Shown here in pieces: positions 1 through 64,000 of a stretch of 64,000 nt of DNA. Below the pieces are notes generated by a model. That model was not told the DNA's origin. It worked only from the letters and a program-made list of their open reading frames with translations, and did no database searches. Source of the stretch: an uncultured virus (IMG/VR IMGVR_UViG_3300035662_000013) (Duplodnaviria; Heunggongvirae; Uroviricota; Caudoviricetes); IMG/VR virus record IMGVR_UViG_3300035662_000013; one strand, written 5' to 3'. Numbering within the stretch: position 1 is the stretch's first letter; every line of letters starts with the position of its first letter. The translations under genes and the position numbers were made by a program.

Positions 1-1
1 T

Positions 2-385
2 GTTAGGAAGCTTCCAAATGGAGGCGGATACCTTTATCTTAGAGAAGCATTTTTTAAAGTTATAGATATGTTTAGGACGCTAACTCCTCACTTAATTCTA
101 GTTGCCCACGTAAAAGATACGTTGATTAACAAAGAAGGAAAAGAGTTGTCAGAAATGTCAATAGACTTATCAGGAAAAACTGCTAGATTGGTAGCCGCAG
201 ATGCAGACGCAATAGCGTATTGTTATCGCGTTAAAAATCAGACAATTTTCAATTTCAATGGAGGAGGAGACTTTATTGTGGAAGCAAGACAGGCTCACTT
301 ACGTGGAAAAGAAATTGTTGTGGCAGAGAGTGATGATGAGGGCAGAATTACTGCTCATTGGGATAGAATATATATAAAAGATTGA
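2..385 (+). CDS. AAA-family ATPase, crAss replication module (5'-partial)
   Basis: The frame is open from nt 2 (VRKLPNGGGYLYLREAFFKVID) into the listed ORF. LPNGxGY, ILVAHVKD and DADAIAY motifs resemble phage AAA_24/Sak4-like ATPases. Lies upstream of the SSB and primase. Confidence 0.75.
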   Translation, partial: VRKLPNGGGYLYLREAFFKVIDMFRTLTPHLILVAHVKDTLINKEGKELSEMSIDLSGKTARLVAADADAIAYCYRVKNQTIFNFNGGGDFIVEARQAHLRGKEIVVAESDDEGRITAHWDRIYIKD

Positions 386-387
386 AT

Positions 388-984
388 ATGATATTTAATA
401 CAAGTATCGGTTTTAACGTTGAAACTAAAGACGTTAAATACCTAGATGCAGGGATACATGAGAATGTGGACCTTGTATCGGCGAAACAAGACAGATCGAC
501 TAACGGAAACGAATACATTGAGATCTTGTTCGAAAGAGATGGAGCTAAAGTAAGTCAAACTGAATATGAACCAAAGAAATTTGGTGATGAATCAGATGAA
601 TCATTACAAGCAAAGGCTGATGGCCAGGTAAAAAGGATTATGCAAATCCTTAAGTGTTTTTATCCTAAAGAAGTATTAGTATTTACAGGCGACTCGTTCG
701 CAGGTTTTGCTGCATGGGTGGTTGCGTTAATTAATAACGCTCCAAAGACCAAAGTGCGTCTTAAGGTAGTATATGGAAATAACGGTTTTACCGGACTTCC
801 AAGATATTATAAATACACATTTATTGAGCCTATGACGATTAGCTCGTCGGATTCAAAAATTAGCCAATTATCTATTGATAAGTTTGAAAGACAAGTTCTT
901 GATACCGAGCCAGAAGCTGAAACTTCTGCAAGCGTGTTTGGAGCAACGCCAAAAACAGCAACAGTAGAAGATTCTCCATTCTAA
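388..984 (+). CDS. Probable single-stranded DNA-binding protein
   Basis: Beta-rich N-terminus (LDAGIHENV...NGNEYIEILFE) and an acidic C-terminal tail ending DSPF, typical of SSBs. Sits between the ATPase and primase. ATG at 388 preferred over TTG at 382. Confidence 0.55.
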   Translation: MIFNTSIGFNVETKDVKYLDAGIHENVDLVSAKQDRSTNGNEYIEILFERDGAKVSQTEYEPKKFGDESDESLQAKADGQVKRIMQILKCFYPKEVLVFTGDSFAGFAAWVVALINNAPKTKVRLKVVYGNNGFTGLPRYYKYTFIEPMTISSSDSKISQLSIDKFERQVLDTEPEAETSASVFGATPKTATVEDSPF

Positions 985-997
985 ATAAAAAGTAAAA

Positions 998-1987
998 ATG
1001 CTTTATGATACAAAAAAACATATAAGCGATACCGAGTCTAAGAGCATGATAACGAAAAGTGATGTACTTGAAATAGTGTCAGAATATGACATTTTTAGAA
1101 AGTATATAGGAGATATAAGAGTCGGACAGACAATTAAATCTCCTCTCAGAGAAGACTCAAATCCGTCATTTGGCATTTTTGTAAGCAATAGGGATAACGC
1201 TCTATTATATAAAGACTTAGCCAATGGCGATTGCGGAGACGCATTTAAATTTGTAAAAAACCTTTTCGGTCTACGAAAGTATAGTGAAGTGATGAGCCAG
1301 ATTATTAGTGACTTTAATGTCGGATATAAGATGAGCAATAAGCCTAGTAGCAAATATACATTCGTTAGCAGGAAGAAGCAGATATCTGTAAAAAGAAAAG
1401 CAATGACAGCTCAAGACCTTGCGTTTTGGGCTGAATTTGGAATATCTGAAAAAACACTTTCCACTTATCGAGTTAACGCGATATCTCTGTACTCAGTAGA
1501 TGGAGAGATAAAGGCAACTTATACGAAAGAAGATCCAATTTATTCGTATAAGGTATTTGACAAATTTAAAATCTACAGACCACTTGGAAAAAAGATAAAC
1601 AAATGGAGGGGCAATTTATCGTCATTAGATATAATGGGATATGAGCAACTTCCAGAAGGCGGGGATGTGCTTATTATAACTAAATCACTGAAAGACGTAA
1701 TGGTTTTACATGAATTAGGATATAATGCAATTTCTCCGCCAAGTGAATCTACAATGATTCCGGAGATTGTTTTAAACAAACTCAAAGAGAGGTTTAAAAA
1801 AATAGTTATTTTTTATGATAGAGATAGAACTGGTGTCCAGTTTACAAGAAAAATAGTAAGCAAATATAGCTTCGATTTCTTGTTCATTAATAAAAAATAC
1901 AAAACAAAGGATATTAGTGATTTCGCAAAAAAGTTTAGTCTCAAAGAGGCCGAGCTTTTTATGAAGTCAAAAATATCAATCCAATAA
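998..1987 (+). CDS. DnaG-type DNA primase, crAss-like
   Basis: Degenerate CHC2-like N-terminal region (SPLREDSNPSF...YKDLANGDCGD) and Toprim domain (LIITKSLKDVM...FYDRDRTG...KDISD). Confidence 0.85.
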   Translation: MLYDTKKHISDTESKSMITKSDVLEIVSEYDIFRKYIGDIRVGQTIKSPLREDSNPSFGIFVSNRDNALLYKDLANGDCGDAFKFVKNLFGLRKYSEVMSQIISDFNVGYKMSNKPSSKYTFVSRKKQISVKRKAMTAQDLAFWAEFGISEKTLSTYRVNAISLYSVDGEIKATYTKEDPIYSYKVFDKFKIYRPLGKKINKWRGNLSSLDIMGYEQLPEGGDVLIITKSLKDVMVLHELGYNAISPPSESTMIPEIVLNKLKERFKKIVIFYDRDRTGVQFTRKIVSKYSFDFLFINKKYKTKDISDFAKKFSLKEAELFMKSKISIQ

Positions 1988-1996
1988 CAAACTGGA

Positions 1997-2066
1997 AGTC
2001 TATTAGCGCGGTGGGAGTGCGCGGATAAATCCGAGGTCACAGGTTCGAGTCCTGTATAGACAACAA
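1997..2066 (+). tRNA. tRNA-like gene lacking most of the anticodon loop (pseudo-tRNA or tRNA mimic)
   Basis: Acceptor GTCTAT/ATAGAC, TA at 8-9, D-stem GCGC/GTGC, variable loop AGGTC, perfect T-arm ACAGG-TTCGAGT-CCTGT. The anticodon arm is only CGGAT-AA-ATCCG, and the 3' end reads ACAA rather than ACCA. Confidence 0.75.
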
Positions 2067-2081
2067 TTAAAATTAATAAAA

Positions 2082-2945
2082 ATGATAAAGATACCAACTA
2101 GTAAAAATATATTTGGCAGTAGAGCGGCGACAATGAAAGCAGCTGAACTTGATTTGTCTGAATATATTGCATTTTCAGTAAAAACTGGATTAAAATGCAA
2201 GATAATGAATGGTAGCGTTTGCGATGTAAATGGTGTTCCATTCCAAAACAAGTCACTACAAGATGAGGCCTCTTTTTTTACAGAAAGGGTGTCTAACTCA
2301 AAAACAGTCGTATTAGGGACAATAGTTCCAGCAAGTGCCATAACGTATTCATTTTCAGACATAGCCGAAATAGAGGCTGCAATGAACTCAAATGCGAAGA
2401 GACATGCAGATGTTTCAAAGTCATACTCAATAGAGATTTATGATTTTTCATTTGAATTAGAGCCAGAAACAATTTCATACGGAACAAAAAGAATGATGTT
2501 GTATTCGATGTCAAGATCGAGCACAAATGAAGGGTTTATTTACACTTCAACTTCGATATTTGGAGAGAGCCTTACAAAGGAGTCATTCACGGCATTTATG
2601 CTTACAAATGCGTATTCTGGAAAGAAAACTGCTTTATATCAGAGAATGTCTTCTGATACGTCAAAAAAATTTGCAGAAAGATTTATAATAAATCCATTTG
2701 AGGTTTTATCAAGGCCTATTATTGGGTATGATAAATTTTCTGGAACAACTGATTTCCAAGAAAGAACAAAGGTCATAACAGTTTCATTTGATACTTATGA
2801 ATTAAAAATTCCAATGATAAGAGTATCTAAGAAATGGGCAAGATATTTACTGATGCTATTAGATGAAAAAATAATAACATCATTCACGTTTAAAGCAATA
2901 TTTGATATTAACGAAAATAAATATAAATGTGCAGTAGTATTATAA
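2082..2945 (+). CDS. Hypothetical protein
   Basis: 287-aa ORF with an A-rich upstream region, co-oriented and tightly packed. Confidence 0.7.
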   Translation: MIKIPTSKNIFGSRAATMKAAELDLSEYIAFSVKTGLKCKIMNGSVCDVNGVPFQNKSLQDEASFFTERVSNSKTVVLGTIVPASAITYSFSDIAEIEAAMNSNAKRHADVSKSYSIEIYDFSFELEPETISYGTKRMMLYSMSRSSTNEGFIYTSTSIFGESLTKESFTAFMLTNAYSGKKTALYQRMSSDTSKKFAERFIINPFEVLSRPIIGYDKFSGTTDFQERTKVITVSFDTYELKIPMIRVSKKWARYLLMLLDEKIITSFTFKAIFDINENKYKCAVVL

Positions 2946-2947
2946 CA

Positions 2948-5440
2948 ATGCAACATATCAACGAACAACTGTTGATTGCAAGAGAATTTAGCGCTGTTAT
3001 TCGCAATATGGGAATTTATGGATTTTATAAATCAAAAGATAAAATCATAGAAGAGAATAAGGCTAAAAAGAAGCATAATCATGTTGTTTTTTTAACAAAA
3101 TTGTTTAGCTTTCTTGATAAAATAAATGTATATACAGAGAATGTTGTAAATGACTATTATAAAAGTGATAATAAATCACTAGAATTAGTTCTTTCTAATA
3201 ATTTTTCTAATCTATTATTATCATATAAAAATGATTACATATCAAAAAAACTAAAAAATGGAGCTATAAAAACAAGGTATATTAAATCTTCGAATTTAAA
3301 TTTCTTTGATTATATATCTGATTCTGATTCGTCAAAAATAACAGCAATATCTAAGTCTAAGTTTTCGGCATTAATCTTTTCTTCATTAATACATGAGTTT
3401 GGAGAGATGACTACGAACTTAAACAGGATAGCTTCTTGTTTCGCAAATAAAATTTATTCTGACTCTACAGAGAAGAAAGAAATTAGATTCTATGAGATAT
3501 TAAGTGATGAAATGATAGATATTATGATTATTAGACACATGATATCCTACATGGACCCATTTCGCTCAAGTATTATAGGTACGACAATATCTAAATCAAA
3601 GACAAAGAAAATAGCAAAACAAGTATCAGAAAGATATTATGCTTCATATTCAAAGAATCATGGAGATAAAATAGCTATAAAACTTAAAGAATTCGAAGTT
3701 ATATTAACGTATATAGATGAGTATTTAAAAAATACCGCTATATTCACAGAAAATATATTTAAAAAAGAAGTAAAGCAAAAGTTCTTTTCTGAATATTCTA
3801 TATCAAATATAATATCGAATACATTTGATTTTATGGAGAATAACCTAGAATATTTTTTAAAAAATACCGAAGTAAGAGAAAAAACGGAATTAAACACATA
3901 TACCGGCAATCAAATTGTCGTAAAATATAGAGCTCCAATTGAATCGAAATGCAGTGATATTGATTATTGCAATAAGATAATTGAAGTTGTTTCTGAGACG
4001 AATAAATTTATCGAAAAAATTAATGAAAAGATTGAATTAGATAAGAAAGCGTTAGCAGAAAGAAATAATGTAAAAAACATAATTGTAGAAGGAGATGATA
4101 TAATCAAATATTACAATAGCTCTTCTTATAGTGCATCGTATGGCGGCACATTATGGAACTCATGTATGAGATATCCAGAGCAAAAGGAGAAAATTATGTT
4201 TTATGCAAAAAACAAAGAACTTGTTAAGTTGTATATACGGCTTGACGAGGATCTAACAAAAATTAAAGGTCGCGCATTAATTTGGTTTGATAAAGAAACA
4301 AAGAAAATGTACGCAGACAGACTTTACTACACCGATAGCAGTACGTATAATTCAATGGTAGCATATCTACAAGGTCTTAAGAATTGTAATCTTGTTCATT
4401 CAAATGAATCAGGAATAGCAGGACACCTTAGAAGCGGCTTCCCAAAAATTAAAATTTCAAATTTAAACGCAGCCCTAGAGATGCCTTATTTTGACAGTTT
4501 AAGCACTGTTCTTGTAAATAAAGACGGTTTAGCTGTAGCAACTTCATCTGCAGTTGGAAAAAACGATATTTCACTTCCAATTGGAGCTATAAATATCAAT
4601 AGTCCAGAATTATACATAGAGGCCGCAAAACAACGCACATGTAAGATTTGTGGAGCCGTACTGAGCAGTAAGAGTAATTTAACTGAATTGGAATTAGGCG
4701 CTGTATGTAATAGGCATATTAAATTAATGACTGACAACAAGGTTATTATTATAAATTCAGGAGGCCTGCAGACAGAAGACGGGACTATGCTTAAAGGACC
4801 AGTTACAAAAGATTTTTTGTCGACAGGAACTCGTGGAAAATATGAATTTAATTCAAAGTTAAATTTTATTAAAATGGATACTTCATTCGGAGAATTGCAA
4901 TATAGAATTCATGAATTTTTATTTTCTCACAATTGCGATGTTTCTTACAGGCCTTGTATTTATGGAGCTACGACCATATCAGATGCTGAGAAAATTTATT
5001 ATGACGAAACGTGTACAACCATGTCGTTGCAATTATTGAAATCAAAACTAACAGTAGTTGTTCCAAAAAATCCAACAGAAATTGAAATTAAAGCGATAGA
5101 GCAACTGTCTATAATTGGTCCGATTTTAGAGTCTAATCTATATAATGCAAACAGAAAGGCTATTATAAAGCTTGCAGAAAAGAATATCGATAAGTACGTT
5201 GCAAAAGTAATGTTATTGTCTGGGTATACTGCAAAAGAGCTGTCTGTATCGAAAGAAGCAATTCTCTCTACAAGAGGAAGATATGAAAATGAAATATTGG
5301 CACTTCAAAAAGAAATAGCGAACTCTTCTGATTATACATTGAAAACTGTATCTTCTTTGTCTATGATAAATGAAGAATTATATTTTTCATTCAAATATAG
5401 AGCGCTATTAATCAAATTAAAAGATTTAGTACAAGAATGA
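2948..5440 (+). CDS. Large phage protein with SCM...RAL(I)W...DRxY domain and a possible Zn ribbon
   Basis: Motifs GGTLWNSCMRY, KGRALIW, YADRLY, MPYFDS and CKICG...CNRH. ATG at 2948 follows the upstream stop; the 3' end overlaps the peptidase start (ATGA). Confidence 0.65.
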   Translation: MQHINEQLLIAREFSAVIRNMGIYGFYKSKDKIIEENKAKKKHNHVVFLTKLFSFLDKINVYTENVVNDYYKSDNKSLELVLSNNFSNLLLSYKNDYISKKLKNGAIKTRYIKSSNLNFFDYISDSDSSKITAISKSKFSALIFSSLIHEFGEMTTNLNRIASCFANKIYSDSTEKKEIRFYEILSDEMIDIMIIRHMISYMDPFRSSIIGTTISKSKTKKIAKQVSERYYASYSKNHGDKIAIKLKEFEVILTYIDEYLKNTAIFTENIFKKEVKQKFFSEYSISNIISNTFDFMENNLEYFLKNTEVREKTELNTYTGNQIVVKYRAPIESKCSDIDYCNKIIEVVSETNKFIEKINEKIELDKKALAERNNVKNIIVEGDDIIKYYNSSSYSASYGGTLWNSCMRYPEQKEKIMFYAKNKELVKLYIRLDEDLTKIKGRALIWFDKETKKMYADRLYYTDSSTYNSMVAYLQGLKNCNLVHSNESGIAGHLRSGFPKIKISNLNAALEMPYFDSLSTVLVNKDGLAVATSSAVGKNDISLPIGAININSPELYIEAAKQRTCKICGAVLSSKSNLTELELGAVCNRHIKLMTDNKVIIINSGGLQTEDGTMLKGPVTKDFLSTGTRGKYEFNSKLNFIKMDTSFGELQYRIHEFLFSHNCDVSYRPCIYGATTISDAEKIYYDETCTTMSLQLLKSKLTVVVPKNPTEIEIKAIEQLSIIGPILESNLYNANRKAIIKLAEKNIDKYVAKVMLLSGYTAKELSVSKEAILSTRGRYENEILALQKEIANSSDYTLKTVSSLSMINEELYFSFKYRALLIKLKDLVQE

Positions 5441-6669
5441 TAAACAAAGATTTATTAATAAAAGTATTATCAATACAGTCAACCGTAAAGGAAGACAAGT
5501 TGATAAACGAATTCATAGAGAAGTATCTGTCAAAGATAGATGGAGTATCTATTGAAAAAGATTCATTTGGAAACATTTATGCTACTAAAGGATCTGGAGA
5601 GAATGGATATAAATGTATAGTGTCTCACACAGATACAGTCCATCAGATGTGCAAAAACAGAAAAATATATATATTTGAAGACACTTTATTTGCGATAGCA
5701 GAAAAAGAGAGAACCGCATACAATCAATCTGATATTTGCCAAGTTGGCGTTGGAGGAGATGATAAATGCGGAGTATACGCTTGTCTTCAAGCTATGTCAG
5801 ATTTTGATAATATTAAATCTGTATTTTTCAGATTTGAGGAAACAGGATGCAACGGATCTTCTGCTGCAAACATGAAGTTCTTCAAAGACTGTAACATGGT
5901 ATTGCAATTGGACAGAAAGGGTTCGTCTGATTTTATTACACATACAAATGGGTTAACCATTGCAAGTGATAAATTCAAAAAGGATTCAAGCGAAATTTAT
6001 ACAAAATATGGATTTTCTCCAAATTACGGCACATCGACAGATGTTGGTGCGCTAAAAAGAAATGGGCTTGAAGTTTCTGCAGCCAATATATCTTCTGGTT
6101 ATTTTGAACCACACAGTGGGTTCGAAACAGTAAATATCAAAGTATTGGATAATACATATCTTATGATATCTGATATTTTCAATACAATGGGAAATACAAG
6201 ATATGATCACAAGAAAGAAGTAGTGACATATATCCCTTCGAGTAGGTATGCGCTTCCAGCAGGAAAATCTAAACGCAAAAATAAGGTATTAGAATCGAAT
6301 TTCTTTACTAGAACATTGCTGAAGATGAATGCCGTAGAGGTTTCAGGAAAAGAACAGTCGTTAATGTTTGAGGAAATATTGGAGAGCGGATACTATAATT
6401 TAATCAGAGATGAATATATTGAAGTAGAAAAAGCTGTATGTCCAGAATGCGGAAAAATAGGCGATATAGCCTATATGACTTACGATAACTTCACTTTCTG
6501 CAACGAAAAAGAATGCAATGCGGAAATAGAAGACGACGGTGAGATAATTAAAAATATCGAACTAGAAGATAACGGAACAATATATGTTTTGTGTAGACTA
6601 TATAACAGATGGATTAAAAAATCTGATGCTGTTTATGTAGAAAGTATAGAATCATATATCAAAAAATAA
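5437..6669 (+). CDS. M20/M28-clan zinc peptidase with C-terminal Cys cluster
   Basis: Metal ligands SHTDTVH, GGDDKCG, FEETGCNGS, QLDRKG and EPH. C-terminal CPECG...CNEKEC. Confidence 0.85.
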   Translation: MINKDLLIKVLSIQSTVKEDKLINEFIEKYLSKIDGVSIEKDSFGNIYATKGSGENGYKCIVSHTDTVHQMCKNRKIYIFEDTLFAIAEKERTAYNQSDICQVGVGGDDKCGVYACLQAMSDFDNIKSVFFRFEETGCNGSSAANMKFFKDCNMVLQLDRKGSSDFITHTNGLTIASDKFKKDSSEIYTKYGFSPNYGTSTDVGALKRNGLEVSAANISSGYFEPHSGFETVNIKVLDNTYLMISDIFNTMGNTRYDHKKEVVTYIPSSRYALPAGKSKRKNKVLESNFFTRTLLKMNAVEVSGKEQSLMFEEILESGYYNLIRDEYIEVEKAVCPECGKIGDIAYMTYDNFTFCNEKECNAEIEDDGEIIKNIELEDNGTIYVLCRLYNRWIKKSDAVYVESIESYIKK

Positions 6670-6673
6670 CAAC

Positions 6674-6727
6674 TCCGAATACTCGCAATATTTGGAAGCG
6701 GGCAGAGAAATCTGCTCGCAACTTATT
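6674..6727 (+). terminator. Tandem hairpins after peptidase gene (weak terminator or mRNA stabiliser)
   Basis: TCCGAATA/TATTTGGA stem, then GCGGGCAGA-GAAA-TCTGCTCGC with a GNRA loop and a poor U-tract. Confidence 0.45.
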
Positions 6728-6746
6728 TAATTATAGAAGGAATGAA

Positions 6747-7067
6747 ATGAGTGTTAGTGAAATATTTAGAGGAATTAGCCCTGGAACCATGCTTTTTGGA
6801 ACAATAAATGGATATGCAGGATGTATATATGAGCATAAGCCTGGTACTTTTATTGTTTGTACTAATCAATATAATGGTACAGTAGGAGATAAGAATATAA
6901 ATGCATCAACAGGGTATTCTGGATTTGTCTCAATTGGCGGATCGTTCAGTGGGTTTATACCGAATTGGAACACAAAAACTGCTGAAAAGCAACCTCAAAA
7001 AACAGATGTTATTAAGATCACAATAATTGAATTTGAAACATTTGAAAAAGTAAATCAAAATTTTTAA
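6747..7067 (+). CDS. Hypothetical protein
   Basis: 106-aa ORF in operon orientation. Confidence 0.65.
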   Translation: MSVSEIFRGISPGTMLFGTINGYAGCIYEHKPGTFIVCTNQYNGTVGDKNINASTGYSGFVSIGGSFSGFIPNWNTKTAEKQPQKTDVIKITIIEFETFEKVNQNF

Positions 7068-7071
7068 AATT

Positions 7072-7377
7072 ATGTCAGAAAAAAAAGAAGTAACTTTATT
7101 TAAAAAGTTCTATAACATGACTGAAGATGTCATGAAAAAGTTGAAAGAGCCATTAGTAGAAAGAGCGTTTAAACGCAAATTTCAATCGTCTTATGACTCG
7201 CTGGAAGATGCCATTATTGAATCTGAAAATGATTTCAATAAAGCAATGGAGAATATTGAAAATGTTGATTTGAACAAATTACTTCAAATTCGAAACAAAA
7301 AAAGAAATGCAATTAAAACTAAGGAAGAGATTACAGTAATGTATGAAGAATTCTTTGGTGAAAAAATGGCAGCGTAA
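7072..7377 (+). CDS. Hypothetical helical/coiled-coil protein
   Basis: 101-aa charged helical ORF, tightly packed. Confidence 0.7.
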   Translation: MSEKKEVTLFKKFYNMTEDVMKKLKEPLVERAFKRKFQSSYDSLEDAIIESENDFNKAMENIENVDLNKLLQIRNKKRNAIKTKEEITVMYEEFFGEKMAA

Positions 7378-7379
7378 TT

Positions 7380-8375
7380 ATGACAATGGATATAACTATC
7401 CCTTATTATGATGACAATTCACGTATCTCAAGAAGTGGTCTTAAGCGATTTGAAATATCGCCTAAAGACTACCGAGATATGTTAGATGGGAAAGACGGGG
7501 GATTAAAAGGAAAGTATATAGATAAGGGCATAATGACTCATATGTATCTACTACAGCAGGAGGAGTTCAAGAAAGAATACAAGGTATTAACTTTTGAAAC
7601 ACCAAGCTCTGCGCAACAAAAGAAATTCTGTCAAGACTATATTAATAGCAAGGCCGAGAAGCCTATTTTAAAGGCCTTAGAGGCATTTAAAAATAACTAT
7701 AGTACTACAGGTAAGAAAGACGAAGAAAGTGCCGCTAAGGGGCTAGAAATGGCCTTAAAATTGAAGCAGTACATTAAGTTCTTGAGGTCAGAGTCAAATT
7801 CAGTGAAAACGATGAGTTGGGCTGAGTTAAATGGTCTTAAAATAACAAAAGAAAACGTGTTATTACACAAAAAAGCCAAAGAATTGCTATTTAGAGAAGA
7901 CTCTGATAAATTCTGGGCTAAAAACGAATTCCATATAAACTGGGAGTATAAGTTAGAAGACAACATAGTATACCAATGCAAATCATTAATTGACAGATTA
8001 ACTGTTGATGAAGAAAATAAAGTGATTCAACTAATAGACATAAAGACCACTGTAGACACCTCAAACTTTAAAAAATCGTTTGTAGAGTATGAATATGCAG
8101 GTCAAATGGCTTTTTACTGGATGGCTATAATTTGGTATATGAAAAACATAAAAGAAGTCGACCTTTCTGATTGGTCGTTTGAGACGTACATAGTTGCAAT
8201 CAAAAATAATAGTCCATATGACTGTAGAGTTTTCTCTGTAAGTCCTGAATTATTAGAACCAGAAATACCAAGAATAAATAAAACTATCTCAGAAATACAT
8301 TGGCATACAGTCAATAATTTATGGGATTATAGGAGAGAATATTATGAAAATGATGGAATTGAAACAATTTCCTGA
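7380..8375 (+). CDS. PD-(D/E)XK family nuclease (RecE/DUF3799-like)
   Basis: ISRSGLK and GIMTH at the N-terminus, then NEF, KSLIDRL, IDIKTT and YxxQMAFY motifs. Confidence 0.85.
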   Translation: MTMDITIPYYDDNSRISRSGLKRFEISPKDYRDMLDGKDGGLKGKYIDKGIMTHMYLLQQEEFKKEYKVLTFETPSSAQQKKFCQDYINSKAEKPILKALEAFKNNYSTTGKKDEESAAKGLEMALKLKQYIKFLRSESNSVKTMSWAELNGLKITKENVLLHKKAKELLFREDSDKFWAKNEFHINWEYKLEDNIVYQCKSLIDRLTVDEENKVIQLIDIKTTVDTSNFKKSFVEYEYAGQMAFYWMAIIWYMKNIKEVDLSDWSFETYIVAIKNNSPYDCRVFSVSPELLEPEIPRINKTISEIHWHTVNNLWDYRREYYENDGIETIS

Positions 8376-8934
8376 TGGTCTTAATCTATCTTTTTATTTA
8401 TTATTGCCGCTAATATTTGATAAATATGCAGATTGGTGGTCTTTGCTTAAAAATGACTGCCACGCTGTCTATAATGGGTATATTTATGATTTAAATACAC
8501 CTGATATAGAAAACTCATTTAAAGTTGCAATTAATACGGAGATGTCCAGTAGATTAAAGATTGACCAATTTGAGGAAAACGAAAATTTTAAATCAAAATA
8601 TTCTGCTAGATTTTCTGATAAAGAAAATGAGCCTACATTTTTAGATGTATACTCATTCTCTATAATAGAAAAATATATTGAAACCTATGAGAAAGTTAAG
8701 CTAAACAAGTACTTCGAAATTGATGTAGAAATAAAAAAGAAGATATTAAGCTTTTGGAATTCAACATTTAATTCGAATCTCTATAATGCCTTAATGGTAT
8801 CTGCTATAGAGCCTATTAAAACGTCTAATGATGTATTGCAATTGAAAGATAAGAAGTTTGATTTAGCAACAGCATATATTGATGAATTTGATAGCGCTTT
8901 AATTGATTCTCTAAAAGGTATCAAGTTGGCTTAA
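8344..8934 (+). CDS. Hypothetical protein, last gene of + arm
   Basis: 196-aa ORF overlapping the nuclease 3' end and followed by a terminator. Confidence 0.7.
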   Translation: MKMMELKQFPDGLNLSFYLLLPLIFDKYADWWSLLKNDCHAVYNGYIYDLNTPDIENSFKVAINTEMSSRLKIDQFEENENFKSKYSARFSDKENEPTFLDVYSFSIIEKYIETYEKVKLNKYFEIDVEIKKKILSFWNSTFNSNLYNALMVSAIEPIKTSNDVLQLKDKKFDLATAYIDEFDSALIDSLKGIKLA

Positions 8935-8937
8935 AAT

Positions 8938-8982
8938 AAAAAAAGACTATTACTGATTTTACTCAATAGTAGTCTTTTTTTT
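8938..8982. terminator. Bidirectional intrinsic terminator at convergence of the two genome arms
   Basis: A7-GACTATTACTGA-TTTTAC-TCAATAGTAGTC-T8: an imperfect stem flanked by an A-tract and a T-tract between convergent genes. Confidence 0.85.
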
Positions 8983-9017
8983 GTCTTGTTGCTAGTTATA
9001 TTGTTGTAACCGCAAAA

Positions 9018-12000
9018 TTAATAACCGTATTCTCTTTTTATAGAATCCCGAATGTGTTCAGATTTTTTTCTCATTCTTTTTATTTCTTCAGGATCTACGC
9101 CTGCATCTCTTAGCATATTTTCTTTGTCTTGTTTCTTTTGAAGCAATTGCTTAGATTTCTCTCTAGCTCTTGCATTCCAGTTTTCAGGCCAAATAAAATC
9201 TCTAACCCTACTATATGGTATAAACATACTTTCATTTAGAAACGCATCATCTTTCTTAAAGTTGGGATTTCCAATGTATGGTTGATATTGCTTAGCTATA
9301 GGTATGATTTTCAATAATGATTTATCTATCTTCCTAAAGCCTTCATAGTGTCCGGTTCTAACTATGTCTCCATAAGAACCATCTCCAACCATATCTAATA
9401 TCTCTCTGCCTTGTGTAATTATACCTATAGTACCAAATGGTTCTTTCTGCAGATTATAAACATCGGATGGAGACATCATGGCACCAACCTCCATAGTAAC
9501 ACGAGCCATCAATAAATATATTAACATCTCCCATGACTCTTTTATCTTATCATCATCGTCCCCGATTGCGTACTTGCTAAATATAGTTGCTGCAGCAGAC
9601 AATGCTATAAAGAACGTGAATTCCTTAGCAAGCCTTTGTGCTGAGTACCTTTGACTGTACTCGTATTTCTCGTTGACATTTGACATTTTCATGAACAACA
9701 TATTCATCCATATTTTTGGAGCCGTCTTTAAATTACCCCATCTATAGATACCACTAGTCTCTACCCCTAGATCGTACCTATACATTTTTGGATGGAACCT
9801 ATCTTGGATTGCCCACAATAAGTAATTCTTATGTAAAAGCATCATTGAGCCAACTAGATTTCTATGTGCTGCAGTTCTCTCTGTTCCAGTTAACGATCCA
9901 TCTAATTTACGAGACATAGATGCTGAAAGTAAGCTTACTTGATTTTCTAGCTCTGGAGTTATATATTCAGCATATTTTGGATCTATTACTAGATTGTTGT
10001 CAGCAACGCTGTATGCAGAGTATAGTGTATCTTTTATCAAATCCCATTCCCTAGCCCCTTCTTTTCTTTGAGCGCCAGGGAAAAATCTAGTTAAGAATTG
10101 CTCTCTACTATAAAATTCACCTTCATACAACCTAAAGTTGTCTAGTATAGCTATCATAGACGGAGCCTTTATTGCAAAGTCGCCAGCCTCGTATGGGCCA
10201 TACCAGAATTTATCTTCTACATATCTTGCAAATTTCCATCCATGCAAGTTTTTCATATCCGACTCGTTGCTTCTTGTAATGCCAAAATATCTCATAAGAG
10301 ACGTTATCTTATCATTGCTTCTATTAGTGGATGAAGCTACTATGCTAGGCAAACGTAGAGCTATTTCTTTATTAGCAAACATAAGTCCTTTTTCTGTAAA
10401 GAATGAGCCCATTGATGCTTCTATTTTTTGCTGAACCTTAGCACCACCAAAGTTACTGAATATAGATTTTATATTATATCCAAGATTGACTATCCTAGTA
10501 TAAGATATTATTGCCTTTATAAACTTGTCTACAGATACGGAGCCGATTCTACCAGAAGTAACTTTTTCTTTGTTAAACATTCGCCTAATCATATTATATA
10601 GTGACGTAGCGATATTGCCTCTAGATATTGAGAATTCAAGTGCGCTTACTTTATCATCACCATAAACTTCTGAGTTAACAAACTCTGCGGCTTTTTGGTA
10701 CATTCTACCGCCAGTCTTAACCTCTTTCCCTTTTGGATCATGTATCTGAACATTTCTAAGCCCTTCTAGTATAGTTTCTATGGTTCCACGAACCTTAGAC
10801 ATCTCAACGAAATTAAGAGATGACGAGTAATACATAGCAAATGAGCCAAGTAAATCCCTGGATATCATATTTGTATCCTCAAGCATCGTTCTATATCTAG
10901 TTGGTATATGCTTAACAGCTGTGCCGTCGGCATAATATTTACCACTCGAATCTGAATCCCCAATAAATAAATCCTCAGGCATATAATTCATAGAGTCTTT
11001 CAACGCTTTTATAAATCCAGATATCCAATTGCTGCCTCTAACAACCTTTGCAAAGAATGATGTAGATATTTGAGGCAATCTATTTGGATTAGACCTATTC
11101 ATATAGAAGTAGTTCTCATTTGCTTTTTGCATAGCACTTCTATACGCTTCTAAAAATTCCTTATCTTCTTTGTTTGAAGTTAATCTATTATATTCCTTAG
11201 AGTTATCATACATTGAGCGTTTTGGTTGCATACCATATTTCTCTCTAGACTTATCATAATCCTTATTATATAATGGAGAACTTTCGTCTAGCTCTTGCCA
11301 TATGAAGTTCGGAGAGATCTCTATAAACGACTTATTCTTTGGAACTATTTTTGACCAGTGAGAATATAGAGTAAATTTACCTTTTTTATTATAATACCCT
11401 GAATTCTTTTTAAATTCATTCAGAGCATTAACGCCAGCCGATGATTTATCTGCTGATAATCTCTCTATTTCACTATTATAGGCTTGATTAGGAACAACCT
11501 CCGCTATATCTTTAAATTTAAATCTAGCAGTAGATGTTGTCTTAACTCGAGTGTCTGATAGTTTTTTATCTATTCTTTTTATTAGCTCAGCTATGTGCTT
11601 ATTAGCCTCAACCCTTGTACCTATAACCTCCATAGTATTCATATCTCTATTATACTTAAGTAGGTCTTTTCTTATTTGGTAGAGTTCTTTCCATTTCTCA
11701 GATTGCATTTCATTGGCAGATGAAGAAATCATCTCGTAAAACTCATCTTTAAGTCTTACGGTAGTATTCTCTTTCATCCATTCCTTGAACTCAGCTGCAG
11801 TCAAAGTCTTTCTTGCGTTTTCCTTGGCTCGTTCAAATGCATCTACATTGAATTTGTATTTTATACCATCAGTGGTAGCTTTGTAGAATTCTTGAAGTTC
11901 TATCGCTACATTATAATCGTATGAACCTACAGTCTTAGGGGTACCATCAGCGTATGTAAGCATAGATAAGGCTTCTTTTCTCTTCTTTATGTCGAACAAG

Positions 12001-15000
12001 CTTTCCTTATCTTCAAGGGTCATTCTTTCAGTCCTTATTATTCCATTCTCATCTCTGAATTTAGAATAAAAAGATCTAAGTATGTCATCATATTCTGTCA
12101 TAAGCTCTTGTGTTGAAGGACTTATATTCTCTCTTAGCTTATAATACTCAGGAGTGAATATGCGCTCAACGTTAGCCTCCATCCAAGCATTCTTTTCTTT
12201 TTGGAATTCAGCGGCTTCTTTTTCATCAATAGGAATTGCTCCATGACCAGTTAATCCGTATCTGAAATTAAGGTCATTCATAAAGATATCGTAGTTCTTG
12301 TAGAACGAACCATACTTTAAGTCAGACAGAAGATATCCAGTTGTTTTGCCATTGTCATTTTTCTCCATATATCTAGAGAATGTAGCGTACTTTCTCTTAG
12401 CTCTAACAGCGTCCCATTTTTCTTTTAAACCAAGAATCACACCATCAGTCTCCATTGTGCGTCTAGCGTTCATCTTAGCCTCCTCAACCTTGGCAAATAG
12501 TATTCTATGCTGCTCCTTAGGAGACATCACCATCGCACCTACAAGCATTGTTAATTGACCTATGTCGTCGCTCTCGCTAAATACAGTCTGCTCTGAAGTG
12601 TCTGAAGATTTCTTGGTTATACCTTTAACTGTAGTGGATCTATAATTTAACCCCTCTCTCTTTATAGTATTGACATATTGATATTCATTTAGCCCGATAA
12701 GCATTGACTTGATATCATCAATCTCAGACCTAATCTTTCTTACGGTGGCAATAAGACTATCTATATCTTCTTTTGGGAAGCCCTTGGCTATAGACGGAGA
12801 GTCGTTTATAATTGTACTAATAGCAGCTGTTGCTGAGTCATACATAGATAGGAAGTTCTTAGATATATCGAATAACTGCTCATCATCAAGCCATTTGCCT
12901 GTGTTCTTAAGGACTACCATCTTATCAAGCTTGACTCTTACGTCTTTGATTTCATTTGCAGAGAATTCTATAAATTTAATCATGCCAACCATCGCCTCGT
13001 GTTTTTCAACGTCCTTTATTAGCAATTTCAATGAGTCTAGATAGGACTGAGTAACGTTCTTACTTCTCTCTGCTGTATGCAGCTTAGATTTCAATCCAGA
13101 AAGAACCCTATTCATTGTAGCCATTGCTGTAGACTTACTTAATTCATCCGATGTAACCATCTCTGAGTCAAGCATTCTATATGAGACATTAAATGAGTCT
13201 GGGCCTATATCAGCCATTCTGTCTACTGGAAACAAGACTACTGTATTTTCATCTATTTTAGACACAAGCATAGATGGAGTAAATCTCATAATAACGCCAA
13301 TAAACTCAGTTCTATCTGACTTAATTGTAATGGCGCCATCTCCAAGCCTACTAGCGGCCCTCAGAAATGCTATTACGTGAGAGTTTTTTAACCCATATAA
13401 AGTATCGTCAGTTGGGAATTGATATATATCATCAACTTTTTTAAACTCAAAGCGATTTCCTGTTTTTCCATCTTCTACTATTATATCTCTAGAAATAGAC
13501 ATTTTGTATAACTGATGAGAGAATGATGCTAAAATATATGCACAATCATTTTCTTTCTCAATTGAATATTCATTTATTCCATGCTCTATTGCTCTTTGCT
13601 TAGAAGTATCGCTTTTAAACAGATTAAGAAATTCAGCTATAGCTATGTTAGCTCCATTTATTCCCTTTATTTCATTTGTAATCGAGTCGACTGACTTTGC
13701 CATTAAGTCCTTATCCTCTAGAGATAATATATCAACAGCATTCTTTCCGTACAATACATAATCCAGCATATCTCCTATTGATATATATGGATTTATATCT
13801 GTTGGTATGGAGTTGTTTCCAAATATTCTTTTAATAGTCTCTGTCAGAGCTCTTAAAGCTCTAGACCATAAGTATGCTATCTTCCTATTCTCTCTATTGT
13901 TATATTCTTTTTCTATAGACCTAATAATTATTTCATCTCCTACAACTTCATCGTCATATGTTTTTATGGTCTTAGCGTCGTCAATATATGAATTGTTGAC
14001 AGCATTAACTATCTCTGTATTTTTCATTGCCTCCGCAAGTAACGCGTCATATATCTCTCTATGTTTTGGATCTGAGCTTGCTCTTAATGCAAACATCATT
14101 GGGTGACCAAACATTTCATGAATAATATAACTAGGCTTTATTGTATCGTAGAAAAATACAGCGCCTCCAGCTTTATAATATGCTCCTGTATTCATTGACT
14201 TAGAAACTCCATAAAACATAGATGTATTTCTATTCATAACATTGAACTTTACACCAAACCTTCTACTAAGGTCATCGGCTATTCTTACAATGGCCTTTAT
14301 TTGGCGTTTAGAGACGTTCTGAGCCACTTTCTCGGCAGACATGGAGGTTAGCCTATCCTCGTTATTTTGAGTGGCTGAAATCGCCTTAGAATCGGTCGTT
14401 TTTACAAATGCCTTAAATCCTTCTATATCCTGCTTAGAGCCTAAAATATGAATCTGCTCCTTATCGAATACGACGTATTGGTCATAACTCCCAAGCTTAT
14501 CTGAGAACTTATCATTTGTATTTGTCGCTATAATTCCATCATTAGAGCCTTCATTTATCTTTGCTTTTATATATTCAACAGACTCTTTATACTCTCCTTG
14601 GTACAATTTATCAGTAATATCTGGATTTTGTATGTTAACAAGTATAGCCTTTGTTTTTCCTGTAGTACCCTTATTTCTAGTCCATCTGTTTGCGAATTCA
14701 TCTGCAACACTTTTGATTGTGGCAAAAAATCCATGGAACCCACTAGTTCCAAACTCAGGATTGTTAAAATCTGCGGCAGGAGATCCTCCGTGGTATACAA
14801 TGTCTTTTACTTTGCTGTCTGGAAATATCGTTTCTAAATACCGTGAGTACTGTTCCTTTGTTCCAATTTTAGATAATTCTGGATTTTGCTCGAATACAGT
14901 ATTTATTCCGCTGTCATTTCCTGTTGATTTTTTCGGAAGAAGGTCGGATAGATATTTATCAGTAGTAATAACTTTTTCTTTTGGAAATTTACTTACCACT

Positions 15001-16049
15001 TCATTTATTTGAGCCTTCCATTCATTAATATCATACTTAACTCCTCTAGCATTAGCCCTGTCTTTGAATTCTTTATCAGTTAAGTTTATTACTCTATCAA
15101 ATGAAGACGAATTGTTTCTAAGTAAATTAGTGTTTGACGTGAACAGCATTTTACCAGATAAGGCGGCCTCTTTTTTGGCAGCATCAAACAGCCTCTGCAT
15201 CATATCGTTATACTCGACGTTCCATTGCATATTTCCGCCATCTTTCACTAAATGTTCGGCTACTTTATATTTTATCGCAATGGCGCTAACCTCTCTATTT
15301 ATCTCTTCTGCATAGTCGTCATCTAGAGAAATAAAACTATCGGCTCCATTGTTTTTAAGGAAACTTTTTCCTATAGTTGGATGTCCAAATAGAACAACAT
15401 CTGTCTGTTTAATCGAATTTGAAACTATAATCTCATCAGCCTCAGATAAGTCGGACAATCTCTCTTGTGTGCTATATACAGGAGTATCAAAATCAATCTC
15501 GCCTTGCAGCTCTTTTGGCTCATCCAGCTTAGTTATCCATATAACTCTACCTTTACTATTAGGGGACTTTTTAAACGATAAGGAGTATTTACCTTGGATG
15601 TCATTTCTAGACGACTTTTTATTAAACACCTCCTCTATGAATTTAGCCTCGCCTTTTTCATTGTCAGGAAACTTTGAGTATGGGAAGGTTAAGATATTTC
15701 CATCATCATTTAATAGATTTAGTTCTTTATATAAATCCCTATTTGTAGATATAGGCAATATTCCAGCTCCATTATTTACATTCTTCTCGTATTCAGCCTT
15801 ATACTTCTTATCTCCACTAAGTACAAATTTAGAATAGTTAAGTATATCCGGAGTGTCTAAATTTGGCTCTCCATTTGTTTTATCCCAAACTGCGTATGCA
15901 TGTTGCATAGCGAAGTCATCGACCCCGCTACGCTCATCACGCAATTCTTTGTATTTAAACTCATCAATAGTCATTGGTCGACCACCGAACGCTTGAACGA
16001 TCTTATTAAAATCATTCCTTATTTTTTTATCATTAATATTTGGGCACAT
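9018..16049 (-). CDS. Large virion-ejected polyvalent protein (2343 aa) with P-loop, ART-like and zincin modules
   Basis: Downstream of the virion RNAP, as in crAss-like phages. GHPTIGKS Walker A (15363-15386); IVYHGG...GFFAT...NIQNP...DGII...QYVVF ART-like module (about 14400-14910); HEMFGH (14103-14120); hydrophobic helices near the C-terminus. Confidence 0.8.
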   Translation of the reverse strand: MCPNINDKKIRNDFNKIVQAFGGRPMTIDEFKYKELRDERSGVDDFAMQHAYAVWDKTNGEPNLDTPDILNYSKFVLSGDKKYKAEYEKNVNNGAGILPISTNRDLYKELNLLNDDGNILTFPYSKFPDNEKGEAKFIEEVFNKKSSRNDIQGKYSLSFKKSPNSKGRVIWITKLDEPKELQGEIDFDTPVYSTQERLSDLSEADEIIVSNSIKQTDVVLFGHPTIGKSFLKNNGADSFISLDDDYAEEINREVSAIAIKYKVAEHLVKDGGNMQWNVEYNDMMQRLFDAAKKEAALSGKMLFTSNTNLLRNNSSSFDRVINLTDKEFKDRANARGVKYDINEWKAQINEVVSKFPKEKVITTDKYLSDLLPKKSTGNDSGINTVFEQNPELSKIGTKEQYSRYLETIFPDSKVKDIVYHGGSPAADFNNPEFGTSGFHGFFATIKSVADEFANRWTRNKGTTGKTKAILVNIQNPDITDKLYQGEYKESVEYIKAKINEGSNDGIIATNTNDKFSDKLGSYDQYVVFDKEQIHILGSKQDIEGFKAFVKTTDSKAISATQNNEDRLTSMSAEKVAQNVSKRQIKAIVRIADDLSRRFGVKFNVMNRNTSMFYGVSKSMNTGAYYKAGGAVFFYDTIKPSYIIHEMFGHPMMFALRASSDPKHREIYDALLAEAMKNTEIVNAVNNSYIDDAKTIKTYDDEVVGDEIIIRSIEKEYNNRENRKIAYLWSRALRALTETIKRIFGNNSIPTDINPYISIGDMLDYVLYGKNAVDILSLEDKDLMAKSVDSITNEIKGINGANIAIAEFLNLFKSDTSKQRAIEHGINEYSIEKENDCAYILASFSHQLYKMSISRDIIVEDGKTGNRFEFKKVDDIYQFPTDDTLYGLKNSHVIAFLRAASRLGDGAITIKSDRTEFIGVIMRFTPSMLVSKIDENTVVLFPVDRMADIGPDSFNVSYRMLDSEMVTSDELSKSTAMATMNRVLSGLKSKLHTAERSKNVTQSYLDSLKLLIKDVEKHEAMVGMIKFIEFSANEIKDVRVKLDKMVVLKNTGKWLDDEQLFDISKNFLSMYDSATAAISTIINDSPSIAKGFPKEDIDSLIATVRKIRSEIDDIKSMLIGLNEYQYVNTIKREGLNYRSTTVKGITKKSSDTSEQTVFSESDDIGQLTMLVGAMVMSPKEQHRILFAKVEEAKMNARRTMETDGVILGLKEKWDAVRAKRKYATFSRYMEKNDNGKTTGYLLSDLKYGSFYKNYDIFMNDLNFRYGLTGHGAIPIDEKEAAEFQKEKNAWMEANVERIFTPEYYKLRENISPSTQELMTEYDDILRSFYSKFRDENGIIRTERMTLEDKESLFDIKKRKEALSMLTYADGTPKTVGSYDYNVAIELQEFYKATTDGIKYKFNVDAFERAKENARKTLTAAEFKEWMKENTTVRLKDEFYEMISSSANEMQSEKWKELYQIRKDLLKYNRDMNTMEVIGTRVEANKHIAELIKRIDKKLSDTRVKTTSTARFKFKDIAEVVPNQAYNSEIERLSADKSSAGVNALNEFKKNSGYYNKKGKFTLYSHWSKIVPKNKSFIEISPNFIWQELDESSPLYNKDYDKSREKYGMQPKRSMYDNSKEYNRLTSNKEDKEFLEAYRSAMQKANENYFYMNRSNPNRLPQISTSFFAKVVRGSNWISGFIKALKDSMNYMPEDLFIGDSDSSGKYYADGTAVKHIPTRYRTMLEDTNMISRDLLGSFAMYYSSSLNFVEMSKVRGTIETILEGLRNVQIHDPKGKEVKTGGRMYQKAAEFVNSEVYGDDKVSALEFSISRGNIATSLYNMIRRMFNKEKVTSGRIGSVSVDKFIKAIISYTRIVNLGYNIKSIFSNFGGAKVQQKIEASMGSFFTEKGLMFANKEIALRLPSIVASSTNRSNDKITSLMRYFGITRSNESDMKNLHGWKFARYVEDKFWYGPYEAGDFAIKAPSMIAILDNFRLYEGEFYSREQFLTRFFPGAQRKEGAREWDLIKDTLYSAYSVADNNLVIDPKYAEYITPELENQVSLLSASMSRKLDGSLTGTERTAAHRNLVGSMMLLHKNYLLWAIQDRFHPKMYRYDLGVETSGIYRWGNLKTAPKIWMNMLFMKMSNVNEKYEYSQRYSAQRLAKEFTFFIALSAAATIFSKYAIGDDDDKIKESWEMLIYLLMARVTMEVGAMMSPSDVYNLQKEPFGTIGIITQGREILDMVGDGSYGDIVRTGHYEGFRKIDKSLLKIIPIAKQYQPYIGNPNFKKDDAFLNESMFIPYSRVRDFIWPENWNARAREKSKQLLQKKQDKENMLRDAGVDPEEIKRMRKKSEHIRDSIKREYGY

Positions 16050-16069
16050 GTTGTTTTCCTCTTATTATA

Positions 16070-19000
16070 TTAACATTTATCTGACGGTCTTTCATTTCCA
16101 ATCAGACTATTATTTGGTTTAAACGACTCAGGTATTTTAGTTCCATCAGCTGAAACTTGTTTTTTCTCTGAGTTTAATTTTTTAGTATTAGTAATTACAG
16201 TAGCAGTTCTACGAGCTCTAGATACAGCCGTATACAATGCTTTCCTGTAAATTAATCCATCAAAGTTTTTATCTATTCCTCTGAGGTCCGAATCAAGAAC
16301 AAGAACGTTTTGATATTCTCCGCCTTGAGCTTTGTGTACTGTAGATGCGTATGTAAATCCAATAGTTCTATCCTTTAAATTATTTGACGCATTTTCGTTA
16401 TCAGTTAAGCTATTTTTTATAGGTTTAAGCGTAATGAAATCTTTAGTCAATGCAATAAAGAAGTTTCTATTAGCCTCTCTTTTTTCTTGATAGTCCATAT
16501 TACTTATCTCCTGTTTCCGCTTAAGAATAGCCGCTCGTATTGCAAGCATATTCTCTTCGCTATAATCAGTTAATAAATTAAATACGCCTCCAGCGGAAGC
16601 ACCAGTAGTCATTCGTATTTCTATTGGAACAACTTTCAATGTTACTCCAGGCACTGCGTATGACGTAATCTCTCTAGGAGCTCCTATGCTGTCAACAACA
16701 TATTCATCGTCGTTCGCAACCAAGTCTACCTTTCCAGCCTTTATTTGACTATATCCTATGACTTGTTCTCCAACCTCAATCAATCCTTTCTTTCCTAATT
16801 TAGCTCTAACATAGGCATTCATTGAGTCTATTACATCATTTCTAAATGCCAATATCTTAGCGAAATTAACATCCTTAGAATAGTCTTCTGACGTAAAGAA
16901 CATATCAACAAATTGCTCTACTGCTTTCGCTCTATCAGCTTCGCCTACAAATACAACGCCGCCTTGGTCGTTAAATGCATCTCTCTTAGAGAAGATTGCT
17001 TTAGACTGGTCGGTAAAATTATATTCAGTTCCATTGATATTCATAAGCCCAGGAGCCTGATACATTCTCATAATACTTAATACATCTGCTAATGGATTTC
17101 CATTCGCAACACGCATAACCTTATTAAGAACTATGCTGGTTGGAGATTCTAACCCAATTGATTGTTTAGGCATTCCTTTTGCGTCAGTATTTCCAACAGG
17201 ATATAACTGAGCATGATCTCCAATAAACAATACTTTAGCTCCAGTAGCTTCCGCAACTTTAAGTATTTCATCTACACTCTTATCTGAGATTAAAGAAACC
17301 TCATCTATTATATATAGATCTACATTAGATTCATAATTAGTAGCTCCGCCAAACTCAAGCTTCATACCAACCTCTCTGGCCTCTGGGACTAATTGAAAGT
17401 AAGCATGATATGTTTTAGCTTTCTTGCCAGTAGCTCTAGATAATACACCTTTAGCTCTATGTGTTGGAGCTAATAATTGATATGTAATCTCAGCATTGCT
17501 AAGTGCATTTATAAGTACTCTAGTTATGGATGTTTTACCAGAACCAGCAGAGCCTAATAGCGAGAATGGGGTAGTTATTGTTTTATCTTTAACCCATGCT
17601 TCTATTGCTTTCAATGCAGCTTCTTGCTCATCGTTTAATTGATAAGGAATACCAATCTTACTTAAGTCAATATCTTTTCCAAATAGATTTATATCAGCTT
17701 CTGATGGAGTATCAGGCGTTACTTCACTAACGACAGCATTTTCACTTTTTGATTTCAATCTAGAATATGCCTTCTCTGCAGATAACATATTCATATTATT
17801 AAATTCGCCATTTCCTTGCTGATACATTGCCGAAGTCATTTTTCCGTCAACAAATCCAAAAGCATACGTAGTCCCAAATTCAGTGAATCTTTCTTGTGTC
17901 ACTTCCGGCTCGATAATTGCTTGTTCAGTATTTGATGTCTTCGTAAAATCATTTACCTTTAGACTACCATCCTCATTATAATACTTAAGCGAAACAACAC
18001 TGTTATGTCCTGCATAGCAATATACACAGCTACTTGCGCATTTATCATTATATCTTAATGCATCCACCTTATTCCCGTAGCAACTACAATCTTGTCTTTG
18101 ATTTCCTTGGACATGAGTAACATCAGTCCTTCCCATCGCAGCGTTTATAGATTGAACATTTAAACAACCTAATTTTTGAACTCCGTCTACGTTTACTTTT
18201 TCAGCACAAGAACTTAATTGTCGTATTCCATATTTCTTACAAAGATCGCGCATTTTAACACTTAATTCATCTATTATCTCCTGTTTAGCGCTAAATTTAA
18301 TATTGTCATTTGTTTTATATGCTGCAAAATCGTAGCCAAGTTCCTTCATTTTAGCTACTATAAATCTATCGTTTTTAGATCCTGAATAGCTATCCATTAC
18401 ACTGAACTTAATCTGCCTAATTCCCATTTCTGACGCTCTCTTTATTACACGCTCTACGTCATCAAAATTAGTAACTCCTGGAATGATAGGGTCAATCCTA
18501 ACTGTTATTAGATTTGGATTTAAAAGGCCTTCTTTTATAAATGTCTCAATCCTATCTAATAAGTCGTCGTATTTCATAACGCCTGGCTCATACTTAGTGC
18601 CGCCAAGAGTAGTTATGCTGAAGTGATAGAATTTAGGAATTTTTAATTCAGCCAATTCTTTCAATGGGAGTCCGTCATGTTTTGTTATAAGATACATTGC
18701 ATTTACCCCATTAGTCTTTCTGTTGGCTACAATTTCTTTTATTTTCTTAACATGGAATACTGGGTCTGACGTCTCGCTGGCTATAAGTATCTTAGGTTTT
18801 CCTCCATCATTAAATACTTCATTAACAGTTTCCTGGTCTTGCTTACTTAACGATTCTTGTTTTCCCTCTATAGATTTTATAGTAGACTCATGCTCTTCTT
18901 CACTAGCTGTAGTGTTTTCTTGATTTTTAAATGTATTTTCAAACACATCTCTAATAGCCTGTTTTGCGGCATTTTCTTTCTCTATTCCTAAATACTCTTT

Positions 19001-22000
19001 TCTTGGCTCCCACTGATTAGTAGTCTTATTTAAAGTATTATAGTTTTCAATATCTCTAGTACCAACGCCAGCGAAGTTCTTTGTGAGCATAGGAGTGCTT
19101 GTTGGGACAAACTTTCCTACAATCTTATCATCTTTTCGCATTTCCGGAACAAACCGCATCCATTGCTCAGAGGTTACATCCCATACATATACTGGCTTTC
19201 CTAATTGAACTCCTAATTGAACTGCAGTGTTTGTTCCGCCGAACACAGTTCCAGAATTAAATTTGGCATCTCCAGATATTTTTGCTATTGCAAATACAGC
19301 ATCTGCATTAGACACTTGATAATAATTTCTTACTTGCAGGTTGCCTTCTTTTGTATCCGGGTATTTCTTGCCTAGCAATTTCTCTATCTCAGTTCTAGCT
19401 TTATCCATCTGTTCCGTTGTAAGAACAGTGGCTTCAACTTTCTTATTTCTAAGCGCTTGAGATAAAGACTTATTATCTTCTTGTCTGTAATGCCTATTAT
19501 CAGTTACACCATATTCTCTACCAATTTGATCCCAGAAGGTGTCAGCACCATAAGCGCCACCAGAATGATTAGTGAATTCAGATGCAATCGAAATTGATTT
19601 AGCAGTAGACTTTTGATTAAACGTAACAATATACCTATTATCTGATTGACTAAAATTATTATTCTTTCTTATCTCTGTATATCCACTAAATCCAGCCTCT
19701 CTTACCATTTCAAAGAACTTATTCATAAGCTCTATTTTTTCTGGTGTTCCATTATTCAATATATCAAATGGAGATCCATATTTTTCCTGAAATGCTTTAT
19801 ATATCTTATCATAGGCCTCTGTATAGACAGACGTCCCATTGGGTAGTAATTCTGTTTTAAATAAGAAGTTATTTAGGCTTATTCGTTTTTTAGAAACATT
19901 ACTTCCATAATCCCTGGCCTCCTCTTCTGATGTGGAATAGAAATTATATTCTCTATTGTCTGCTACATCAGACTTTCTTCCTTGATATCCAGTAAGCGTG
20001 CTAGATTCGTTAATATTAGTTAAATCCTGTTCGCCTTCTGCTTCTGTAGTAAGATCTGCGTTTAATTCATCTCTAACCTCCATAAGAAGTCGAGGAAATT
20101 CAGTACTCCACTTGCCTTTATCTTGCGTATGAGTAAGTATTGCGTTCCCAGTTGCTAATAATTCTTGAAGTGCATCAGGGTTTTGTTTAAATGATTCTAG
20201 CAATAACTCTTTCATGATAGAAGAAGAGGCTTTATTCCATCTATCTACGTCCAAATGTTTAAATTGTCTTCCCAGGGCTTTGGCCTCAGCAGGGTTTTTA
20301 CTGTTCTGTATTTGTCCAGCCAGTTTCCAATTGAACTCATCATCCTCTTTTGACATCTCATTCCCAAAGCCTCCACCAGACAGCATTTGCGGCTGCCAGC
20401 TACCATCATCTCTTACATTTCCAGTATACGTGTATTTGGCTAATTGGAACGCTTGCTCTACGCTAGTAAAGCTGATATCTCCCTTAATCATATTCAGCCT
20501 AGAGGATCCTGTTGGCAAAGTAAATGGTCTTATTGCGAGATTACTTAAGTTTGCATTTTCTCCAGTACCAGCGTATATGTTAATGCTTCTAGCATTATTG
20601 CTAGGTTGCATTTCTACTTTCCTAATAAATTGTCCTAGATAGGCCTCTGCGCTTGTTTTAAGCTCTTCTAAGGCACTTTCTCTATCTTCCTGGGCAATTG
20701 TATTATCCGGTAAATTGAGTTCGTTAAAACGGCTTAAAATGCCTCTAGCGAATTCCTCCCTCATTGAGGCTATCCTTGCGCTATCTGTAATTCCAGCATC
20801 TTCTATAGCATTATCTAAATAAGACATAGAATAACTATTGTTATCTATTGCATTAGTCACTGCTTTATCTACTGTGCTAGCACCTAAGCTCTCAACGAAC
20901 TTATCTTCAAGACCCATAAACATATCAAACCAGCTTACTTTATCAAATCCAGCCTCTTTCGAGAATATAGATGAATTTATATTTGACTGTGGAAGTTCGT
21001 TTGTCTTTATTACAGAAGTCTTTGAATTAGACTCTATAAGTGCAAGACCAGATGCTTTGCTACCTTTTTTGTCAACAGCAACATATACTGGTTTAATAGA
21101 CACATCGCCTTTAGCATTAGACCTTGTCGAGTTTCCTATGTATTTATATAGTATTTCAAACTGTCTTCCATTGGTGCCTGTCTTGATTATCTTAACGAAT
21201 GGCTTAAATACTGGATGTTTTCCATCAGATGTAGATCCAATAGGTCTAGCAGCAGTGTCTATAAATTCCAATTCATATTCAATACCAAGCATCTTTTTAG
21301 TCGACATTTTCTTAGGTTTCTGATCTACTAATGGATGCCCATCTTCATCAAATTGACCTTTTCTTACTTTATATGCAGTGGTAGTTGGAACTAGTTCATT
21401 ATCCCACCATCTACTAATGAACAAATCTTCCAAGAATTTAACATCATTTTGAAGCGCTACTCCAGGAGTATGTTCATATGATAATTCATTCAGTTCCGTC
21501 AACACATCATCTATAAAGTCGTATAGTGCAATCTTGATTGGTGCTCCAGTATTAGCATCTACTAACCCTGAATTAATCTCCAGTGAAATTCTATCATCCT
21601 CAGATAATTTAACGTAATTTAATGCGCTATTGTCACCAGTGCTATAAAATTGATATAGTATGAATCTCTTAGCAAAATCCTTAAGCATAACCCTATCTTT
21701 ATTTCTAGATTTAAGTGCGCTTATTTCTTGTTCACTAAGGCCTTCTTGCGATTCATCTTCAAGTATTGGATTTAATAATTCAGAAAAATAGTACTTTATC
21801 TTCTCTTGAATATTTTTATCGTCCTTCGCAGATGAGTCTATAGTAACATGGTCTGGATAAGACTCCTCTGATTTACTATGCATAGTATATGACAATACCT
21901 TCAAGAAGACATTGTTTTCATATCCAGGTAAATGACCGTTATTTATAGCAGACTTGATATGGAATAATTCCTTAGCGACAGTGTCTTCTCCAAAGAACAA

Positions 22001-25000
22001 GCTATTTATATCTATATCGTTTTGTTCTGCATATTTTCTATAAAAAGAATCCTTAATTGCCGTCTCGACATACCTTGATACGCCATGCATGAATTTGCTA
22101 TTGTCAAAACCTTCTCTTCCTGCAAGTATATTTACTTTGTTAAGAATAGATAATACTTGTCTAGAGGTTCTAAATAATAAACCACGACTTATTCCTACTA
22201 TTAACCCAGAGCTATTTCTAAGCCTTGCCATCAATGGTGTAGATTCATAATAGTTTCTTACGCCACTAAATACAGACGTTCCATTATCATCATCCAATAT
22301 CAATGAATTTACTTTTGAAATAAACTCATTATTTGCTATAAATGATTTACCTTGTTTTTTGGTCTCAATTTGAGAGTATTTGACAAGCTCAGATAATTCG
22401 TTAGAATATGGAAGTAATTCTAAATAAGTTTCCATTACCAATATCTGGTGCAATAGATAATCAAAATTAGACAAGTCTTTATTTAGGCCAGACTTTAATT
22501 TAGATCTACTATTAAGTACATCTCCTGTCGGCATATCACGTCTACCATATTTATCTTCAACGAATAAAGATTCTACGTATTGAGCGTTTTTACCACCATC
22601 AATTCTAGCAGCCATAGCTCTATATTTCTGTAGCTTGTCCTTTATTACTTCATGCAACTTCTTAACAGAATCTTTATTTACTTCATATTTGCCATTAAAT
22701 TCTTCAACCTCAGCATAAGCCTCTTTTAAAGATGGTTGTGATAAGAAGTAGAATGCGTTTCCGCCAATACCAGCTCTAAGTAAGAATGCAACCATATTAA
22801 CAGTATGTTCATTAACACCTAGTCGTATGATATATGGATCTTTGGCAACGTCAACGTGAGCATTAATCATGGCAGATAGCCAGTCCAATATACGCATTCC
22901 GTCAGCTCCATATATTCCTCCAAGTTCAAATATTCCGTGTTTAGCGGCTGTCCTTTGTTTTGGATTTATAGTCAGATTAGTCATCTGCGTATAAATATGG
23001 TTTGTATTAGCAAGTGCCATTATACCCAAATTCTTCTTGCCTGTAGAATACTCAACTTTCTTATCTGTTTGATATGAAGGTGATGTAAACATAAGAGCTC
23101 CTCGCTTTTCTCCAGTGCCAGTAACTGAGTCTATGTCTGGAAGAATATCGTCCTTTATTACACTAGTAGTAGCATCTAATGGAAGCCTTGTTTCATGTAT
23201 AGAAGATGGCTCTGTTATTGCAGCCATCATTACATCCAACAATCTATTTTGGATAGCAGCATTTGAATTTACTTGCCATTTAGACTTCTCTGGATTCTTC
23301 TCACTTTTCTTGTTGTCATCAAACTCAACCTTTTCGAATCGACCAGCTGGGTTTTTAGCATAGTTATATCTAGCTAAATACAACTTGTCAACGTCAAAGT
23401 CAGAGCCTGTGAGCGCAGTGAATTCTGTTGGAAGAATTATAGTATCTCCAATTATCTTAGGGATAACATCTATAATCTTTAATGATGATACAGATGACAT
23501 ACCTTGAGTTGGAATACGATATCCTAATGCAGCAGGATCTGAGTCAGGACCGATTATATTATGCATTAAAAGCCAATCTCTTTGCTTAACTGGAGACATC
23601 AACTTAACATCCTCTGGCAAAACATCTTTAAATAATGATAGAGAAACGACACAATCCATGCTTCCGTCAGCATTCATGTAATTTAACTTTCTTCCACCAT
23701 TAAGCTTATATCCTTCGCTAGTTATGCTGTCTGTAAGTGTATTTATACCAAATGTAGACATCTGAATAAATGCACCACCTGGGGTATTGACATCAAGAGT
23801 CTTCTTCATAATAAATGAAACAAGTTTGCTCTCAATCCAATCTCTATCAGCCATGGCCTGAAGTGTTATCCTGCTATTTGGCTCAGCTGCCTTCATAAGG
23901 GTCTCGTAGACATCATCAGTCATATTAGACTTGATTGCCTCTGAATGCAAGAATCCGTATAATTTCTTTTTATCGAAAGTCAATACTCCGCCTTCGTATT
24001 TAATTCCTAATTCATTCTCTACATCATTTCTACCCCTATTAGATATCTCTGTTAATGCATTTGACCATTCCTCTATTAACTGTCTTCCTGTAGCACCTTT
24101 ATTTCCGCCTATTGTTATATTTGAATAAACTTTATCTGACACTATATTGGACATTGCAACTTTTTGAACCTGAGTTGCCAATCCAACCTCCTCTTCCTCG
24201 TGAGCTTCAGTTTCAAGCTGATGTCTAAGGAATTCAAAGTGCTGAATTTCTTCTGTAAACTTATCAAGGTTAGATACATTACCGTCTTTGTCAAAGAAGT
24301 CTATTGGATTATTATTCCCAGACTTAACAGCAGATGAGAATGCGACCATATCTATTTTGCTTGCACCATCTTCTGGATTGTTCATCCTTTCATATAGAGC
24401 TTTATTTGCACCTGTAGCGACAGATCTAAATAAACAGAACATTGCCATCTTGTCTAGTTTTGGAATATTTAACCCATTACTGAACTTATCTCCATAATAT
24501 ATCATCTTAAGCGGATTAAGAGCAAGCTCCATCACTTTTAGATATTTAGCAGAATCTTCCATCCAAGACATATCTTCTGATTCCAATAAATCAAATGCCT
24601 CATTTAAGTCTTCATTCCATCTTCCTAATTTTCTAAGTATATCTCTATACATAACAGGAGATATGAACACAGAAGCGTCTGTTTCATTTACTTTATTATA
24701 TCCAGCAGTCTGAGCATCAACTATATTCATTATCATTTTGATGTCTGATAACTTATTTATCTCGTCCATATTTCCAGAATTAATAGCCTCTAATATTTCA
24801 TTAAAAGTCATATTTAATTCATCGCCATGTCTTTCGTTTACATGAGCAGCAATCATCCTTGATTTTATCTCAGATAAATTAGGAGAAGGTATTTCATTGT
24901 CATTTAACTCAGCAGACACAAATGTGGATCTTCCTGTTTCAGATAAACATGGAGTACCTGTTGATAGTATAGAAGATAACCTTTTTATCTTAGCATCAGG

Positions 25001-28000
25001 ATCTTTATGGAATGCAGGGTCTTTTGAGAATATCTTTTCAAATTCTATTGTAGATATGGATGTGTTCACCATATGCTCAGCAACCATATTGTAAATAGCA
25101 GACGTGTCGGCATAGTCACTAACAAGAGATTCTTTTGAGTTTAAATTAGATTGTTTGATGAAGTAAGCTCTAGTATCTTTAAATATAGATTTATCTAGCT
25201 TCTTATTTTTATAGAATACGCCATTCTTTTTGTGCTGTACAGTTATAGCGCCATTCTTAACAAGCCACTTTAATTCTCTAGATATTGAATTAGCCAAGGT
25301 GGCATTCATTATTTGGAATTTAGTTTCATTTGATGCATTGAATATTTTACTATCCATTTCCTCAAAGAATCTAGTCATCCCATTAATTACTCCATATTGG
25401 TCTATCAATTCCTCTTGATATTCATTTAGATTTACAAATGAGCCGTCGCCTTTTATGTCAATAGAAATTTCATCGAAATGCCTAAATTTCATACCATTAC
25501 CAAGTCCTGAATTCCATTTGCCTTTTGTGGTATATTTATTTGCACCTCTTTGTGAGAATCCGCCGTAGTGATATGTTTGTTCTAGTTTATTTTTATTACC
25601 CATTGCAACCTTCCATGCACTCCAAGCATCCTGCATTGCAAGATATTCTGCCTCAAAGTATCCATTGAATATAGCTACTGTTTTTGTAGGGAATGTGATT
25701 GATTGTCTAACTAGCCCATCTTTCAATGAATTCATATCAACAGCAATAGGAGTTCCTTCTTGTTTAGATACGCTAAATGACGGCATTTTAATGCCAGCAA
25801 ACATGTACCACGATTTCTTATCAGCCATAGTAGGACATAACATATATCCAGAATTAGTGGCTGCCATTTTCATCATATAATCCTCCATAGGAGATAGTGC
25901 AAAGTAATCTCTACCTTTATCTCCAGAATTATCTTCATAGAATTTCAAGAATGTCTTAACCTTTAATCCCTTTGATTCACCTGATTGTAATTGGTCTAGT
26001 ACTATAGAGCCTCCAACAGTAGTTCTGTCTCCTTCGAAAGCTGCTCCTCCAATCCTGCCTGAAGCAAAACTAGATTGCATTACTTTATCCCTGTATTCAG
26101 TGTCAGTAGATATTCTTTCTGCCGTCTCTGTCACATAGTTTGGTAGAGATATCTCATATACCTTGGCTCCATCAGCCCCGGTAGAAGTGGTCTCTGTTAT
26201 ATTTGGATTGGCCTTGAAATACATCATAGCTATAAATCCTGTCGACTTCTGAGACTTGTAGATCTCTTTTCTATCTACCTTCTCTTTCCTGTTTACTATA
26301 AGCTTTCCATCATTCTTAACTAGGTCTGTTATGATGTTGGTAAGAACAAATGATGGGTGTTCTGGTTTTGATTGGGTGATTAAACTAGCTATAGCGTTTT
26401 TTCTAGATGCATTTGGATAAGAATGTTTGATTATCTCATCTATAGTTGCATCGTTTATAGATATGCCTATTTTATTAAATATATCAATATACTCATTAAT
26501 AGCAGCAGTAATTTGCTCGTCAGTAATCTTTTCAGCTTCTAGTGGATTTGTTAATCTACCGGCAAATGATACAAGTGCTTTATGTCTGGCTATTATAGAC
26601 TCGGCATTAGCCTTGTTAAATACTGGCCCATCAACACTATCAGAGAATAAAAATCCAATAGACATCATGTTCTCACCCCATTCTTTTGGCTTAGTTATCT
26701 TGGCAGTTGTAGCCTTTGACTCTATAACCCTAAGTCTTCTGTCGGCTTCAGCCATGTTTCCATTTTTGTCTCCAGTAAATGCTATACTCGCAAAGTCATG
26801 TCTATGACATTTTACTGCGGCAAAGAATGCTGTTTTAAATCTATCGCTAGAATTGTCAAGCTTATCTAATACGCTTCTATAGAATAAATTACCAGATACA
26901 ACACCAAGAGAATATATTTTATTCCTCATCTCGGTGTACGATTTCAAATGACCTAAATCGCTTGCAACTGTAACCCACGACGTGGTCTGGTCGTAGAATA
27001 ATTTAAAGCCAGTTAATGGGTTAAATTTATCTACAACAACACCGTCTGCATTTTTCTCTTTTTGAGGGATAGTCCATAAGAAGAATTTAACCTCCATTGG
27101 AATATTATCAGACTTAGGAACCTTATATGATTCTACTGTATGTTTAGCTATCTCGTTACTTACGATATCTTTATCGTTATCCTCTATTTCGTTTCCATCT
27201 ACATCGAATACAGCTGGGGCTATCCCAAATGAAGATAATTCTTTATTTATTAATGGAACTATTTCCTCATCAAATTTATCCAATATATCTTCATATATTT
27301 TATATTTCAATGTATCTTCCATTCCATTTTCTTCCATATATTCATACTCTGCAAGAATACTATCATATAGTACGTCTTTACTCATATTGCGGATATCAGA
27401 AACTTTTTCAACTCCAGATAATTCTATGAATGAGAATGCTAACCCCTTGGCTACTTCGTATTGCATATCCAATGTATTGATAGCATTGAATCCTTTTGAC
27501 TTCAAAGTTCTAGCAGCTCCATCTACATAGAATCTAGTAAAGAATTTAGATTGCTCAGATTTAGCCTTTGGACCTTTTTTGTTTTTAAATATACCGTATT
27601 CGATATCCTCAAATAATCTATTTATATCAGACTTGTTTGCAGACTTCATTCCAGTAAATAGGTTGGAGAATTTTCTGAATACAGATCTAAGCATCGGTAT
27701 CTTAATGCCGATCTTATTAGTCTCTCTCCATACTCTAAATTCCTCGGCTAAGTATTCCTCTATATCCTTATTTGTAGCATCACTCAATGATGGTATAGTA
27801 CGCCTAACTGAGTCATATATCATCATCCTTCTATTTCTTGGTATTAACCCAAGAGACACAATGTGAAATGCTTCGTGGTAAGCAGTGCCTCTTTCTGCGC
27901 CAGAGAATAGTGTAATAATATTCTTTAAGATGTTAGCTACACCCATAGCAATATCACCGTTCTCCATTTCAATTTCAGTATCACTGATTTCAATAAGAGA

Positions 28001-31000
28001 TGATATCCTTTTTCTAGCCCAAGCTTGTTCGCTATTAGTTAAATTATCTTCCTCTGCATGACTAGTTGACAGTCTTGTAGGACCAACAGCATTTACACCT
28101 AAGTCAGATATTTTATCTACATCGCCACTAGTCCTCTTCTTAAATTTCTTCTTACCAGAAACTTGCTCGCTAGCATCGCTTTTAAGGCCATTTTCAGGCG
28201 ATTCTAGCGACTTTTGAGTGTTAGTTGATGTTTCTACTACATCTGCTTTTTGCGTGTCAGAAACAGGCTCTAAAGCGGCTTCTTTGGCATCTGTCTTTTT
28301 CTTTGCAACTTTCTTGATAGTTGGCTTATCCATTCTATCTGCAAGCTCTACATCATTTAAGAATGTATACGGAGATTCAAAGATATCATCGGCAACGTCA
28401 GATATAAGCTTATCGTATTTAACAATCCAAGCTTCCCAGGTTAAACCTAAGTCCTCTCTCTTAATTTCCATTCCTTCAAAGAACTTAATTGATTTAGCTT
28501 CTGGATTAGATCTGAAGTAGTCGGTGATACCTGAAAACACATCAGCCACCTTTCTATTAGCTCCAGTTTGATTCCATAAGTCATGAGCATTGATAGACCA
28601 GTTAAAGTTATTCTTAATGTAGTCTATTATCTGAGCTTTAATTTCAGGAGATATTCCAGCTGGATTTGATATGTCAAACTTAGCTTCTCCTAGATATAGT
28701 GAATTGCCTTCTACGTAGAATTGCTTTGGAAGCAGGTGGGTCAACATTGGCAAGTCCTTCTTATTAATTTGAGTTCTTTTTCCAAAGTTAACTATCTTAG
28801 ACAATAAGCCTTCTGCTGATATACCTAACCTATTAGACGCACCGTCTCCGGCCAAAACAACATTTCCGTCTCGGTCTAACGCTAACTCACCTTTAGACAT
28901 GTTCCAGTCTATAAGTAGTTTGTATATAAATTCTGCAGTATCTTTATCTTCTGAGAATCTACGTTTATTTAATTTTATCTTTCTTTTAGTTCCAAGTACA
29001 GGGTCAATCTTTACTGCAAACATACTACCAGAGTTCTGTTCATCAGTATCACCTATCACTCCGTCAATTCCAACTACAGTAAAATTACCTCTCCACCCCC
29101 TACCGTAAGCTAAGCTTAATGTATTGTTGTTTATAGTAGAGAAATCTCCATTAAAGCCTTCTATTAGTCCTTTGATTTTAGACAGGCTTCTCTGTACCGG
29201 CTTACCATTCTTTCTGTTTAATTTTATCTTAGCTCTACCTATAGATACGCCAGATACAACTAATTCCTTATTAGAACCATTTGCTAAGCTTTCTGCATAT
29301 AAAGCTATTATCTTATTTCTAAAATCAACTAAATCAGCGATATCCTGTTCGTTGAACTTAGGATACATATTGCCATCAGAATCCTCAAACATGCTATTAA
29401 CTGCTATGTTGTGGAAGCTTATATTCAATGGTCTAACTACGCCATTTTTATCTTTTATTTTAACAAATATTGCAGCCTCGTTCCATGAATTAGGATTATT
29501 GATGTCGAATGGGATATAGTCTCCTGCGTCCTTTCTAGATTGTGGCACTTTATCAAAAGGTATTGTAGATATCTCTATTTCAAATGTAGCGCCTTCTAAG
29601 GCTTTTGGAGTTTTTAACCATTTAATTATTTCTGGATTAGACGTAAATAGTGTATGTGGCAATCTACCAAATCTAACTGAGACTTTATCCTCGTCAATTG
29701 TGCCAGGAGCCTCGTCATCTATATTTACAAAGTCAGAAGAATCCTCTTTCTCCATTGCAATAGATATAGCAGCAGCGCCTTTAACTATTTCTGATATCTC
29801 TTTAGACGCTTCTTTATTCTCTTCTTCCTCAGTCTTTTCTGGCTGATTAAGATCTTCTAAATCTTCATTGATATCGATCTCTTCTTCTTTCTTATATGTT
29901 CCAGCAACAATAGCTTTTACATCATCATTAGAATAGGCTATAACTTCCTCCTCTGATTGTGTACCTTCTGCAAAGTCTGCAGCCGAGTTATAAGCAGCTC
30001 TCCATTGTTTAGGGCTAATTCTATCAATAAGACCTGCAAGTACTGCATTTCCTTTCATAGCATCAGATGCATTAGATACTACATCTACGAATGATGTATA
30101 TCCAAGCTCCATAATAACCTCTAGTACCCCAGTCATTGCTGGTAAGAAGTCTTTGCTTGAATATTGCTTTCCAGTAGCATTCATTTTAGATCCAAGAACA
30201 TCCGTGGCAACATCAGCCAAGTGAGCTAGTCTAGCGTTTAATTTCTCCTTAAGCTCGTCTTGTTTGGATTTTTGTGGAGCAGCTTCTTGTGTGATTGGCT
30301 TATTATTTTCGGTGAATACTCCAAATACATATTGGCCGGGAATAGAAAATATTCCCTCATCGATAAGCATATCTGATATTTCATCCAGCTGCCTTACATT
30401 CCCGAATTTTGATTTAGGGAATGCGAATACAATCATCCTGCTAGCCCCTCTATGGCCGTGTCCAGAATTAATACTGTCCATTTGGCTTTGAATAGATTCT
30501 GTATTCCCAAACAATGATGTTCCATTTAGCCCATTCCTTATATCAAACCCTCTTGAAAGAATTTGTTCTAGCCCGACGATATCTGTTTGGTGAGTTACAT
30601 ATATAAAATTATCTGTATCTATTTTACTTAAGTCCAGCACTGGGTAAATTGTCCCATTATTTGTAATTCCTTGTGTGGGAGCCTGCTCCTCCTGATTATC
30701 TGCGGCCTGTTTAGCAGCCTCCTCCTCTTTATCGTAATCGCTAAATGGATCGAAGTTGTCATCTGCTAACAATTCCTCGGCTCTATTTACTGATGAGTTC
30801 AAGTCGGCCTCAGTTAATGGAGGAATATCTGTCTCGTCTAGTGGTGGAACTTGCTCTGTCTCTACTTCTGGAGCAGACTCTAGGCTTTCGTATTCAACTA
30901 TTTCAGGAGCAGATGGTATTTCCCACTTTGGCTCTAATGATTCCAATTCAACTACAATAGGTTCTACAACAGGCTCGGCTACTACAGTTGTTTCTGGCTT

Positions 31001-34000
31001 TGTTTTAGCTTCCCTCTTTTTCTCTTCTCTTTTGGTTTCAGCAGCCTCTAGAACTCTCTGCTCTTTTTCATTAGATTCAAGAGACTTTCTATGCATATCA
31101 AGGAGCTCGTCTACATCATGGAATCTATCTACTTTTGTGTCTTTCTCTCTATTGTAAAGAGTTTGATCTCCTCTAAGTATGGATGCCATATGTTCTTCAT
31201 ATTGAGCTCCGTATGAAGATACTAATCCATAAGCCATGTCCTTAATATCATCATTAAGCTCAATAGGAACAAATTCATCAATTGCATCACTAAGATCTTT
31301 AGAGTTTTCTATTTTTAGAAGTTCAGCCCCCTGCTCCTCTGTTATTAATTTAGCATTTAATAATGCATCTATTAAATTAGAAGATACACTTCCTAAATCA
31401 TCTGATGCGGCTCTCGTTATTAAGTTGCTTTTTATTTTTGAAGCCTTAGACTCAAGAGGGTCATTCACTGATATCGTAGCAATAGCAGCTAGTTTATTTC
31501 TAAGCATGGCAATACCTATTGCAGCTCCAGTGCTTATTTTATCTGCGTCCTCCCTAGTTGTATTTATAGATGTAACTAATTTAGAAAATGTAGTCTCGTC
31601 AAAATTAGCAAGAAGATTAGCCTCAGCTTCATTAGCCGTTCTGCTCTCAAGATATCCTTCTCTTGCAGCGTTCTCATGGTCTGATATTAATGATGTAAGC
31701 AATAAGTGGTCCTCTGAACCATAGCCACCTGATTTCTTGGCATATTCTCTTACAAATTTACTATCAGCTATAGATGCAATTCTTTTAGCCAGTTTAATTT
31801 CATTAGTAATATCTTCTGCAGTATATCCTTCTGGTGGATTCTTTTGAAGTTCTTTTAAGTTTTCAATTACAAAATCAAATTGACCATTCTTAACAGCTCC
31901 TATATATGCAGACGCCTTTGCTTTAAATGCAGATGTCTTAATACCTGGCTCTATAACTGAATCAAATAATTTATCAGCATTAAAGCTTCTATTTAGTTCT
32001 TTTATATGAGCAGGAGATGATATCACGTTTCTGCCTGCACCCATAAACGCTACAGACATAACAGTAGACCAATAGGTATCAAGCAATTCTGCGTTTTTAT
32101 CATATCTTTCGTCTCCAGATAATCCAAATAATGCTTTAGCGCCAGTGCTTATGGTTTTGTTTTTATCCAAATAAGATCCAAAGATTCCTGCATTTTCTTT
32201 TAATGAGCCTTCTTTGAATTTCATATCCATCATTGTTTGTGGGATTTCTTCAAATAGAGGTTCGTCTACAAACGCCTCCCATCCAACTTCTGATGCTAAT
32301 TGAGCTGTTTTTCCAAGAACTCTTCCTGCTCTATTGTTTCTAATAAAAGACGATAATGATAGATTCTTATAATAATCAGAAGTAGATTTTGCCAGTCCTT
32401 GCATGGCCTTTGGAATACCACCTTTTATAGGCATTAAACTAGCTAGCATTAATCCATTTTGACCCATATCTGAGTATATCATAGACCTATATTGTCTAGC
32501 AAGCTCATCCGAGCCATCGCTAGCGGCTACTGCTGCTTCATTTATTCCAGGTATATCTGATTTAACAATTCCAGTTCTAATAAGCATCTCTAGCGTCTCT
32601 CTTTTATGTCTCTCTTGAGATTTATCATACTTCCCAAATTGCGACATTACTTTGTCCATAGTTTCCTTTGGCTCAGATATATGAGATAGAAGTTCTTCGT
32701 ATGACATCTTAGATATAGCATTCTCTCCAAGTATAGCATCTTGCTTCTCGTTAAAGGCTTGACTAAACTGAGAAAAGAATTCACTATCTCTACTTCTTAC
32801 AGCAAAAGCAGCGTTAGCTCCAGTAAGAGCTAGAGAAGACAATAATTTAGTTCCAATTGTTGGCTTTTTTGTAGCCAAAGATATAGCAGAATTTAATGCT
32901 ATTAAGCCGACCTGCCCTTCAAACTCAGACATAGACATCCCACTTGTATTAAGCATCTTGCCCCAATACCAGTCATTTTCTTCTACTTTCTTTGTAGCAT
33001 ATTCAGATGGAGCTCCCCACATCCTAAGATCATTCAAGTCAGTCTTTATGCTTTCTTGTGCATCTTTTGTTTTTTTAGCTAATACCGAGTCAAATTTACC
33101 AACCTTTTCTCCAGTATATGAGTGTAGAGACTCCTTTCCGTCAAGCACGTCATCTATGGATGGAATTGTACCATCAAAATCTCCACCAACCTTTGACCAG
33201 TTTTTTATTAAGTCCTTGTATTTTGAATAGGCATATTTAGTATCTTCTGGAACCAATGAGTCGTCTATATCAATATAACCTTGTCTTACATCACCAGACG
33301 GCATAAACTTATTAACACCAGCTCCGATTAGGCCACCTGCTACAGCTGGAACATATCCCATTGAGAATCTAGTTGCATCAGATAGATTTGATATTAGATC
33401 TACCGGCTTATCAATTGCGACATCTGCTGCAGTTTTAAGTGTAAGCCCTCCAAGTATATTGCCAACTGCATTTCCTAGAGATACTTTGCCCATTACAGAT
33501 ATAACAGGAGCAACAGCGGCTGCTACCAATGACGTGCCAACGGTTCTAAATAACCCACTCACCATTCCTTTCATTTGCTCCCACTCAGCATATCCATGAG
33601 ACGCGCCCATCATCATATCTGCTTTCTCAAGAAAACTAGGCCCTTCTCCTTGCTGCACAGCCCCAGTTAAACTATATATTGTTTTGCCTTTTGATTCTGG
33701 GTTCCATGGCTCGTTATTTATGAATGCAGCAGAAACGCTTTTATCTCCACTTTCATATAGAGATTTAAGCCTGGCTTGTTCTGCAGACAGTTCTTCATTT
33801 TTTTGAAATAAAGCCTGTGCTTTGGCATTCGACTGCATTTCCCTTGCAAACCTAGCTGCCTTATATAAATCCTCATCAGATTGAACCTCCTTTGATGAGA
33901 GCATATCTGATGAATACTTAAACACAGGAAGGTTGTATTTTAACTCTCCTAGAGCATTGTCTATTTCTGTCTGGTTTTTTCCGCCTACAAACGTTCTATA

Positions 34001-34282
34001 TGAATCGGCAAAGAAGTTATAATCATTTCCTTTTTTAGTTTCATTTTCAAGTGGCAGTTTTTTCTGCCCATCTTCTGCGTCTTTTGACTCATCGCGAGCC
34101 GCTTTGCGCTTAGGTTCATCTTTAGAGGGGCGCTTGCGCTTAGCCTCTTCGTATTCATTTCTGCGTTTTAGTTCGTCAAGTTCGCTTCTTCCTTGGCCAT
34201 AAACAGAGCTACGAGACCTAACATATTCGCCAAATCTCGTATCTTCACCCTGCAAAGCCCTTTTAATGTCTTCTCTTGTCAT
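16070..34282 (-). CDS. Giant virion RNA polymerase polyprotein (6070 aa)
   Basis: YRIPTQG and catalytic GSDFDVDKLY (23387-23401) of crAss two-barrel RNAP, KRLSSILSTG, zincin HEAFH (27863-27877), and appended NADAR, SLOG, DUF1848-like and SF1B helicase domains. Confidence 0.92.
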   Translation of the reverse strand: MTREDIKRALQGEDTRFGEYVRSRSSVYGQGRSELDELKRRNEYEEAKRKRPSKDEPKRKAARDESKDAEDGQKKLPLENETKKGNDYNFFADSYRTFVGGKNQTEIDNALGELKYNLPVFKYSSDMLSSKEVQSDEDLYKAARFAREMQSNAKAQALFQKNEELSAEQARLKSLYESGDKSVSAAFINNEPWNPESKGKTIYSLTGAVQQGEGPSFLEKADMMMGASHGYAEWEQMKGMVSGLFRTVGTSLVAAAVAPVISVMGKVSLGNAVGNILGGLTLKTAADVAIDKPVDLISNLSDATRFSMGYVPAVAGGLIGAGVNKFMPSGDVRQGYIDIDDSLVPEDTKYAYSKYKDLIKNWSKVGGDFDGTIPSIDDVLDGKESLHSYTGEKVGKFDSVLAKKTKDAQESIKTDLNDLRMWGAPSEYATKKVEENDWYWGKMLNTSGMSMSEFEGQVGLIALNSAISLATKKPTIGTKLLSSLALTGANAAFAVRSRDSEFFSQFSQAFNEKQDAILGENAISKMSYEELLSHISEPKETMDKVMSQFGKYDKSQERHKRETLEMLIRTGIVKSDIPGINEAAVAASDGSDELARQYRSMIYSDMGQNGLMLASLMPIKGGIPKAMQGLAKSTSDYYKNLSLSSFIRNNRAGRVLGKTAQLASEVGWEAFVDEPLFEEIPQTMMDMKFKEGSLKENAGIFGSYLDKNKTISTGAKALFGLSGDERYDKNAELLDTYWSTVMSVAFMGAGRNVISSPAHIKELNRSFNADKLFDSVIEPGIKTSAFKAKASAYIGAVKNGQFDFVIENLKELQKNPPEGYTAEDITNEIKLAKRIASIADSKFVREYAKKSGGYGSEDHLLLTSLISDHENAAREGYLESRTANEAEANLLANFDETTFSKLVTSINTTREDADKISTGAAIGIAMLRNKLAAIATISVNDPLESKASKIKSNLITRAASDDLGSVSSNLIDALLNAKLITEEQGAELLKIENSKDLSDAIDEFVPIELNDDIKDMAYGLVSSYGAQYEEHMASILRGDQTLYNREKDTKVDRFHDVDELLDMHRKSLESNEKEQRVLEAAETKREEKKREAKTKPETTVVAEPVVEPIVVELESLEPKWEIPSAPEIVEYESLESAPEVETEQVPPLDETDIPPLTEADLNSSVNRAEELLADDNFDPFSDYDKEEEAAKQAADNQEEQAPTQGITNNGTIYPVLDLSKIDTDNFIYVTHQTDIVGLEQILSRGFDIRNGLNGTSLFGNTESIQSQMDSINSGHGHRGASRMIVFAFPKSKFGNVRQLDEISDMLIDEGIFSIPGQYVFGVFTENNKPITQEAAPQKSKQDELKEKLNARLAHLADVATDVLGSKMNATGKQYSSKDFLPAMTGVLEVIMELGYTSFVDVVSNASDAMKGNAVLAGLIDRISPKQWRAAYNSAADFAEGTQSEEEVIAYSNDDVKAIVAGTYKKEEEIDINEDLEDLNQPEKTEEEENKEASKEISEIVKGAAAISIAMEKEDSSDFVNIDDEAPGTIDEDKVSVRFGRLPHTLFTSNPEIIKWLKTPKALEGATFEIEISTIPFDKVPQSRKDAGDYIPFDINNPNSWNEAAIFVKIKDKNGVVRPLNISFHNIAVNSMFEDSDGNMYPKFNEQDIADLVDFRNKIIALYAESLANGSNKELVVSGVSIGRAKIKLNRKNGKPVQRSLSKIKGLIEGFNGDFSTINNNTLSLAYGRGWRGNFTVVGIDGVIGDTDEQNSGSMFAVKIDPVLGTKRKIKLNKRRFSEDKDTAEFIYKLLIDWNMSKGELALDRDGNVVLAGDGASNRLGISAEGLLSKIVNFGKRTQINKKDLPMLTHLLPKQFYVEGNSLYLGEAKFDISNPAGISPEIKAQIIDYIKNNFNWSINAHDLWNQTGANRKVADVFSGITDYFRSNPEAKSIKFFEGMEIKREDLGLTWEAWIVKYDKLISDVADDIFESPYTFLNDVELADRMDKPTIKKVAKKKTDAKEAALEPVSDTQKADVVETSTNTQKSLESPENGLKSDASEQVSGKKKFKKRTSGDVDKISDLGVNAVGPTRLSTSHAEEDNLTNSEQAWARKRISSLIEISDTEIEMENGDIAMGVANILKNIITLFSGAERGTAYHEAFHIVSLGLIPRNRRMMIYDSVRRTIPSLSDATNKDIEEYLAEEFRVWRETNKIGIKIPMLRSVFRKFSNLFTGMKSANKSDINRLFEDIEYGIFKNKKGPKAKSEQSKFFTRFYVDGAARTLKSKGFNAINTLDMQYEVAKGLAFSFIELSGVEKVSDIRNMSKDVLYDSILAEYEYMEENGMEDTLKYKIYEDILDKFDEEIVPLINKELSSFGIAPAVFDVDGNEIEDNDKDIVSNEIAKHTVESYKVPKSDNIPMEVKFFLWTIPQKEKNADGVVVDKFNPLTGFKLFYDQTTSWVTVASDLGHLKSYTEMRNKIYSLGVVSGNLFYRSVLDKLDNSSDRFKTAFFAAVKCHRHDFASIAFTGDKNGNMAEADRRLRVIESKATTAKITKPKEWGENMMSIGFLFSDSVDGPVFNKANAESIIARHKALVSFAGRLTNPLEAEKITDEQITAAINEYIDIFNKIGISINDATIDEIIKHSYPNASRKNAIASLITQSKPEHPSFVLTNIITDLVKNDGKLIVNRKEKVDRKEIYKSQKSTGFIAMMYFKANPNITETTSTGADGAKVYEISLPNYVTETAERISTDTEYRDKVMQSSFASGRIGGAAFEGDRTTVGGSIVLDQLQSGESKGLKVKTFLKFYEDNSGDKGRDYFALSPMEDYMMKMAATNSGYMLCPTMADKKSWYMFAGIKMPSFSVSKQEGTPIAVDMNSLKDGLVRQSITFPTKTVAIFNGYFEAEYLAMQDAWSAWKVAMGNKNKLEQTYHYGGFSQRGANKYTTKGKWNSGLGNGMKFRHFDEISIDIKGDGSFVNLNEYQEELIDQYGVINGMTRFFEEMDSKIFNASNETKFQIMNATLANSISRELKWLVKNGAITVQHKKNGVFYKNKKLDKSIFKDTRAYFIKQSNLNSKESLVSDYADTSAIYNMVAEHMVNTSISTIEFEKIFSKDPAFHKDPDAKIKRLSSILSTGTPCLSETGRSTFVSAELNDNEIPSPNLSEIKSRMIAAHVNERHGDELNMTFNEILEAINSGNMDEINKLSDIKMIMNIVDAQTAGYNKVNETDASVFISPVMYRDILRKLGRWNEDLNEAFDLLESEDMSWMEDSAKYLKVMELALNPLKMIYYGDKFSNGLNIPKLDKMAMFCLFRSVATGANKALYERMNNPEDGASKIDMVAFSSAVKSGNNNPIDFFDKDGNVSNLDKFTEEIQHFEFLRHQLETEAHEEEEVGLATQVQKVAMSNIVSDKVYSNITIGGNKGATGRQLIEEWSNALTEISNRGRNDVENELGIKYEGGVLTFDKKKLYGFLHSEAIKSNMTDDVYETLMKAAEPNSRITLQAMADRDWIESKLVSFIMKKTLDVNTPGGAFIQMSTFGINTLTDSITSEGYKLNGGRKLNYMNADGSMDCVVSLSLFKDVLPEDVKLMSPVKQRDWLLMHNIIGPDSDPAALGYRIPTQGMSSVSSLKIIDVIPKIIGDTIILPTEFTALTGSDFDVDKLYLARYNYAKNPAGRFEKVEFDDNKKSEKNPEKSKWQVNSNAAIQNRLLDVMMAAITEPSSIHETRLPLDATTSVIKDDILPDIDSVTGTGEKRGALMFTSPSYQTDKKVEYSTGKKNLGIMALANTNHIYTQMTNLTINPKQRTAAKHGIFELGGIYGADGMRILDWLSAMINAHVDVAKDPYIIRLGVNEHTVNMVAFLLRAGIGGNAFYFLSQPSLKEAYAEVEEFNGKYEVNKDSVKKLHEVIKDKLQKYRAMAARIDGGKNAQYVESLFVEDKYGRRDMPTGDVLNSRSKLKSGLNKDLSNFDYLLHQILVMETYLELLPYSNELSELVKYSQIETKKQGKSFIANNEFISKVNSLILDDDNGTSVFSGVRNYYESTPLMARLRNSSGLIVGISRGLLFRTSRQVLSILNKVNILAGREGFDNSKFMHGVSRYVETAIKDSFYRKYAEQNDIDINSLFFGEDTVAKELFHIKSAINNGHLPGYENNVFLKVLSYTMHSKSEESYPDHVTIDSSAKDDKNIQEKIKYYFSELLNPILEDESQEGLSEQEISALKSRNKDRVMLKDFAKRFILYQFYSTGDNSALNYVKLSEDDRISLEINSGLVDANTGAPIKIALYDFIDDVLTELNELSYEHTPGVALQNDVKFLEDLFISRWWDNELVPTTTAYKVRKGQFDEDGHPLVDQKPKKMSTKKMLGIEYELEFIDTAARPIGSTSDGKHPVFKPFVKIIKTGTNGRQFEILYKYIGNSTRSNAKGDVSIKPVYVAVDKKGSKASGLALIESNSKTSVIKTNELPQSNINSSIFSKEAGFDKVSWFDMFMGLEDKFVESLGASTVDKAVTNAIDNNSYSMSYLDNAIEDAGITDSARIASMREEFARGILSRFNELNLPDNTIAQEDRESALEELKTSAEAYLGQFIRKVEMQPSNNARSINIYAGTGENANLSNLAIRPFTLPTGSSRLNMIKGDISFTSVEQAFQLAKYTYTGNVRDDGSWQPQMLSGGGFGNEMSKEDDEFNWKLAGQIQNSKNPAEAKALGRQFKHLDVDRWNKASSSIMKELLLESFKQNPDALQELLATGNAILTHTQDKGKWSTEFPRLLMEVRDELNADLTTEAEGEQDLTNINESSTLTGYQGRKSDVADNREYNFYSTSEEEARDYGSNVSKKRISLNNFLFKTELLPNGTSVYTEAYDKIYKAFQEKYGSPFDILNNGTPEKIELMNKFFEMVREAGFSGYTEIRKNNNFSQSDNRYIVTFNQKSTAKSISIASEFTNHSGGAYGADTFWDQIGREYGVTDNRHYRQEDNKSLSQALRNKKVEATVLTTEQMDKARTEIEKLLGKKYPDTKEGNLQVRNYYQVSNADAVFAIAKISGDAKFNSGTVFGGTNTAVQLGVQLGKPVYVWDVTSEQWMRFVPEMRKDDKIVGKFVPTSTPMLTKNFAGVGTRDIENYNTLNKTTNQWEPRKEYLGIEKENAAKQAIRDVFENTFKNQENTTASEEEHESTIKSIEGKQESLSKQDQETVNEVFNDGGKPKILIASETSDPVFHVKKIKEIVANRKTNGVNAMYLITKHDGLPLKELAELKIPKFYHFSITTLGGTKYEPGVMKYDDLLDRIETFIKEGLLNPNLITVRIDPIIPGVTNFDDVERVIKRASEMGIRQIKFSVMDSYSGSKNDRFIVAKMKELGYDFAAYKTNDNIKFSAKQEIIDELSVKMRDLCKKYGIRQLSSCAEKVNVDGVQKLGCLNVQSINAAMGRTDVTHVQGNQRQDCSCYGNKVDALRYNDKCASSCVYCYAGHNSVVSLKYYNEDGSLKVNDFTKTSNTEQAIIEPEVTQERFTEFGTTYAFGFVDGKMTSAMYQQGNGEFNNMNMLSAEKAYSRLKSKSENAVVSEVTPDTPSEADINLFGKDIDLSKIGIPYQLNDEQEAALKAIEAWVKDKTITTPFSLLGSAGSGKTSITRVLINALSNAEITYQLLAPTHRAKGVLSRATGKKAKTYHAYFQLVPEAREVGMKLEFGGATNYESNVDLYIIDEVSLISDKSVDEILKVAEATGAKVLFIGDHAQLYPVGNTDAKGMPKQSIGLESPTSIVLNKVMRVANGNPLADVLSIMRMYQAPGLMNINGTEYNFTDQSKAIFSKRDAFNDQGGVVFVGEADRAKAVEQFVDMFFTSEDYSKDVNFAKILAFRNDVIDSMNAYVRAKLGKKGLIEVGEQVIGYSQIKAGKVDLVANDDEYVVDSIGAPREITSYAVPGVTLKVVPIEIRMTTGASAGGVFNLLTDYSEENMLAIRAAILKRKQEISNMDYQEKREANRNFFIALTKDFITLKPIKNSLTDNENASNNLKDRTIGFTYASTVHKAQGGEYQNVLVLDSDLRGIDKNFDGLIYRKALYTAVSRARRTATVITNTKKLNSEKKQVSADGTKIPESFKPNNSLIGNERPSDKC

Positions 34283-34298
34283 TATTTTGCAATTGTTG

Positions 34299-36239
34299 TT
34301 ATTTGTTTATTTTCGTTGCCGAACTGGTCAGCCTGTCAGTTATGGCATTATCTTGTATTTTGGAGTTTGCATGTACTACATACATCTTTCTATCTCCAAC
34401 TACACCATATAATCCTTTTTCTGTAGATATAGTCTCCTCTGATATATACCCTGCATTCTTAAGTGCTAATATTGTAGTTCCTGATGAAAAGCCTGGCACT
34501 GAACTTAAAGCTGCTTCTAATTCCTCTTTTGGTATATACATTAAGTATTGAGCATCTACATCTGCCCCAGTAACTCTAATCTTCCCAGAAGCCTCAGCTA
34601 ATACTTTGCCATTTAATTTACCGCTAGCTAACGCATTGTTTATTGCGTCTGTAGCTCTATTAATTACAGCAGTCTCTGTAAATTTAGTTTTAGAATTTGA
34701 TACTGGATTTACAACATTTAATTGATTTGCTGATGATACAGATATCATATCTCTTTGAGACCCAGTAGATTTAACTGTAGCTTTTGTTTTTCCGCCAAGT
34801 GAAATGCCAGCATATTCGTTCATAACTAATGGATCTACATATCCAGTTGATGCGTCCTCTACATCTGCAGTCGATAAGAATGGATGTTTCTTTCCATTAA
34901 TTGTTATCATTCTAGAACTTTGTGTTCCAGCTTTTTCTACTGAATTATTCAACCCTCTTACATTATTCATTATAACTGGTGCGGCAGACCTTATTGCATA
35001 TGCGTATTGTTTGTCAACTTCAGCGAATTTAGCTTTAGCAGCAGATACTGATTTAGATAGCTCAGCTATCTTACTTGTCGTCTCAGCACTTTTATCCCCA
35101 GATGCTTGTAGATAATTTAGGTTTGATTCCTGCTCCTTTATTTGCCCTTCTAATTGTTGTTTTTCTATATTCTTTTCAGCAGCAAGAACTATCTCTGAGC
35201 CAACCTGTCCGACTAATTCCGCTCTAGAAGCTCCAGCCTTAAGCAATTCTTCTACTCTAGAGCCAGCTGTCTGTACCAATGATTGACCAAAGTTGTCAGT
35301 TGCCATTCCTTTTATAGAGGCCAATACGCTTATTTTTTGCTCTGGGGCATCCTCTTTGTCCTTCATTTTTTCTTCATGAGCTTGTCTTGCGCCAAGTAAT
35401 GCGAATTGAGTAGACCTGTCATACATAGCCTCCATTCTTCTATTTGGCTTTCCTTCTAATGTAGCTGCTTTTGATGCAGCACCATAAACGGCGTCTTGTA
35501 TGAATTGAATTTCAGCGCCTGGCTTTATGCCTGTTGGATTTCCTTTCTCGTCTAGCTCATAATACTCCTTAGATGCCCTGCCAGATGACAGTGCCTGCTT
35601 TGCGTACAACATAGCAGATGGATCATTCGCAAATTCCAATCCTCTTTCATTTACATAAGACCGTATGTCTTCTGGACTCTGTCCATAATAATCATTCCAA
35701 TCTCCAGGTGTTGCAGATTTAATTAATTTACTACCCATCCCTTTTATTACCTTTTGGCCCACTGCATCTACATCAAAGTACTCCAACGGCTTTCCAGTGA
35801 ATATACCATTTTGGAATGTATTATGAGTCTTTATCTGTTCTATCCCAGCCTGACCCCATCTAGGGTCTAGATTCTTTAAATATTCACCATACATAGCTTT
35901 TGAGGCCATTGCATTTTTAGCCCCAGATGATGCTGTTGCATTATGAACTAACTGACTAAGCTGAGCCCTTACTTTTGGATTTGCAAGCGAACTCATATCT
36001 TTTACATTATTAGCTATAAAGTTTTTTATTGGAGTGATATACTCTTGTTCATATAACTTATTGTCTACGTCTGATAGTGAGCCTAATGCCTCAACAGAGC
36101 TTGCTTTCTCAATAGCTGCATATGCTTTTTCCATATCAGCTTCTCTTTTGTCTGCTAATTTATATAGATGCTCAAATTGAATTGGAACATATGTATTTAT
36201 AAATTTTGCTTGTGCTGGATTATCGTATAAATTAACCAT
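34299..36239 (-). CDS. Probable ejected/cargo virion protein
   Basis: N-terminus NLYDNPAQAKFINTYVPI resembles crAss proteins found before the RNAP. Contains a coiled-coil stretch. Confidence 0.6.
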   Translation of the reverse strand: MVNLYDNPAQAKFINTYVPIQFEHLYKLADKREADMEKAYAAIEKASSVEALGSLSDVDNKLYEQEYITPIKNFIANNVKDMSSLANPKVRAQLSQLVHNATASSGAKNAMASKAMYGEYLKNLDPRWGQAGIEQIKTHNTFQNGIFTGKPLEYFDVDAVGQKVIKGMGSKLIKSATPGDWNDYYGQSPEDIRSYVNERGLEFANDPSAMLYAKQALSSGRASKEYYELDEKGNPTGIKPGAEIQFIQDAVYGAASKAATLEGKPNRRMEAMYDRSTQFALLGARQAHEEKMKDKEDAPEQKISVLASIKGMATDNFGQSLVQTAGSRVEELLKAGASRAELVGQVGSEIVLAAEKNIEKQQLEGQIKEQESNLNYLQASGDKSAETTSKIAELSKSVSAAKAKFAEVDKQYAYAIRSAAPVIMNNVRGLNNSVEKAGTQSSRMITINGKKHPFLSTADVEDASTGYVDPLVMNEYAGISLGGKTKATVKSTGSQRDMISVSSANQLNVVNPVSNSKTKFTETAVINRATDAINNALASGKLNGKVLAEASGKIRVTGADVDAQYLMYIPKEELEAALSSVPGFSSGTTILALKNAGYISEETISTEKGLYGVVGDRKMYVVHANSKIQDNAITDRLTSSATKINK

Positions 36240-38491
36240 TATGTTGTTGCTGTTTTAGTTGTAGTTTTCTTTTTAAATACAGGCCTCTTAGACGTCATCA
36301 TTCCAAAGAACTTCTGTCTTTCTGCTTCCGGTAAATTAGCGAATGACGCAAACACTTCTGAGTTTAATATATCTCTTTCTTTCTGATTCTTCATCAATTG
36401 CTTATTTTGAGCATAATCAGAGAATTGAGCTAATGCTGCTTTCTTATGTGCTCTAACATTTGCATCAGTCTGCATTCTACTTTTCTGATTTTCTCTAAAT
36501 ACATTAGCATTTCTAGACGCTATCTCATTTGATATTGCCGCAGATTTAGCTCTATATTCATTATTGATATTATCAGCATTAGCAGATATGGCATTTAAAT
36601 TGTTTAGCCCTGCTGCATACGTAGAAGCTCCAAATGTAGTGCCCGCTCCAGTTCCAGAATTCATAACACGTTGGTTATATCTAGCTATCTGACTTTTCTT
36701 TCTAGCATCTTCCACTTGCTTAGACATATTAACCCTCAATGTTGGATTGATTGCAGTTTCGTATCTTGGAGTCTCATATTCAGGTTTAGCTCCAAACCAA
36801 TTGGCTGCTACAGGCGCTAATGATGCTAAGTTGTATCCAAGCTCGGACGCATAGTCTCCAAATCCTTTATTGAACACTTCTGTTGTCAATCCATTCTCTG
36901 CAGTAAACTCTTTTTTAGGCTCTTCAACAGTCGCTGCTTTCTGAGGTTCAACTGCTGCTACTTTAGGCGCAATTGCTGGAGTAGCTACTGCTGGCGTTTC
37001 GGCTTGTTTTAAGGCCGTTTCCTGAGCGGCTGGTGCTTGCTGTAGGGTAGAACCTTTTTGAGGAGAAACTGCCGTAGAGGGCTTTAAAATAGGCTTAGTG
37101 GACGTATTAGTCATTGGAATCCATGCTGTACCTGTATTATCTAAAGTATATCTATTTTGTTCCCCTGCTGCTGCAGATCTTCGTACTTCTGACAACGGAA
37201 CCGCCTGTCCTTTAAATACCCAATCAGGGTTATATCCAGGCTGTCCAGCTTTAATTCCTCTATTCATCATTGTATTCCAATCAGACTCTAGTACTCCTGG
37301 CACTATACCATTGTACGATGGATTAGCTTGTTGCGCTGATGCTACTTGGGTAGATATAGGCAGCTGCTCTTTATCTGCTCCTAGATTTGTAGTTGCAACT
37401 GGGTCTAGCTTGCTAACACCACCTATTCTCATTAATCCATTTTCATCAGCAGTTAAAGCAGCATATATTTTACCGGCTCTTTGCGCCTCATTAAATTTAT
37501 CTGATATCTCAGGTTTAAACTGAGCATGCCAATTATGTCTTCCGCTCTCGTCTGCACCAGAATAGTACATGCCTTGTTTTGCCATCCTCTCTGCTGTAGC
37601 TTTATCAAATGGAAGTTTACTGTACGTAGACAATGGTTCTGTGTAATAATGCGTCCCTCCTGCAAACTTAGGCATAAATTTAGGTTTTGATTTTCCCATA
37701 TTCTCTATTTGTGTATTCATATTAAGCAATTCAGTTTGCTTCTTTCTATTTATATCGTTAAGCTTCTTAGTGTTATCATTTATTTGTCCACCAAACTTAG
37801 CCATCTTGTCGTCAATTTTCTGTACTGCTTCCATTTTAGCTATTGCCTTTGCCGGTGTTAGTTTCTTACCATAAGGAAGCTTGTATGCATTTGAGTATAT
37901 AGATGTTCCTTCTTGTAATTGTACAGCAAGACTATCATTGTTATTTGGCTCGCCTGGGAATGTTCCAACTCTGCCTGTTATAGGGTCCCTAAACCCTTCT
38001 CCATTAGATACTAGTGCATTTGGATTGATTGCCGATGCAACCCCATCTTTATATCCAGGAACTGAATAATTCCTTGGAGAATAAATAGAATTGCGGGACT
38101 TGATATTATTTGACGCCATGCTTATTGAGTCTAAATTGCTGTTTATAGATTTCTGGATTACTTTATTGTTGTATTCAGCTTCTTTTTTCTTCTGCATAAC
38201 TAGTCCAGCTGCTCCTCCTATAACACCTCCAGCTATAGCTCCCCATGGCCCTAATGCAGCTCCAGCTGCAGCTCCTTGCCCAGCCATCCCAAGTGTTGAT
38301 GTGACGTAGTTTGACAAATCCCCCTCGTCGCCAGAATTGAAATAGGACGCAAGTGTACTAGCGCCTGATACCACATTGCCTACTCCGCCTATAGTACTAG
38401 CAGCCCTACTGCCTTCTTTTGTTATAGCGCCATCCATATACCATGGAGTACCATCTTTATATTTTTTTAATTTCTTATTAGTTTTCTTCAT
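36239..38491 (-). CDS. Cargo protein with glycine-rich membrane hairpin (probable ejection-channel protein)
   Basis: GAAAGAALGPWGAIAGGVIGGAAGLV glycine zipper, NALVSNGE motif, low-complexity A/P/Q/T linker. Directly downstream of the muzzle gene. Confidence 0.7.
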   Translation of the reverse strand: MKKTNKKLKKYKDGTPWYMDGAITKEGSRAASTIGGVGNVVSGASTLASYFNSGDEGDLSNYVTSTLGMAGQGAAAGAALGPWGAIAGGVIGGAAGLVMQKKKEAEYNNKVIQKSINSNLDSISMASNNIKSRNSIYSPRNYSVPGYKDGVASAINPNALVSNGEGFRDPITGRVGTFPGEPNNNDSLAVQLQEGTSIYSNAYKLPYGKKLTPAKAIAKMEAVQKIDDKMAKFGGQINDNTKKLNDINRKKQTELLNMNTQIENMGKSKPKFMPKFAGGTHYYTEPLSTYSKLPFDKATAERMAKQGMYYSGADESGRHNWHAQFKPEISDKFNEAQRAGKIYAALTADENGLMRIGGVSKLDPVATTNLGADKEQLPISTQVASAQQANPSYNGIVPGVLESDWNTMMNRGIKAGQPGYNPDWVFKGQAVPLSEVRRSAAAGEQNRYTLDNTGTAWIPMTNTSTKPILKPSTAVSPQKGSTLQQAPAAQETALKQAETPAVATPAIAPKVAAVEPQKAATVEEPKKEFTAENGLTTEVFNKGFGDYASELGYNLASLAPVAANWFGAKPEYETPRYETAINPTLRVNMSKQVEDARKKSQIARYNQRVMNSGTGAGTTFGASTYAAGLNNLNAISANADNINNEYRAKSAAISNEIASRNANVFRENQKSRMQTDANVRAHKKAALAQFSDYAQNKQLMKNQKERDILNSEVFASFANLPEAERQKFFGMMTSKRPVFKKKTTTKTATT

Positions 38492-38982
38492 TATATTGAT
38501 GAATATCTAAATTTTGTTTTTATATATGGCAAAGAGAAATATTTTGAATCATGCGTAGTTCTTATAAACTCGTAATTGCATATTATAAATTTGTCCCTCA
38601 TCCTGTCAGCAAATAAGTCTGATGAAGCTCTTGGGATTGATAATTTATGTGTTCCTTCTCTGTTGTCGAAATCAGAGCTCGTTGATTGCAAGCTACTTTG
38701 CTTTGTATTAGTAAACCATGCATATGACGGTGGATTACTATTGTTATTTGTAAAATGCAATTCTACGTTATCAAAAGCCTTTGTTTCCGACGGATTAGTG
38801 TTTACAGAGAATGATACAAATTGTATATTATCTCCAACGTTATATCCGCCGTTAATGTTCTTTATCTCGCCTGTTTCATATATCCCATACGTATCTCCAT
38901 CTAAGTGGAATACTTCAATTGGATTAGAGTCGGCATATGTAGAAAATGCATCTATTTGTTCTGAAAATATTATGCTATTCAT
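38491..38982 (-). CDS. C-terminal portion of tail stabilisation/muzzle protein as a separate ORF
   Basis: IFSEQIDAFSTY, KAFDNVE and DRMRDK resemble the usual C-terminus of crAss stabilisation proteins. Coupled to the upstream ORF by TAATG. Confidence 0.55.
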   Translation of the reverse strand: MNSIIFSEQIDAFSTYADSNPIEVFHLDGDTYGIYETGEIKNINGGYNVGDNIQFVSFSVNTNPSETKAFDNVELHFTNNNSNPPSYAWFTNTKQSSLQSTSSDFDNREGTHKLSIPRASSDLFADRMRDKFIICNYEFIRTTHDSKYFSLPYIKTKFRYSSI

Positions 38983-41900
38983 TATGTAGTAATTATTTTT
39001 TCATCGTCTGTCTCTAAGACATCTCCTGTGTTTGACATCAATCCAAAAGACTCTCTATTAGGAATATATAAATTAGAAAATACAACCTCGGCATGTTTTT
39101 TATTCTTCCAAATAAGAGACCTGGTTCCAAATGTATCAGTGCTTTTATTTATATCCGCCTGAACTCCCTTAGTTCTAGATACTTGGTCTATACCGTCTCC
39201 AGCAACTCTGAATATAGCATTCCTATCTTTGTCGACCCAATATATCCCACTTTCAGTTGGAAGTAGCCCTTTTATGCTTAATTTAGACAGTCCAGCGCTA
39301 GTAGATATGTAGTCGTATCTAGTTAATATGCCTCCTGTTCCAAGCGCTAAATCAGCCCCATCGTCTGATGTTATAAGAGATCTTTCATTTACAGAGACAA
39401 CGCCAATACCATCTTCTTGGAAATAGTACAATTTATTAAAATGACTTACTATTCTAGTTATTTCTCCAAATTTAGTATCGACATCTATATAATTTGCTGG
39501 CTTAAATATAGCCCACGAATCATCTAGTTCGTCGTTGGACTTCTTTTCAGAATTTACTATCCTGCAGTCGTACTTATTGTATTGCTCTTCATTTAGTATA
39601 TCAGATGTAAATCCAATTGCAGTAGTTTCTGATGAAAATACTGAATCATAATTGTATTGGTCTTTTTGCTGAGCCTTGCTATATTTTACGCCATGGCTAG
39701 CTCCTGGAGAATATACTCCTGATAACACCTGTATAACGGTATTGTTTGAGTCCGTGAAAGACACACCGTCATCGTTAAATACATTTATACCTGTTTCCAA
39801 TGGTATGATGGCAGCGGTTCTAGTACTTTGAGATAAAACTACGTCATTCCACCAGTTATTCTTACTCATCATTGCTTCTGAGCCTACTTTAGTTTGATCG
39901 TTTGCAGATGTTATCGTATATTCAAACATTGATATAAACGTATCTCCGCCAAATACAGCCTTGCTTTTAACATCCGAATCGTTAGAGAAATAGTATCCAG
40001 TAGATATGTACTCTGAGAACTGCCTGTCCTGGTATGATGGACCACCATAGATTCCTATGTTATTTGCCTTTATATCTACAATATATGTAGTTAATCCAGC
40101 TCTTATCTTTGATTCTAATGCACTAAATCTACTATTTAAAGTTCCTGCATTATATTTTCGCATGTGCTCATCAATACCAAATATAGAGGGAATCTCACTT
40201 TCTGTATTGATTAGAAGTCCAGCTCCATGCAATCCAGATATTTTAGATCTATTTATTAGAGAAGCTATGTTTGTTGCGCTAGCCCTATTATTTTTGTCGT
40301 CATCCCAGAATAGTTCAGCCCTTATTATGTCTGACTTCTCATTTACAACGTAAGGTATTTGACTGGATAATGATTTTGAAAAATTATAAAATAATACTCC
40401 CCCCACTGACGTAGAATTAGTATAATCCTGGTGAGCTACAGCTTCTGACGTCTGCGCCGCATAACTAGATTCTAATATATTAAACACAGGCATAGAACTA
40501 GCGCTCTGATTGCGCATTATATTGTAACTTTCTATATCATTACTGCTCCTTACTATTGTTTTAAGCTCAGATATATAGCTATCATTTGCAGCAAGATTGG
40601 CGTCTCTTGTATTTAAAGATGAATAAAACTTAAATGTTAGTGATGGGTATCCTGAATTAAATAAATCATCTGCAGTCTCTGCGTATATTGGCTTGCTAGT
40701 GCTAGTTCCGCCTATATTTAAAATATCACATCCAGGAAATCCGCTTTTATAAGTATATTGATTTGTCCATAGCTGAGGCATATCTCCAAAATTAACCCTA
40801 GACAAAAGACCGGTTCCTGATATTAGTACCTTAGGAGAATAGTCTTCTAAAAATGGCGAAGAAAGAGTTAAATCATAAGACTTCTCATTATAGTCATTTT
40901 CAGTTATATTTGTTCCTAGCGTTTCAGATGTCATTGAATTCAATACGTCCATTCCTGCTAGGCCTAAAATAAAGAACATCGTATCTTTATATCCAGTAGC
41001 CATTAAATCTTCTGTTAAATCAGCTCCAGCATACATTGCTGATGGCCATAAGACAGATTCGTATTCAAACCTAAGATTACTATGCAGGGGAGACCCAATA
41101 TATGACACGGACTCTCCTCCGCTTAAAGATGTATTACTTGTAGCTGGCGTTATTTTTGGACTAACAACTCTTTCCATTGATAAATACTTCGACGGAATCC
41201 TAGCTAATTGTATTGCGAAATCTTCGCCGTAATACGAAACCTCCGGAGAGATAAGCATCTTATTTGTTCTTGAGGAGTAATATGGAGACATGGTTATAGA
41301 TGCTGAATCGCCTGCTAGTAATCTACCAATCTTAAGAGGGTTTGTATTGTAGAATTCATTGAAACCAAGAGTTTGTGCTCCTGAGAACCCAGAAGAGGTG
41401 TATGTATCTGCGACCAGTGGTGCCATTCCATAATTCTCTCCCATAGATATGATTGAGTGTGGCCTTAATGTGTTTAAATTATTTCTGTCATAGTATTTTA
41501 TGTCATTGTATAATTCGTCGCCTTTTGTAGGATTTGTAAATGTTCCTATTTTCTGCAAGACTCCTTGCGTGTATATAGTCCTATTGTTAACATCTCTCTT
41601 ACACCTAACTATCTCTATTTTTGCTACTTCAGGTATACTATCTAGATTGGAAAATTCAAATTCAATTCCAAGCGGCTTCACTAATAATTCCTGCTTGTCT
41701 AGTCTATTTTTTATCGTAGAATTTACATCATAGTTCGCTAAGAAGTCTTCCGGCATTTCAAACATAGAAGAAGTCCATCTATTAACAGTGTCTTCAAAAT
41801 ATCCTGCTGGAAATCGTATATCAGCTATCCATTTAACATCTGTCTTTCTTCCGTCTTTTGAATAAAATACAGCCCCAAACCTGTATATCTCATCTCTCTT

Positions 41901-43658
41901 GTAGCTTTGAAGCGCTCCAGATATCAGCCTGTTTGAGTAATCTAATTTACCAGAATGAGCCTCAATTCCAAATTCAGATATATCCTGATACTCAAGAGCT
42001 CCATCAGATTTGTTTATCAGAAGGCTATCTACAGTGCTTTGATTTCCGCCTAATCTAACTATCCTATCGTCTATGAATTTATTTGAAGGAGATGCTTCAT
42101 ATGTAGATGTTCTTAATCCTTCTGCTGCTCCAATTAGATATGTATTTACATATTTATAACTTACGTTTGGTCCGCTTCCACCTAGAAATCCATTCTTGTT
42201 ATATATATATTCTAAGTCTGACCATTTTTCAGTTTCATAAATCTCTCTATGAATACAATCGTGATTATCAGCCAAGGCCATACTGTCTGTAGAAAATATT
42301 ATAGTCGGGGCATCATTAGAATTATATACAGTCGCTTCTCTATATTTTGCATATACTCCTTCTGATATTTCTATATCGTCGCCTGACGAATAATTAGGGT
42401 ATATAGCGCTCTTAAATACTATTCTTGAATTTAAATCATCTACACTATCAACTATTATAAATGAATCATTTCCATCAATTAAAGTAAGTATATCCCATTC
42501 TTTTACCAAATCAGACAATACCATCCCTGCTTCTGGAATTATATTTATAGCATTATACAAGTAACCACTAGTTGTACTAAATTGTCTTACATATCCAGCC
42601 TCTACTATGATTGCATCTTCATATTCTGTATTGCTAAATTGGTATGCCCTAGTATCATAGTCTACATCAAACTCTATATCAGATATATTAGCAGCAAATA
42701 ATATATTATCTTTTGAGTCTATATATTTTGCCGAGAAAAATGAAATTCCTATTTGTGCGAATTCTTCTATTGTTAACTCCTGTAAATAAGAAGTCCCATA
42801 GTCATTAAATATCAATTGCGTTCCTGTGATATCCAATACCTTTGTATCTAGTATTAGTGATATCTTTGGAGTGGACGAGTAATTATCATAATAAATAGAA
42901 TACAATTTGATTCTGTTAAATCCAGTTAACTCTGTTTTATCTATCTTTAATTTAACTCCTAGCCCAGAATTTGGCTGTCCATCGTCAACTAATAATATCT
43001 CATTAGTTCCTTCTTCTTTTAAATCTACAATCTTACTTGCAGATGACATAACTGAAGATGACCCTGATTCATTAGTTCCTCTATATACATATTGAATTCT
43101 ACCTCTATTTAACTTGCCACTTGTTATCTCAGATATTATAGGAGCAGATAAATTTGATGCTGGTATAATATTTATAGATGATTCAGGAGTAATAGTTATT
43201 GTTGGCTTATCATTTGATGGAGCTACATTATAGGATTTTATTTGACCAACTCCGTCAGTCCAATATAATCTAATGTTGTCGTCGTCCTCATATCTCAATA
43301 CAGTAGACACTTTTGGTTGTACAACATAGTCCACCTTTAATATTTTCTTAGATACGAGCGATTCTCCAGATTTAGAAATCCTATAGATATATGTGTATGA
43401 AGAGTCTGTTGTAAACACTACTGCTATATCCCTAACAGAGTCAGAATGCACTATAGTAGACTCATCAAACGCATCATTTAAGCTAACGATCTCATCTTCT
43501 AGAGGAGACATTGCTCCAAAAGAACTAGACGAATCAGGAGATATGCGAATATTTTCTGCATGTATATATGAATTAGCCTTAGATGATGAGACATCAACAT
43601 CTGGATTCATACCTCCAGTGAACGTATTTATTTGTTCGGATCCTATTTTGCTTTGCAT
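38982..43658 (-). CDS. Tail stabilisation / muzzle protein (P22 gp10-like)
   Basis: NTFTGGMNPD start, YKRDEIYRFG, FGGDTFI, DSWAIFKPANYIDVD and LGTGGILTRYDY motifs of crAss tail stabilisation proteins. Confidence 0.85.
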   Translation of the reverse strand: MQSKIGSEQINTFTGGMNPDVDVSSSKANSYIHAENIRISPDSSSSFGAMSPLEDEIVSLNDAFDESTIVHSDSVRDIAVVFTTDSSYTYIYRISKSGESLVSKKILKVDYVVQPKVSTVLRYEDDDNIRLYWTDGVGQIKSYNVAPSNDKPTITITPESSINIIPASNLSAPIISEITSGKLNRGRIQYVYRGTNESGSSSVMSSASKIVDLKEEGTNEILLVDDGQPNSGLGVKLKIDKTELTGFNRIKLYSIYYDNYSSTPKISLILDTKVLDITGTQLIFNDYGTSYLQELTIEEFAQIGISFFSAKYIDSKDNILFAANISDIEFDVDYDTRAYQFSNTEYEDAIIVEAGYVRQFSTTSGYLYNAINIIPEAGMVLSDLVKEWDILTLIDGNDSFIIVDSVDDLNSRIVFKSAIYPNYSSGDDIEISEGVYAKYREATVYNSNDAPTIIFSTDSMALADNHDCIHREIYETEKWSDLEYIYNKNGFLGGSGPNVSYKYVNTYLIGAAEGLRTSTYEASPSNKFIDDRIVRLGGNQSTVDSLLINKSDGALEYQDISEFGIEAHSGKLDYSNRLISGALQSYKRDEIYRFGAVFYSKDGRKTDVKWIADIRFPAGYFEDTVNRWTSSMFEMPEDFLANYDVNSTIKNRLDKQELLVKPLGIEFEFSNLDSIPEVAKIEIVRCKRDVNNRTIYTQGVLQKIGTFTNPTKGDELYNDIKYYDRNNLNTLRPHSIISMGENYGMAPLVADTYTSSGFSGAQTLGFNEFYNTNPLKIGRLLAGDSASITMSPYYSSRTNKMLISPEVSYYGEDFAIQLARIPSKYLSMERVVSPKITPATSNTSLSGGESVSYIGSPLHSNLRFEYESVLWPSAMYAGADLTEDLMATGYKDTMFFILGLAGMDVLNSMTSETLGTNITENDYNEKSYDLTLSSPFLEDYSPKVLISGTGLLSRVNFGDMPQLWTNQYTYKSGFPGCDILNIGGTSTSKPIYAETADDLFNSGYPSLTFKFYSSLNTRDANLAANDSYISELKTIVRSSNDIESYNIMRNQSASSMPVFNILESSYAAQTSEAVAHQDYTNSTSVGGVLFYNFSKSLSSQIPYVVNEKSDIIRAELFWDDDKNNRASATNIASLINRSKISGLHGAGLLINTESEIPSIFGIDEHMRKYNAGTLNSRFSALESKIRAGLTTYIVDIKANNIGIYGGPSYQDRQFSEYISTGYYFSNDSDVKSKAVFGGDTFISMFEYTITSANDQTKVGSEAMMSKNNWWNDVVLSQSTRTAAIIPLETGINVFNDDGVSFTDSNNTVIQVLSGVYSPGASHGVKYSKAQQKDQYNYDSVFSSETTAIGFTSDILNEEQYNKYDCRIVNSEKKSNDELDDSWAIFKPANYIDVDTKFGEITRIVSHFNKLYYFQEDGIGVVSVNERSLITSDDGADLALGTGGILTRYDYISTSAGLSKLSIKGLLPTESGIYWVDKDRNAIFRVAGDGIDQVSRTKGVQADINKSTDTFGTRSLIWKNKKHAEVVFSNLYIPNRESFGLMSNTGDVLETDDEKIITT

Positions 43659-43660
43659 AA

Positions 43661-44602
43661 TTATCTATTTTTATTGTATACTACTTCTCTGCTAGATATA
43701 TTGCTATAGAAATCATTGTCTGCAGTCATATCTGGAAGTAATCTGTTCCACACATTCTTTATGGTTTCCATTTCATCCTGGTTTGGCATCATTGATTCAG
43801 CATAAGCCTGTTTGCAATAGAACGCCCAAGATGTCTTGGCGTCAATATATATATCAGTCCTAATCTTTCCGCTTCTCCATTCCGGGTACGACAACTTCAT
43901 TACTATATACCAATATACTGCCTCTATATAAGAAAGCTTATCTGGTATCATTAGAAATCCATTCTCGTCTGTTATTTGCCTGTCGTAGCTTAATTTTAAG
44001 TATCCAGACGAAACATTGGTGTTTATGTATCCAGGTTTAATTGAATATACTAAATTGGAATTATCTACCTTAGTATTGTTTCCTGTATTTCTCTTGATCA
44101 TATTTGACAAGAGGGTTCTTACATTCTGGTTTGTATTAAGTATCTCGAGAGCCTTCTCATAGTCTACTTTAGAAAACCATGCATATACAGGATTCTCTTC
44201 GTATTTTTGATACAGTATTTTAACCATCTCTATCATGTCTGCATCTTTTACTACCATGTCCGATACGTCGTATGGGCTTGTTCCTGATTCAGACCATTTA
44301 TTGAATGATGATTGTGATACCTTCATTGGAAACCATGGGCCATTAGTTGATGTGCTGTAACCTACTTGATTTAAACGGAAAAGGCCAAACGGTAATTTCG
44401 CTTGGCTATTCTTTATCTCTAGGTATTCTTCTCCATCTACACCAGACACTGCTCTCTCTAGCTGCTTAACTGAGCCTATCTTTTCGACAGCCTCGCTAGC
44501 CCATTCAATCATATCTGCTATGCGCTGTGGATCTTCTTTTATGTCTAGGTCAGCAAGTACTTTTGATATAACTTGCATAACGCTAATTGTATTATAAATC
44601 AT
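43661..44602 (-). CDS. Tail ring/tubular protein (P22 gp4-like)
   Basis: VISKVLADL...EWASEAVEKIG and DENGFLMIPD...EAVYWYI...W.FY.KQAY motifs. Directly upstream of the muzzle gene. Confidence 0.75.
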   Translation of the reverse strand: MIYNTISVMQVISKVLADLDIKEDPQRIADMIEWASEAVEKIGSVKQLERAVSGVDGEEYLEIKNSQAKLPFGLFRLNQVGYSTSTNGPWFPMKVSQSSFNKWSESGTSPYDVSDMVVKDADMIEMVKILYQKYEENPVYAWFSKVDYEKALEILNTNQNVRTLLSNMIKRNTGNNTKVDNSNLVYSIKPGYINTNVSSGYLKLSYDRQITDENGFLMIPDKLSYIEAVYWYIVMKLSYPEWRSGKIRTDIYIDAKTSWAFYCKQAYAESMMPNQDEMETIKNVWNRLLPDMTADNDFYSNISSREVVYNKNR

Positions 44603-44603
44603 A

Positions 44604-45065
44604 TTAGTATTCTAAATAATCTGTTCTATTTTCTTTTATTGATTTCGCCAGTTCTCTTTTATTTTGTCTAGACATTATTAGTTCATACATATTGACATAT
44701 GCAGCTCTAGAGTCTTTCTTTCTCCATCTAAACATATAATTAAACCCATTTGAGTGCTCGTTTAAATGAAGTACAGTCTTGCCTAAATCCTTTGTAGCCT
44801 TAAAGTCTACTCTAAGCCTTTCTCTGACATGTCTAGTTATCTTTCTTTTCCCAACAAATATAGACCCAACAGAGTATAGTGGAGTGAAGATTGCGCCCCT
44901 GTCGATTATAGTACTAGATATATGTTTCATATAATCCTTAAGTATATCTCTAAAAATCTTCAGTGTTACTTTATATCTTTTGCCTGCTCCAATATACTCT
45001 TTGAACTCTACATACATGTCAGTCTCAGTAAGTATTTTATTTGTTGGCTTGTATATTTGTGTCAT
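44604..45065 (-). CDS. IHF/HU-like DNA-binding protein, crAss type
   Basis: Basic protein with VDFKATK...HLNEHSNGFNYMFRW...R.NKRELA. Conserved position among tail genes. Start codon uncertain. Confidence 0.65.
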   Translation of the reverse strand: MTQIYKPTNKILTETDMYVEFKEYIGAGKRYKVTLKIFRDILKDYMKHISSTIIDRGAIFTPLYSVGSIFVGKRKITRHVRERLRVDFKATKDLGKTVLHLNEHSNGFNYMFRWRKKDSRAAYVNMYELIMSRQNKRELAKSIKENRTDYLEY

Positions 45066-45678
45066 CCTTAGCATTATTTGTATCATCAGCAACTAGCATA
45101 TGCCTAATCTCTTTTTGGATTATCATATCCTTCATTGGAGGTATCATATTTGCAGGCATCGGATATACGTCATCTGCACTAAATCCAGATATATCAAATG
45201 GATTAACAGCTATTAATGCTACATTTACACTTTCAATTAATCCAGGACCAGATACATAAATATATTTACCTTTAATATATGATATATATTCTGATGATGT
45301 ATATCGTCTGTCTTGCTGTATCATAGCTCTTCGTTCTGTTGAGAATTGTATCTCATTGCCAAAAGAATCTCTTACATCAACTATGCCGCTTCTAAAGTGG
45401 AAGTCTATAGTTTCTGGTATAGTAGTAGTGCTTTTTAAGACGTTATTTCTACCTACCCCTATTCTATGTTGAGACAGCTCAACGCTGTTTAGATATTGGA
45501 TATATTGGTTGTTTATATCCCTATTCTTATCTATATCTTGCTTAAGCAGAACGGCTCTATATTGGATAATCCACTGTTCTATTTGATTCCTAGATAGCTG
45601 CTCACTCTCAGATATATTCCCTCGATTTATTTCAAGTAATATATCGTCTATTATTGTGTTAATAGTATTATATTTCAT
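45037..45678 (-). CDS. Tail ring protein
   Basis: IIDDIL...SE.LSR.QIEQWI.QYRA.L.KQ.IDK and YPMPANMIP motifs typical of crAss ring proteins. Confidence 0.7.
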   Translation of the reverse strand: MKYNTINTIIDDILLEINRGNISESEQLSRNQIEQWIIQYRAVLLKQDIDKNRDINNQYIQYLNSVELSQHRIGVGRNNVLKSTTTIPETIDFHFRSGIVDVRDSFGNEIQFSTERRAMIQQDRRYTSSEYISYIKGKYIYVSGPGLIESVNVALIAVNPFDISGFSADDVYPMPANMIPPMKDMIIQKEIRHMLVADDTNNAKDDTNIQANK

Positions 45679-45687
45679 GATGTATTA

Positions 45688-45735
45688 TCATTTTTTAGGC
45701 GACTTGCACCCAGATTTCTTAGTTGTCCTTTTCAT
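45688..45735 (-). CDS. Putative 15-aa basic micropeptide MKRTTKKSGCKSPKK
   Basis: ATG...TGA frame with A-rich upstream context (A at -3), ending 9 nt before the next start codon. Not in the ORF track. Confidence 0.45.
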   Translation of the reverse strand: MKRTTKKSGCKSPKK

Positions 45736-45858
45736 ATTGTAACTAATGTATTTAGTAGCGTAGAATGAGCGTAGATGCTATTTTAAAGCAATTTAAGCCA
45801 CTTTCTATGTAATATAGTATAAATGTATCAATTGAATATATCGTGGCTTATATGAGCT

Positions 45859-46149
45859 TTAAATGATAAAATACAAAGTAATACCTGCAAACATCCTAAA
45901 GCCTAAATCTATCCAGCCAAACCTAGATCCTTGCCAAACATTAAGCAGCTCGTTGAGCCAGCTGAAAAGGCCAGGTAAAGCTATTATTATCAACTTATCT
46001 ATCTCTGCATGATCTAGGTATATTCTCAATCCAACAAACGCAAGAGCTGTTCCTGCTACGATATCAAATAGATTGTCATGTGATAGTTTGTGTTTAAGTT
46101 GCCTAACTTTATTTATTATATCAACAATATACTGCTTTAACTTACTCAT
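45859..46149 (-). CDS. Small membrane protein
   Basis: Two to three hydrophobic segments. Confidence 0.6.
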   Translation of the reverse strand: MSKLKQYIVDIINKVRQLKHKLSHDNLFDIVAGTALAFVGLRIYLDHAEIDKLIIIALPGLFSWLNELLNVWQGSRFGWIDLGFRMFAGITLYFII

Positions 46150-46150
46150 A

Positions 46151-46834
46151 CTATGCTGCCTGCTTAGTTGTTATTAAGTCACTTCCAAGGCTATCTATTT
46201 CGTAGTGGTAACCTATAGTGCTTATTGCTACATTAGATCCATATGTATCAAGAGGATCTGCACCAAGCCTAAAGAATCTAAAGTGAAATTGAGATCCTAA
46301 TTCATTTGGAGCTACTATATCATTAAATGCTACAGATTGTTTTGACCACGCAGTACCATTTGTAGTATATGTTTTATATGTTATACTAGATGTCGTGACT
46401 GCTTGACCTTCTTTAGTGAAGAAGTATTCAAGGCCAAGTCTAACATCGCCTACAGATGTGGTAGTCGCGTATGTATGACAGTGAAATGATATCTTTACAG
46501 CTGTGCCAGTTCCTGAGTTTATTTTAGCTTGATGTGGTATCTCTCTACATGCCTCGACTTCATCTGTTTGCGATGGAGAGAATGCAGCTATACCAATTGT
46601 TGTATTTGCAAATAGTATTCTAGAGGGAGCAGAGCCGCCTCCAGTAAGTGTAGTTGGATCGAGATTATCATCATCCCATTGTGTAGCGTTACCATATAAA
46701 TGCACTCCATCAGTGTCGATCTGAGCCCTGTCAGTATCATTACCGGCAAATACACTTATAGATGATTTTATTCTGCCGACAACGTCTATTTTTTCTGTTG
46801 GGTTTAGAGTTCCAAACCCGTGATTTCCTGCCAT
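46151..46834 (-). CDS. Probable fibre/decoration-associated structural protein
   Basis: GFGTLNPTEKIDVVG fibre-type repeat followed by a beta-sandwich-like region. Confidence 0.5.
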   Translation of the reverse strand: MAGNHGFGTLNPTEKIDVVGRIKSSISVFAGNDTDRAQIDTDGVHLYGNATQWDDDNLDPTTLTGGGSAPSRILFANTTIGIAAFSPSQTDEVEACREIPHQAKINSGTGTAVKISFHCHTYATTTSVGDVRLGLEYFFTKEGQAVTTSSITYKTYTTNGTAWSKQSVAFNDIVAPNELGSQFHFRFFRLGADPLDTYGSNVAISTIGYHYEIDSLGSDLITTKQAA

Positions 46835-46843
46835 AACTATTTA

Positions 46844-47173
46844 TTATAATCTTTTTTGAATGTGTCCATCATTGACCCTGCAATTAAGGATACCTCTGAC
46901 ACCATTATCAATAGTAAAATTAACAGCAATTAATTGATAAGTATCGCCTTCTTTTAATACAGGCTTAATTGAATCATAAGCAGCTTGAGCAAGAACCACA
47001 TCAGCTTCATCAGCTACTAATTCTCTTTCTGCTTTAATTCTATCCATCAAAGTTTTTTTAACTACTTTATCTGTTTCAGAAGTACTTCTTAGCAATTCCT
47101 TTTCTTCTTGGGTTAGTGTTACTTGTTTAATTTCTACCCAATTATTTTCCGTTGTTGATTGTAAGTTTTTCAT
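46844..47173 (-). CDS. Hypothetical protein (fibre-associated)
   Basis: 109-aa ORF within the fibre cluster. Confidence 0.6.
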   Translation of the reverse strand: MKNLQSTTENNWVEIKQVTLTQEEKELLRSTSETDKVVKKTLMDRIKAERELVADEADVVLAQAAYDSIKPVLKEGDTYQLIAVNFTIDNGVRGILNCRVNDGHIQKRL

Positions 47174-47194
47174 ACTGTTTTATTTTATATGTTA

Positions 47195-48622
47195 TTAAAT
47201 ATTTACTGCTGCATTTGTTCCGTCTATACAGTATATAATCCTACCACCTGCTGTTGGAGTTGGAAATGTACTACCTGATTTACAATAGTAAAGTCGTGCT
47301 GTTGCTGTAATTTCTCCTGAACTTCCAAATGATTGAGTACCACCAATACAATTATTAAAAGTGCCGAGCGCATTGCCGAAAGACCCGAATGCACCGCTAC
47401 CACCTATACAATTAGCAAGAATACCCGAGCAGGCTCCATAAGCACCAAATGAATCATCACCTCCTATACAACTACTAAATACTCCTGATGCAGTACCATT
47501 ACTACCAAATGAGGTATCACCACCTGTACAATTATTAAATGTACCATCAGCAGTACCACCACTACCAAATGAATAATCACCACCTGTGCAATTATTAAAA
47601 GTACCTGATGCATAACCAGCATCACCACCAAATGAACCATAATAACCTGTGCAATCTTTAAAAGTACCTGATGCAGTATTACCACAACCAAATGAATAAT
47701 CACCACCTTTACAATTTATAAAAATACCTGATGCAGTACCACTACTACCAAATGAATAATCACCACCTGTGCAATTATTAAAAGTACCTGATGCTGTACC
47801 ATAACTACCAAATGTACATAAACCACCTATACAATTATTGAATGTACCTGAAACAGTACCTTCACTCCCAAATGAAAGATAACCGCCTATGCAATTAGTA
47901 CAAGTCAAGTAATCAAGACTATCGGCTATATAAAAAGTGTTACTACCACAATTAACACCCTTTAAAAGCGTATTATCAGCAGTTACTTTTATTCCATAAA
48001 TATAATCATACTCTGTATTTTCTTCTGTACTACCTATAAACACATCAGCTTCACCTGTAAGTGATACTAAATCAATATAAGGTGCATCATGAACAAATGC
48101 AGTCGCACCAAATTCATACTTACCAGGAGCTATTATTACAGTAATCTTATTTCCTAATGCTGGAGACATTGTCTTAGCTGCATTATAAACAGCTTGTAAT
48201 TCTGCTGCATTTTGGATATTGGAGCCTTCGCCTTTTACATAAACAGCAGATGATCCGTCCTTAAGAGCAGTAATCAGTATATCGTTAAGTGTTTTTCCTA
48301 CAGTTGCGTCTAGCGCCTTGCCTGGAACTGTCTCTGTCAGCGATGTAGAGAGTTCTATTGTTGAGCCTCCACCGCCTGAGGCCTTAACGAAAAAATCTGC
48401 TACAGCTGTTATTAAAGCGCTTATGCTTGCATACGAATCCCCTGACTCATCTAATACATCTTCTATTAGTATACTTTGTTCAAATACCGTAGAGCCATCT
48501 GGTCTGTAAAATTGTATAGAACCACCTCCTTGTATGTTCATAGAGAATGAACCAGCTGGAACTATTTTATCATCAAGAATAAACAGACCGGTCGTACTTG
48601 ATTTATAAAAATTTATTTGCAT
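47195..48622 (-). CDS. Fibre/spike-like protein with beta-solenoid repeats
   Basis: About 10 tandem 20-aa repeats of type GTFNNCTGGDYSFGSSGTAS, and an N-terminal GKALDATVGKTL fibre motif. Confidence 0.65.
   Translation of the reverse strand: MQINFYKSSTTGLFILDDKIVPAGSFSMNIQGGGSIQFYRPDGSTVFEQSILIEDVLDESGDSYASISALITAVADFFVKASGGGGSTIELSTSLTETVPGKALDATVGKTLNDILITALKDGSSAVYVKGEGSNIQNAAELQAVYNAAKTMSPALGNKITVIIAPGKYEFGATAFVHDAPYIDLVSLTGEADVFIGSTEENTEYDYIYGIKVTADNTLLKGVNCGSNTFYIADSLDYLTCTNCIGGYLSFGSEGTVSGTFNNCIGGLCTFGSYGTASGTFNNCTGGDYSFGSSGTASGIFINCKGGDYSFGCGNTASGTFKDCTGYYGSFGGDAGYASGTFNNCTGGDYSFGSGGTADGTFNNCTGGDTSFGSNGTASGVFSSCIGGDDSFGAYGACSGILANCIGGSGAFGSFGNALGTFNNCIGGTQSFGSSGEITATARLYYCKSGSTFPTPTAGGRIIYCIDGTNAAVNI
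47320..47905 (-). repeat. Coding tandem repeat, about 60-nt unit
   Basis: Recurring + strand blocks accaaatgaataatcaccacc-tgtgcaattattaaaagtacctgatgc at about 60-nt period, with one 63-nt unit. Confidence 0.9.
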
Positions 48623-49227
48623 TATATTATATTTTTATTATATAAATTAATTATAGACTTTGCAATAGAATTAGCTAGTCTGTTATTGTATTCTTCATTT
48701 AGAAGTATTGATACGTCTTCTTTGTTGTCTTGGAATAACCATTCAATAAGAACTGCCGGACATTTAGCTTTTACTATTACAGTAAAGTTCTCTTCTATAT
48801 CCATGTCTTTATCTGACATATCAGTTCTTGCTTTTAATTCAGGAAAATCTGCTTTAAAATTAACCATTAATTCTTCTGCTACATCGTCTGATTTAGTATC
48901 TCCCTTTGTAGTGTATACGCTAAATCCCCTAGCATTCATCCATTCAGCACCACTTCCGGCAGCATTTGAATGCAAAGATATTAATACCTTCCTAGTTCCT
49001 GCTATATTGTTTGCCATCTCTGCTCTATTAGATAATCCTATCTCTTTGTTTGAAGCATTAGAAGACATAACTCTAAATCCATTATCATCCAATATATCTC
49101 CAATCAATATAATCATCTCTCTAGACCACTTATACTCTCTAAATCTTCCATCTGGACTACGCTTGCCAGGAGTTTCTTCTCCGTGAGCAGGATCCAATAT
49201 TACTACTAGTTCTTTTCTATTACTCAT
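48622..49227 (-). CDS. Endolysin, N-acetylmuramoyl-L-alanine amidase (Amidase_3)
   Basis: ILDPAHG, REY, SLHSNA and PAVLIE Zn/catalytic motifs. Confidence 0.92.
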   Translation of the reverse strand: MSNRKELVVILDPAHGEETPGKRSPDGRFREYKWSREMIILIGDILDDNGFRVMSSNASNKEIGLSNRAEMANNIAGTRKVLISLHSNAAGSGAEWMNARGFSVYTTKGDTKSDDVAEELMVNFKADFPELKARTDMSDKDMDIEENFTVIVKAKCPAVLIEWLFQDNKEDVSILLNEEYNNRLANSIAKSIINLYNKNII

Positions 49228-49840
49228 GTTTTATTACTATTGCGTCTGTAACTTTAATTAATTTGTTGGTATTATCTATAGTGTATCTTTCAACATCATG
49301 CTTCTTGTAGTCTAGTCTTAATAGCCTTTTGCACCAGTTGTCATACACATTCACATACTCCCTGGAAGTGTAAACGTTTAAAACCTGAGTATTGTTGACA
49401 GATAATTCACCAGAAAGTAAACTTTTTTCAATTTTTATCCTAACACTAGTCAATTCGTTGTAAACAAGGGTAGTGTCTACCTTAATTTCCACTGGAACCG
49501 GTATCAAAACCTCAACGGTGTCATGTATAACTGTAGTCACCCCAGTAGAGACGTCACCAGGCTTGTTTGGAGGCGTTTTGCGGGACTTTTTCAGAGAATC
49601 TATAGTATTTATCATCTCATTATTAGACTGTCTTAAATCGTCTCTATTCAAGCGTAGGACCCTGTTCTCTTCAAAGTATCCATTGGCTACATTCTGGAAT
49701 GCAACGGCATTGCTTTTATACCTCTCTTTATTAATCTTTTCCTCTTCGTACTTCTTCTGTATTATGCCATTATACACAAAAAGCGCACTACTAATCAATA
49801 GCAATGCGCCTGTTAGTATGGCTACATATTTGCCTTTCAT
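49220..49840 (-). CDS. Probable spanin-like lysis protein
   Basis: N-terminal TM helix plus coiled coil and a DTV motif. Lies between holin candidates and the amidase. Confidence 0.5.
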   Translation of the reverse strand: MKGKYVAILTGALLLISSALFVYNGIIQKKYEEEKINKERYKSNAVAFQNVANGYFEENRVLRLNRDDLRQSNNEMINTIDSLKKSRKTPPNKPGDVSTGVTTVIHDTVEVLIPVPVEIKVDTTLVYNELTSVRIKIEKSLLSGELSVNNTQVLNVYTSREYVNVYDNWCKRLLRLDYKKHDVERYTIDNTNKLIKVTDAIVIKHE

Positions 49841-49844
49841 ACTA

Positions 49845-50177
49845 TTATTTTTTTGTTTTTGTATTTTTTGCTAAATCAACCCTAAGGTCGGCTATAGAAG
49901 AAGATAACTTGTTTAGCGTTTCAAGTATCCTTAAGTGGTCTTCTCTATTATCCATCTTGTCTGATTGCATCATATCCTTTATCTCCTTTATCTCTAGCTT
50001 ATTAACCATCTTATGATCTTCCATATCGCGTCTAATTGCAAGAACGTCTTTTATTATCTCAGCGATTCTTACGTTGAAGTTAGTATATATAGTGGCAAGT
50101 CCTCCAAGCCATGTAACGAGTAACACTCCTAGTGTTATTAAATCTTTAGTCTCCATCAATTCTAATATGGTGTTCAT
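49845..50177 (-). CDS. Membrane-anchored coiled-coil protein (holin/antiholin-like)
   Basis: Single N-terminal TM helix followed by a charged coiled coil, in the lysis cassette. Confidence 0.5.
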   Translation of the reverse strand: MNTILELMETKDLITLGVLLVTWLGGLATIYTNFNVRIAEIIKDVLAIRRDMEDHKMVNKLEIKEIKDMMQSDKMDNREDHLRILETLNKLSSSIADLRVDLAKNTKTKK

Positions 50178-50446
50178 TGTATGTTAGTATTTGTAGTATC
50201 TTTTGTTGGCTTTAATCTTTTTGTGACTAATAATGATGTACCGAGTGTAGCCAGCCCTAGGCTTTGTAGCATTGCGTCTCCAGAGTTTCCGTATTTTAAA
50301 TATCCAAGCACTCCAAAGCAGAAGCATATTGAACCTACTAGAACTAGCCATAGTCCTGCAACAGCAGTAGCACTAGTTTTTCCGTTTTGACTAGATAGCA
50401 TTTGTGGGATACTAATTTCATTTATATCTACCTTGTTCATATGCAT
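50174..50446 (-). CDS. Putative holin
   Basis: Two TM helices and a basic C-terminus, in the lysis cassette. Confidence 0.55.
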   Translation of the reverse strand: MHMNKVDINEISIPQMLSSQNGKTSATAVAGLWLVLVGSICFCFGVLGYLKYGNSGDAMLQSLGLATLGTSLLVTKRLKPTKDTTNTNIQ

Positions 50447-50457
50447 TATTATATATA

Positions 50458-52725
50458 TTATTTTATATTAAATTCTAATGCTGTTAGACGTGCTTCAATA
50501 CCAGCTGCAATAAAAGCTAAAAGTTCAGTATATCTAAATGAATAACTATTACCTGCAACTGTAATTTGTTCTTGATGGGATACTTCTTCTACTGCTGGAA
50601 CTTCAGGATGATTAATTACAATGGGATTGCCTTCGTCATCTGTTCCAATTTCTTCAGAATAAGCAGCTTGATATTCTTCTGCTTGAACATCAATTACAGT
50701 TTTAAATTCATCTTGCCATTCATCATAACATATAAAACCATAATCAAAAGGATCAAGATTATTAGCTGTCATAATTTCAATTGCTCGTTGAACAGTCATA
50801 CCTATATGTTTACGAGCTTTATCACCTTTTTCGGCAATTGCTGATAACCATTTATATGTTCCCATTTCTTTAGACAATTGCTTAGCGGCATTAAGTTCAT
50901 CTTGTGTTAATGCAGATATTATGGTTTTCTTTCTACTATCTGAAGCATTTATAGAACTATCTATAGCCCAAACGTCTTTCCAAGCATTGAAGCTACTACC
51001 TAAAGAATAAAAATTATTAATATTAGGTTTTAAACTTGAATTAAAATAAACAGAATTATCTTTGTTTTGTTCTATGTAACCATCTATATTAATAATAGGA
51101 TAATTATTAGCTGTATTTCTTATAATAGTTACAGTAACATTATTATCATAATTAACTTTGTAATCAGTTGATATATTAGAAACTACACTACCAACATTTA
51201 TGGTATGTACATTATATAAACTTCCAATAGCTCCTGTTTCAACAACACCGTTTACGGCATAATCTACAGTCGTTACAGTAAAAGGAGATGTAGGTAATGT
51301 TTGTGTTACTCTAATTGTATCTCCTATATTCAACGTATCTGCATTACTAGTATTTATAACTTTTATCGCAGTAGGGTCTTGCGCATCCCGCTCTATAGGA
51401 TTCCACGGACCTTGTGTTATTACACTGTTTGTAGGTATTACAAATGATTCATCTGAATTGTTAGTCGTATTATTGTAAGTACTTATTATATTTAATGTAT
51501 ATACATCATCTGTCCCATCATAAGATATGGAATTATATGTTAATTCTCTATTTCCAATATAAATATCATCTGTTGTATTATTTGCGGTTATAGCTCTAAA
51601 TAAAGAGTCTGCTCCACTTATGACAAGTGTTCCTGTTCCATTTGTTATTGTACATTCTATAAATGGAGTAGAATTAGGTGTGTGTACATGATTTAATACA
51701 GTTGGTGCGTTTAATTTGCTATTTAAACTATCAGCAAATACCTTACCTTTTAAATGTGTTTCAATAATCGAATCATTACCTAAAACAACTGTATTATTAC
51801 CTTTACCTATAGCAGTTTTACCTATAACTATTTCATTAATACTATTTTCAGATTTTGATTTAGTTTCTCTACCTATAAAAATAGAATCATTAGATTGGTT
51901 TAAACCATTAGAATCCCCGTTTGTCATTTTTCCAGCATGTTCACCTATAGCTATATTATATAATGAACTTTCACTATTAACTGATAGTTGTCTTAAAGCT
52001 TGATTTCCAATAGCAACATTACTATTAGTATTTCTATAACTAAATCCTAAAGCATCAGCACCTAAAGCTATATTTGCATTACCTGTTTCATTATATCTCA
52101 TAACTCCCCAACCTAATGCTATATTTTGTTTACCTGTAGTATTATTAGACATACCTAAATATCCTAATACTATATTTCCAAAATTATTACCACCTATTGC
52201 ATTAGTTATATCATTTTTTGTAAGTAAAGAATTATAACCTATAGCTATATTTTCACCATATTGTGAAAGTAAATTTCTTTTTACAAACTCTGTAGTTGCA
52301 ACTTTAGTTGATACATCAGATAATAATTGAGTATCAGTAGTAACCCCACCAATAAGACCAGCTAAAGATATTGATTTTGTAGATATTATTGTTAAATCTT
52401 TTATTGTTTCAATTCCAGCATCAACGGTTACACTACCAGTAAATGTTGGGTTAGCTAGCGGGGCATAATTATTTGCTCCTCCGGCTGGATTTGCTATAGG
52501 TGCGCGTGATGTAGATAGGCCTGTTATTTTATCGTCAAGAACCTTCCCTTGTCTTCCATCTAACACGTATCCTTCAGTAGTGGTAGTTAAATTATTGGCA
52601 GATTTAACTAAGTTGCTGTATTTTATTTTGCTAGTTCTTGAGCTAGCTCCATCAATAACAGGTGCATACGTCGTACTCGATGTTGATGTTATTTCTGGTA
52701 GGTCTTGTATTTTTACGTAATTCAT
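50458..52725 (-). CDS. Tail fibre with C-terminal intramolecular chaperone (Peptidase S74)
   Basis: NIAIG/NIALG YadA-like repeats, SDSRKK autocleavage motif, HIGMTVQ, and YSFRYTEL followed by a coiled coil. Confidence 0.85.
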   Translation of the reverse strand: MNYVKIQDLPEITSTSSTTYAPVIDGASSRTSKIKYSNLVKSANNLTTTTEGYVLDGRQGKVLDDKITGLSTSRAPIANPAGGANNYAPLANPTFTGSVTVDAGIETIKDLTIISTKSISLAGLIGGVTTDTQLLSDVSTKVATTEFVKRNLLSQYGENIAIGYNSLLTKNDITNAIGGNNFGNIVLGYLGMSNNTTGKQNIALGWGVMRYNETGNANIALGADALGFSYRNTNSNVAIGNQALRQLSVNSESSLYNIAIGEHAGKMTNGDSNGLNQSNDSIFIGRETKSKSENSINEIVIGKTAIGKGNNTVVLGNDSIIETHLKGKVFADSLNSKLNAPTVLNHVHTPNSTPFIECTITNGTGTLVISGADSLFRAITANNTTDDIYIGNRELTYNSISYDGTDDVYTLNIISTYNNTTNNSDESFVIPTNSVITQGPWNPIERDAQDPTAIKVINTSNADTLNIGDTIRVTQTLPTSPFTVTTVDYAVNGVVETGAIGSLYNVHTINVGSVVSNISTDYKVNYDNNVTVTIIRNTANNYPIINIDGYIEQNKDNSVYFNSSLKPNINNFYSLGSSFNAWKDVWAIDSSINASDSRKKTIISALTQDELNAAKQLSKEMGTYKWLSAIAEKGDKARKHIGMTVQRAIEIMTANNLDPFDYGFICYDEWQDEFKTVIDVQAEEYQAAYSEEIGTDDEGNPIVINHPEVPAVEEVSHQEQITVAGNSYSFRYTELLAFIAAGIEARLTALEFNIK

Positions 52726-52726
52726 A

Positions 52727-53041
52727 TTATAATTGTAAAATGTTGTTATTGCTGGTTAATAAGATATTGTATTCATCTGTGTAAAATACTGCTTCTTCTG
52801 AGTATTTGATTGGCGTTATGTCTATATTTTTTATTAGATTGTGCTTTGTATTTTTACTTAATCCTACTAGTTTTATGTCGCTGTATAATCCAGCATATTC
52901 TCTAGTTTTGTCAAGTACCTTTGATACGTCAATAAGAAGTATTATGTTTGATGCATCTGAAATCTTATATCTTGAATTGAATTTGATATTATCTAATGCC
53001 TCAATGCTCATCGTGATTGTATTTTCTTTTGAATTTTTCAT
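52727..53041 (-). CDS. Hypothetical protein
   Basis: 104-aa ORF tightly packed in the structural operon. Confidence 0.6.
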   Translation of the reverse strand: MKNSKENTITMSIEALDNIKFNSRYKISDASNIILLIDVSKVLDKTREYAGLYSDIKLVGLSKNTKHNLIKNIDITPIKYSEEAVFYTDEYNILLTSNNNILQL

Positions 53042-53045
53042 CTTA

Positions 53046-53567
53046 TTATCTAGGATTAAATGTTATATATATCTTTTTCATTTCCAAATAAAACAATGTA
53101 GCATCCTCTATATAACCAAGACTTATTGCGTTAAGCATGGCAGATTCAAGAAATAAAAATCTAAGCATTCTTTTTGTATTCAAATCATTCATCTCAGATT
53201 TGTAGATGTCTAATTTGTATGAATAAAATTCATTATCATTATAGATATATGATATGTAGGTTTCTCCGTCTATTGTAACATCAACCTCTATTATACCACT
53301 AACTTCGAAGTCTTGATAATCTACATCGTCTTTAGCAATGTCGCTTTCTATATCTATTGATATAAGAAGAGTGTCATTACTGGTGCTGTCGATATAGGTT
53401 GTTGGCGTTACGGTATACGTCTCCTCTGAATTAGAATAAGATTTTTTAATCTTAACCATATCAACCCTATCTATAAAATTCTCAGATATTTCAGTATTAG
53501 TATCTTTTAACTGGATATATATCAACCCAGACTCGTATGAGTATTTTGTGTTTTCTAAAATTACCAT
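53046..53567 (-). CDS. Hypothetical structural protein (possible tail hub/adaptor)
   Basis: 173 aa with beta-rich N-terminus and helical C-terminus (AISLGYIEDA..FY). Located after the auxiliary capsid gene. Confidence 0.45.
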   Translation of the reverse strand: MVILENTKYSYESGLIYIQLKDTNTEISENFIDRVDMVKIKKSYSNSEETYTVTPTTYIDSTSNDTLLISIDIESDIAKDDVDYQDFEVSGIIEVDVTIDGETYISYIYNDNEFYSYKLDIYKSEMNDLNTKRMLRFLFLESAMLNAISLGYIEDATLFYLEMKKIYITFNPR

Positions 53568-53580
53568 AACTAATGTGTTT

Positions 53581-53606
53581 AAAAAGAAACAGGGCCGAAG
53601 CCCTGT
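53581..53606 (-). terminator. Intrinsic terminator
   Basis: Minus strand ACAGGGC-TTCG-GCCCTGT-TTCTTTTT with a cUUCGg loop, just after the 333-aa gene. Confidence 0.9.
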
Positions 53607-53615
53607 CCTTTAATA

Positions 53616-54617
53616 TTAAGCTTCTTCTAAAGCGGTTATTCTAGCATCAATACCAGAATCCAACCATACTTCTAATGCAGCATTTAAATCTGTAGCTTTT
53701 GAGCCAGACGATGCATCGTTCTGTACATAGATTTCAGCAGCTAAATCTGTTGATTTAACATATTGATTATCTGGAGATTGATAAGACTTAGCATATTCTA
53801 TAACCAATTCGTCATATGATTTAGACAGGTCTACTGTTAATTCAGGTTTGATGATTGGCCAAGTTGTACGGAAAGTAATTCCTTTGTATCCAAGAGCAGC
53901 TTGTTCACGGTCTCTAACTACGAAAGCATTTCCTTTGCCAGGCTTGCTAGCTGTAGTAGCAACTGTAACTCCAGTTGCTGTATATGCAGAAGATCCAAGT
54001 CCACCGGCTGGATTACTAGAATACACAAACACTTTCATCTGAACTTGAGAATAAGGAGTAATTGCTTCTTTTGTAGCGATTCCAGCTTCTGGGCCATCAA
54101 CAACTTTTGCAGTCAATGTTAATTGGTCTGGAGATGCGCTATAAGATGCGGTAACACGAGCTCCTTTATGAGCATTTATAATGGTCTCGAATGCAGTAGC
54201 AAGAGTGTCTACGTTTGTAGAGGTTGCGATATGCTCATAAGTATGAGTAAATTGTCCTGGATGTTCGTAAAGATCTGTATATACAATACGGATAACATAA
54301 CGATGTCCAACTGTAATTGAAGCGGCGGTAAAGTCAAGTACTGAACTAGCTTCTGTTTTTGCAACATTGGCAGTATATACTTTGCTTGTTAATCCTTTTT
54401 TAGTGATTATACCTGTTTTTACGATTGTAGCGTTTACATCGGCTGAACCAACAGCTTTAACATAACCTAATTGGATGTTTTCGTAGTCAGCAGCATCTGC
54501 GATTGCAACAGGAGCGCCTGTAGCGGCATTTACCAATACAACGTCACCAACAACTAATGTAGAACCAGCAGCGTTAACTTTCTTTCCAACGAATACTGTA
54601 TTTGGTTTTTGTAACAT
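53616..54617 (-). CDS. Auxiliary capsid (stabilising) protein, crAss-like
   Basis: GHRYVIRIVY.D.YEHPGQFTHTYE, GKG....VRDRE..ALGYKG and Y.SPDNQYVK motifs. Biased codon use and its own terminator suggest high expression. Confidence 0.7.
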   Translation of the reverse strand: MLQKPNTVFVGKKVNAAGSTLVVGDVVLVNAATGAPVAIADAADYENIQLGYVKAVGSADVNATIVKTGIITKKGLTSKVYTANVAKTEASSVLDFTAASITVGHRYVIRIVYTDLYEHPGQFTHTYEHIATSTNVDTLATAFETIINAHKGARVTASYSASPDQLTLTAKVVDGPEAGIATKEAITPYSQVQMKVFVYSSNPAGGLGSSAYTATGVTVATTASKPGKGNAFVVRDREQAALGYKGITFRTTWPIIKPELTVDLSKSYDELVIEYAKSYQSPDNQYVKSTDLAAEIYVQNDASSGSKATDLNAALEVWLDSGIDARITALEEA

Positions 54618-54727
54618 AATTTTTGTTTTTTATTTAATTAATATTTAGTCGACTCAGTTTATTAATTAATCGTTTAGTTCTTCTACTTTCTTATTTCAGA
54701 TTTCCTCGTCGATACTAAACTGAGTTT

Positions 54728-55453
54728 TTACCCAATTGCTTGGGTCTCTGCTGAATAGGTTTGATACCTTGAATCAGCAATATTTTCTATAGCCGCCTTA
54801 GTGGCCATTGAAATAATCTCATCCCATGCGTGATCTGGAACAGATATTAGCTGGTAAGTATTCTTGTCATTGACTTGAGAATGCCAATCAACCTCTACTG
54901 GGCTTGAGATGTAATTTATAACATACTTATCTATAGAGTAATTCCCATCTGTAAATAAGTATATCTTGCTATTCATGTAGACACGTATTGGTCTAGCATA
55001 TGAATGGTTTAATTTGTGTTCGGATAAACTATTATTTAGAGTAGAATCTAAGTTTTCTATGGTTCTTTCAAACACATCAACCTTTCTAGGTATTGCTACA
55101 TTCAAACTGGTTTTAGGCCATTCTGAATCAGTTGACGTTATATAAGCAGATTCTCCAACTCCAATCCAATAGTCAGACGGATAGTCTGCTATGTATTGAT
55201 TGCCAGATACAGTCATTGATGCTTTTAATATCTCAGCAGTCTTGACAACCTTTCTGAAGTCATCACTCTTGAGTTGATTTTGCTGAAATGAACCTCCAAC
55301 AGCACTAACCCCAGAGTATTTCCTTTTATAAAAACGCTTAATAGCTGTGTTTATAAAGTAATCTATCTCTTCAGGAAGAAAAGATGGATATCCAGATACA
55401 TTAGACTTATCTAACTCTAATTTTATATATAAGTGCAGTTGTGATAATGTCAT
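54728..55453 (-). CDS. Conserved crAss virion ring protein
   Basis: ELDK...PSFLPEEIDYFIN.A motif. Second gene after the MCP. Confidence 0.7.
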   Translation of the reverse strand: MTLSQLHLYIKLELDKSNVSGYPSFLPEEIDYFINTAIKRFYKRKYSGVSAVGGSFQQNQLKSDDFRKVVKTAEILKASMTVSGNQYIADYPSDYWIGVGESAYITSTDSEWPKTSLNVAIPRKVDVFERTIENLDSTLNNSLSEHKLNHSYARPIRVYMNSKIYLFTDGNYSIDKYVINYISSPVEVDWHSQVNDKNTYQLISVPDHAWDEIISMATKAAIENIADSRYQTYSAETQAIG

Positions 55454-56205
55454 TATTTACTTTCTAAATCGTTCATAATTGCAAGTTTTAGGTCTTGATT
55501 CTTTTTATCATTTAAATGAACAATGGTATCATCCATAGAATTTCCTATAACTTCCGTTCCGTAATAGTATATATTTCTAGAGCGCCTGATTATATTTTTA
55601 GATATAGCAGCCTCGATTATATACTCTGTTTCTTTTGTTTTGTTGTCTACCCATTTAGCAAAGAATTTATCAGGTTCTTTCTCTACGAAGTCATAAGTTC
55701 TATTCTCTATGAGTTCATTAGATAATCCATCTGATTTAATACCAAGTAGTCGTAAACATTTTCTCATGTCATTGATAGACATTTTATCAAACTCTTTAAT
55801 AGCCTCTCTTCGTCTACGAGAAGATTTGTTAGCTTCTTGAGCTTCAATTTCTTTATTTATAAGAACCCATGTAGCTCCTGGATTTGAATCGCTAATGCTA
55901 TTCGCAACCTTGCTATGATTCTTTAAAAACAAATATTGCAATTCATCCCACGGCATTTCAGTGTTAAGGACTAATTCTTTATTTGTTATCTTAACAGCGA
56001 ACGTATTCCAATATTTACTATATGGAAGTAATGTTCCAGGTGTTAAGTGAAGTGCTGCTTCAAGTCTTTCAGAGTCTTCTTTCTCTAATCCAGTATGTGC
56101 ATTTCCAGATCTAGATAATAGTGGACTAATATAGTCAAAGCATCCTTTATATTTTGTAACGCCAGCCCATGGGTCTTTGCGTTTGTGTCTAAGTGTTACT
56201 ATCAT
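55453..56205 (-). CDS. Conserved crAss protein downstream of MCP
   Basis: TGL..ED..RLE..L, P.DELQYLFL..H..VA and MS..DMRKCLRL.G motifs, plus synteny. Confidence 0.7.
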   Translation of the reverse strand: MIVTLRHKRKDPWAGVTKYKGCFDYISPLLSRSGNAHTGLEKEDSERLEAALHLTPGTLLPYSKYWNTFAVKITNKELVLNTEMPWDELQYLFLKNHSKVANSISDSNPGATWVLINKEIEAQEANKSSRRRREAIKEFDKMSINDMRKCLRLLGIKSDGLSNELIENRTYDFVEKEPDKFFAKWVDNKTKETEYIIEAAISKNIIRRSRNIYYYGTEVIGNSMDDTIVHLNDKKNQDLKLAIMNDLESK

Positions 56206-56239
56206 TTATATTTTATTTATAAGATTAGTTTTACATAAG

Positions 56240-56288
56240 ATGGCAATATGCCATATTGTAATATGCGGCAGAACCAACCACCGCATAT
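56240..56288 (-). promoter_or_regulatory. Tandem hairpins 3' of MCP (mRNA stabiliser or attenuator)
   Basis: ATATGCGG...CCGCATAT (56261-56288) and ATGGCA-ATA-TGCCAT (56240-56254), with no strong U-tract. Confidence 0.5.
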
Positions 56289-56300
56289 ATATTTTATTTA

Positions 56301-57776
56301 TTACTCTGCAATGTCCATGATTAACTCACCGCAAGCGCGTGGGTCACGTACCATGATACCGCATTCACCTAAGAAGTGTACAGAATATCCGTCTTTAGCG
56401 TTAGAGCGTAAAGTACTGATAGACTTAGCGTATCCAGCTCCAGGGGTTACAGAACCACCAGTATGCCAGATAGACAACTCACGTTCTTTACGTACAACTT
56501 TTACGATGTTGGCTTCACCATCACGGGTTCCAAAATCTAAGAAAGTGAAACGATAAGACTCAAGTGGTTTACCAGTAACTGGATGTAACTTACGGTTGTG
56601 GATAATATCGTCATACAAAGGCATATGGCGAACTGTAAGCTCAATACCATTAGTCATTCTGTATGTGGTAAATTGACCACCAAGGATTAACTGTTGTCCA
56701 GCGCCTGTAATGAATTTAGAGTCAACAACTGTATAAGCTGCAACTTTTTCTTTCAATACACGGTCGAACTCACGCATACCCATCTCGCCAGTGAAGGCTA
56801 CGAATTTACGTTCAGAAGCACCCAACATATTATAAGACATATCAAATAAGAAGTCTTCAAGTAAGTCTGCGCTCAACTGAGTATAGTAACGACGGTTAGC
56901 AGGAGCAATCTGTTGTAACAATCCGGCGCCAATATAAACTGGACGTCCGTTTGTACCCATAAGGTCTGTAGTACCATCTGAATTAGCATTGTATTTAGAA
57001 TATACTAATTGACGTTCCATACGTTTGTTCCACTCACGCATGGCTTTCCATTCCTGGAAGTCAGACCACAAGTAAGTAGTTTTTCCTGATTTAGGATCTT
57101 TCAAACCAACTGCTAATACAGTGCTGTATGCAGAACCGGTGATGTCATAAGACAAACGGTGAGTAGTCAAGTGGTTTTTCAACTCAATATGAGTATTGTA
57201 GTTGATGATATCTGCTTCTTCAGAATACTCTTCGTATGCAGAACCAAGACGAGATACTTGACATCCGGCTTGTAAATATTGATAAGGAACATAAGAATCG
57301 GCTTGACCGTCAGCAATAAAGCAAGTGTAAACCCACTCGTTGCCATCCTGATAAGGAGTGCCGGCTACGCGTAATTGATATTCTTTGTCGTCAAGTTCGA
57401 TTATAGCACCTGGACCAAACCATTTATCTTCAACAGATAGCATGATAGGAGTGTTGCCAAGACCTGCCTTAGAATTTGAATCTACTGCAGCACCATTCCA
57501 TTTCGCAGAGCGAATTGTTACAGCACGGTCTGAATCGATCATAACTTTCCAACGATATTCGCGTTGGTCGATAGTCATTTTTTTGCCCATACCTCCTGTT
57601 AAGAAGTCAAGTACAGAGCTGTACCCCTGATCCATTGCACCAAACACGTAGGATACTACGCCGGCAACTTCATGAGGTTTTGTAAGTAATGCATTGGCTA
57701 ACATATTCTCATCCACAAGGTCAGAGAACCATTTTCCTTTATACATTACCAAGTCATTAAGAATTGAATTTTCCAT
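56301..57776 (-). CDS. Major capsid protein, crAss-like
   Basis: 491 aa with GKWFSDLVDEN, SAYEEYSEE, RPVYIGAGLLQQI, FTGEMGMREFDR and DGYSVHFLGE.G motifs. Strongly biased codons. Confidence 0.92.
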   Translation of the reverse strand: MENSILNDLVMYKGKWFSDLVDENMLANALLTKPHEVAGVVSYVFGAMDQGYSSVLDFLTGGMGKKMTIDQREYRWKVMIDSDRAVTIRSAKWNGAAVDSNSKAGLGNTPIMLSVEDKWFGPGAIIELDDKEYQLRVAGTPYQDGNEWVYTCFIADGQADSYVPYQYLQAGCQVSRLGSAYEEYSEEADIINYNTHIELKNHLTTHRLSYDITGSAYSTVLAVGLKDPKSGKTTYLWSDFQEWKAMREWNKRMERQLVYSKYNANSDGTTDLMGTNGRPVYIGAGLLQQIAPANRRYYTQLSADLLEDFLFDMSYNMLGASERKFVAFTGEMGMREFDRVLKEKVAAYTVVDSKFITGAGQQLILGGQFTTYRMTNGIELTVRHMPLYDDIIHNRKLHPVTGKPLESYRFTFLDFGTRDGEANIVKVVRKERELSIWHTGGSVTPGAGYAKSISTLRSNAKDGYSVHFLGECGIMVRDPRACGELIMDIAE

Positions 57777-57807
57777 ATAAAACTGATTAATTAATTGGCC
57801 AATTATA

Positions 57808-58905
57808 TTATGCCAGTAGTGATTTTGAGGCTAAGGTCCATAGTGGTGCACTAGCTCCGGTACTTATTGGCTGTTTAGACTTTCCAAGCCCAGTCGTCTT
57901 TATCGCCTGTCTGAATTTATCAGTGGCGGTTGTTTCTCCACTTTTTTTCGCGGAGTTTAATAGTGAGTCGCCCTTCATAGTGAAGTATGCGGACTCTATT
58001 AAGTTTTTAGTAGATTTGGCGTAGTCCTTTTGATATTTAGTTCTACCGTCAGATTCTACATTAAATAGATAATTGGTCAAGGCTTTTTTATCTTCTTTTG
58101 GTATTTTAATACCGCGAACATTGTCCATAGCCTCTATTTCACTCATAACGGTGTCAACAAACTTTTGTTGTTCCTGTTCTGCGAGAGCTCTACTTTTCTT
58201 CTGTTCTTCTAATAGCGTTTTCTTGTCTTCTTGAGCCATCTCTTTTAGAGACTCAATTGCGTCTTTTGCCTCGTCTTCTAGAATTTCAGCATCTTCATAC
58301 TTCTCTAGCTTTCTTGATATTTGAGCTTCCGAGAAACCTTTCTTTGATAAGAATTCGCTAACTACTCGTTTTTGCATATACTCATTAGATGTGTCTATGT
58401 TATCATAGTCGAATTCACCGGAAGCCTTGATAAAGTCCTCCATCTTTCCACCGTTTCTAACGAATTCATCAAGAGCTGCTACATCATCATTAGCGTATTG
58501 AGGTTTTGAGTTCTCAGATATAACGTCCTTAAAGTATTCTATAAGCTCCTCTGGAGTCTTTGGTTTTGCCTCAGCGTCAATATCTTCCCACCCAGCAGCC
58601 TCTGCTATCGCATCAAAGAATAAAGCAGTAGCCTCATCTCCTGTTTCAGCAGGCTCATCTTCTTCTGTAGATATCTTTTCTTCTGGTTCATCATCGTCAT
58701 CCTTGTCTGGCTCTATATCCAAATCATCCGGAGTCATATCTGGCTCATCACCTGATGGAAGCCTATCTAGCTTTTCGCTATATTTAACATTTCCATTCTC
58801 ATCTATCTCTGGCTCGTTTCCTCCGCCTAATACTTTCTCTGGGTCAATACCTTCGTTCGATATCTCTTCGAATATGGCAGAAAATCCATTTAGTGTATCT
58901 TTCAT
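57808..58905 (-). CDS. Acidic scaffold-like protein
   Basis: D/E-rich N-terminus, helical C-terminus, located between portal and MCP. Confidence 0.65.
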   Translation of the reverse strand: MKDTLNGFSAIFEEISNEGIDPEKVLGGGNEPEIDENGNVKYSEKLDRLPSGDEPDMTPDDLDIEPDKDDDDEPEEKISTEEDEPAETGDEATALFFDAIAEAAGWEDIDAEAKPKTPEELIEYFKDVISENSKPQYANDDVAALDEFVRNGGKMEDFIKASGEFDYDNIDTSNEYMQKRVVSEFLSKKGFSEAQISRKLEKYEDAEILEDEAKDAIESLKEMAQEDKKTLLEEQKKSRALAEQEQQKFVDTVMSEIEAMDNVRGIKIPKEDKKALTNYLFNVESDGRTKYQKDYAKSTKNLIESAYFTMKGDSLLNSAKKSGETTATDKFRQAIKTTGLGKSKQPISTGASAPLWTLASKSLLA

Positions 58906-58923
58906 AATTTAATCTATTTAAAT

Positions 58924-61467
58924 TTATTTCTCGCCAGAAACCTTATTAGCTCTAGCTGTTTTTGCTTTTAATTGTTCTCTTTTGTAGGCTGCATCATCTT
59001 TGGCTTTTTGAAGAACCTTGGCTTGCTCTACCTTGTATCTTTCAAGATTAAGTTTTGATTTCTCAATCTCTACCTTAGCTTGCTCTGCCTTCTCAGATGC
59101 GGCTACTTTTCTTTTTTCTATATCTATCTTAGCAGATTCAGCTCTCATTTTCTCTGACGCTTGCATAGCCTTATCAGCTATATCTGCATTCATTTGAGTT
59201 TGTTTTATGGCTAGATTTCCAAGTTCTATTGGATCTGGAACTCCATTCATATCTGCATCTAAATCCTCAGCGCCTCTATATGCGTTAAGCTGGGCAACAT
59301 ATATTCTAGTCTGATTATCAGTATCTATCTTATATTTCTCCATATCAAGCTCAGCAGACCTAAGCTGCATTTCAACTTGCTTGGCTTCGTTTTGGGCTTG
59401 TATAAGCTGCATTTGTCTATCATTCTCAGCTTGATTAGCCTGCTCTTGCAATTGCATCCTTTTCTCTTCAATGCGCTTCAACGCTTGCTTCATCTCTGTA
59501 ATATTATCAAGAGTTATAATCTCGGCAATATCAAGAAGCGTAGCTCCGTTCTGCATCGCAGGTTGATAAAGGCTTTTAACCATTTCAAGGTTTTGCATCT
59601 CTTTAGTTGAATCTACAACAAATATATCCATATCTTCATAGAAGAATGGCTCCTCTAATTCAAGGAATGTCCTTGTGGAATCATCAAGTATGTAATGTAA
59701 TTTAGTCTTACCTGAATCTCTCCATGCCTCTTTAGCTGTATTTATAAGCCCTTTTAAGACGTTCTTTTTACATTGGCTATGGGTCCAGAATAACGATTCA
59801 GTTATATATGCGGACTGCTGTACAGAGCGTTCAACATTTCCAACAAGCTCGCTACTTGATATAGAACCTTGTCTTTGCCTAGTTACACCAGATATTTCTG
59901 ATATCATATCTTCTATCTTAGACATAAGATTGACGTACTCTCCAATAACATTAGACATTGTTAAGTCCACTGCAGCTATCTGATTAAAGCCACTAGCCCT
60001 ACCTCCTTCTCTGCCTGGAATATCATATCCATTGTCGTATGGATTAATAAAGTTAACACCTACTGCAGATAAATAGTGCATCCATTTTGCTGGATCTATA
60101 TTCATGTCCTTAGGTATCTGCGTTATGTCCATATTAAGTACCTTACCTTTATCTCTAGCTAGCGCCAACTCAAGTCGATACCAAAGTATAATATACATAT
60201 ATTGAAGTGGCTTCATTATTGACACTAATGATTTTCCACCATTATATATTACGCCGAAGTATGGCAATTTCTGCGAATTTGGATTTTCTCTAGATACATG
60301 TTGGTATTCTATCGGCTGCACTCCTACGTATAAATCAGCCCCAATTCTGTAGCCTTCCCATACCTCAATAACCCATTTCCATTCAATAGACTCTTCTGTT
60401 CCAATAACCAAATAGTTCTCAGAGACAACAGTTTCTACCAATTCTCCATTATCGTCTATATACTTAACGAAGCCTATTTTCTTATATGATTTCCATGTAG
60501 CATGCCATACGTTAACGACATTTGAGTCAAAATTGTCTTCATTTCTAGGATTTGATATCATAGTGTCCATGTGCACGTAATCAACCATTGAATTCTTCAT
60601 AGGGCCGTATTTGCCTGATGTAGGTTTTTGTCCTGTAATATCCAATAGCTTGTCTAGGTCTTTTTCTGACATTTTATCGTACAATCTATCATATGCTTCT
60701 GTATAAGACATTCTCATTCGTCTGCAAGCCCAGTCTCCATCTTCAATGAATTCTAAGTCAGGTGCAGTGTCATGAGTGAAGTATAATGGATTTACTCGCT
60801 CCAATGTAGGATCCCCGTTTTGAATCCCTACATAAAATATCTCTTTAGAACCTTTTAGCAAGTCAGAGAATCCTTTATTAAATTCATGTCTCGTATTAAG
60901 CCTCTCCTTAAGATAACTCATTGCATGATATGCAGATGATTCTGCTACATCTTTATACTCTTTAGACATAAATGACGCAATCTTCTCAGGTGGCATAACC
61001 TCACCAGACTCAAGCTTAGCTTGAAATTCAGCAGCTTGTTCCTCTGACATTGATGCAGTTACAGATGCCATTACATATTCCATAAGCATTTGCTTCATAG
61101 AATCCTGCATATCTGATGCAGCTGATTGACTGGTCCTGGATATCTTATAATTGTCAGGCCTTTTAGTTTCCTCTCCAATTAAAAGGTCTATTTTTGGTTT
61201 TATTATATTGAAGTTCTGAGGTGAAGCAGGAAATCCATCTTCTTGATTAAATGGGTCTGTAACATACTTCAGGTCGTTTTTGTCAAAGATACTATTGTAT
61301 AGATCGTAGTTCGATTTCATTTCATCGAATTCAGTCTTGTCTCCAAACATCTTCGAGTTCTGCTCTCCACTACTTATTATGTAGTCGACGCATAGTTCTC
61401 CCCATTCCTCATCCTTTTGCTTCATTGGAAGCTTCTGTATTGGGAATGCAGTTATTTGATTTTTCAT
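58924..61467 (-). CDS. Portal protein
   Basis: FNIIKPKIDLLIGEE, WVIEVWEGY, WYRLELALARDKGK and GVTRQRQG motifs, then a C-terminal coiled coil. Follows the terminase. Confidence 0.9.
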   Translation of the reverse strand: MKNQITAFPIQKLPMKQKDEEWGELCVDYIISSGEQNSKMFGDKTEFDEMKSNYDLYNSIFDKNDLKYVTDPFNQEDGFPASPQNFNIIKPKIDLLIGEETKRPDNYKISRTSQSAASDMQDSMKQMLMEYVMASVTASMSEEQAAEFQAKLESGEVMPPEKIASFMSKEYKDVAESSAYHAMSYLKERLNTRHEFNKGFSDLLKGSKEIFYVGIQNGDPTLERVNPLYFTHDTAPDLEFIEDGDWACRRMRMSYTEAYDRLYDKMSEKDLDKLLDITGQKPTSGKYGPMKNSMVDYVHMDTMISNPRNEDNFDSNVVNVWHATWKSYKKIGFVKYIDDNGELVETVVSENYLVIGTEESIEWKWVIEVWEGYRIGADLYVGVQPIEYQHVSRENPNSQKLPYFGVIYNGGKSLVSIMKPLQYMYIILWYRLELALARDKGKVLNMDITQIPKDMNIDPAKWMHYLSAVGVNFINPYDNGYDIPGREGGRASGFNQIAAVDLTMSNVIGEYVNLMSKIEDMISEISGVTRQRQGSISSSELVGNVERSVQQSAYITESLFWTHSQCKKNVLKGLINTAKEAWRDSGKTKLHYILDDSTRTFLELEEPFFYEDMDIFVVDSTKEMQNLEMVKSLYQPAMQNGATLLDIAEIITLDNITEMKQALKRIEEKRMQLQEQANQAENDRQMQLIQAQNEAKQVEMQLRSAELDMEKYKIDTDNQTRIYVAQLNAYRGAEDLDADMNGVPDPIELGNLAIKQTQMNADIADKAMQASEKMRAESAKIDIEKRKVAASEKAEQAKVEIEKSKLNLERYKVEQAKVLQKAKDDAAYKREQLKAKTARANKVSGEK

Positions 61468-61473
61468 AAGCGC

Positions 61474-63522
61474 TTAAAAATTTAATAATGATTTTCTATT
61501 GTCTCTACCTGTTTCGAACCATTTAGAGCCAAATAATGGGACTTCAAAAAGCCTCATACTTTTTTCTTCTTCTGCTTTCTTTTTTACATGCAGATTATGT
61601 AATTGTTCTCTATATATCATCAAGCATTGCAGTGCTCTAACTCGGTCAAAGTTTCCTTTGCTATTATATTGAATTAGTTCTTCCAATAATGGCTCAGACA
61701 ATATTCTAGTTAAATTTTTGTATCCAGGAGCATATTCTTCGTTGAGCCAGTCCTTGATTAGTATCTCAGAGAAGTCTATTATACCCTTTGTCATGTGTAT
61801 GCCTTTCCGCCTATTTACGGTGGATTTAGATATAATATCTGATATAATGTCAGGCTGGTCTGCTAAAAGATAGTCACAGTGCTTATTAGTAAAGTACGTA
61901 TATAAGCCTTTTTTTTCATTCTCATATAGTAATCTAGCATTATAATACATCATTAGCTTACGCACATTCTCATAGTACTCATCAGCCGTATCAGGCCTAC
62001 CTGTATATTCAGCCACTATAATGTCATAGTACTCTTCAAAGTTTTGGAATCTTTTATATACTATAGTAGCTCCAAGTGATGTTGAATTAGCAGCTTCGTT
62101 AAAGTCATAAGGGTCATTGCCTGCTATATATAATCCTGCTGGTGCATCTTTCACTGGGTGCTCCCATATAACTATAGATCCTTCTTTCTTATCGTCTTTA
62201 CCTAATGGATATTTAGTAATATCTCCAGTCTTCTTTATAGTCCATTCAACCTGGCCATTTACCCAGTTTAAATCACCCACCTGTTTATGGTTTTGAAGCT
62301 TCTTGTTGACGCGTATAGCATTGAGCTGCGTCATTAGGTCTTTCTTCGGGAAGATGTTACCAGTGAGCTCTAAACAAGCCTCCTGGGGCGTCATTGGGTT
62401 CTCAGCTACATATCTATCTATTGCCCTTGAATCTGACGCTCCATCTATTACTTTCTTCCTCTCAGACATGGCAAAGTCAGTGGCTTTTTCCTTTAGACTA
62501 TTGCCAAACTTATCCATGTACAGCTTATTGCCTTTTGCATCAAGCATAGACATATTAGCCCATACAGGTACAAAGAAAGCACATTTAGTACCTTCAGCTC
62601 CAGTATCCCATATATTAGGGAAAGTCTTTACGTTATAACCATCTGCATGGTAGAACATCTCCTTTAATCCATCAAACCTACTACCTTCATCTCCGCCTGT
62701 ACCATACGCAATAAGCATAGCGTAAGCATATCCATCTTCTTCTACTGACGGTCTAGCTATTTGCCATGCTTGCAATATATCCTTGAAGGAACCAGCCTCC
62801 TCGAATAGTATTATCTTTCCACGTTTACCACGAATTTTATTTGGGTCATTCTTTAATGTAACCCCGATTATCTCAGATTTAAATCCAGCCTCAGTCTCGT
62901 TTCCAAACTCATCTTTGATTTTAAATCCAGACTTTCTATGCATTTTAGTTGTAACAAGCTTCTTTTTTGACCAAGCAGTATTGTTATCTATAAAGTCTAT
63001 TAAGTCCCATGCTTTTGATAAAACACCATCCTTTATTAGATATTCAGCCTCTGAGGCTACGGCATATGATTTAGATTCAGGGATTAAAGCGTAGTTTCTA
63101 ACGAGCATTGATGCGCCCTTGAATGAATATCCACTACCACGTTTCTTTAGAACAACCATATGTTTTCCATCATCTTCAGCATCTTGAACAGCTGTAAAGT
63201 AATGAGCATCGTAGTCATAGAAGTCAGGAAACTCCCTATTCTTCTCACGTCTAGTTTTTATATTTCCATTCCTATCTTTATACTGAATCTCTACAAGCCT
63301 TAATATAGGGCAGTAGTTTAAATAGAAATAGTTATACCCACTAATCCAATCTCCATTTGGAGCTGTATATCCGTCAAGACATCTAGACTCTTCTTTATCC
63401 CAGTATTCAGTATACTCGGTTGTCCCTTCTGGTGCAAAACAGTAAACCCCGTGCTTCTGGAAATGAAGCGCCGGGGCTTGAAAGTGTTCTACGTTCTTGT
63501 ATTTCTTATTGAAATTTACCAT
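61474..63522 (-). CDS. terL: Terminase large subunit
   Basis: KKRGSGYS Walker A variant, ILFEEAG Walker B, YGTGG, and nuclease motifs GNDPYD and NFDRV. Confidence 0.93.
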   Translation of the reverse strand: MVNFNKKYKNVEHFQAPALHFQKHGVYCFAPEGTTEYTEYWDKEESRCLDGYTAPNGDWISGYNYFYLNYCPILRLVEIQYKDRNGNIKTRREKNREFPDFYDYDAHYFTAVQDAEDDGKHMVVLKKRGSGYSFKGASMLVRNYALIPESKSYAVASEAEYLIKDGVLSKAWDLIDFIDNNTAWSKKKLVTTKMHRKSGFKIKDEFGNETEAGFKSEIIGVTLKNDPNKIRGKRGKIILFEEAGSFKDILQAWQIARPSVEEDGYAYAMLIAYGTGGDEGSRFDGLKEMFYHADGYNVKTFPNIWDTGAEGTKCAFFVPVWANMSMLDAKGNKLYMDKFGNSLKEKATDFAMSERKKVIDGASDSRAIDRYVAENPMTPQEACLELTGNIFPKKDLMTQLNAIRVNKKLQNHKQVGDLNWVNGQVEWTIKKTGDITKYPLGKDDKKEGSIVIWEHPVKDAPAGLYIAGNDPYDFNEAANSTSLGATIVYKRFQNFEEYYDIIVAEYTGRPDTADEYYENVRKLMMYYNARLLYENEKKGLYTYFTNKHCDYLLADQPDIISDIISKSTVNRRKGIHMTKGIIDFSEILIKDWLNEEYAPGYKNLTRILSEPLLEELIQYNSKGNFDRVRALQCLMIYREQLHNLHVKKKAEEEKSMRLFEVPLFGSKWFETGRDNRKSLLNF

Positions 63523-63800
63523 TTAAAAGTTTTTCTCAACCAGTTTAGGAACTTAAATTTTTCTTTCTTAGTAGGAGTAATATCCTCAGATGTAAATACA
63601 TCAAGGATGGCATTCTCTGGGATTGCCACATCTTCTACTGCAAGGACAACAATTTTAGGCTGCTCTTGTTTGTTCTTGTTATGTTTCTTACGTGGTTTAT
63701 AGTTTTTCTTAACCACTGGTTTAACTTGTTCGTTAATTACTTCTACTGTAGGCATCACTTCATTAGTGGCTTCCACCTTGTTTGCTTTTGTGTTTTTCAT
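63516..63800 (-). CDS. Small basic hypothetical protein
   Basis: 94 aa, K-rich, ending WLRKTFKW, overlapping the terL start. Confidence 0.6.
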   Translation of the reverse strand: MKNTKANKVEATNEVMPTVEVINEQVKPVVKKNYKPRKKHNKNKQEQPKIVVLAVEDVAIPENAILDVFTSEDITPTKKEKFKFLNWLRKTFKW

Positions 63801-63866
63801 AACATTAGTTTGTTTTACGTATAAAAACGTATATTATATTTAGTTGTTTATTTTGATTTATATTCC

Positions 63867-63998
63867 TTATATCAATATAGAAATATAACAGCCTGGATTA
63901 TCTTTGTCTACCGTATACCACTTGTTATCTATCTTCATAGGAAATGGGAGTATACAGTCCATATTATCATCCTCGATTATGTCGAATGCCACCATTAA
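63867..63998 (-). CDS. C-terminal fragment of probable RusA-like Holliday junction resolvase (5'-partial)
   Basis: Translated by hand: LMVAFDIIEDDNMDCILPFPMKIDNKWYTVDKDNPGCYISILI*. The I.DDN and DK.NPG motifs match RusA-like C-termini. Confidence 0.55.
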   Translation of the reverse strand, partial: LMVAFDIIEDDNMDCILPFPMKIDNKWYTVDKDNPGCYISILI

Positions 63999-64000
63999 GT

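Follow-up and report, generated by a model that had tools for sequence, protein, structure and literature searches.

Crassvirales rank among the most abundant phages known, yet little is understood of what their giant virion proteins do outside transcription. A 64,000-nt stretch of DNA from an uncultured phage (IMG/VR record IMGVR_UViG_3300035662_000013; hereafter the window) contains an open reading frame (ORF) that runs on from a virion-type RNA polymerase into a series of further enzyme domains. This raises the question of what these domains are, whether they truly belong to a single protein, and at which point of the infection they would act.

The giant ORF and its polymerase core

The window belongs to a Crassvirales-like phage, as it encodes terminase, portal, major capsid and muzzle proteins, the major capsid protein reaching up to 73% identity with those of Suoliviridae phages. 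The phage was detected in lake-water sequencing runs and is a freshwater relative of the gut crAss phages. Its giant ORF (P0001; 16070..34282, minus strand) encodes 6070 aa and is free of stops under translation table 11; judged from the composition (GC about 36%), chance alone would in practice never produce so long an open frame. It lies in the virion/cargo gene block, within a late structural operon downstream of the muzzle protein gene, and its synteny with the giant genes of cr118_1, cr50_1, cr109_1 and cr56_1 identifies it as the virion 'transcription block' protein. The syntenic Suoliviridae giants of cr118_1, cr50_1 and cr109_1 measure 4328-4946 aa. Many enzymatic domains in a single polypeptide, encoded among virion and late genes, agree with the pattern of the polyvalent proteins of Iyer et al. 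2017, to which a zincin-like domain and delivery into the host with the DNA also belong. Downstream follows a giant partner ORF of 2343 aa (9018..16049, minus strand), which is syntenic with the neighbour gene of cr118_1 (BLASTP E 3e-115, 27% identity) and matched no Pfam or PHROG family.

Residues 3017-3643 (23354..25234, minus strand) form a two-barrel RNA polymerase core homologous to phi14:2 gp66 (PDB 6vr4, E 2.7e-42), with the catalytic DFDxD motif present as DFDVD (residues 3628-3632; 23387-23401, minus strand). Both proteins have this motif and are encoded in the same virion/transcription gene block, whereas gp66 has 2194 residues in the PDB and in the protein of the window an upstream HExxH region is fused to the polymerase, together with a further ~1500 aa of enzyme domains. 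That upstream region holds a zincin-like HEAFH motif (residues 2136-2140; 27863..27877, minus strand), the one sign of a candidate zincin-like domain that no profile matched. The orthologue gp65 contains a zincin, according to the part of Drobysheva et al. considered here. The earlier note had held that crAss RNA polymerases are packaged in virions and ejected, and the portions of the literature covered agree for the orthologues of phi14:2 and PhiCrAss001: the crAss polymerase is described as part of the virion and as moving into the host, the orthologous polymerase proteins are packaged in the virions of both phages, and in PhiCrAss001 all three polymerase-associated giant proteins were found in virions by mass spectrometry.

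Five domains follow the polymerase

Beyond the core, ~750 conserved residues lead to a C-terminal toolkit. The earlier description of about 1500 aa of domains continuing in one frame after the polymerase is borne out by the uninterrupted 6070-aa ORF and its five domains, and the proposed identities (NADAR, ART-like, SLOG, DUF1848 and a Dda-like helicase) all hold, the ART-like one at the level of fold only. The acidic linkers said to separate the domains were found at two junctions only (residues 4727-4762 and 5127-5152), the remaining junctions not being acidic.

The NADAR domain (residues 4576-4721; 20120..20557, minus strand) matches Pfam PF08719 with 49.7 bits against a cut-off of 35.1, and by sequence it also matches PDB 8bau (E 7e-5) and YbiA (2b3w). 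E4609 and K4616 stand 7 residues apart, which is the spacing of the catalytic Glu/Lys pair E88/K95 reported for the C7 NADAR of E. coli, matched here by motif and not by structural alignment. The segment LTHTQD (residues 4716-4721) aligns to VEHTEN of YbiA in an uncertain register, the third catalytic position being E, D or H in phage NADARs. In the parts of the literature consulted, phage NADARs neutralise DarTG1 experimentally, most NADARs are single-domain proteins, and a role in the processing of ADP-ribose derivatives is predicted for viral SLOG/NADAR/Macro fusions. The phage anti-DarT factor AdfN and the DarG1-type NADAR antitoxins share the family and the Glu/Lys spacing with the domain described here; they are free-standing, whereas the NADAR of the window is embedded in a 6070-aa protein and its activity and substrate are predictions.

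Members of the SLOG superfamily (DprA/LOG/YpsA) bear a Gly-rich nucleotide loop after strand 1. A candidate domain of this superfamily spans residues 4896-5100 (18983..19597, minus strand), as suggested by a single PHROG profile (PHROG 768 'DprA-like', residues 4901-5032, E 1.4e-10) together with the Gly-rich loop SGGAYGAD (residues 4907-4914; 19541-19564, minus strand); a bona fide cpYpsA domain, that of the protein P0093, has SGGQSGGD. The Pfam cpYpsA profile stayed below its cut-off (E 0.11), and the sequence search gave no PDB match for the domain.

Between NADAR and SLOG lies an ART-fold domain (residues ~4762-4891; 19610..19999, minus strand), for which an AlphaFold2 model and 44 homologues define a distinct family that we call 'YQG'. 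Y4766, Q4767, G4768, R4777, E4788, Y4792, G4793 and D4840 are invariant in the alignments. The model (pLDDT 81.9) matches ART-fold structures, the best being 6kyf_A (Z 8.0 over 114 residues, rmsd 4.1), an AcrIF-type anti-CRISPR which we take to be ADP-ribosylating. The cyanophage pre-ejectosome protein 9k3a_B comes second (Z 7.6), and the other structural matches (VIA) are mostly ADP-ribosyltransferases or ART-type toxins: MbcT at 5.7, diphtheria toxin at 5.5, ParT at 5.3 and PARPs at 4-4.8. PolyVal ARTs in BFVD match with probability 1.00 ('PolyVal ADP-ribosyltransferase', E 1.4e-4), and an N4-like vRNAP protein is also among the matches (E 0.016). The minimal ART fold is thus common to the YQG domain, 6kyf and ART-PolyVal (PF18760). 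At the level of sequence the YQG domain does not belong to ART-PolyVal: no Pfam match to PF18760 was found up to E 10, and an hhalign comparison with an ART-PolyVal alignment gave a probability of 0.4. According to the part of Iyer et al. 2017 (PMC5512222) considered, the ART-PolyVal active site comprises H in strand 1, Y in strand 2 and D in strand 5. In the YQG family an invariant Gln (Q4767) replaces this His, so that the H-Y-D site is incomplete, while the strand-2 aromatic (NY motif) and the Asp before the last strand are conserved. YQG, as modelled, is a separate sequence family that is ART by fold only, and since the strand-1 His is replaced and the ART-PolyVal sequence tests failed, it may be non-catalytic. 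Its members adjoin SLOG or NADAR in P0122, P0134 and P0163, and a bona fide ART-PolyVal domain in 9 of the 44 homologues.

DUF1848 (residues 5149-5445; 17948..18838, minus strand) is the last domain before the helicase region and matches Pfam PF08902 with 67 bits over residues 5179-5424 (cut-off 30.5). Its CX3CX2C motif (C5415, C5419 and C5422; 18017-18040, minus strand) and four more cysteines are invariant in an alignment of 20 sequences. The modelled barrel most resembles radical-SAM enzymes, namely PFL-AE (Z 9.9 and 9.4), lipoyl synthase (9.0) and spore photoproduct lyase (SPL; 8.8), in a Z range that is common for barrels; Foldseek gave SPL a probability of 1.00 (TMq 0.44), and the NCBIfam PA0069 radical-SAM profile was matched at E 0.0024. 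The cysteine-rich region has a pLDDT below 50 in the model, and the binding of a 4Fe-4S cluster and SAM is putative. The PADLOC profile RTasDUF1848 also matches the domain (E 1.3e-22); DUF1848 is known from a defence reverse transcriptase system as well, where it is an accessory. Stand-alone DUF1848 proteins occur on large contigs (31 matches, 163-520 aa), and relatives of the domain are labelled 'DNA repair photolyase' by JGI.

The protein ends in an SF1B Dda/RecD-like helicase (residues 5536-6040; 16163..17677, minus strand), supported over residues 5545-6034 by PHROG 325 (E 2.9e-58), AAA_30 (89 bits) and UvrD_C_2 (44.9 bits), by PDB matches that include Dda and RecD2 (3upu, 3e1s and 9kwf), and by Walker A (GSAGSGKT), Walker B (IIDEVS) and motifs III, V and VI. 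It is preceded by a conserved segment of ~75 aa (residues 5460-5535; 17678..17905, minus strand) that is also found in P0002, P0003 and P0005. The helicase is the lineage-conserved part of the toolkit, kept in P0002, cr118_1 and cr50_1.

A cassette present or absent as a unit

Comparison with the ~90% identical relative P0002 divides the toolkit in two. The two proteins are 89% identical over residues 1-4575 and 92% identical over residues 5464-6070, and P0002 has a 26-aa linker where the 6070-aa ORF has a NADAR–ART–SLOG–DUF1848 block of ~901 aa. Because exactly this block is missing from so close a relative, its four domains make up a modular cassette (residues 4559-5459; 17906..20608, minus strand), set between polymerase body and helicase and present or absent as a whole in close relatives.

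The absence of these middle 900 aa from P0002 might also be expected if an assembly or frame error had fused unrelated genes into one ORF, an artefact that the earlier note had named as fatal to its reading and that we consider hardly credible. The reading frame stays open over 18.2 kb, and across the cassette junctions at 17906 and 20608 Logan contigs from lake-water runs of different studies show 0 differences and are never joined otherwise, two of them (X7 and X8) crossing both and a third (X16) crossing the junction at 17906. The cassette does not differ from the remaining ORF in GC or codon usage, and the same domains stand in a single frame in other giant proteins.

The toolkit among relatives

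Toolkit domains recur across giant crAss polymerase proteins in reshuffled form. Among 120 giant relatives, SLOG was found in 111, the helicase in 83, NADAR in 70, DUF1848 in 39 and ART-PolyVal in 9; the relatives were picked for similarity to the C-terminal toolkit region, and these frequencies therefore do not represent prevalence. NADAR, SLOG, DUF1848 and helicase occur together in 19 of the 120, in shuffled orders, and four of these 19 also have a bona fide ART-PolyVal. In a TAG-recoded relative (L006) the NADAR–ART-like–SLOG trio is collinear at 31-36% identity, a level close to that of the polymerase core (38%). Like the 6070-aa protein, cr118_1 and cr50_1 (QOR58058.1) have a C-terminal SF1 helicase by Pfam, but Pfam finds the helicase only and the cassette is not there. 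GenBank labels already hint at such domains ('DNA helicase' for cr118_1 QOR58373.1, 'DprA-like' for cr109_1 YP_010112503.1).

The earlier note knew of no description of this architecture and proposed comparing polymerase C-termini across relatives. The comparison supports that statement for the exact order RNAP-NADAR-ART-SLOG-DUF1848-helicase, found in 0 of the 120 relatives among the matches listed, and weakens it for the repertoire, which is common in giant crAss polymerase proteins and in part already annotated in GenBank. In the literature text covered, to which Fig. 3 of Yutin 2021 (a domain drawing) does not belong, NADAR, SLOG, DUF1848 or ART domains are not described in crAss polymerases. 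As far as the text of Iyer et al. 2017 (PMC5512222) considered here goes, N4-like virion RNA polymerases share the polyvalent theme: they are fused to a zincin-type peptidase and, in some phages, to an ART, their genes stand with the late virion genes, and a role at entry has been proposed for them. Their polymerase fold is however of the unrelated T7-like single-subunit kind, not the two-barrel type, and their ART has an H-Y-D site where that of the window has Q in place of H; NADAR, SLOG, DUF1848 and radical SAM are not mentioned there. The toolkit idea is accordingly not novel in general, and among the compared relatives the exact domain order, as predicted from sequence, appears only in the window.

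Discussion

The explanation that we favour, and hold to be reasonably probable, is that of a giant virion transcription-block protein with a polyvalent, early-acting toolkit. It supports in part the proposal of the earlier note, a pre-made injected cassette that would handle NAD/ADP-ribose-based defence and repair or clear the template ahead of phage gene expression. Like its orthologues, the protein would be carried inside the capsid, to be ejected before the DNA or along with it, and the toolkit is likely to work from the moment of phage entry into the cell. NADAR would remove ADP-ribose from DNA bases, as placed by DarT1-type defence, or cleave ADP-ribose derivatives; SLOG would bind or cleave nucleotides derived from NAD or ADP-ribose; and the Gln-variant ART-like domain could bind NAD/ADP-ribose or modify a host target. 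DUF1848, radical-SAM-like and with a C-terminal Fe-S motif, might reverse a DNA lesion or modification, and the helicase would open or clear the incoming template for the polymerase.

The extension might instead serve genome entry and early transcription and have no part in counter-defence, with the helicase melting or pulling in template for an ssDNA-preferring polymerase, DUF1848 repairing environmental damage (e.g. from UV) that the genome of a lake-water phage carries on injection, and NADAR, ART-like and SLOG domains processing NAD-derived RNA or DNA ends. The conservation of the helicase across the lineage fits such a role, as do the reported need of the related polymerase QDE-1 for a helicase and RPA (from the part of the literature covered), the photolyase labels of JGI, the place of spore photoproduct lyase among the best DUF1848 fold matches, and the lake-water occurrence of the phage. 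We nevertheless regard it as unlikely: a ~90% identical relative does without the cassette, and the domains are gained, lost and shuffled, a pattern typical of conflict genes and not of core machinery, while phage NADARs are demonstrably anti-DarT1 and DUF1848 also works as an accessory in a defence system.

Timing is the other point at issue, as proteolysis could free the C-terminal enzymes, which would stay unpackaged and come into play inside the cell at a late stage of infection, for instance by repairing or demodifying progeny DNA before packaging. Drobysheva et al., in the part considered, expect fused giant proteins to be 'likely cleaved into individual components', for which reason the extension may be removed before packaging; the late structural operon, the HExxH motif and the stand-alone DUF1848 proteins are also in keeping with this course of events. 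Yet in the text of Iyer et al. 2017 (PMC5512222) covered here, the N4 virion polymerase goes into the particle unprocessed, zincin included, and ART-PolyVal-like domains are a usual mark of polyvalent proteins delivered by virions; the three PhiCrAss001 giants also all reach the virion, so that a late, unpackaged toolkit appears improbable to us.

For the injected toolkit, a more far-reaching reading can be put forward tentatively, as one that we think rather unlikely as a whole. Giant crAss-type virion polymerases would form a second and independent lineage of injected polyvalent proteins, in which NADAR, the Gln-variant ART fold and SLOG make up a conserved three-domain ADP-ribose module, the ART-like domain being an NAD/ADP-ribose-binding or new-chemistry partner and not a transferase. 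DUF1848, taken as a circularly permuted radical-SAM enzyme, would reverse a DNA modification inflicted by defence, the same domain being used on the host side by the defence reverse transcriptase system.

Both DUF1848 and the YQG ART-like family, which escapes Pfam, are poorly known, and this work gives a lead on each. The clean presence or absence of the cassette between ~90% identical phages offers a natural experiment on the role of an early-acting toolkit. Should the extension travel with the polymerase, the phage would bring preformed enzymes directed at NAD/ADP-ribose-based immunity and at DNA damage before any of its genes is expressed; if true, this would be a parallel, on an unrelated polymerase scaffold, to the N4-like polyvalent polymerases.

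Genomic setting of the giant polymerase gene

Judged from its sequence, the window phage is Crassvirales-like. Genes for terminase, portal, major capsid protein, tail fibre and crassvirus muzzle protein were recognised on the minus strand of the window with PHROGs and Pfam, and the source genome is a single contig of 85,865 bases. The major capsid protein is at most 73% identical to those of human-gut Suoliviridae such as cr118_1, which are the nearest named relatives of this lake-water phage. All of the lake-water metagenome runs listed (24/24, from 24 studies) contain part of the window, and at least half of its sampled words are present in 14 of these 24; none of 50,697 phage records matched the region by megablast. 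In cr118_1 (MT774379.1) and cr50_1 (MT774375.1) the capsid match falls into two pieces, with an HNH endonuclease annotated between them in cr50_1; the window's capsid gene is intact.

The muzzle gene is followed by two smaller ORFs and then by the giant ORF P0001 (16070..34282, minus strand, 6070 aa, stop-free under table 11), within which the proposed toolkit domains continue after the polymerase core in one frame (residues 4576-6034), as the earlier note had claimed. Downstream lies a 2343-aa ORF (9018..16049), syntenic with the neighbour gene of cr118_1 (E 3e-115) and devoid of Pfam or PHROG matches. It aligns to its 1667-aa cr118_1 counterpart only from about residue 950 and carries some 580 additional N-terminal residues relative to it.

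Residues 3017-3643 of P0001 resemble the phi14:2 gp66 virion RNA polymerase (PDB 6vr4, E 2.7e-42), with the polymerase motif DFDVD at 3628-3632. With residues 2601-3800 as tblastn query, the giant gene was matched in 135 phage records; in cr118_1, cr50_1, cr109_1 and cr56_1 it is 4328-4946 aa long, and the annotations across these four are 'DNA helicase', 'DprA-like DNA recombination-mediator protein' and 'nuclear pore complex protein-like'. Residues 1-4400 gave no match to Pfam or PHROGs. A zincin-type HExxH motif, HEAFH (window 27863-27877, residues 2136-2140), is present as a sequence motif with no profile match, and would fit a polymerase to which the upstream gp65-like protease protein has been fused. 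An island of about 150 aa also lies between low-complexity linkers in the N-terminal third (window 30290-30710, residues ~1190-1330). When it was used as an Atlas query (residues 1165-1345), the only leads were weak ones to ART families (Tox-ART-HYD1, PARP) with few features in common; the island may represent another ART-like domain.

The C-terminal extension is real and modular

An assembly artefact, the weak point that the earlier note had named for this fusion, is contradicted by Logan contigs from runs of different studies, which cross the junctions at window 17906 and 20608 with 0 differences and no joints. The stretches covered are window 16000-18928 and 19034-21022 for X7, 17032-19842 and 20136-21066 for X8, and 17800-18102 for X16. 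The junctions delimit a cassette of residues 4559-5459, comprising the NADAR, ART-like, SLOG and DUF1848 domains. P0002, a 5209-aa relative on a 95-kb contig, lacks it: identity between the two proteins is 89% across residues 1-4575 and 92% across 5464-6070, the shared sequence ends at FIRKVEM (residue 4558) and picks up again near residue 5460, and a 26-aa acidic linker replaces about 901 aa of P0001. The C-terminal extension is thus real and modular. Joints skipping the cassette were found in none of the four runs examined, although contigs cannot prove such a variant absent. The cassette shows no sign of foreign origin, its GC and codon usage being like the rest of the ORF (codon usage cosine 0.962; chunks of equal size from the ORF body have a 5th percentile of 0.961).

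Domains of the extension

The NADAR domain (residues 4576-4721) scores 49.7 bits against a Pfam cut-off of 35.1, bearing out the original call, and its segment matches NADAR 8bau (E 7e-5) and YbiA in the PDB. The spacing of E4609 and K4616 equals that of the catalytic E88 and K95 in Schuller et al. 2023; the third catalytic position falls within LTHTQD, in uncertain register. SLOG (residues 4901-5032) was recognised through PHROG 768 'DprA-like' (E 1.4e-10) and an SGGAYGAD loop. It is the weakest of the five domain calls because Pfam cpYpsA is reached only at E 0.11; its segment had no meaningful match among PDB sequences and no detectable similarity to the cpYpsA domain of the related protein P0093. 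The helicase (residues 5545-6034) is Dda-like, as had been proposed: it matches AAA_30 (89 bits), UvrD_C_2 (44.9 bits), PHROG 325 'Dda-like helicase' (E 2.9e-58), NCBIfam RecD2, and Dda and RecD2 in the PDB, and all its motifs are intact. The acidic linkers said to separate the domains hold for only two inter-domain junctions and fail for the rest.

DUF1848 (window 17948-18838; profile residues 5179-5424) scores 67 bits in Pfam. It also matches the PADLOC model RTasDUF1848 (E 1.3e-22), an accessory of a defence reverse transcriptase system, and therefore occurs on the host-defence and phage sides alike. C5415-x3-C5419-x2-C5422 and four further cysteines are invariant in an alignment with 19 homologues; the three-cysteine cluster has radical-SAM spacing and lies at the C-terminus. 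Several homologues bear the JGI name 'DNA repair photolyase'. The AlphaFold2 model is an alpha/beta barrel (pLDDT 71.9, below 50 in the Cys region). Its best structural match is pyruvate formate-lyase activase (Z 9.9, 9.4), then come lipoyl synthase (Z 9.0) and spore photoproduct lyase, the latter with Z 8.8 and a Foldseek probability of 1.00; among barrels, Z values in this range are not decisive.

The ART-like segment (residues ~4762-4891) has a single Pfam match at E up to 10, CdiA tRNase at E 0.21, which we take as noise. Exhaustive searching with phmmer brought up 44 homologues (E <= 1e-3), whose parent proteins are 109-5227 aa long and which share the motifs YQG, R..NYfT, EA..YG, FDILDN, KGYxG and YxVxF; nine of these 44 lie next to a bona fide ART-PolyVal domain. 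The model adopts an ART fold (pLDDT 81.9). In a VIA search of 48,161 chains the top match was the anti-CRISPR protein 6kyf (Z 8.0 over 114 residues, rmsd 4.1) and the runner-up a cyanophage pre-ejectosome protein (Z 7.6), with MbcT, NatT, diphtheria toxin, ParT and many PARPs lower down; BFVD matches included 'PolyVal ADP-ribosyltransferase' proteins (E 1.4e-4) and, at E 0.016, an N4-like vRNAP protein. Comparison of the model with known structures upholds the fold, whereas membership in ART-PolyVal is rejected (hhalign probability 0.4 between the families). ART-PolyVal is defined by H in strand 1, Y in strand 2 and D in strand 5 (Iyer et al. 2017, PMC5512222). Because an invariant Gln occupies the strand-1 His position, and given the hhalign result, we file the segment as a predicted ART fold of a separate family, the YQG family.

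A reshuffled repertoire among relatives

When the search was limited to proteins of 3338-10623 aa, 196 of 978 scored candidates matched at E <= 1e-3; domains were counted by local jackhmmer on the 120 matches listed. The polymerase core was found in 113 of these 120, SLOG in 111, the helicase in 83, NADAR in 70, DUF1848 in 39 and ART-PolyVal in 9; NADAR, SLOG, DUF1848 and helicase occur together in 19, and with ART-PolyVal in 4. These are not prevalences, because the relatives were selected by similarity to the window region. The toolkit domains are found on the N- or the C-terminal side of the polymerase, and their order is highly variable. P0026, P0042, P0114 and P0163, giant polymerase/polyvalent proteins, additionally carry an AlkB-like 2OG-Fe(II) oxygenase domain, a further DNA/RNA repair enzyme within this variable repertoire.

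The YQG family was found by phmmer and jackhmmer in 0/120 of the giant relatives listed, which probably understates its frequency, since protein databases represent TAG-recoded phages by fragments. One relative of this kind (IMG/VR loci L005/L006, 1-8982) has a giant polymerase gene that contains 31 in-frame TAG codons and ends in a single TAA; the gene stays open only when TAG is read as Q and hence belongs to a TAG-recoded crAss-like phage. Its C-terminus comprises DUF1848, about 150 aa without assignment, NADAR, the YQG domain and SLOG, with the helicase absent. The NADAR-YQG-SLOG trio runs in the same order as in the window, at 31-36% identity, similar to the polymerase core (38%), and its DUF1848 is 58% identical to the window's.

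The claim that the architecture is undescribed therefore stands for the domain order, unique to the window against the 120 relatives listed, and lapses for the domains themselves, which recur reshuffled. The closest described analogue is the N4-like virion polymerase fused to a zincin and sometimes an ART (Iyer et al. 2017, PMC5512222); that paper has no mention of NADAR, DUF1848, SLOG, radical SAM or crAss. Literature searches found nothing relevant for a crAss-like RNA polymerase with NADAR and, among the matches listed, only unrelated work for crAss-like with DUF1848. No publication among those listed joined a crass term with NADAR, DUF1848 or ART-PolyVal, the published domain figure (Yutin 2021 Fig. 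3) lying outside this search; that paper describes 'several large, multidomain proteins', with the recognised domains drawn in the figure.

A probable early-acting toolkit

Published work places the orthologous polymerase in the virion, from which it is translocated into the cell; the three polymerase-associated giants of PhiCrAss001, found in virions by MS, are thought to traverse the tail partly unfolded. Phage NADARs strip ADP-ribose off DNA and overcome DarTG1, NADARs reverse guanine ADP-ribosylation (Schuller et al. 2023), and viral SLOG, NADAR and Macro domains have been predicted to co-occur and process ADP-ribose derivatives. The C-terminal extension is probably an early-acting toolkit, in which an ADP-ribose module would be joined by DUF1848 as a putative radical-SAM-like enzyme for DNA repair or demodification, and by a helicase that would open or clear the template.

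The main rivals to this reading give the same enzymes another role or another time of action. The extension could be housekeeping, serving entry, transcription and UV repair, or its enzymes could act late, once freed by proteolysis. The early-acting toolkit is made testable by the cassette indel between P0001 and P0002, and this is the main reason for interest in the protein.

Follow-up and report, generated by a model that had tools for sequence, protein, structure and literature searches.

The window analysed here is a 64,000-nucleotide stretch of DNA from a gut crAss-like phage of the Suoliviridae type, whose minus strand carries at 16070..34282 a giant ORF (P0001) that encodes 6070 aa in a single open frame (table 11). 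Genes for the terminase, portal, major head protein and tail fibre precede P0001, which ends the virion module. The core of a virion RNA polymerase (aa 3000–3643; 23354..25285, minus strand) was identified by its similarity to gp66 of phage phi14:2 (6vr4_A, E 1e-38) and contains the SDFDVDK catalytic-loop motif (aa 3627–3633; 23384-23404, minus strand); the sequence TGSDFDVDKLY in P0001 is the aligned counterpart of TGSDFDIDKMY in gp66, with the metal-binding DFDxD loop kept. In gp66-type polymerases this loop is reportedly the catalytic one (Drobysheva et al. 2021). The 6VR4 chain comprises 2194 residues, whereas P0001 continues past the core for ~2400 further residues, which contain four enzyme domains. 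Judging from the sequence, P0001 appears to be a polyprotein in which further enzyme domains are attached to a virion RNA polymerase; the initial annotation had placed the domain discussed below within a virion protein, and the homology of the core, DFDxD loop included, as well as the position of the ORF as the last of the virion module bear this out.

The add-on domains, all encoded on the minus strand, are a NADAR domain (aa 4576–4721, 20120..20557; PF08719 E 1.7e-12 with 48.3 bits, cut-off 35.1; phrog_1017 E 9e-18), which also weakly matched the structure 8bau; a DprA-like or SLOG-type domain (aa 4901–5032, 19187..19582; phrog_768 E 7e-11), for which Pfam gave no match even at E<=1; a DUF1848 domain (aa 5163–5424, 18011..18796); and an SF1 helicase domain of the Dda/RecD-like type (aa 5545–6034, 16181..17650; phrog_325 E 2e-57, AAA_30 E 7e-25, UvrD_C_2 E 2e-11), which lies immediately C-terminal to DUF1848. 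Elsewhere in P0001, an HEAFH sequence (HExxH; aa 2136–2140, 27863..27877, minus strand) is a possible zincin site, and Pfam scans matched no family to this stretch. Segments aa 1120–1330, 2050–2400, 3700–4560, 4722–4900 and 4901–5140 gave nothing usable in Pfam at E<=1.

A DUF1848 domain had been proposed at this place, and the Pfam search identified it with confidence (PF08902, E 1.7e-19; 71.1 bits, where the gathering cut-off is 30.5), as did a six-frame search (G000; 71 bits). The match spans positions 35–262 of the 262 in the profile and aa 5178–5424 (18011-18751) of P0001; when it is aligned pairwise with a canonical bacterial DUF1848, the similarity takes in the N-terminal 'ASxxxDP' stretch as well, so that the whole domain extends over approximately aa 5163–5424. 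All ten motifs named in the initial annotation were found in place in the minus-strand frame of 16070..34282, among them ITKH (aa 5199, 18677-18688), FSITT (aa 5221), EPGV (aa 5232), RIDPII (aa 5262), SCAE (aa 5358), GCL (aa 5372), QRQDCSC (aa 5395) and, at the C-terminus, CASSCVYCYA (aa 5415, 18011-18040). PF08902 is also matched by 54 of 55 aligned relatives. The P0001 segment is, by its sequence, an intact DUF1848 domain.

Canonical cellular members of the family (PF08902) are stand-alone genes of ~300–400 aa from anaerobic Bacteroidales and Clostridia, whereas the domain described here is buried in a 6070-aa phage protein. With 23% identity over the whole length, the two are alike end to end, and share K, T, E, RxDP, SxxDxY, CAE, GC, QRxxCxC and the C-terminal CxxxCxYCYA; the Pfam scores of the canonical members are 257–376 bits vs 44–72 for the P0001 domain and its phage-type kin. 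The nearest language-model clusters to the P0001 domain are 75–94% viral. Among sampled genomes, DUF1848 was found in 27 of 151 Bacteroidales and in 90 of 301 from the Clostridia-type phylum, and Bacteroides thetaiotaomicron was the only carrier among 14 control genomes. The link to an anaerobic host, suggested earlier, fits this distribution: most of the 49 genome loci collected are titled as gut, rumen or sediment anaerobes. A Natrialbaceae and a Cytophagales record are also among these loci. The family had been described as having no known function, and indeed the literature searched for the family name assigns it none and holds no biochemical facts on any DUF1848 protein.

Eight of the 14 cysteines of P0001 fall within aa 5348–5422, whereas no 75-aa window received more than 5 when 14 cysteines were placed at random 100,000 times. 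Conservation was assessed in three alignments, namely A1 (11 rows), A2 (55 sequences) and A3 (39 rows, stand-alone members). The radical-SAM-type cluster motif C5415-x3-C5419-x-Y-C5422 (18017..18040, minus strand), at the C-terminal end of the domain, occupies columns that are invariant in A1 and A3 and nearly invariant (90% or more) in A2, and the CxxxCx-aromatic-C spacing is exact in both phage and cellular members. Four further cysteines, C5359 (of CAE), C5373 (of GC), and C5399 and C5401 (of CxC), encoded at 18080..18208 on the minus strand, form a candidate second metal or Fe-S site; all four are invariant in A1 and A3, while in A2 this holds for C5359 and C5373, with C5399 and C5401 nearly invariant. 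These seven are the conserved cysteines, and the one at aa 5348 is variable. Every one of the 7 invariant and 14 nearly invariant A2 columns is preserved in P0001, and K5201, T5224, E5232, R5262, D5264, P5265, S5294, D5297, Y5299, E5361, R5396 and K5405 are kept alongside the cysteines. This pattern of conservation resembles that of an active site, and the cysteine-rich domain is probably an iron-sulfur one.

The initial annotation had called the domain radical-SAM-related, and the structure prediction agrees. The AlphaFold2 model (pLDDT 89.9, pTM 0.89) was compared with 48,161 chains, and ranks 1–8 (Z 9.2–10.3, rmsd 2.8–3.8 Å, 154–196 residues aligned) are all radical-SAM enzymes: 3can (Z 10.3), 4fhc (9.8) and 3c8f (9.8), followed by 6fz6, 7jmb, 6xi9, 7qbs and 4u0p, where a Z of ~10 is modestly above the background of 7–8 stated for the tool. 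Plain TIM barrels come close behind (isopropylmalate synthases, Z 8.7–9.0), and Foldseek against the PDB returned mixed TIM barrels at E ~1e-3, with spore photoproduct lyase (SPL) at TM 0.49. At the sequence level, the Radical_SAM model (PF04055) matches the P0001 domain with 16 bits (E 0.014), below its cut-off of 29.5, and 15 of the 55 relatives match it weakly (best E 0.0082); no further unrelated family recurs among the 55. The single domain had no sequence match in the PDB at E<=10, and the 55-sequence profile yielded there only local matches to cluster motifs (E 0.17–0.84). What the domain has in common with the radical-SAM enzymes (pyruvate formate-lyase (PFL) activase, 3can and 3c8f; SPL, 4fhc) is a partial β/α barrel, over 154–189 aligned residues, and the CxxxCx-aromatic-C motif; it differs from them in the C-terminal placement of the cluster loop, in the four extra conserved cysteines and in a sequence similarity below the family thresholds.

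In DUF1848 the cluster loop is the last element and does not follow the first strand near the N-terminus. Residues 1 to ~205 of the model align with residues 127–341 of SPL and 61–245 of the PFL activase, i.e. with the parts past their cluster loops, and correspondingly the match to PF04055 positions 63–164 falls in the N-terminal half of the domain, while the cluster motifs of MoaA, CysS and biotin synthase (BioB) gave local HMM matches to the C-terminal 25–30 residues. A C-terminal loop combined with an N-terminal part that corresponds to the post-loop part of SPL and the PFL activase points to circular permutation. According to the sequence and the model, DUF1848 is a circularly permuted relative of the radical-SAM enzymes, in which barrel strands 2–6 come first and the strand bearing the CxxxCxYC loop last. 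We found nothing relevant on permuted radical-SAM enzymes in the literature searched.

As to the proposed resemblance to SPL, the likeness extends as far as the general radical-SAM fold: 4fhc (Z 9.8) ties with the PFL activase (Z 10.3 and 9.8) and with six other radical-SAM enzymes. An SPL-type enzyme that repairs UV-induced thymine dimers of the phage genome on entry is very improbable, even though 4fhc ranks in the top three by structure (Z 9.8, 189 residues aligned) and some source databases call relatives of the domain 'DNA repair photolyase'. The radical-SAM enzymes that tie with SPL are unrelated to it, the SplB-related model NF033668 (of the COG1533 group) gives 20.8 bits vs a cut-off of 360 over just 86 profile positions, the PDB searches gave no sequence match, the cluster motif sits at the opposite end of the chain, and gut phages of anaerobes see little UV. 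A glycyl-radical activase was also considered, given that the PFL activase is the top fold match and that NrdD/NrdG occur near some stand-alone copies, and was set aside, as those loci already have an NrdG of their own.

Non-catalytic Fe-S clusters are common in helicases, primases and glycosylases. Together with the sub-threshold match to the Radical_SAM model, this lends some plausibility to a structural, DNA-binding or redox-sensing module, in which the cysteines would hold zinc or a non-catalytic cluster and no radical chemistry would take place. We consider such a module improbable: the exact CxxxCx-aromatic-C spacing is kept in phage and cellular members alike, and a dozen conserved polar residues at the ends of barrel strands form a pattern typical of enzymes. 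The prediction we prefer is that DUF1848 would depend on a [4Fe-4S] cluster and SAM for catalysis and would carry a second site, made up of four cysteines.

The domains fused to DUF1848 offer hints on its substrate. A search of the protein library returned 522 matches at E<=1e-3, and among the best 150 of these 522 there are 64 proteins of at least 700 aa. Within these 64 giant relatives, the commonest partner of DUF1848 is the DprA/SLOG-like segment (28 proteins), followed by NADAR (19), the polymerase core (16) and the SF1 helicase (11), and the domain order is shuffled among at least 64 giant relatives. Smaller fusions comprise DUF1848-NADAR-DUF7831-YpsA (P0119, which also matches Phage_30_3) and Macro-DUF1848-YpsA-DUF488 (P0126); the literature on DUF488 gave no lead. 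The papers found on crAss-like phages with radical SAM or with NADAR do not describe this set of domains; supplements could list the DUF1848 domain under another name. In a tblastn search of 50,697 phage records, the DUF1848 domain was detected in 1 and the head protein in 138, and this rarity in catalogued crAss genomes indicates that the domain is dispensable.

The gene context of DUF1848 is inconsistent across loci. In 4 of 15 Bacteroidales loci an SF1 helicase gene lies directly beside the canonical DUF1848 gene and is co-directional with it, and this helicase is only remotely similar to that of P0001; a UvrD helicase overlaps the gene end at locus L031, and SF1 helicases lie nearby at L028 and L037. 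At 30 Clostridia-type loci no helicase was found among the 60 neighbour ORFs scanned (of 86, the 26 shortest being dropped; the DUF1848 gene itself was missed at L094 and L121). Lone neighbours that hint at DNA repair, of anecdotal value, are Ogt (L108), MutS domain V (L096) and NUDIX_4 (L106). A conserved operon for cellular DUF1848 was sought and discarded, the helicase in 4 of 15 Bacteroidales loci being a partial signal only. For stand-alone phage-type copies, the surroundings of 41 loci were analysed (160 ORFs, each 110 aa or longer; 4 loci at which no gene was picked up and 4 partial matches were omitted); the neighbours include RtcB, NrdD/NrdG, dUTPase, integrases, HNH proteins and polymerases, and look like prophage or mobile DNA. 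No single constant partner emerged across the 41 loci, and a Macro, SLOG or DUF488 neighbour was present in only 4 of them, all methanogen or Methanoperedens records.

With some of these partners in view, DUF1848 might act on a free nucleotide or a small molecule derived from NAD or ADP-ribose, and not on DNA or RNA; it could remove a signal of host immunity, render a chain-terminating nucleotide harmless or supply the co-delivered polymerase with a modified nucleotide. The commonest partners (NADAR, Macro, YpsA/SLOG, DUF488) handle ADP-ribose or nucleotides, viral SLOG domains have been proposed to degrade cADPR-like signals (PMC9503650), and invariant K, R, H, D and E residues are numerous at the ends of strands, as would suit a phosphorylated ligand. 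QueE and MoaA, which act on nucleotides, are among the structural matches, and stand-alone copies occur within nucleotide-metabolism blocks (NrdD/NrdG, dUTPase, guanylate kinase). We nonetheless judge a small-molecule substrate rather unlikely, as both the fusion or adjacency to SF1 helicases and the DNA substrate of phage NADARs point to polymers, and the partners of DUF1848 included neither a cyclase nor TIR nor anything else of signalling type. The text of PMC9503650, which deals with viral NAD-ADP-ribose systems, does not mention radical SAM.

A nucleic-acid substrate is favoured here by analogy: phage NADARs take ADP-ribose off phage DNA (PMC11257639), and this substrate, together with the adjacency of the SF1 helicase, may link DUF1848 to nucleic acid. 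The relevant NADARs are AdfN and T4 gp30.3, which act against DarTG1 (PMC11257639, PMC11125620), and the NADAR domain of P0001 is located ~450 residues upstream of DUF1848. AdfN is a small free protein made post-infection, unlike the P0001 domain, and gives no direct information on DUF1848.

The carrier protein suggests when the domain would act. The RNA-polymerase proteins of PhicrAss001 (gp47, gp49 and gp50), homologs of P0001, were detected in virions by mass spectrometry (PMC10172136); packaging and delivery of P0001 are predicted by homology to these and to gp66. The polyvalent proteins that Iyer et al. 2017 (PMC5512222) describe from phages and conjugative elements, whose delivery along with the DNA has been proposed, likewise combine many unrelated enzyme domains in a huge polypeptide encoded with virion genes, and shuffle their domain order as the relatives of P0001 do; in contrast to them, the carrier in P0001 is a virion RNA polymerase. 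The text of PMC5512222 does not contain the terms 'radical SAM', 'Fe-S', 'iron-sulfur', 'NADAR' or 'crAss', and the literature searched offered no precedent for an Fe-S cluster in a virion-associated protein or an ejection protein. By analogy, an oxygen-sensitive DUF1848 enzyme may travel into the host with the phage DNA. A [4Fe-4S] cluster would probably be lost in an oxic virion and on being extruded through the tail. According to PMC10172136, crAss cargo probably crosses the tail partly unfolded, so the clusters would need to be rebuilt by the host.

Or perhaps DUF1848 works late, in the producing cell, modifying progeny DNA, the polymerase or other cargo ahead of packaging, and is an undelivered or spent passenger? 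An oxygen-labile cluster would best be used before the virion leaves the cell, the cargo probably leaves in a partly unfolded state (PMC10172136), P0001 belongs to the late, virion gene block, and the stand-alone phage-type copies reside in replication or nucleotide-metabolism blocks and not in virion blocks. The repeated fusion to the first-acting polymerase and to NADAR, which de-modifies incoming DNA, is most simply read as early action, and we see late action as having a fairly small chance of being right.

Early action of DUF1848 as an Fe-S, SAM-dependent nucleic-acid enzyme, part of a co-delivered kit for DNA care or counter-defence, is the interpretation we favour, and we put the chances that it is correct at roughly even. 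Metal and SAM binding, the nucleic-acid substrate, the counter-defence purpose and the delivery are all things that we infer. The accessory kit (NADAR, DprA/SLOG-like, DUF1848 and SF1 helicase domains), hung C-terminal of the virion RNA polymerase, would enter the cell together with the DNA or just before it; the host Fe-S machinery would rebuild the clusters in the anoxic cytoplasm, the helicase would make strands accessible, NADAR would remove ADP-ribose from the bases, and DUF1848 would deal with a lesion or modification that calls for radical chemistry, either reversing or processing it. A more specific and considerably less likely version is that a radical-SAM enzyme shipped as an unfolded apo-protein is remetallated by the host and erases, alongside NADAR and the helicase, a hydrolysis-proof defence mark on the incoming DNA within the first minutes.

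DUF1848 is a widespread family without known function, and its fusions with NADAR, Macro, SLOG and helicase domains on virion polymerases provide a testable setting for it, namely the upkeep or de-modification of nucleic acid during entry. As ejected cargo, an Fe-S enzyme that is oxygen-labile would be unusual, and it would prompt the question how its cluster withstands the journey through the tail or is restored afterwards. If the prediction is true, the erasure of a defence mark would be the first function for DUF1848, ejected phage cargo would for the first time be known to include an Fe-S enzyme, and radical chemistry would be added to the known means of counter-defence in the most abundant phages of the human gut.

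DUF1848 (PF08902) was identified by Pfam in the giant ORF, a 6070-aa single frame on the minus strand (16070..34282), with an E-value of 1.7e-19 and a score of 71.1 bits (cut-off 30.5), covering profile positions 35–262 of 262. This bears out the initial annotation, whose ten motifs all lie in the same frame at the positions given, from ITKH (aa 5199; 18677–18688) to CASSCVYCYA (aa 5415; 18011–18040). A pairwise alignment to a canonical bacterial member (i.e. a cellular stand-alone gene) extends over the N-terminal 'ASxxxDP' stretch too and puts the domain at approximately aa 5163–5424 (18011–18796, minus strand). Eight of the 14 cysteines of the giant ORF fall within aa 5348–5422, and 100,000 random placements of 14 cysteines gave at most 5 per 75-aa window; the observation of a Cys-rich DUF1848 domain is confirmed and lies well outside chance. 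Besides the CxxxCx-aromatic-C motif, four cysteines (in CAE, GC and CxC) and the strand-end polar residues (K, T, E, RxDP, SxxDxY, E, R and K) show little or no variation among phage and cellular members, and the window's DUF1848 retains all of them. Such conservation is typical of an active enzyme, and the four extra cysteines may hold a second cluster; weighed against this pattern, a non-catalytic metal module appears improbable.

The AF2 model of the domain, which used 55 sequences, has high confidence (pLDDT 89.9, pTM 0.89). Compared with 48,161 representative PDB chains, its eight top matches were all radical-SAM enzymes: the PFL-activase domain (3can, Z 10.3), spore photoproduct lyase (SPL; 4fhc, Z 9.8) and pyruvate formate-lyase activase (PFL-AE; 3c8f, Z 9.8), followed in order by 6fz6, 7jmb, 6xi9, 7qbs and 4u0p. 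Their lead is modest, given the tool's background of Z 7–8; isopropylmalate-synthase TIM barrels rank right behind (Z 8.7–9.0), and the Foldseek matches are weak (E ~1e-3; TM 0.49 for SPL). That the domain is a true photoproduct lyase, as the second match might invite one to think, is very improbable. Model residues 1 to ~205 align with residues 127–341 of SPL and 61–245 of PFL-AE, i.e. with the regions after their cluster loops. The N-terminal half of the domain is matched by positions 63–164 of Radical_SAM (PF04055, E 0.014), and the last 25–30 residues by the N-terminal cluster motifs of MoaA, CysS and biotin synthase. Among the 55 aligned members, 54 match DUF1848 and 15 match Radical_SAM weakly, and no other unrelated family recurs. 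Considered jointly, these results make DUF1848 look like a radical-SAM-like barrel that is circularly permuted and ends in the canonical CxxxCx-aromatic-C loop. Fold, motif and conservation support the prediction of an Fe-S, SAM-type enzyme.

The carrier of the domain had been proposed to be a virion protein. Its aa 3000–3643 match the virion RNA polymerase core of gp66 from phage phi14:2 (6vr4_A, E 1e-38), and its 'TGSDFDVDKLY' aligns with 'TGSDFDIDKMY' of gp66, which is reportedly the metal-binding loop of the polymerase (Drobysheva et al. 2021). Ahead of the giant ORF, and likewise on the minus strand, PHROG matches place the terminase (61477–63522), portal (58927–61467), major head protein (56304–57776), a tail fibre (50461–52725) and an endolysin; the replication block (primase, exonuclease) occupies the plus strand at 1–8.9 kb. 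The polymerase homology and the gene position together back the proposal and make the giant ORF a putative virion protein. C-terminal of the polymerase core follow, in this order, NADAR (aa 4576–4721; PF08719, E 1.7e-12), a DprA-like/SLOG-type segment (aa 4901–5032; phrog_768, E 7e-11, no Pfam match), DUF1848 and an SF1 Dda/RecD-like helicase (aa 5545–6034; phrog_325, E 2e-57), all on the minus strand. The region between NADAR and the SLOG-like domain (aa 4722–4900; 19583–20119, minus strand), with no Pfam match at E<=1, contains 'FYSTS' (aa 4781–4785) preceded by 'GYQGRKSD', reminiscent of the R-S-E pattern of ADP-ribosyltransferases. Far upstream, in a stretch without family match, a HEAFH (HExxH) motif (aa 2136–2140; 27863–27877, minus strand) marks a possible zincin protease, which could process the polyprotein.

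The window belongs to a crAss-like phage (source virus record of 85,865 bases, estimated 83% complete), whose major head protein is 73% identical to that of cr118_1 (Suoliviridae, Uncouvirinae), cr50_1, cr55_1 and cr1_1. The head gene is uninterrupted here; in cr118_1 and cr50_1 (NC_055872 / NC_055868), the nearest relatives in the catalogue, it is annotated as two pieces, separated in cr50_1 by an HNH endonuclease gene. This points to an intron or homing element that the window's phage lacks. GC and AT skew reverse sign at ~8–9 kb (window about 8000–10000), coinciding with the junction of the plus-strand replication genes and the minus-strand virion and cargo genes. The giant ORF is directly followed by a 2343-aa ORF (9018..16049, minus strand) that matched neither PHROGs (E<=1e-5) nor PDB sequences (E<=0.01); cr272_1 has a 2281-aa ORF in the equivalent position, and the 2343-aa product is possibly a further cargo protein associated with the polymerase.

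HMMER, run in full against 1.84 billion representatives, returned 522 proteins at E<=1e-3 (184 at E<=1e-10, 76 at E<=1e-30). Among the best 150 of the 522, 64 have at least 700 aa (up to 7202 aa). Comparison of the window's own segments with these long proteins, which detects only close kin and thus gives lower bounds, showed 28 of them to carry the DprA/SLOG-like segment, 19 to carry NADAR, 16 the polymerase core and 11 the SF1 helicase; the order varies, and the SLOG-like segment is the nearest detected neighbour of DUF1848 in 25/64. Pfam analysis of 20 proteins from the long list revealed compact fusions: DUF1848-NADAR-DUF7831-YpsA (P0119, 735 aa), Macro-DUF1848-YpsA-DUF488-N3a (P0126, 725 aa), DUF1848 with NADAR (P0075) and DUF1848-cpYpsA (P0027). 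The nearest language-model clusters are DUF1848 clusters, 75–94% viral. IMG/VR holds 25 DUF1848 loci, most on contigs of 45–133 kb, three on 19–27 kb and one on 223 kb. A tblastn search of the 50,697 phage records in the catalogue located the domain in just one, cr272_1 (Suoliviridae), within a 6386-aa hypothetical protein, whereas the head protein is present in 138; DUF1848 is therefore an accessory rather than a core part.

Canonical genes score 257–376 bits across the full Pfam profile and occur in 27/151 sampled genomes from the order of a Prevotella record (Bacteroidales), in 90/301 from the phylum of a Flavonifractor record (Clostridia-type) and, among 14 control genomes, only in Bacteroides thetaiotaomicron. 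A co-directional SF1 helicase gene adjoins them in 4/15 Bacteroidales loci (L080, L081, L082, L091); the other neighbours there include a DNA methylase at L084 and an Exo_endo_phos nuclease at L092. No helicase was found among 60 scanned of the 86 neighbouring ORFs at 30 Clostridia-type loci, where single instances of Ogt (L108), MutS domain V (L096) and NUDIX_4 (L106) were seen. Some Clostridia-type genomes carry several canonical copies: one (G356:C1, ~2.79–2.87 Mb) has five matches, several with in-frame stops, and in another (G291:C76, G291:C3) matches with near-equal scores lie at the same offset (25–816) at contig starts. Transposase genes adjoin two more copies (L112, L116), and some canonical members may be carried on repeated or mobile DNA. 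A published survey (bioRxiv 10.1101/2021.12.02.470933) connects the UG25 methylase-reverse-transcriptase group with a DUF1848 cluster.

Short phage-type copies (~230–270 aa) were found at 49 genome loci, most of them from anaerobes of gut, rumen or sediment, judging by record titles (exceptions: one Natrialbaceae and one Cytophagales record). Their neighbours resemble prophage or mobile DNA (RtcB, NrdD/NrdG, dUTPase, integrases, HNH, polymerases); a UvrD helicase overlaps the DUF1848 gene end at L031, with SprT also near, and an SF1 helicase and PLD lie near at L028 and L037. Macro, YpsA/YAcAr or DUF488-N3a neighbours occur in 4/41 loci, all in methanogen or Methanoperedens records. At L014, L021, L029 and L030 (methanogen and Methanoperedens records), Macro+YpsA/YAcAr fusion genes, DUF488-N3a genes and an NAD-dependent DNA ligase lie <=3 genes from stand-alone phage-type DUF1848; the fused phage proteins have these same partners, here encoded by separate genes.

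Phage NADARs are known to act on ADP-ribosylated phage DNA (PMC11257639, PMC11125620). This action, together with the helicase fusions and adjacencies, points to nucleic acid as the likely substrate and to a role in early 'DNA care' or counter-defence; an Fe-S, SAM-type enzyme serving in this way has, in our estimation, an even chance of being correct. With NADAR among the partners, a small molecule (nucleotide or ADP-ribose) must also be considered as substrate, and we regard it as rather unlikely. The RNA-polymerase proteins of PhicrAss001 were detected in virions by mass spectrometry, and the authors of that study argue that crAss cargo needs partial unfolding for tail passage (PMC10172136). 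The simplest way for a [4Fe-4S] cluster to cope with an oxic virion and tail extrusion would be re-metallation in the host. Perhaps DUF1848 functions late in the producing cell and has no role once ejected, to which we likewise assign a small probability.

The DUF1848 family and the polyvalent-protein idea are already known. In the main texts of publications, we found none that describes a radical-SAM-like domain as part of a crAss polymerase protein or of any ejected phage protein. What the present analysis adds is the evidence for permutation, the seven-cysteine pattern, the partner-domain counts, the split between viral-type and canonical DUF1848, and a partial helicase linkage in host-clade genomes.

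Follow-up and report, generated by a model that had tools for sequence, protein, structure and literature searches.

A NADAR domain within a giant virion-type RNA polymerase protein of a crassvirus, a candidate virion-delivered counter-defence enzyme

A giant open reading frame of 6070 aa (P0001, 16070..34282) in the stretch of 64,000 nucleotides analysed here (the window; all features described below lie on its minus strand) encodes a multidomain 'polyvalent' protein in which a virion-type RNA polymerase (RNAP) is joined to a NADAR domain (residues 4565–4741, 20060..20590). The domain is apparently an active ADP-ribose-removing enzyme, its catalytic residues being intact, and probably represents a ready-made counter-defence. 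On balance we lean towards a reading in which the domain is a catalytically competent N-glycohydrolase with a Glu-Lys-His site, delivered by the virion as part of the RNAP protein, that strips ribosyl adducts from the bases of phage nucleic acids. Counter-defence by phage NADARs has as such already been published in the form of AdfN; what is new here is the form built into a giant virion-type RNAP protein.

The NADAR domain and its active site

The match to the Pfam family PF08719 scores 49.4 bits against a curated cut-off of 35.1 (E 8.1e-13; 52.7 bits in the genome search), in agreement with the first-pass annotation, which had recognised a NADAR domain at this place, and the same residues are modelled in a YbiA-like alpha+beta fold. 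The defining pair of residues, a catalytic glutamate followed seven residues on by a phosphate-binding lysine, is present as Glu4609 in the motif SVEQ (codon 20456..20458; E43 of PnNADAR, E36 of T4 AdfN) and Lys4616 in QLAK (codon 20435..20437; K50 and K43, respectively), and both align to the E/K of 8bau, YbiA and T4 gp30.3. Each is kept in 148 of 149 family members, while a third residue, His4718, where the last strand ends (LTHTQD; codon 20129..20131; model strand 160–162), is kept in all 149, and this conservation persists at an overall identity of ∼50 per cent. In the column alignment His4718 shares its position with the histidine of T4 gp30.3/AdfN and with the YbiA-type glutamate, and the 'TH' of the crassvirus ILTHT aligns with the 'KH' of VLKHS in T4 gp30.3, so that the third catalytic position is a histidine. 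The domain therefore departs from YbiA and the Phytophthora NADAR (PDB 2b3w, 8bau), in which the last-strand residue is the family-defining glutamate (found in 8/8 Bacteroidota YbiA-like sequences), and it is embedded in a polyprotein, unlike either of them. DarT1-associated NADARs of the DarG1 and BC4488 type are described as carrying an aspartate in the last strand, where the crassvirus domain has its histidine, in an alignment that included no DarT1-linked sequence.

The closest functional likeness is to AdfN (T4 gp30.3 and the NADARs of Bas32 and Bas60; PMC11825919), likewise phage-encoded, which in T4 has the same Glu/Lys spacing and a histidine at the third catalytic position and is reported to hydrolyse ADPr-DNA with the same type of Glu-Lys-His triad. 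The crassvirus domain is predicted to be, like AdfN, a counter-defence hydrolase of base-linked ADP-ribose. In sequence the two resemble each other weakly (hhalign probability 71%, 55 columns); the gp30.3 family Phage_30_3 (PF08010) gives no match in the window at E<=0.01, and in 4 of 56 relatives it gives weak sub-threshold matches of 25–33 bits against a cut-off of 36. The general chemistry claimed in the first-pass annotation, removal of ADP-ribose from guanine, is borne out by published work, according to which every NADAR subtype tested in vitro does so and some also remove cytidine-ADPr. A loop insertion between helices 1 and 2 (residues 4625–4648, 20339..20410) is unusually long here, corresponds to gaps in the majority of the 149 sequences and is modelled at low confidence (pLDDT <50 at model residues 79–84).

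Architecture and distribution of the polymerase fusion

The frame of P0001 is open for 18.2 kb without an internal stop, its sole TAA being the terminal one. An assembly artefact was considered and rejected on the strength of this open frame and of the same architecture in GenBank cr130_1. Residues 3000–3643 (23354..25285) form an RNAP core homologous to phi14:2 gp66 (6vr4_A, E 1e-38), so that NADAR and a crAss-type virion polymerase do share one polypeptide, as had been proposed from the sequence, and the core contains the DxDxD metal motif as DFDVD (residues 3628–3632, 23387–23401). Both hallmarks of a crAss-type virion RNAP, homology to the solved polymerase and this motif, are thus present. 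The gene lies downstream of, and on the same strand as, a co-directional virion module with muzzle, ring protein, capsid, portal and terminase genes (38982..63522), which was identified by profile matches (crAss_MUZ 2e-175; Crass_capsid 3.5e-205; Ring 1 and Ring 2; PHROGs for portal, TerL and MCP). Its place after muzzle and tail genes and its two-barrel core with the DxDxD motif are those of the virion RNAP and cargo proteins of phi14:2 (gp66) and crAss001, and the phi14:2 homologue is described as a constituent of the virion, translocated together with the DNA. P0001 differs from these in its length, which is greater by a factor of about three, and in a C-terminal block of NADAR, a domain here called X, SLOG, DUF1848 and helicase; the characterised polymerases of phi14:2, crAss001 and DAC15 give no NADAR match.

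Disparate enzymatic domains in one polypeptide (RNAP, NADAR, SLOG-like, DUF1848 and SF1 helicase) are what characterises the polyvalent proteins that Iyer et al. 2017 describe from phages and from conjugative elements, among them N4 vRNAP, which likewise combine many unrelated activities in one injected chain, although that paper mentions no NADAR, SLOG or crAss. Shuffled architecture is a further likeness, and a possible zincin-like HExxH region would be another. The latter is the motif HEAFH (residues 2136–2140, 27863..27877), which marks a candidate zincin-like peptidase; Pfam and PHROG scans of its region yield no match, and the surrounding residues 2050–2400 are found again in the ORFs of 43 of 80 loci and in 28 of 150 representatives. 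Its position upstream of NADAR bears on a possible cleavage of the C-terminal part before packaging. Over residues 1–4200 Pfam and PHROGs return nothing, and an iterated profile of residues 1–2050 found no relatives among 230 NADAR-bearing sequences.

Directly after NADAR comes domain X (residues 4746–4900, 19582..20047), an ART-PolyVal-like lead (Atlas feature score 0.93) for which Pfam offers just DRAT at E 0.082 and whose single-sequence AF2 model has a pLDDT of 40.9. One homologue was found among the 230 NADAR-bearing sequences (P0062), likewise beside NADAR. Word-index searches found none among giant proteins (>3337 aa), proteins near its own length or longer proteins of <=2000 aa, and scanning viral sequences with the 505 aa that span NADAR, X and SLOG returned nothing. 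A second ART-PolyVal-like lead (14370–14867; Atlas 0.95) lies in the next gene, P0002 (9018..16049), a downstream co-directional ORF of 2343 aa that probably encodes another cargo protein and has no match in Pfam or PHROGs. No pairwise similarity links domain X with the ART-like stretch of P0002, and because Pfam supports ART-PolyVal in neither, the assignment stays a lead. The SLOG or DprA-like Rossmannoid domain (residues 4901–5032, 19187..19582; phrog_768 1.7e-10, cpYpsA E 0.082) starts 160 residues downstream of NADAR and is 50% identical to its cr130_1 counterpart. It is followed by a DUF1848 domain with the motif C-x3-C-x2-C (residues 5179–5424, 18011..18748; PF08902 3.7e-18) and a Dda/RecD-like SF1 helicase (residues 5548–6029, 16196..17641; AAA_30 5.2e-25, UvrD_C_2 1.2e-11, phrog_325 4e-58). 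A search of the 85.9-kb record for a Macro domain gave none. Within 330 aa on either side of NADAR, 56 dereplicated loci have an SF1 helicase in eight cases (and its C-terminal domain alone in two more), a cpYpsA SLOG in seven and an AlkB-like dioxygenase in three; in one relative (P0050) an RNase H abuts NADAR.

The clade comprises 138 contigs from IMG/VR and, at E<=1e-10, 502 cluster representatives, with only eight loci in 185,579 species genomes, every one in a MAG. Fusion of NADAR to RNAP is the rule in it: of 80 IMG/VR loci, 68 have the core in their NADAR-bearing ORF by an iterated RNAP-core profile, 62 of them with a DxDxD-like motif. Among 150 cluster representatives the figure is 64, and the 86 others are short (median 489 aa; just two of >=2000 aa). 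NADAR stands on the C-terminal side of the core in 55 loci and on the N-terminal side in 12, and in cr130_1 the order of NADAR and SLOG is inverted. A NADAR domain of ∼164 aa is present in cr126_1 and precisely missing from DAC15, DAC17, cr106_1 and the Kolpuevirus 'frurule', whose polymerases are otherwise 74–87% identical, and none occurs in the cultured crassviruses of the phage collection. Given this shuffled position and its clean absence from closely related cultured phages (DAC15, DAC17, 'frurule'), NADAR behaves as an accessory cassette. Riboflavin salvage or another housekeeping role was rejected, since the domain belongs to a polymerase gene in the virion module and comes and goes among closely related phages.

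Possible substrates and targets

In the mechanism that we favour, the NADAR domain sits between flexible linkers in the giant crassvirus RNAP protein, which may be made late, packed in the capsid and brought into the cell with the DNA; because it would enter with the DNA, the enzyme would be present ahead of any phage gene expression. It could then remove the ADP-ribosyl adducts, or related ribosyl ones, that transferases of host defence set on the exocyclic amines of nucleobases, in the incoming phage DNA or in the first transcripts, and adduct removal would leave the template legible to the polymerase delivered with it. The domain would work beside nucleic-acid enzymes, namely the SF1 helicase in this phage and AlkB-like or RNase H domains in relatives. 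AdfNs differ in this respect, being small stand-alone proteins produced after infection, whereas the crassvirus NADAR is a domain of a 6070-aa, presumably late protein with virion-packed relatives.

The likely host phylum was sampled with 401 Bacteroidota genomes. All 24 DarT loci examined there were Macro-linked (DarTG2 type) and 0/24 were NADAR-linked, so that no DarT1-NADAR was found; this is the only established system with a nucleic-acid target, and the failure to find it in the sample counts against the favoured reading. Among ten host NADAR loci examined, five are abutted by a PRTase-CE gene and a sixth by a remnant of one, and some NADAR loci adjoin nSTAND, OLD or PIN genes. The crassvirus NADAR profile brings in host antitoxin-type NADARs no nearer than housekeeping YbiA-like ones, and an origin as an 'orphan antitoxin' is thus not indicated; descent from a host PRTase-linked NADAR was rejected on the lower scores of these sequences with the profile.

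The first-pass annotation had proposed a pre-loaded anti-DarT1 activity, that is, an AdfN that takes the ADP-ribose placed by DarT1 off guanines in the incoming DNA. It is well founded insofar as AdfNs from three unrelated phage groups are reported to neutralise DarTG1 (Johannesman et al. 2025), all tested NADAR subtypes hydrolyse guanine-ADPr, the E/K/H residues match those of T4 AdfN and four of the 56 relatives give weak gp30.3-family matches; its specificity for DarT1 is weak, however, given the host census, and AdfN differs in targeting a system that was not found in the sampled Bacteroidota. Among the window ORFs scanned there is also no DarT match beside NADAR, which sits within the RNAP gene. 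As a specifically anti-DarT1 factor the domain is thus rather unlikely. Somewhat less likely still is a phage-borne copy of a host antitoxin that cleaves phosphoribosyl adducts and counters DS-32-like PRTase-NADAR systems or the PRTase effectors of type III-A retrons. Such a role would be in keeping with YbiA, which cleaves N-(5-phosphoribosyl)amino pyrimidines. The PRTase-CE genes beside host NADARs would fit it too, PRTase with NADAR being described as the validated defence system DS-32 and PRTase-CE as accompanying retrons of type III-A, a type frequent in Bacteroidota, but the pair is rare (5–6/401 genomes) and PRTase-linked NADARs score lower with the crassvirus profile (E 6e-8 to 3e-4) than YbiA-like ones (1e-14 to 1e-8).

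The neighbouring domains might suggest other targets. Iyer et al. 2022 make the case that soluble ADPr derivatives are what NADAR and SLOG domains of phages mostly act on, an argument that, with SLOG 160 residues away, stands against a nucleic-acid substrate; NADAR and SLOG might together break down soluble immune signals derived from NAD, or toxic derivatives of ADPr, as proposed there for phage proteins of the two kinds. The seven loci with SLOG within 330 aa are consistent with this, yet 49 of the 56 have none, the commoner neighbours of NADAR act on nucleic acids and the published accounts consulted report no NADAR that cleaves a signalling nucleotide, which makes signal degradation about as improbable as a role against PRTases. 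Finally, NADAR might serve as an antidote or editor for ADP-ribosyltransferases that the phage itself injects, keeping its DNA or polymerase free of ADP-ribose in the manner of DarT-NADAR and YarT-YbiA. ART-NADAR pairs of this kind have been described, ART-PolyVal-like leads stand right after NADAR and in the next gene, and sub-threshold ART-PolyVal Pfam matches occur near NADAR in 2/56 loci; against this, Pfam supports the assignment in neither protein, and because domain X has its single homologue in 230 sequences the conservation of NADAR cannot depend on it. Self-protection is accordingly very unlikely.

Implications for crassvirus infection

A broader and speculative possibility, which we hold to be doubtful, is that crassvirus virion polymerases carry swappable base-adduct-reversal modules (His-type NADAR, AlkB-like dioxygenase, RNase H, SF1 helicase and a radical-SAM-like DUF1848), by which the enzyme, once ejected, would clean the template in the course of transcription; NADAR would in that case be aimed at ribosyl-transferring defences of Bacteroidota, such as DS-32-like PRTase-NADAR systems and retron PRTase effectors, and not at DarT1. 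A parallel is seen in replicase polyproteins with Macro, NADAR or AlkB, described as joining an adduct-removing domain (NADAR, Macro) to a viral polymerase polyprotein, although these belong to eukaryotic RNA viruses. Plant-virus replicases carry AlkB.

A large clade of NADAR-RNAP fusions contradicts the published view of phage NADARs as typically stand-alone (Iyer et al. 2022). The presence of the domain in cr126_1 and its absence from cultured Bacteroides phages constitute a natural experiment, and the host census redirects the search for a target, with DarTG2 and PRTase-NADAR found and DarT1-NADAR not; it could also help to assign the substrate of DS-32-type systems. Placed in a protein whose relatives accompany the DNA into the cell, AdfN-type chemistry could be at work ahead of the first transcript, the moment of greatest exposure for a phage that relies on a polymerase of its own. 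If the swappable-module reading were true, these virions would deliver, as protein, a transcription-coupled counter-defence repair machine.

A NADAR domain within a crassvirus polymerase frame

The window belongs to a crassvirus. Pfam identifies a crassvirus capsid protein (3.5e-205), a muzzle protein (2e-175) and ring proteins 1 and 2, and PHROGs adds a portal, a large terminase and a major head protein; every one of them is encoded on the minus strand. The whole IMG/VR virus record comprises 85,865 bases, with an estimated completeness of 83 per cent. On the 3' side of the virion genes, and on the same strand, come two ORFs (750 and 646 aa), after them a giant ORF of 6070 aa (16070..34282, minus strand) that has no internal stops under table 11, and then an ORF of 2343 aa (9018..16049, minus strand).

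The first-pass annotation had placed a NADAR domain at 20060..20590, fused to an ejected RNA polymerase. This interval maps to residues 4565–4741 of the giant ORF, where every string it quoted was found, and the fusion holds: residues 3000–3643 of the ORF align with the virion RNA polymerase of phi14:2 (6vr4, E 1e-38), and the ORF carries DFDVD at residues 3628–3632. The NADAR scores 49.4 bits in Pfam against a cut-off of 35.1 (E 8.1e-13), and a 30-sequence family profile recovers E. coli YbiA (1.6e-14) and the Phytophthora NADAR (1.9e-12) from the PDB. An AlphaFold model from the 30-sequence alignment (pLDDT 86.4, pTM 0.83) has confident Foldseek matches to 8bau and 2b3w only; loop 4625–4648 of the window's domain is unusually long and of low model confidence.

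Across the window's NADAR and 148 relatives (149 sequences, identity ∼50 per cent overall), Glu4609 and Lys4616 are each conserved in 148 sequences, His4718 in all 149 and Asp4721 in 143, while the flanks are Ser/Thr/Pro/Gln-rich and poorly conserved, as would be expected of linkers. Glu4609 and Lys4616 are the counterparts of E43/K50 in the Phytophthora NADAR and E36/K43 in T4 AdfN, residues reported to contact ADP-ribose and to be important for activity. Published NADAR types differ in a last-strand residue, which is Glu in YbiA, Asp in DarT1-linked proteins and His in T4-type phage NADARs. Because His4718 shares its column in a joint alignment with the Glu of YbiA-like proteins (8 of 8 from Bacteroidota) and the His of T4 gp30.3, the active site is of the Glu-Lys-His kind; the T4 NADAR, of this same kind, is reported to strip ADP-ribose off DNA.

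C-terminal of the NADAR lie an orphan domain of ∼155 aa (domain X), a SLOG/DprA-like domain, DUF1848 and a Dda/RecD-like SF1 helicase. Domain X (residues 4746–4900; 19582–20047, minus strand) abuts the NADAR. Its protein-language features resemble those of ART-PolyVal clusters (0.93), its only Pfam match is a weak one to DRAT (E 0.082), and its single homologue, at 29 per cent identity (residues 1150–1257 of the NADAR-bearing representative P0062), abuts a NADAR as well. Since its final motif seems to be without a Glu, domain X is possibly an inactive ART. DUF1848 (residues 5179–5424; 18011–18748, minus strand) has close to its end a C-x3-C-x2-C, the spacing typical of radical-SAM clusters. 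It rarely accompanies NADAR, doing so in 3 of the 150 representatives and in a single ORF of the 80 loci. The giant protein has a single strongly hydrophobic, transmembrane-like stretch, close to the N-terminus (residues 253–271; 33470–33526, minus strand), and residues 1–2050 have no relatives among 230 NADAR-bearing sequences. The ORF also has an HEAFH motif, in a region that recurs among relatives. The C-terminal block may be cleaved off, possibly by autoprocessing of the sort suggested by Iyer et al. (2017).

Distribution and turnover of the fusion

A library search returned 924 cluster representatives at E ≤ 1e-3, of which 502 reach 1e-10 and 105 reach 1e-30. Iterated profile searching placed the RNAP catalytic region in 64 of the best 150, with a DxDxD-like motif in 61 of these; the remaining 86 are probably fragments, being short (median 489 aa, only 2 of at least 2000 aa). 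In IMG/VR a relative is encoded on 138 contigs. Of the 80 loci kept, 73 have an open frame of 1400 aa or more around NADAR, and 68 have the RNAP core in the NADAR frame. Three of the seven loci with shorter frames are truncated by the contig end, and two (L058 and L077) have many in-frame TAG codons, which makes recoding probable. Prokaryotes, sampled as one genome for each of 185,579 species, gave just eight loci, all in MAGs of assorted phyla and most simply read as mis-binned phage contigs.

The fusion also stands uncommented in GenBank: cr130_1 gp79 (5801 aa, annotated 'DprA-like') has parts as in the window, and cr126_1 gp003, a 'DUF1768 domain-containing protein', adjoins an RNAP subunit. 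TAG is recoded in cr130_1, given that the gp79 gene (L002 1–16626) holds 70 in-frame TAG and ends in TAA; its homologue in the window has none. The nearest non-crassvirus relative of the NADAR (36–38 per cent identity) is in Bacillus phage vB_BspM_AgentSmith (46400–46786; H3/H91), where the annotation gives a toprim domain protein, and may be another fusion.

NADAR lies on the C-terminal side of the RNAP core in 55 loci and on its N-terminal side in 12, and in cr130_1 SLOG precedes NADAR, the inverse of the window. The cr126_1 polymerase is 74–87 per cent identical along its entire remaining length to those of Kolpuevirus and relatives (Kolpuevirus 'frurule' and the cultured Bacteroides phages DAC15 and DAC17); over its N-terminal 253 residues the flanks alone match (267 nt in the record against 759 nt in the query), so ∼164 NADAR-holding residues are missing from these three. 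The comparison (L001 14842–15600 against H83–H88) shows the ∼164 aa to be cleanly absent from cr106_1 as well. The cultured phages in this comparison are without NADAR, and because such close polymerases exist without it, the domain is dispensable for polymerase function. It behaves as an accessory cassette that is gained and lost over short evolutionary distances, as is typical of counter-defence genes.

Neighbouring domains and candidate targets

Pfam searches of the 330 aa on either side of NADAR covered 56 of 57 dereplicated loci, the omitted one being a 44-aa frame. An SF1 helicase was near NADAR in 8 of the 56 (2 more have its C-terminal domain alone), a cpYpsA SLOG in 7, DUF7831 in 4, an AlkB-like 2OG-Fe(II) oxygenase in 3 and, below threshold, ART-PolyVal in 2. 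The ten largest representatives of up to 5000 aa include five with a helicase and one with an RNase H abutting NADAR. Because nucleic acids are what helicases, AlkB-like oxygenases and RNase H work on, these neighbours point towards a nucleic-acid substrate; the SLOG and ART neighbours speak for ADP-ribose chemistry generally. In the three crassvirus polymerase proteins with the oxygenase (L006, L055, L039) it immediately precedes NADAR, an RNase H domain adjoins NADAR in P0050 (1772–1935), and DUF7831 (PF25176) is repeatedly beside it (L004, L010, L016, L041; P0048, P0138; E down to 9e-36).

That the domain degrades soluble signals together with SLOG would suit the SLOG neighbours, and is quite unlikely given the nucleic-acid enzymes alongside. 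It might instead be an antidote to the phage's own ARTs. The 2343-aa ORF has an ART-PolyVal-like stretch at residues 395–560 (14370–14867, minus strand; Atlas 0.95, 27 of 30 matches), in which Pfam detects no ART-PolyVal, and the phage, like T4 with its Alt, may eject an ADP-ribosyltransferase of its own; we consider the antidote role very improbable.

Bacteroidota are reported as the hosts of crAss-like phages and are the probable host phylum here. In 401 genomes from the phylum of a MAG titled Bacteroidota, DarT (PF14487) has 39 matches in 34 genomes and NADAR likewise occurs in 34, and no DarT was found beside a NADAR with PF14487, a search with no positive control for DarT1 detection. Four genomes have both, on separate contigs or 240 kb apart. 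All 24 of the strongest DarT loci (24 of the 39 matches were examined) have a Macro-domain neighbour and are therefore assigned to DarTG2, which makes a thymidine adduct that by published accounts resists NADARs. The first-pass annotation had proposed a pre-loaded anti-DarT1 activity. An intact NADAR with a T4-type site in the RNAP ORF agrees with that proposal; the lack of any DarT–NADAR pair in these genomes tells against its choice of target, and a specifically anti-DarT1 role is unlikely.

Ten loci with NADARs of a lower-scoring class were examined; five have an abutting PRTase-CE gene (L117, L118, L119, L121, L122) and a sixth has a remnant (L120); PRTase-CE exceeds its cut-off in 30 of the 401 genomes. 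Some of the paired loci stand beside nSTAND (nSTAND3), OLD-family or PIN genes, and in one Bacteroidota genome a stand-alone NADAR has as its neighbour a Kinase-PolyVal protein (1.7e-58; L123 3082–3762). The pairs look like relatives of E. coli DS-32, a PRTase and NADAR pair reported as an experimentally validated defence system, and PRTase-CE is reported to accompany type III-A retrons, frequent in Bacteroidota. As PRTase-CE pairs were seen and DarT–NADAR pairs were not, the NADAR-paired toxin of the probable host phylum appears to be a phosphoribosyltransferase rather than DarT1. The crassvirus profile matches YbiA-like NADARs at E 1e-14 to 1e-8 and PRTase-linked ones less well, at 6e-8 to 3e-4, so ancestry is no pointer to the target, and we regard an anti-PRTase function as quite unlikely.

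A proposed virion-delivered N-glycohydrolase

Action of NADARs on guanine and cytidine adducts and phage NADARs as anti-DarTG1 factors are both described in the published accounts. Iyer et al. (2022) expected packaging to be frequent among NADAR, Macro and Nudix proteins, and described phage NADARs as typically stand-alone. The text of the polyvalent-protein paper (Iyer et al. 2017) has no NADAR, SLOG or crAss, and that of Yutin (2021) no YbiA or ADP-ribos. No literature linking crAss-like phages to DUF1768 was found, and that linking them to NADAR has, by titles and abstract openings, nothing on this fusion. The crassvirus NADAR–RNAP fusion is real, widespread and barely remarked.

Gene position, together with the phi14:2 and crAss001 literature, suggests that the NADAR is packaged in the virion, and its activity and substrate class are predicted. 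The evidence best fits a virion-delivered N-glycohydrolase that clears ribosyl adducts from nucleobases, a predicted function that is mechanistically plausible and in concept partly anticipated. The nucleobases would be those of the incoming genome or the first transcripts, and the step protected would be early transcription by the phage's own ejected polymerase, on which such phages depend.
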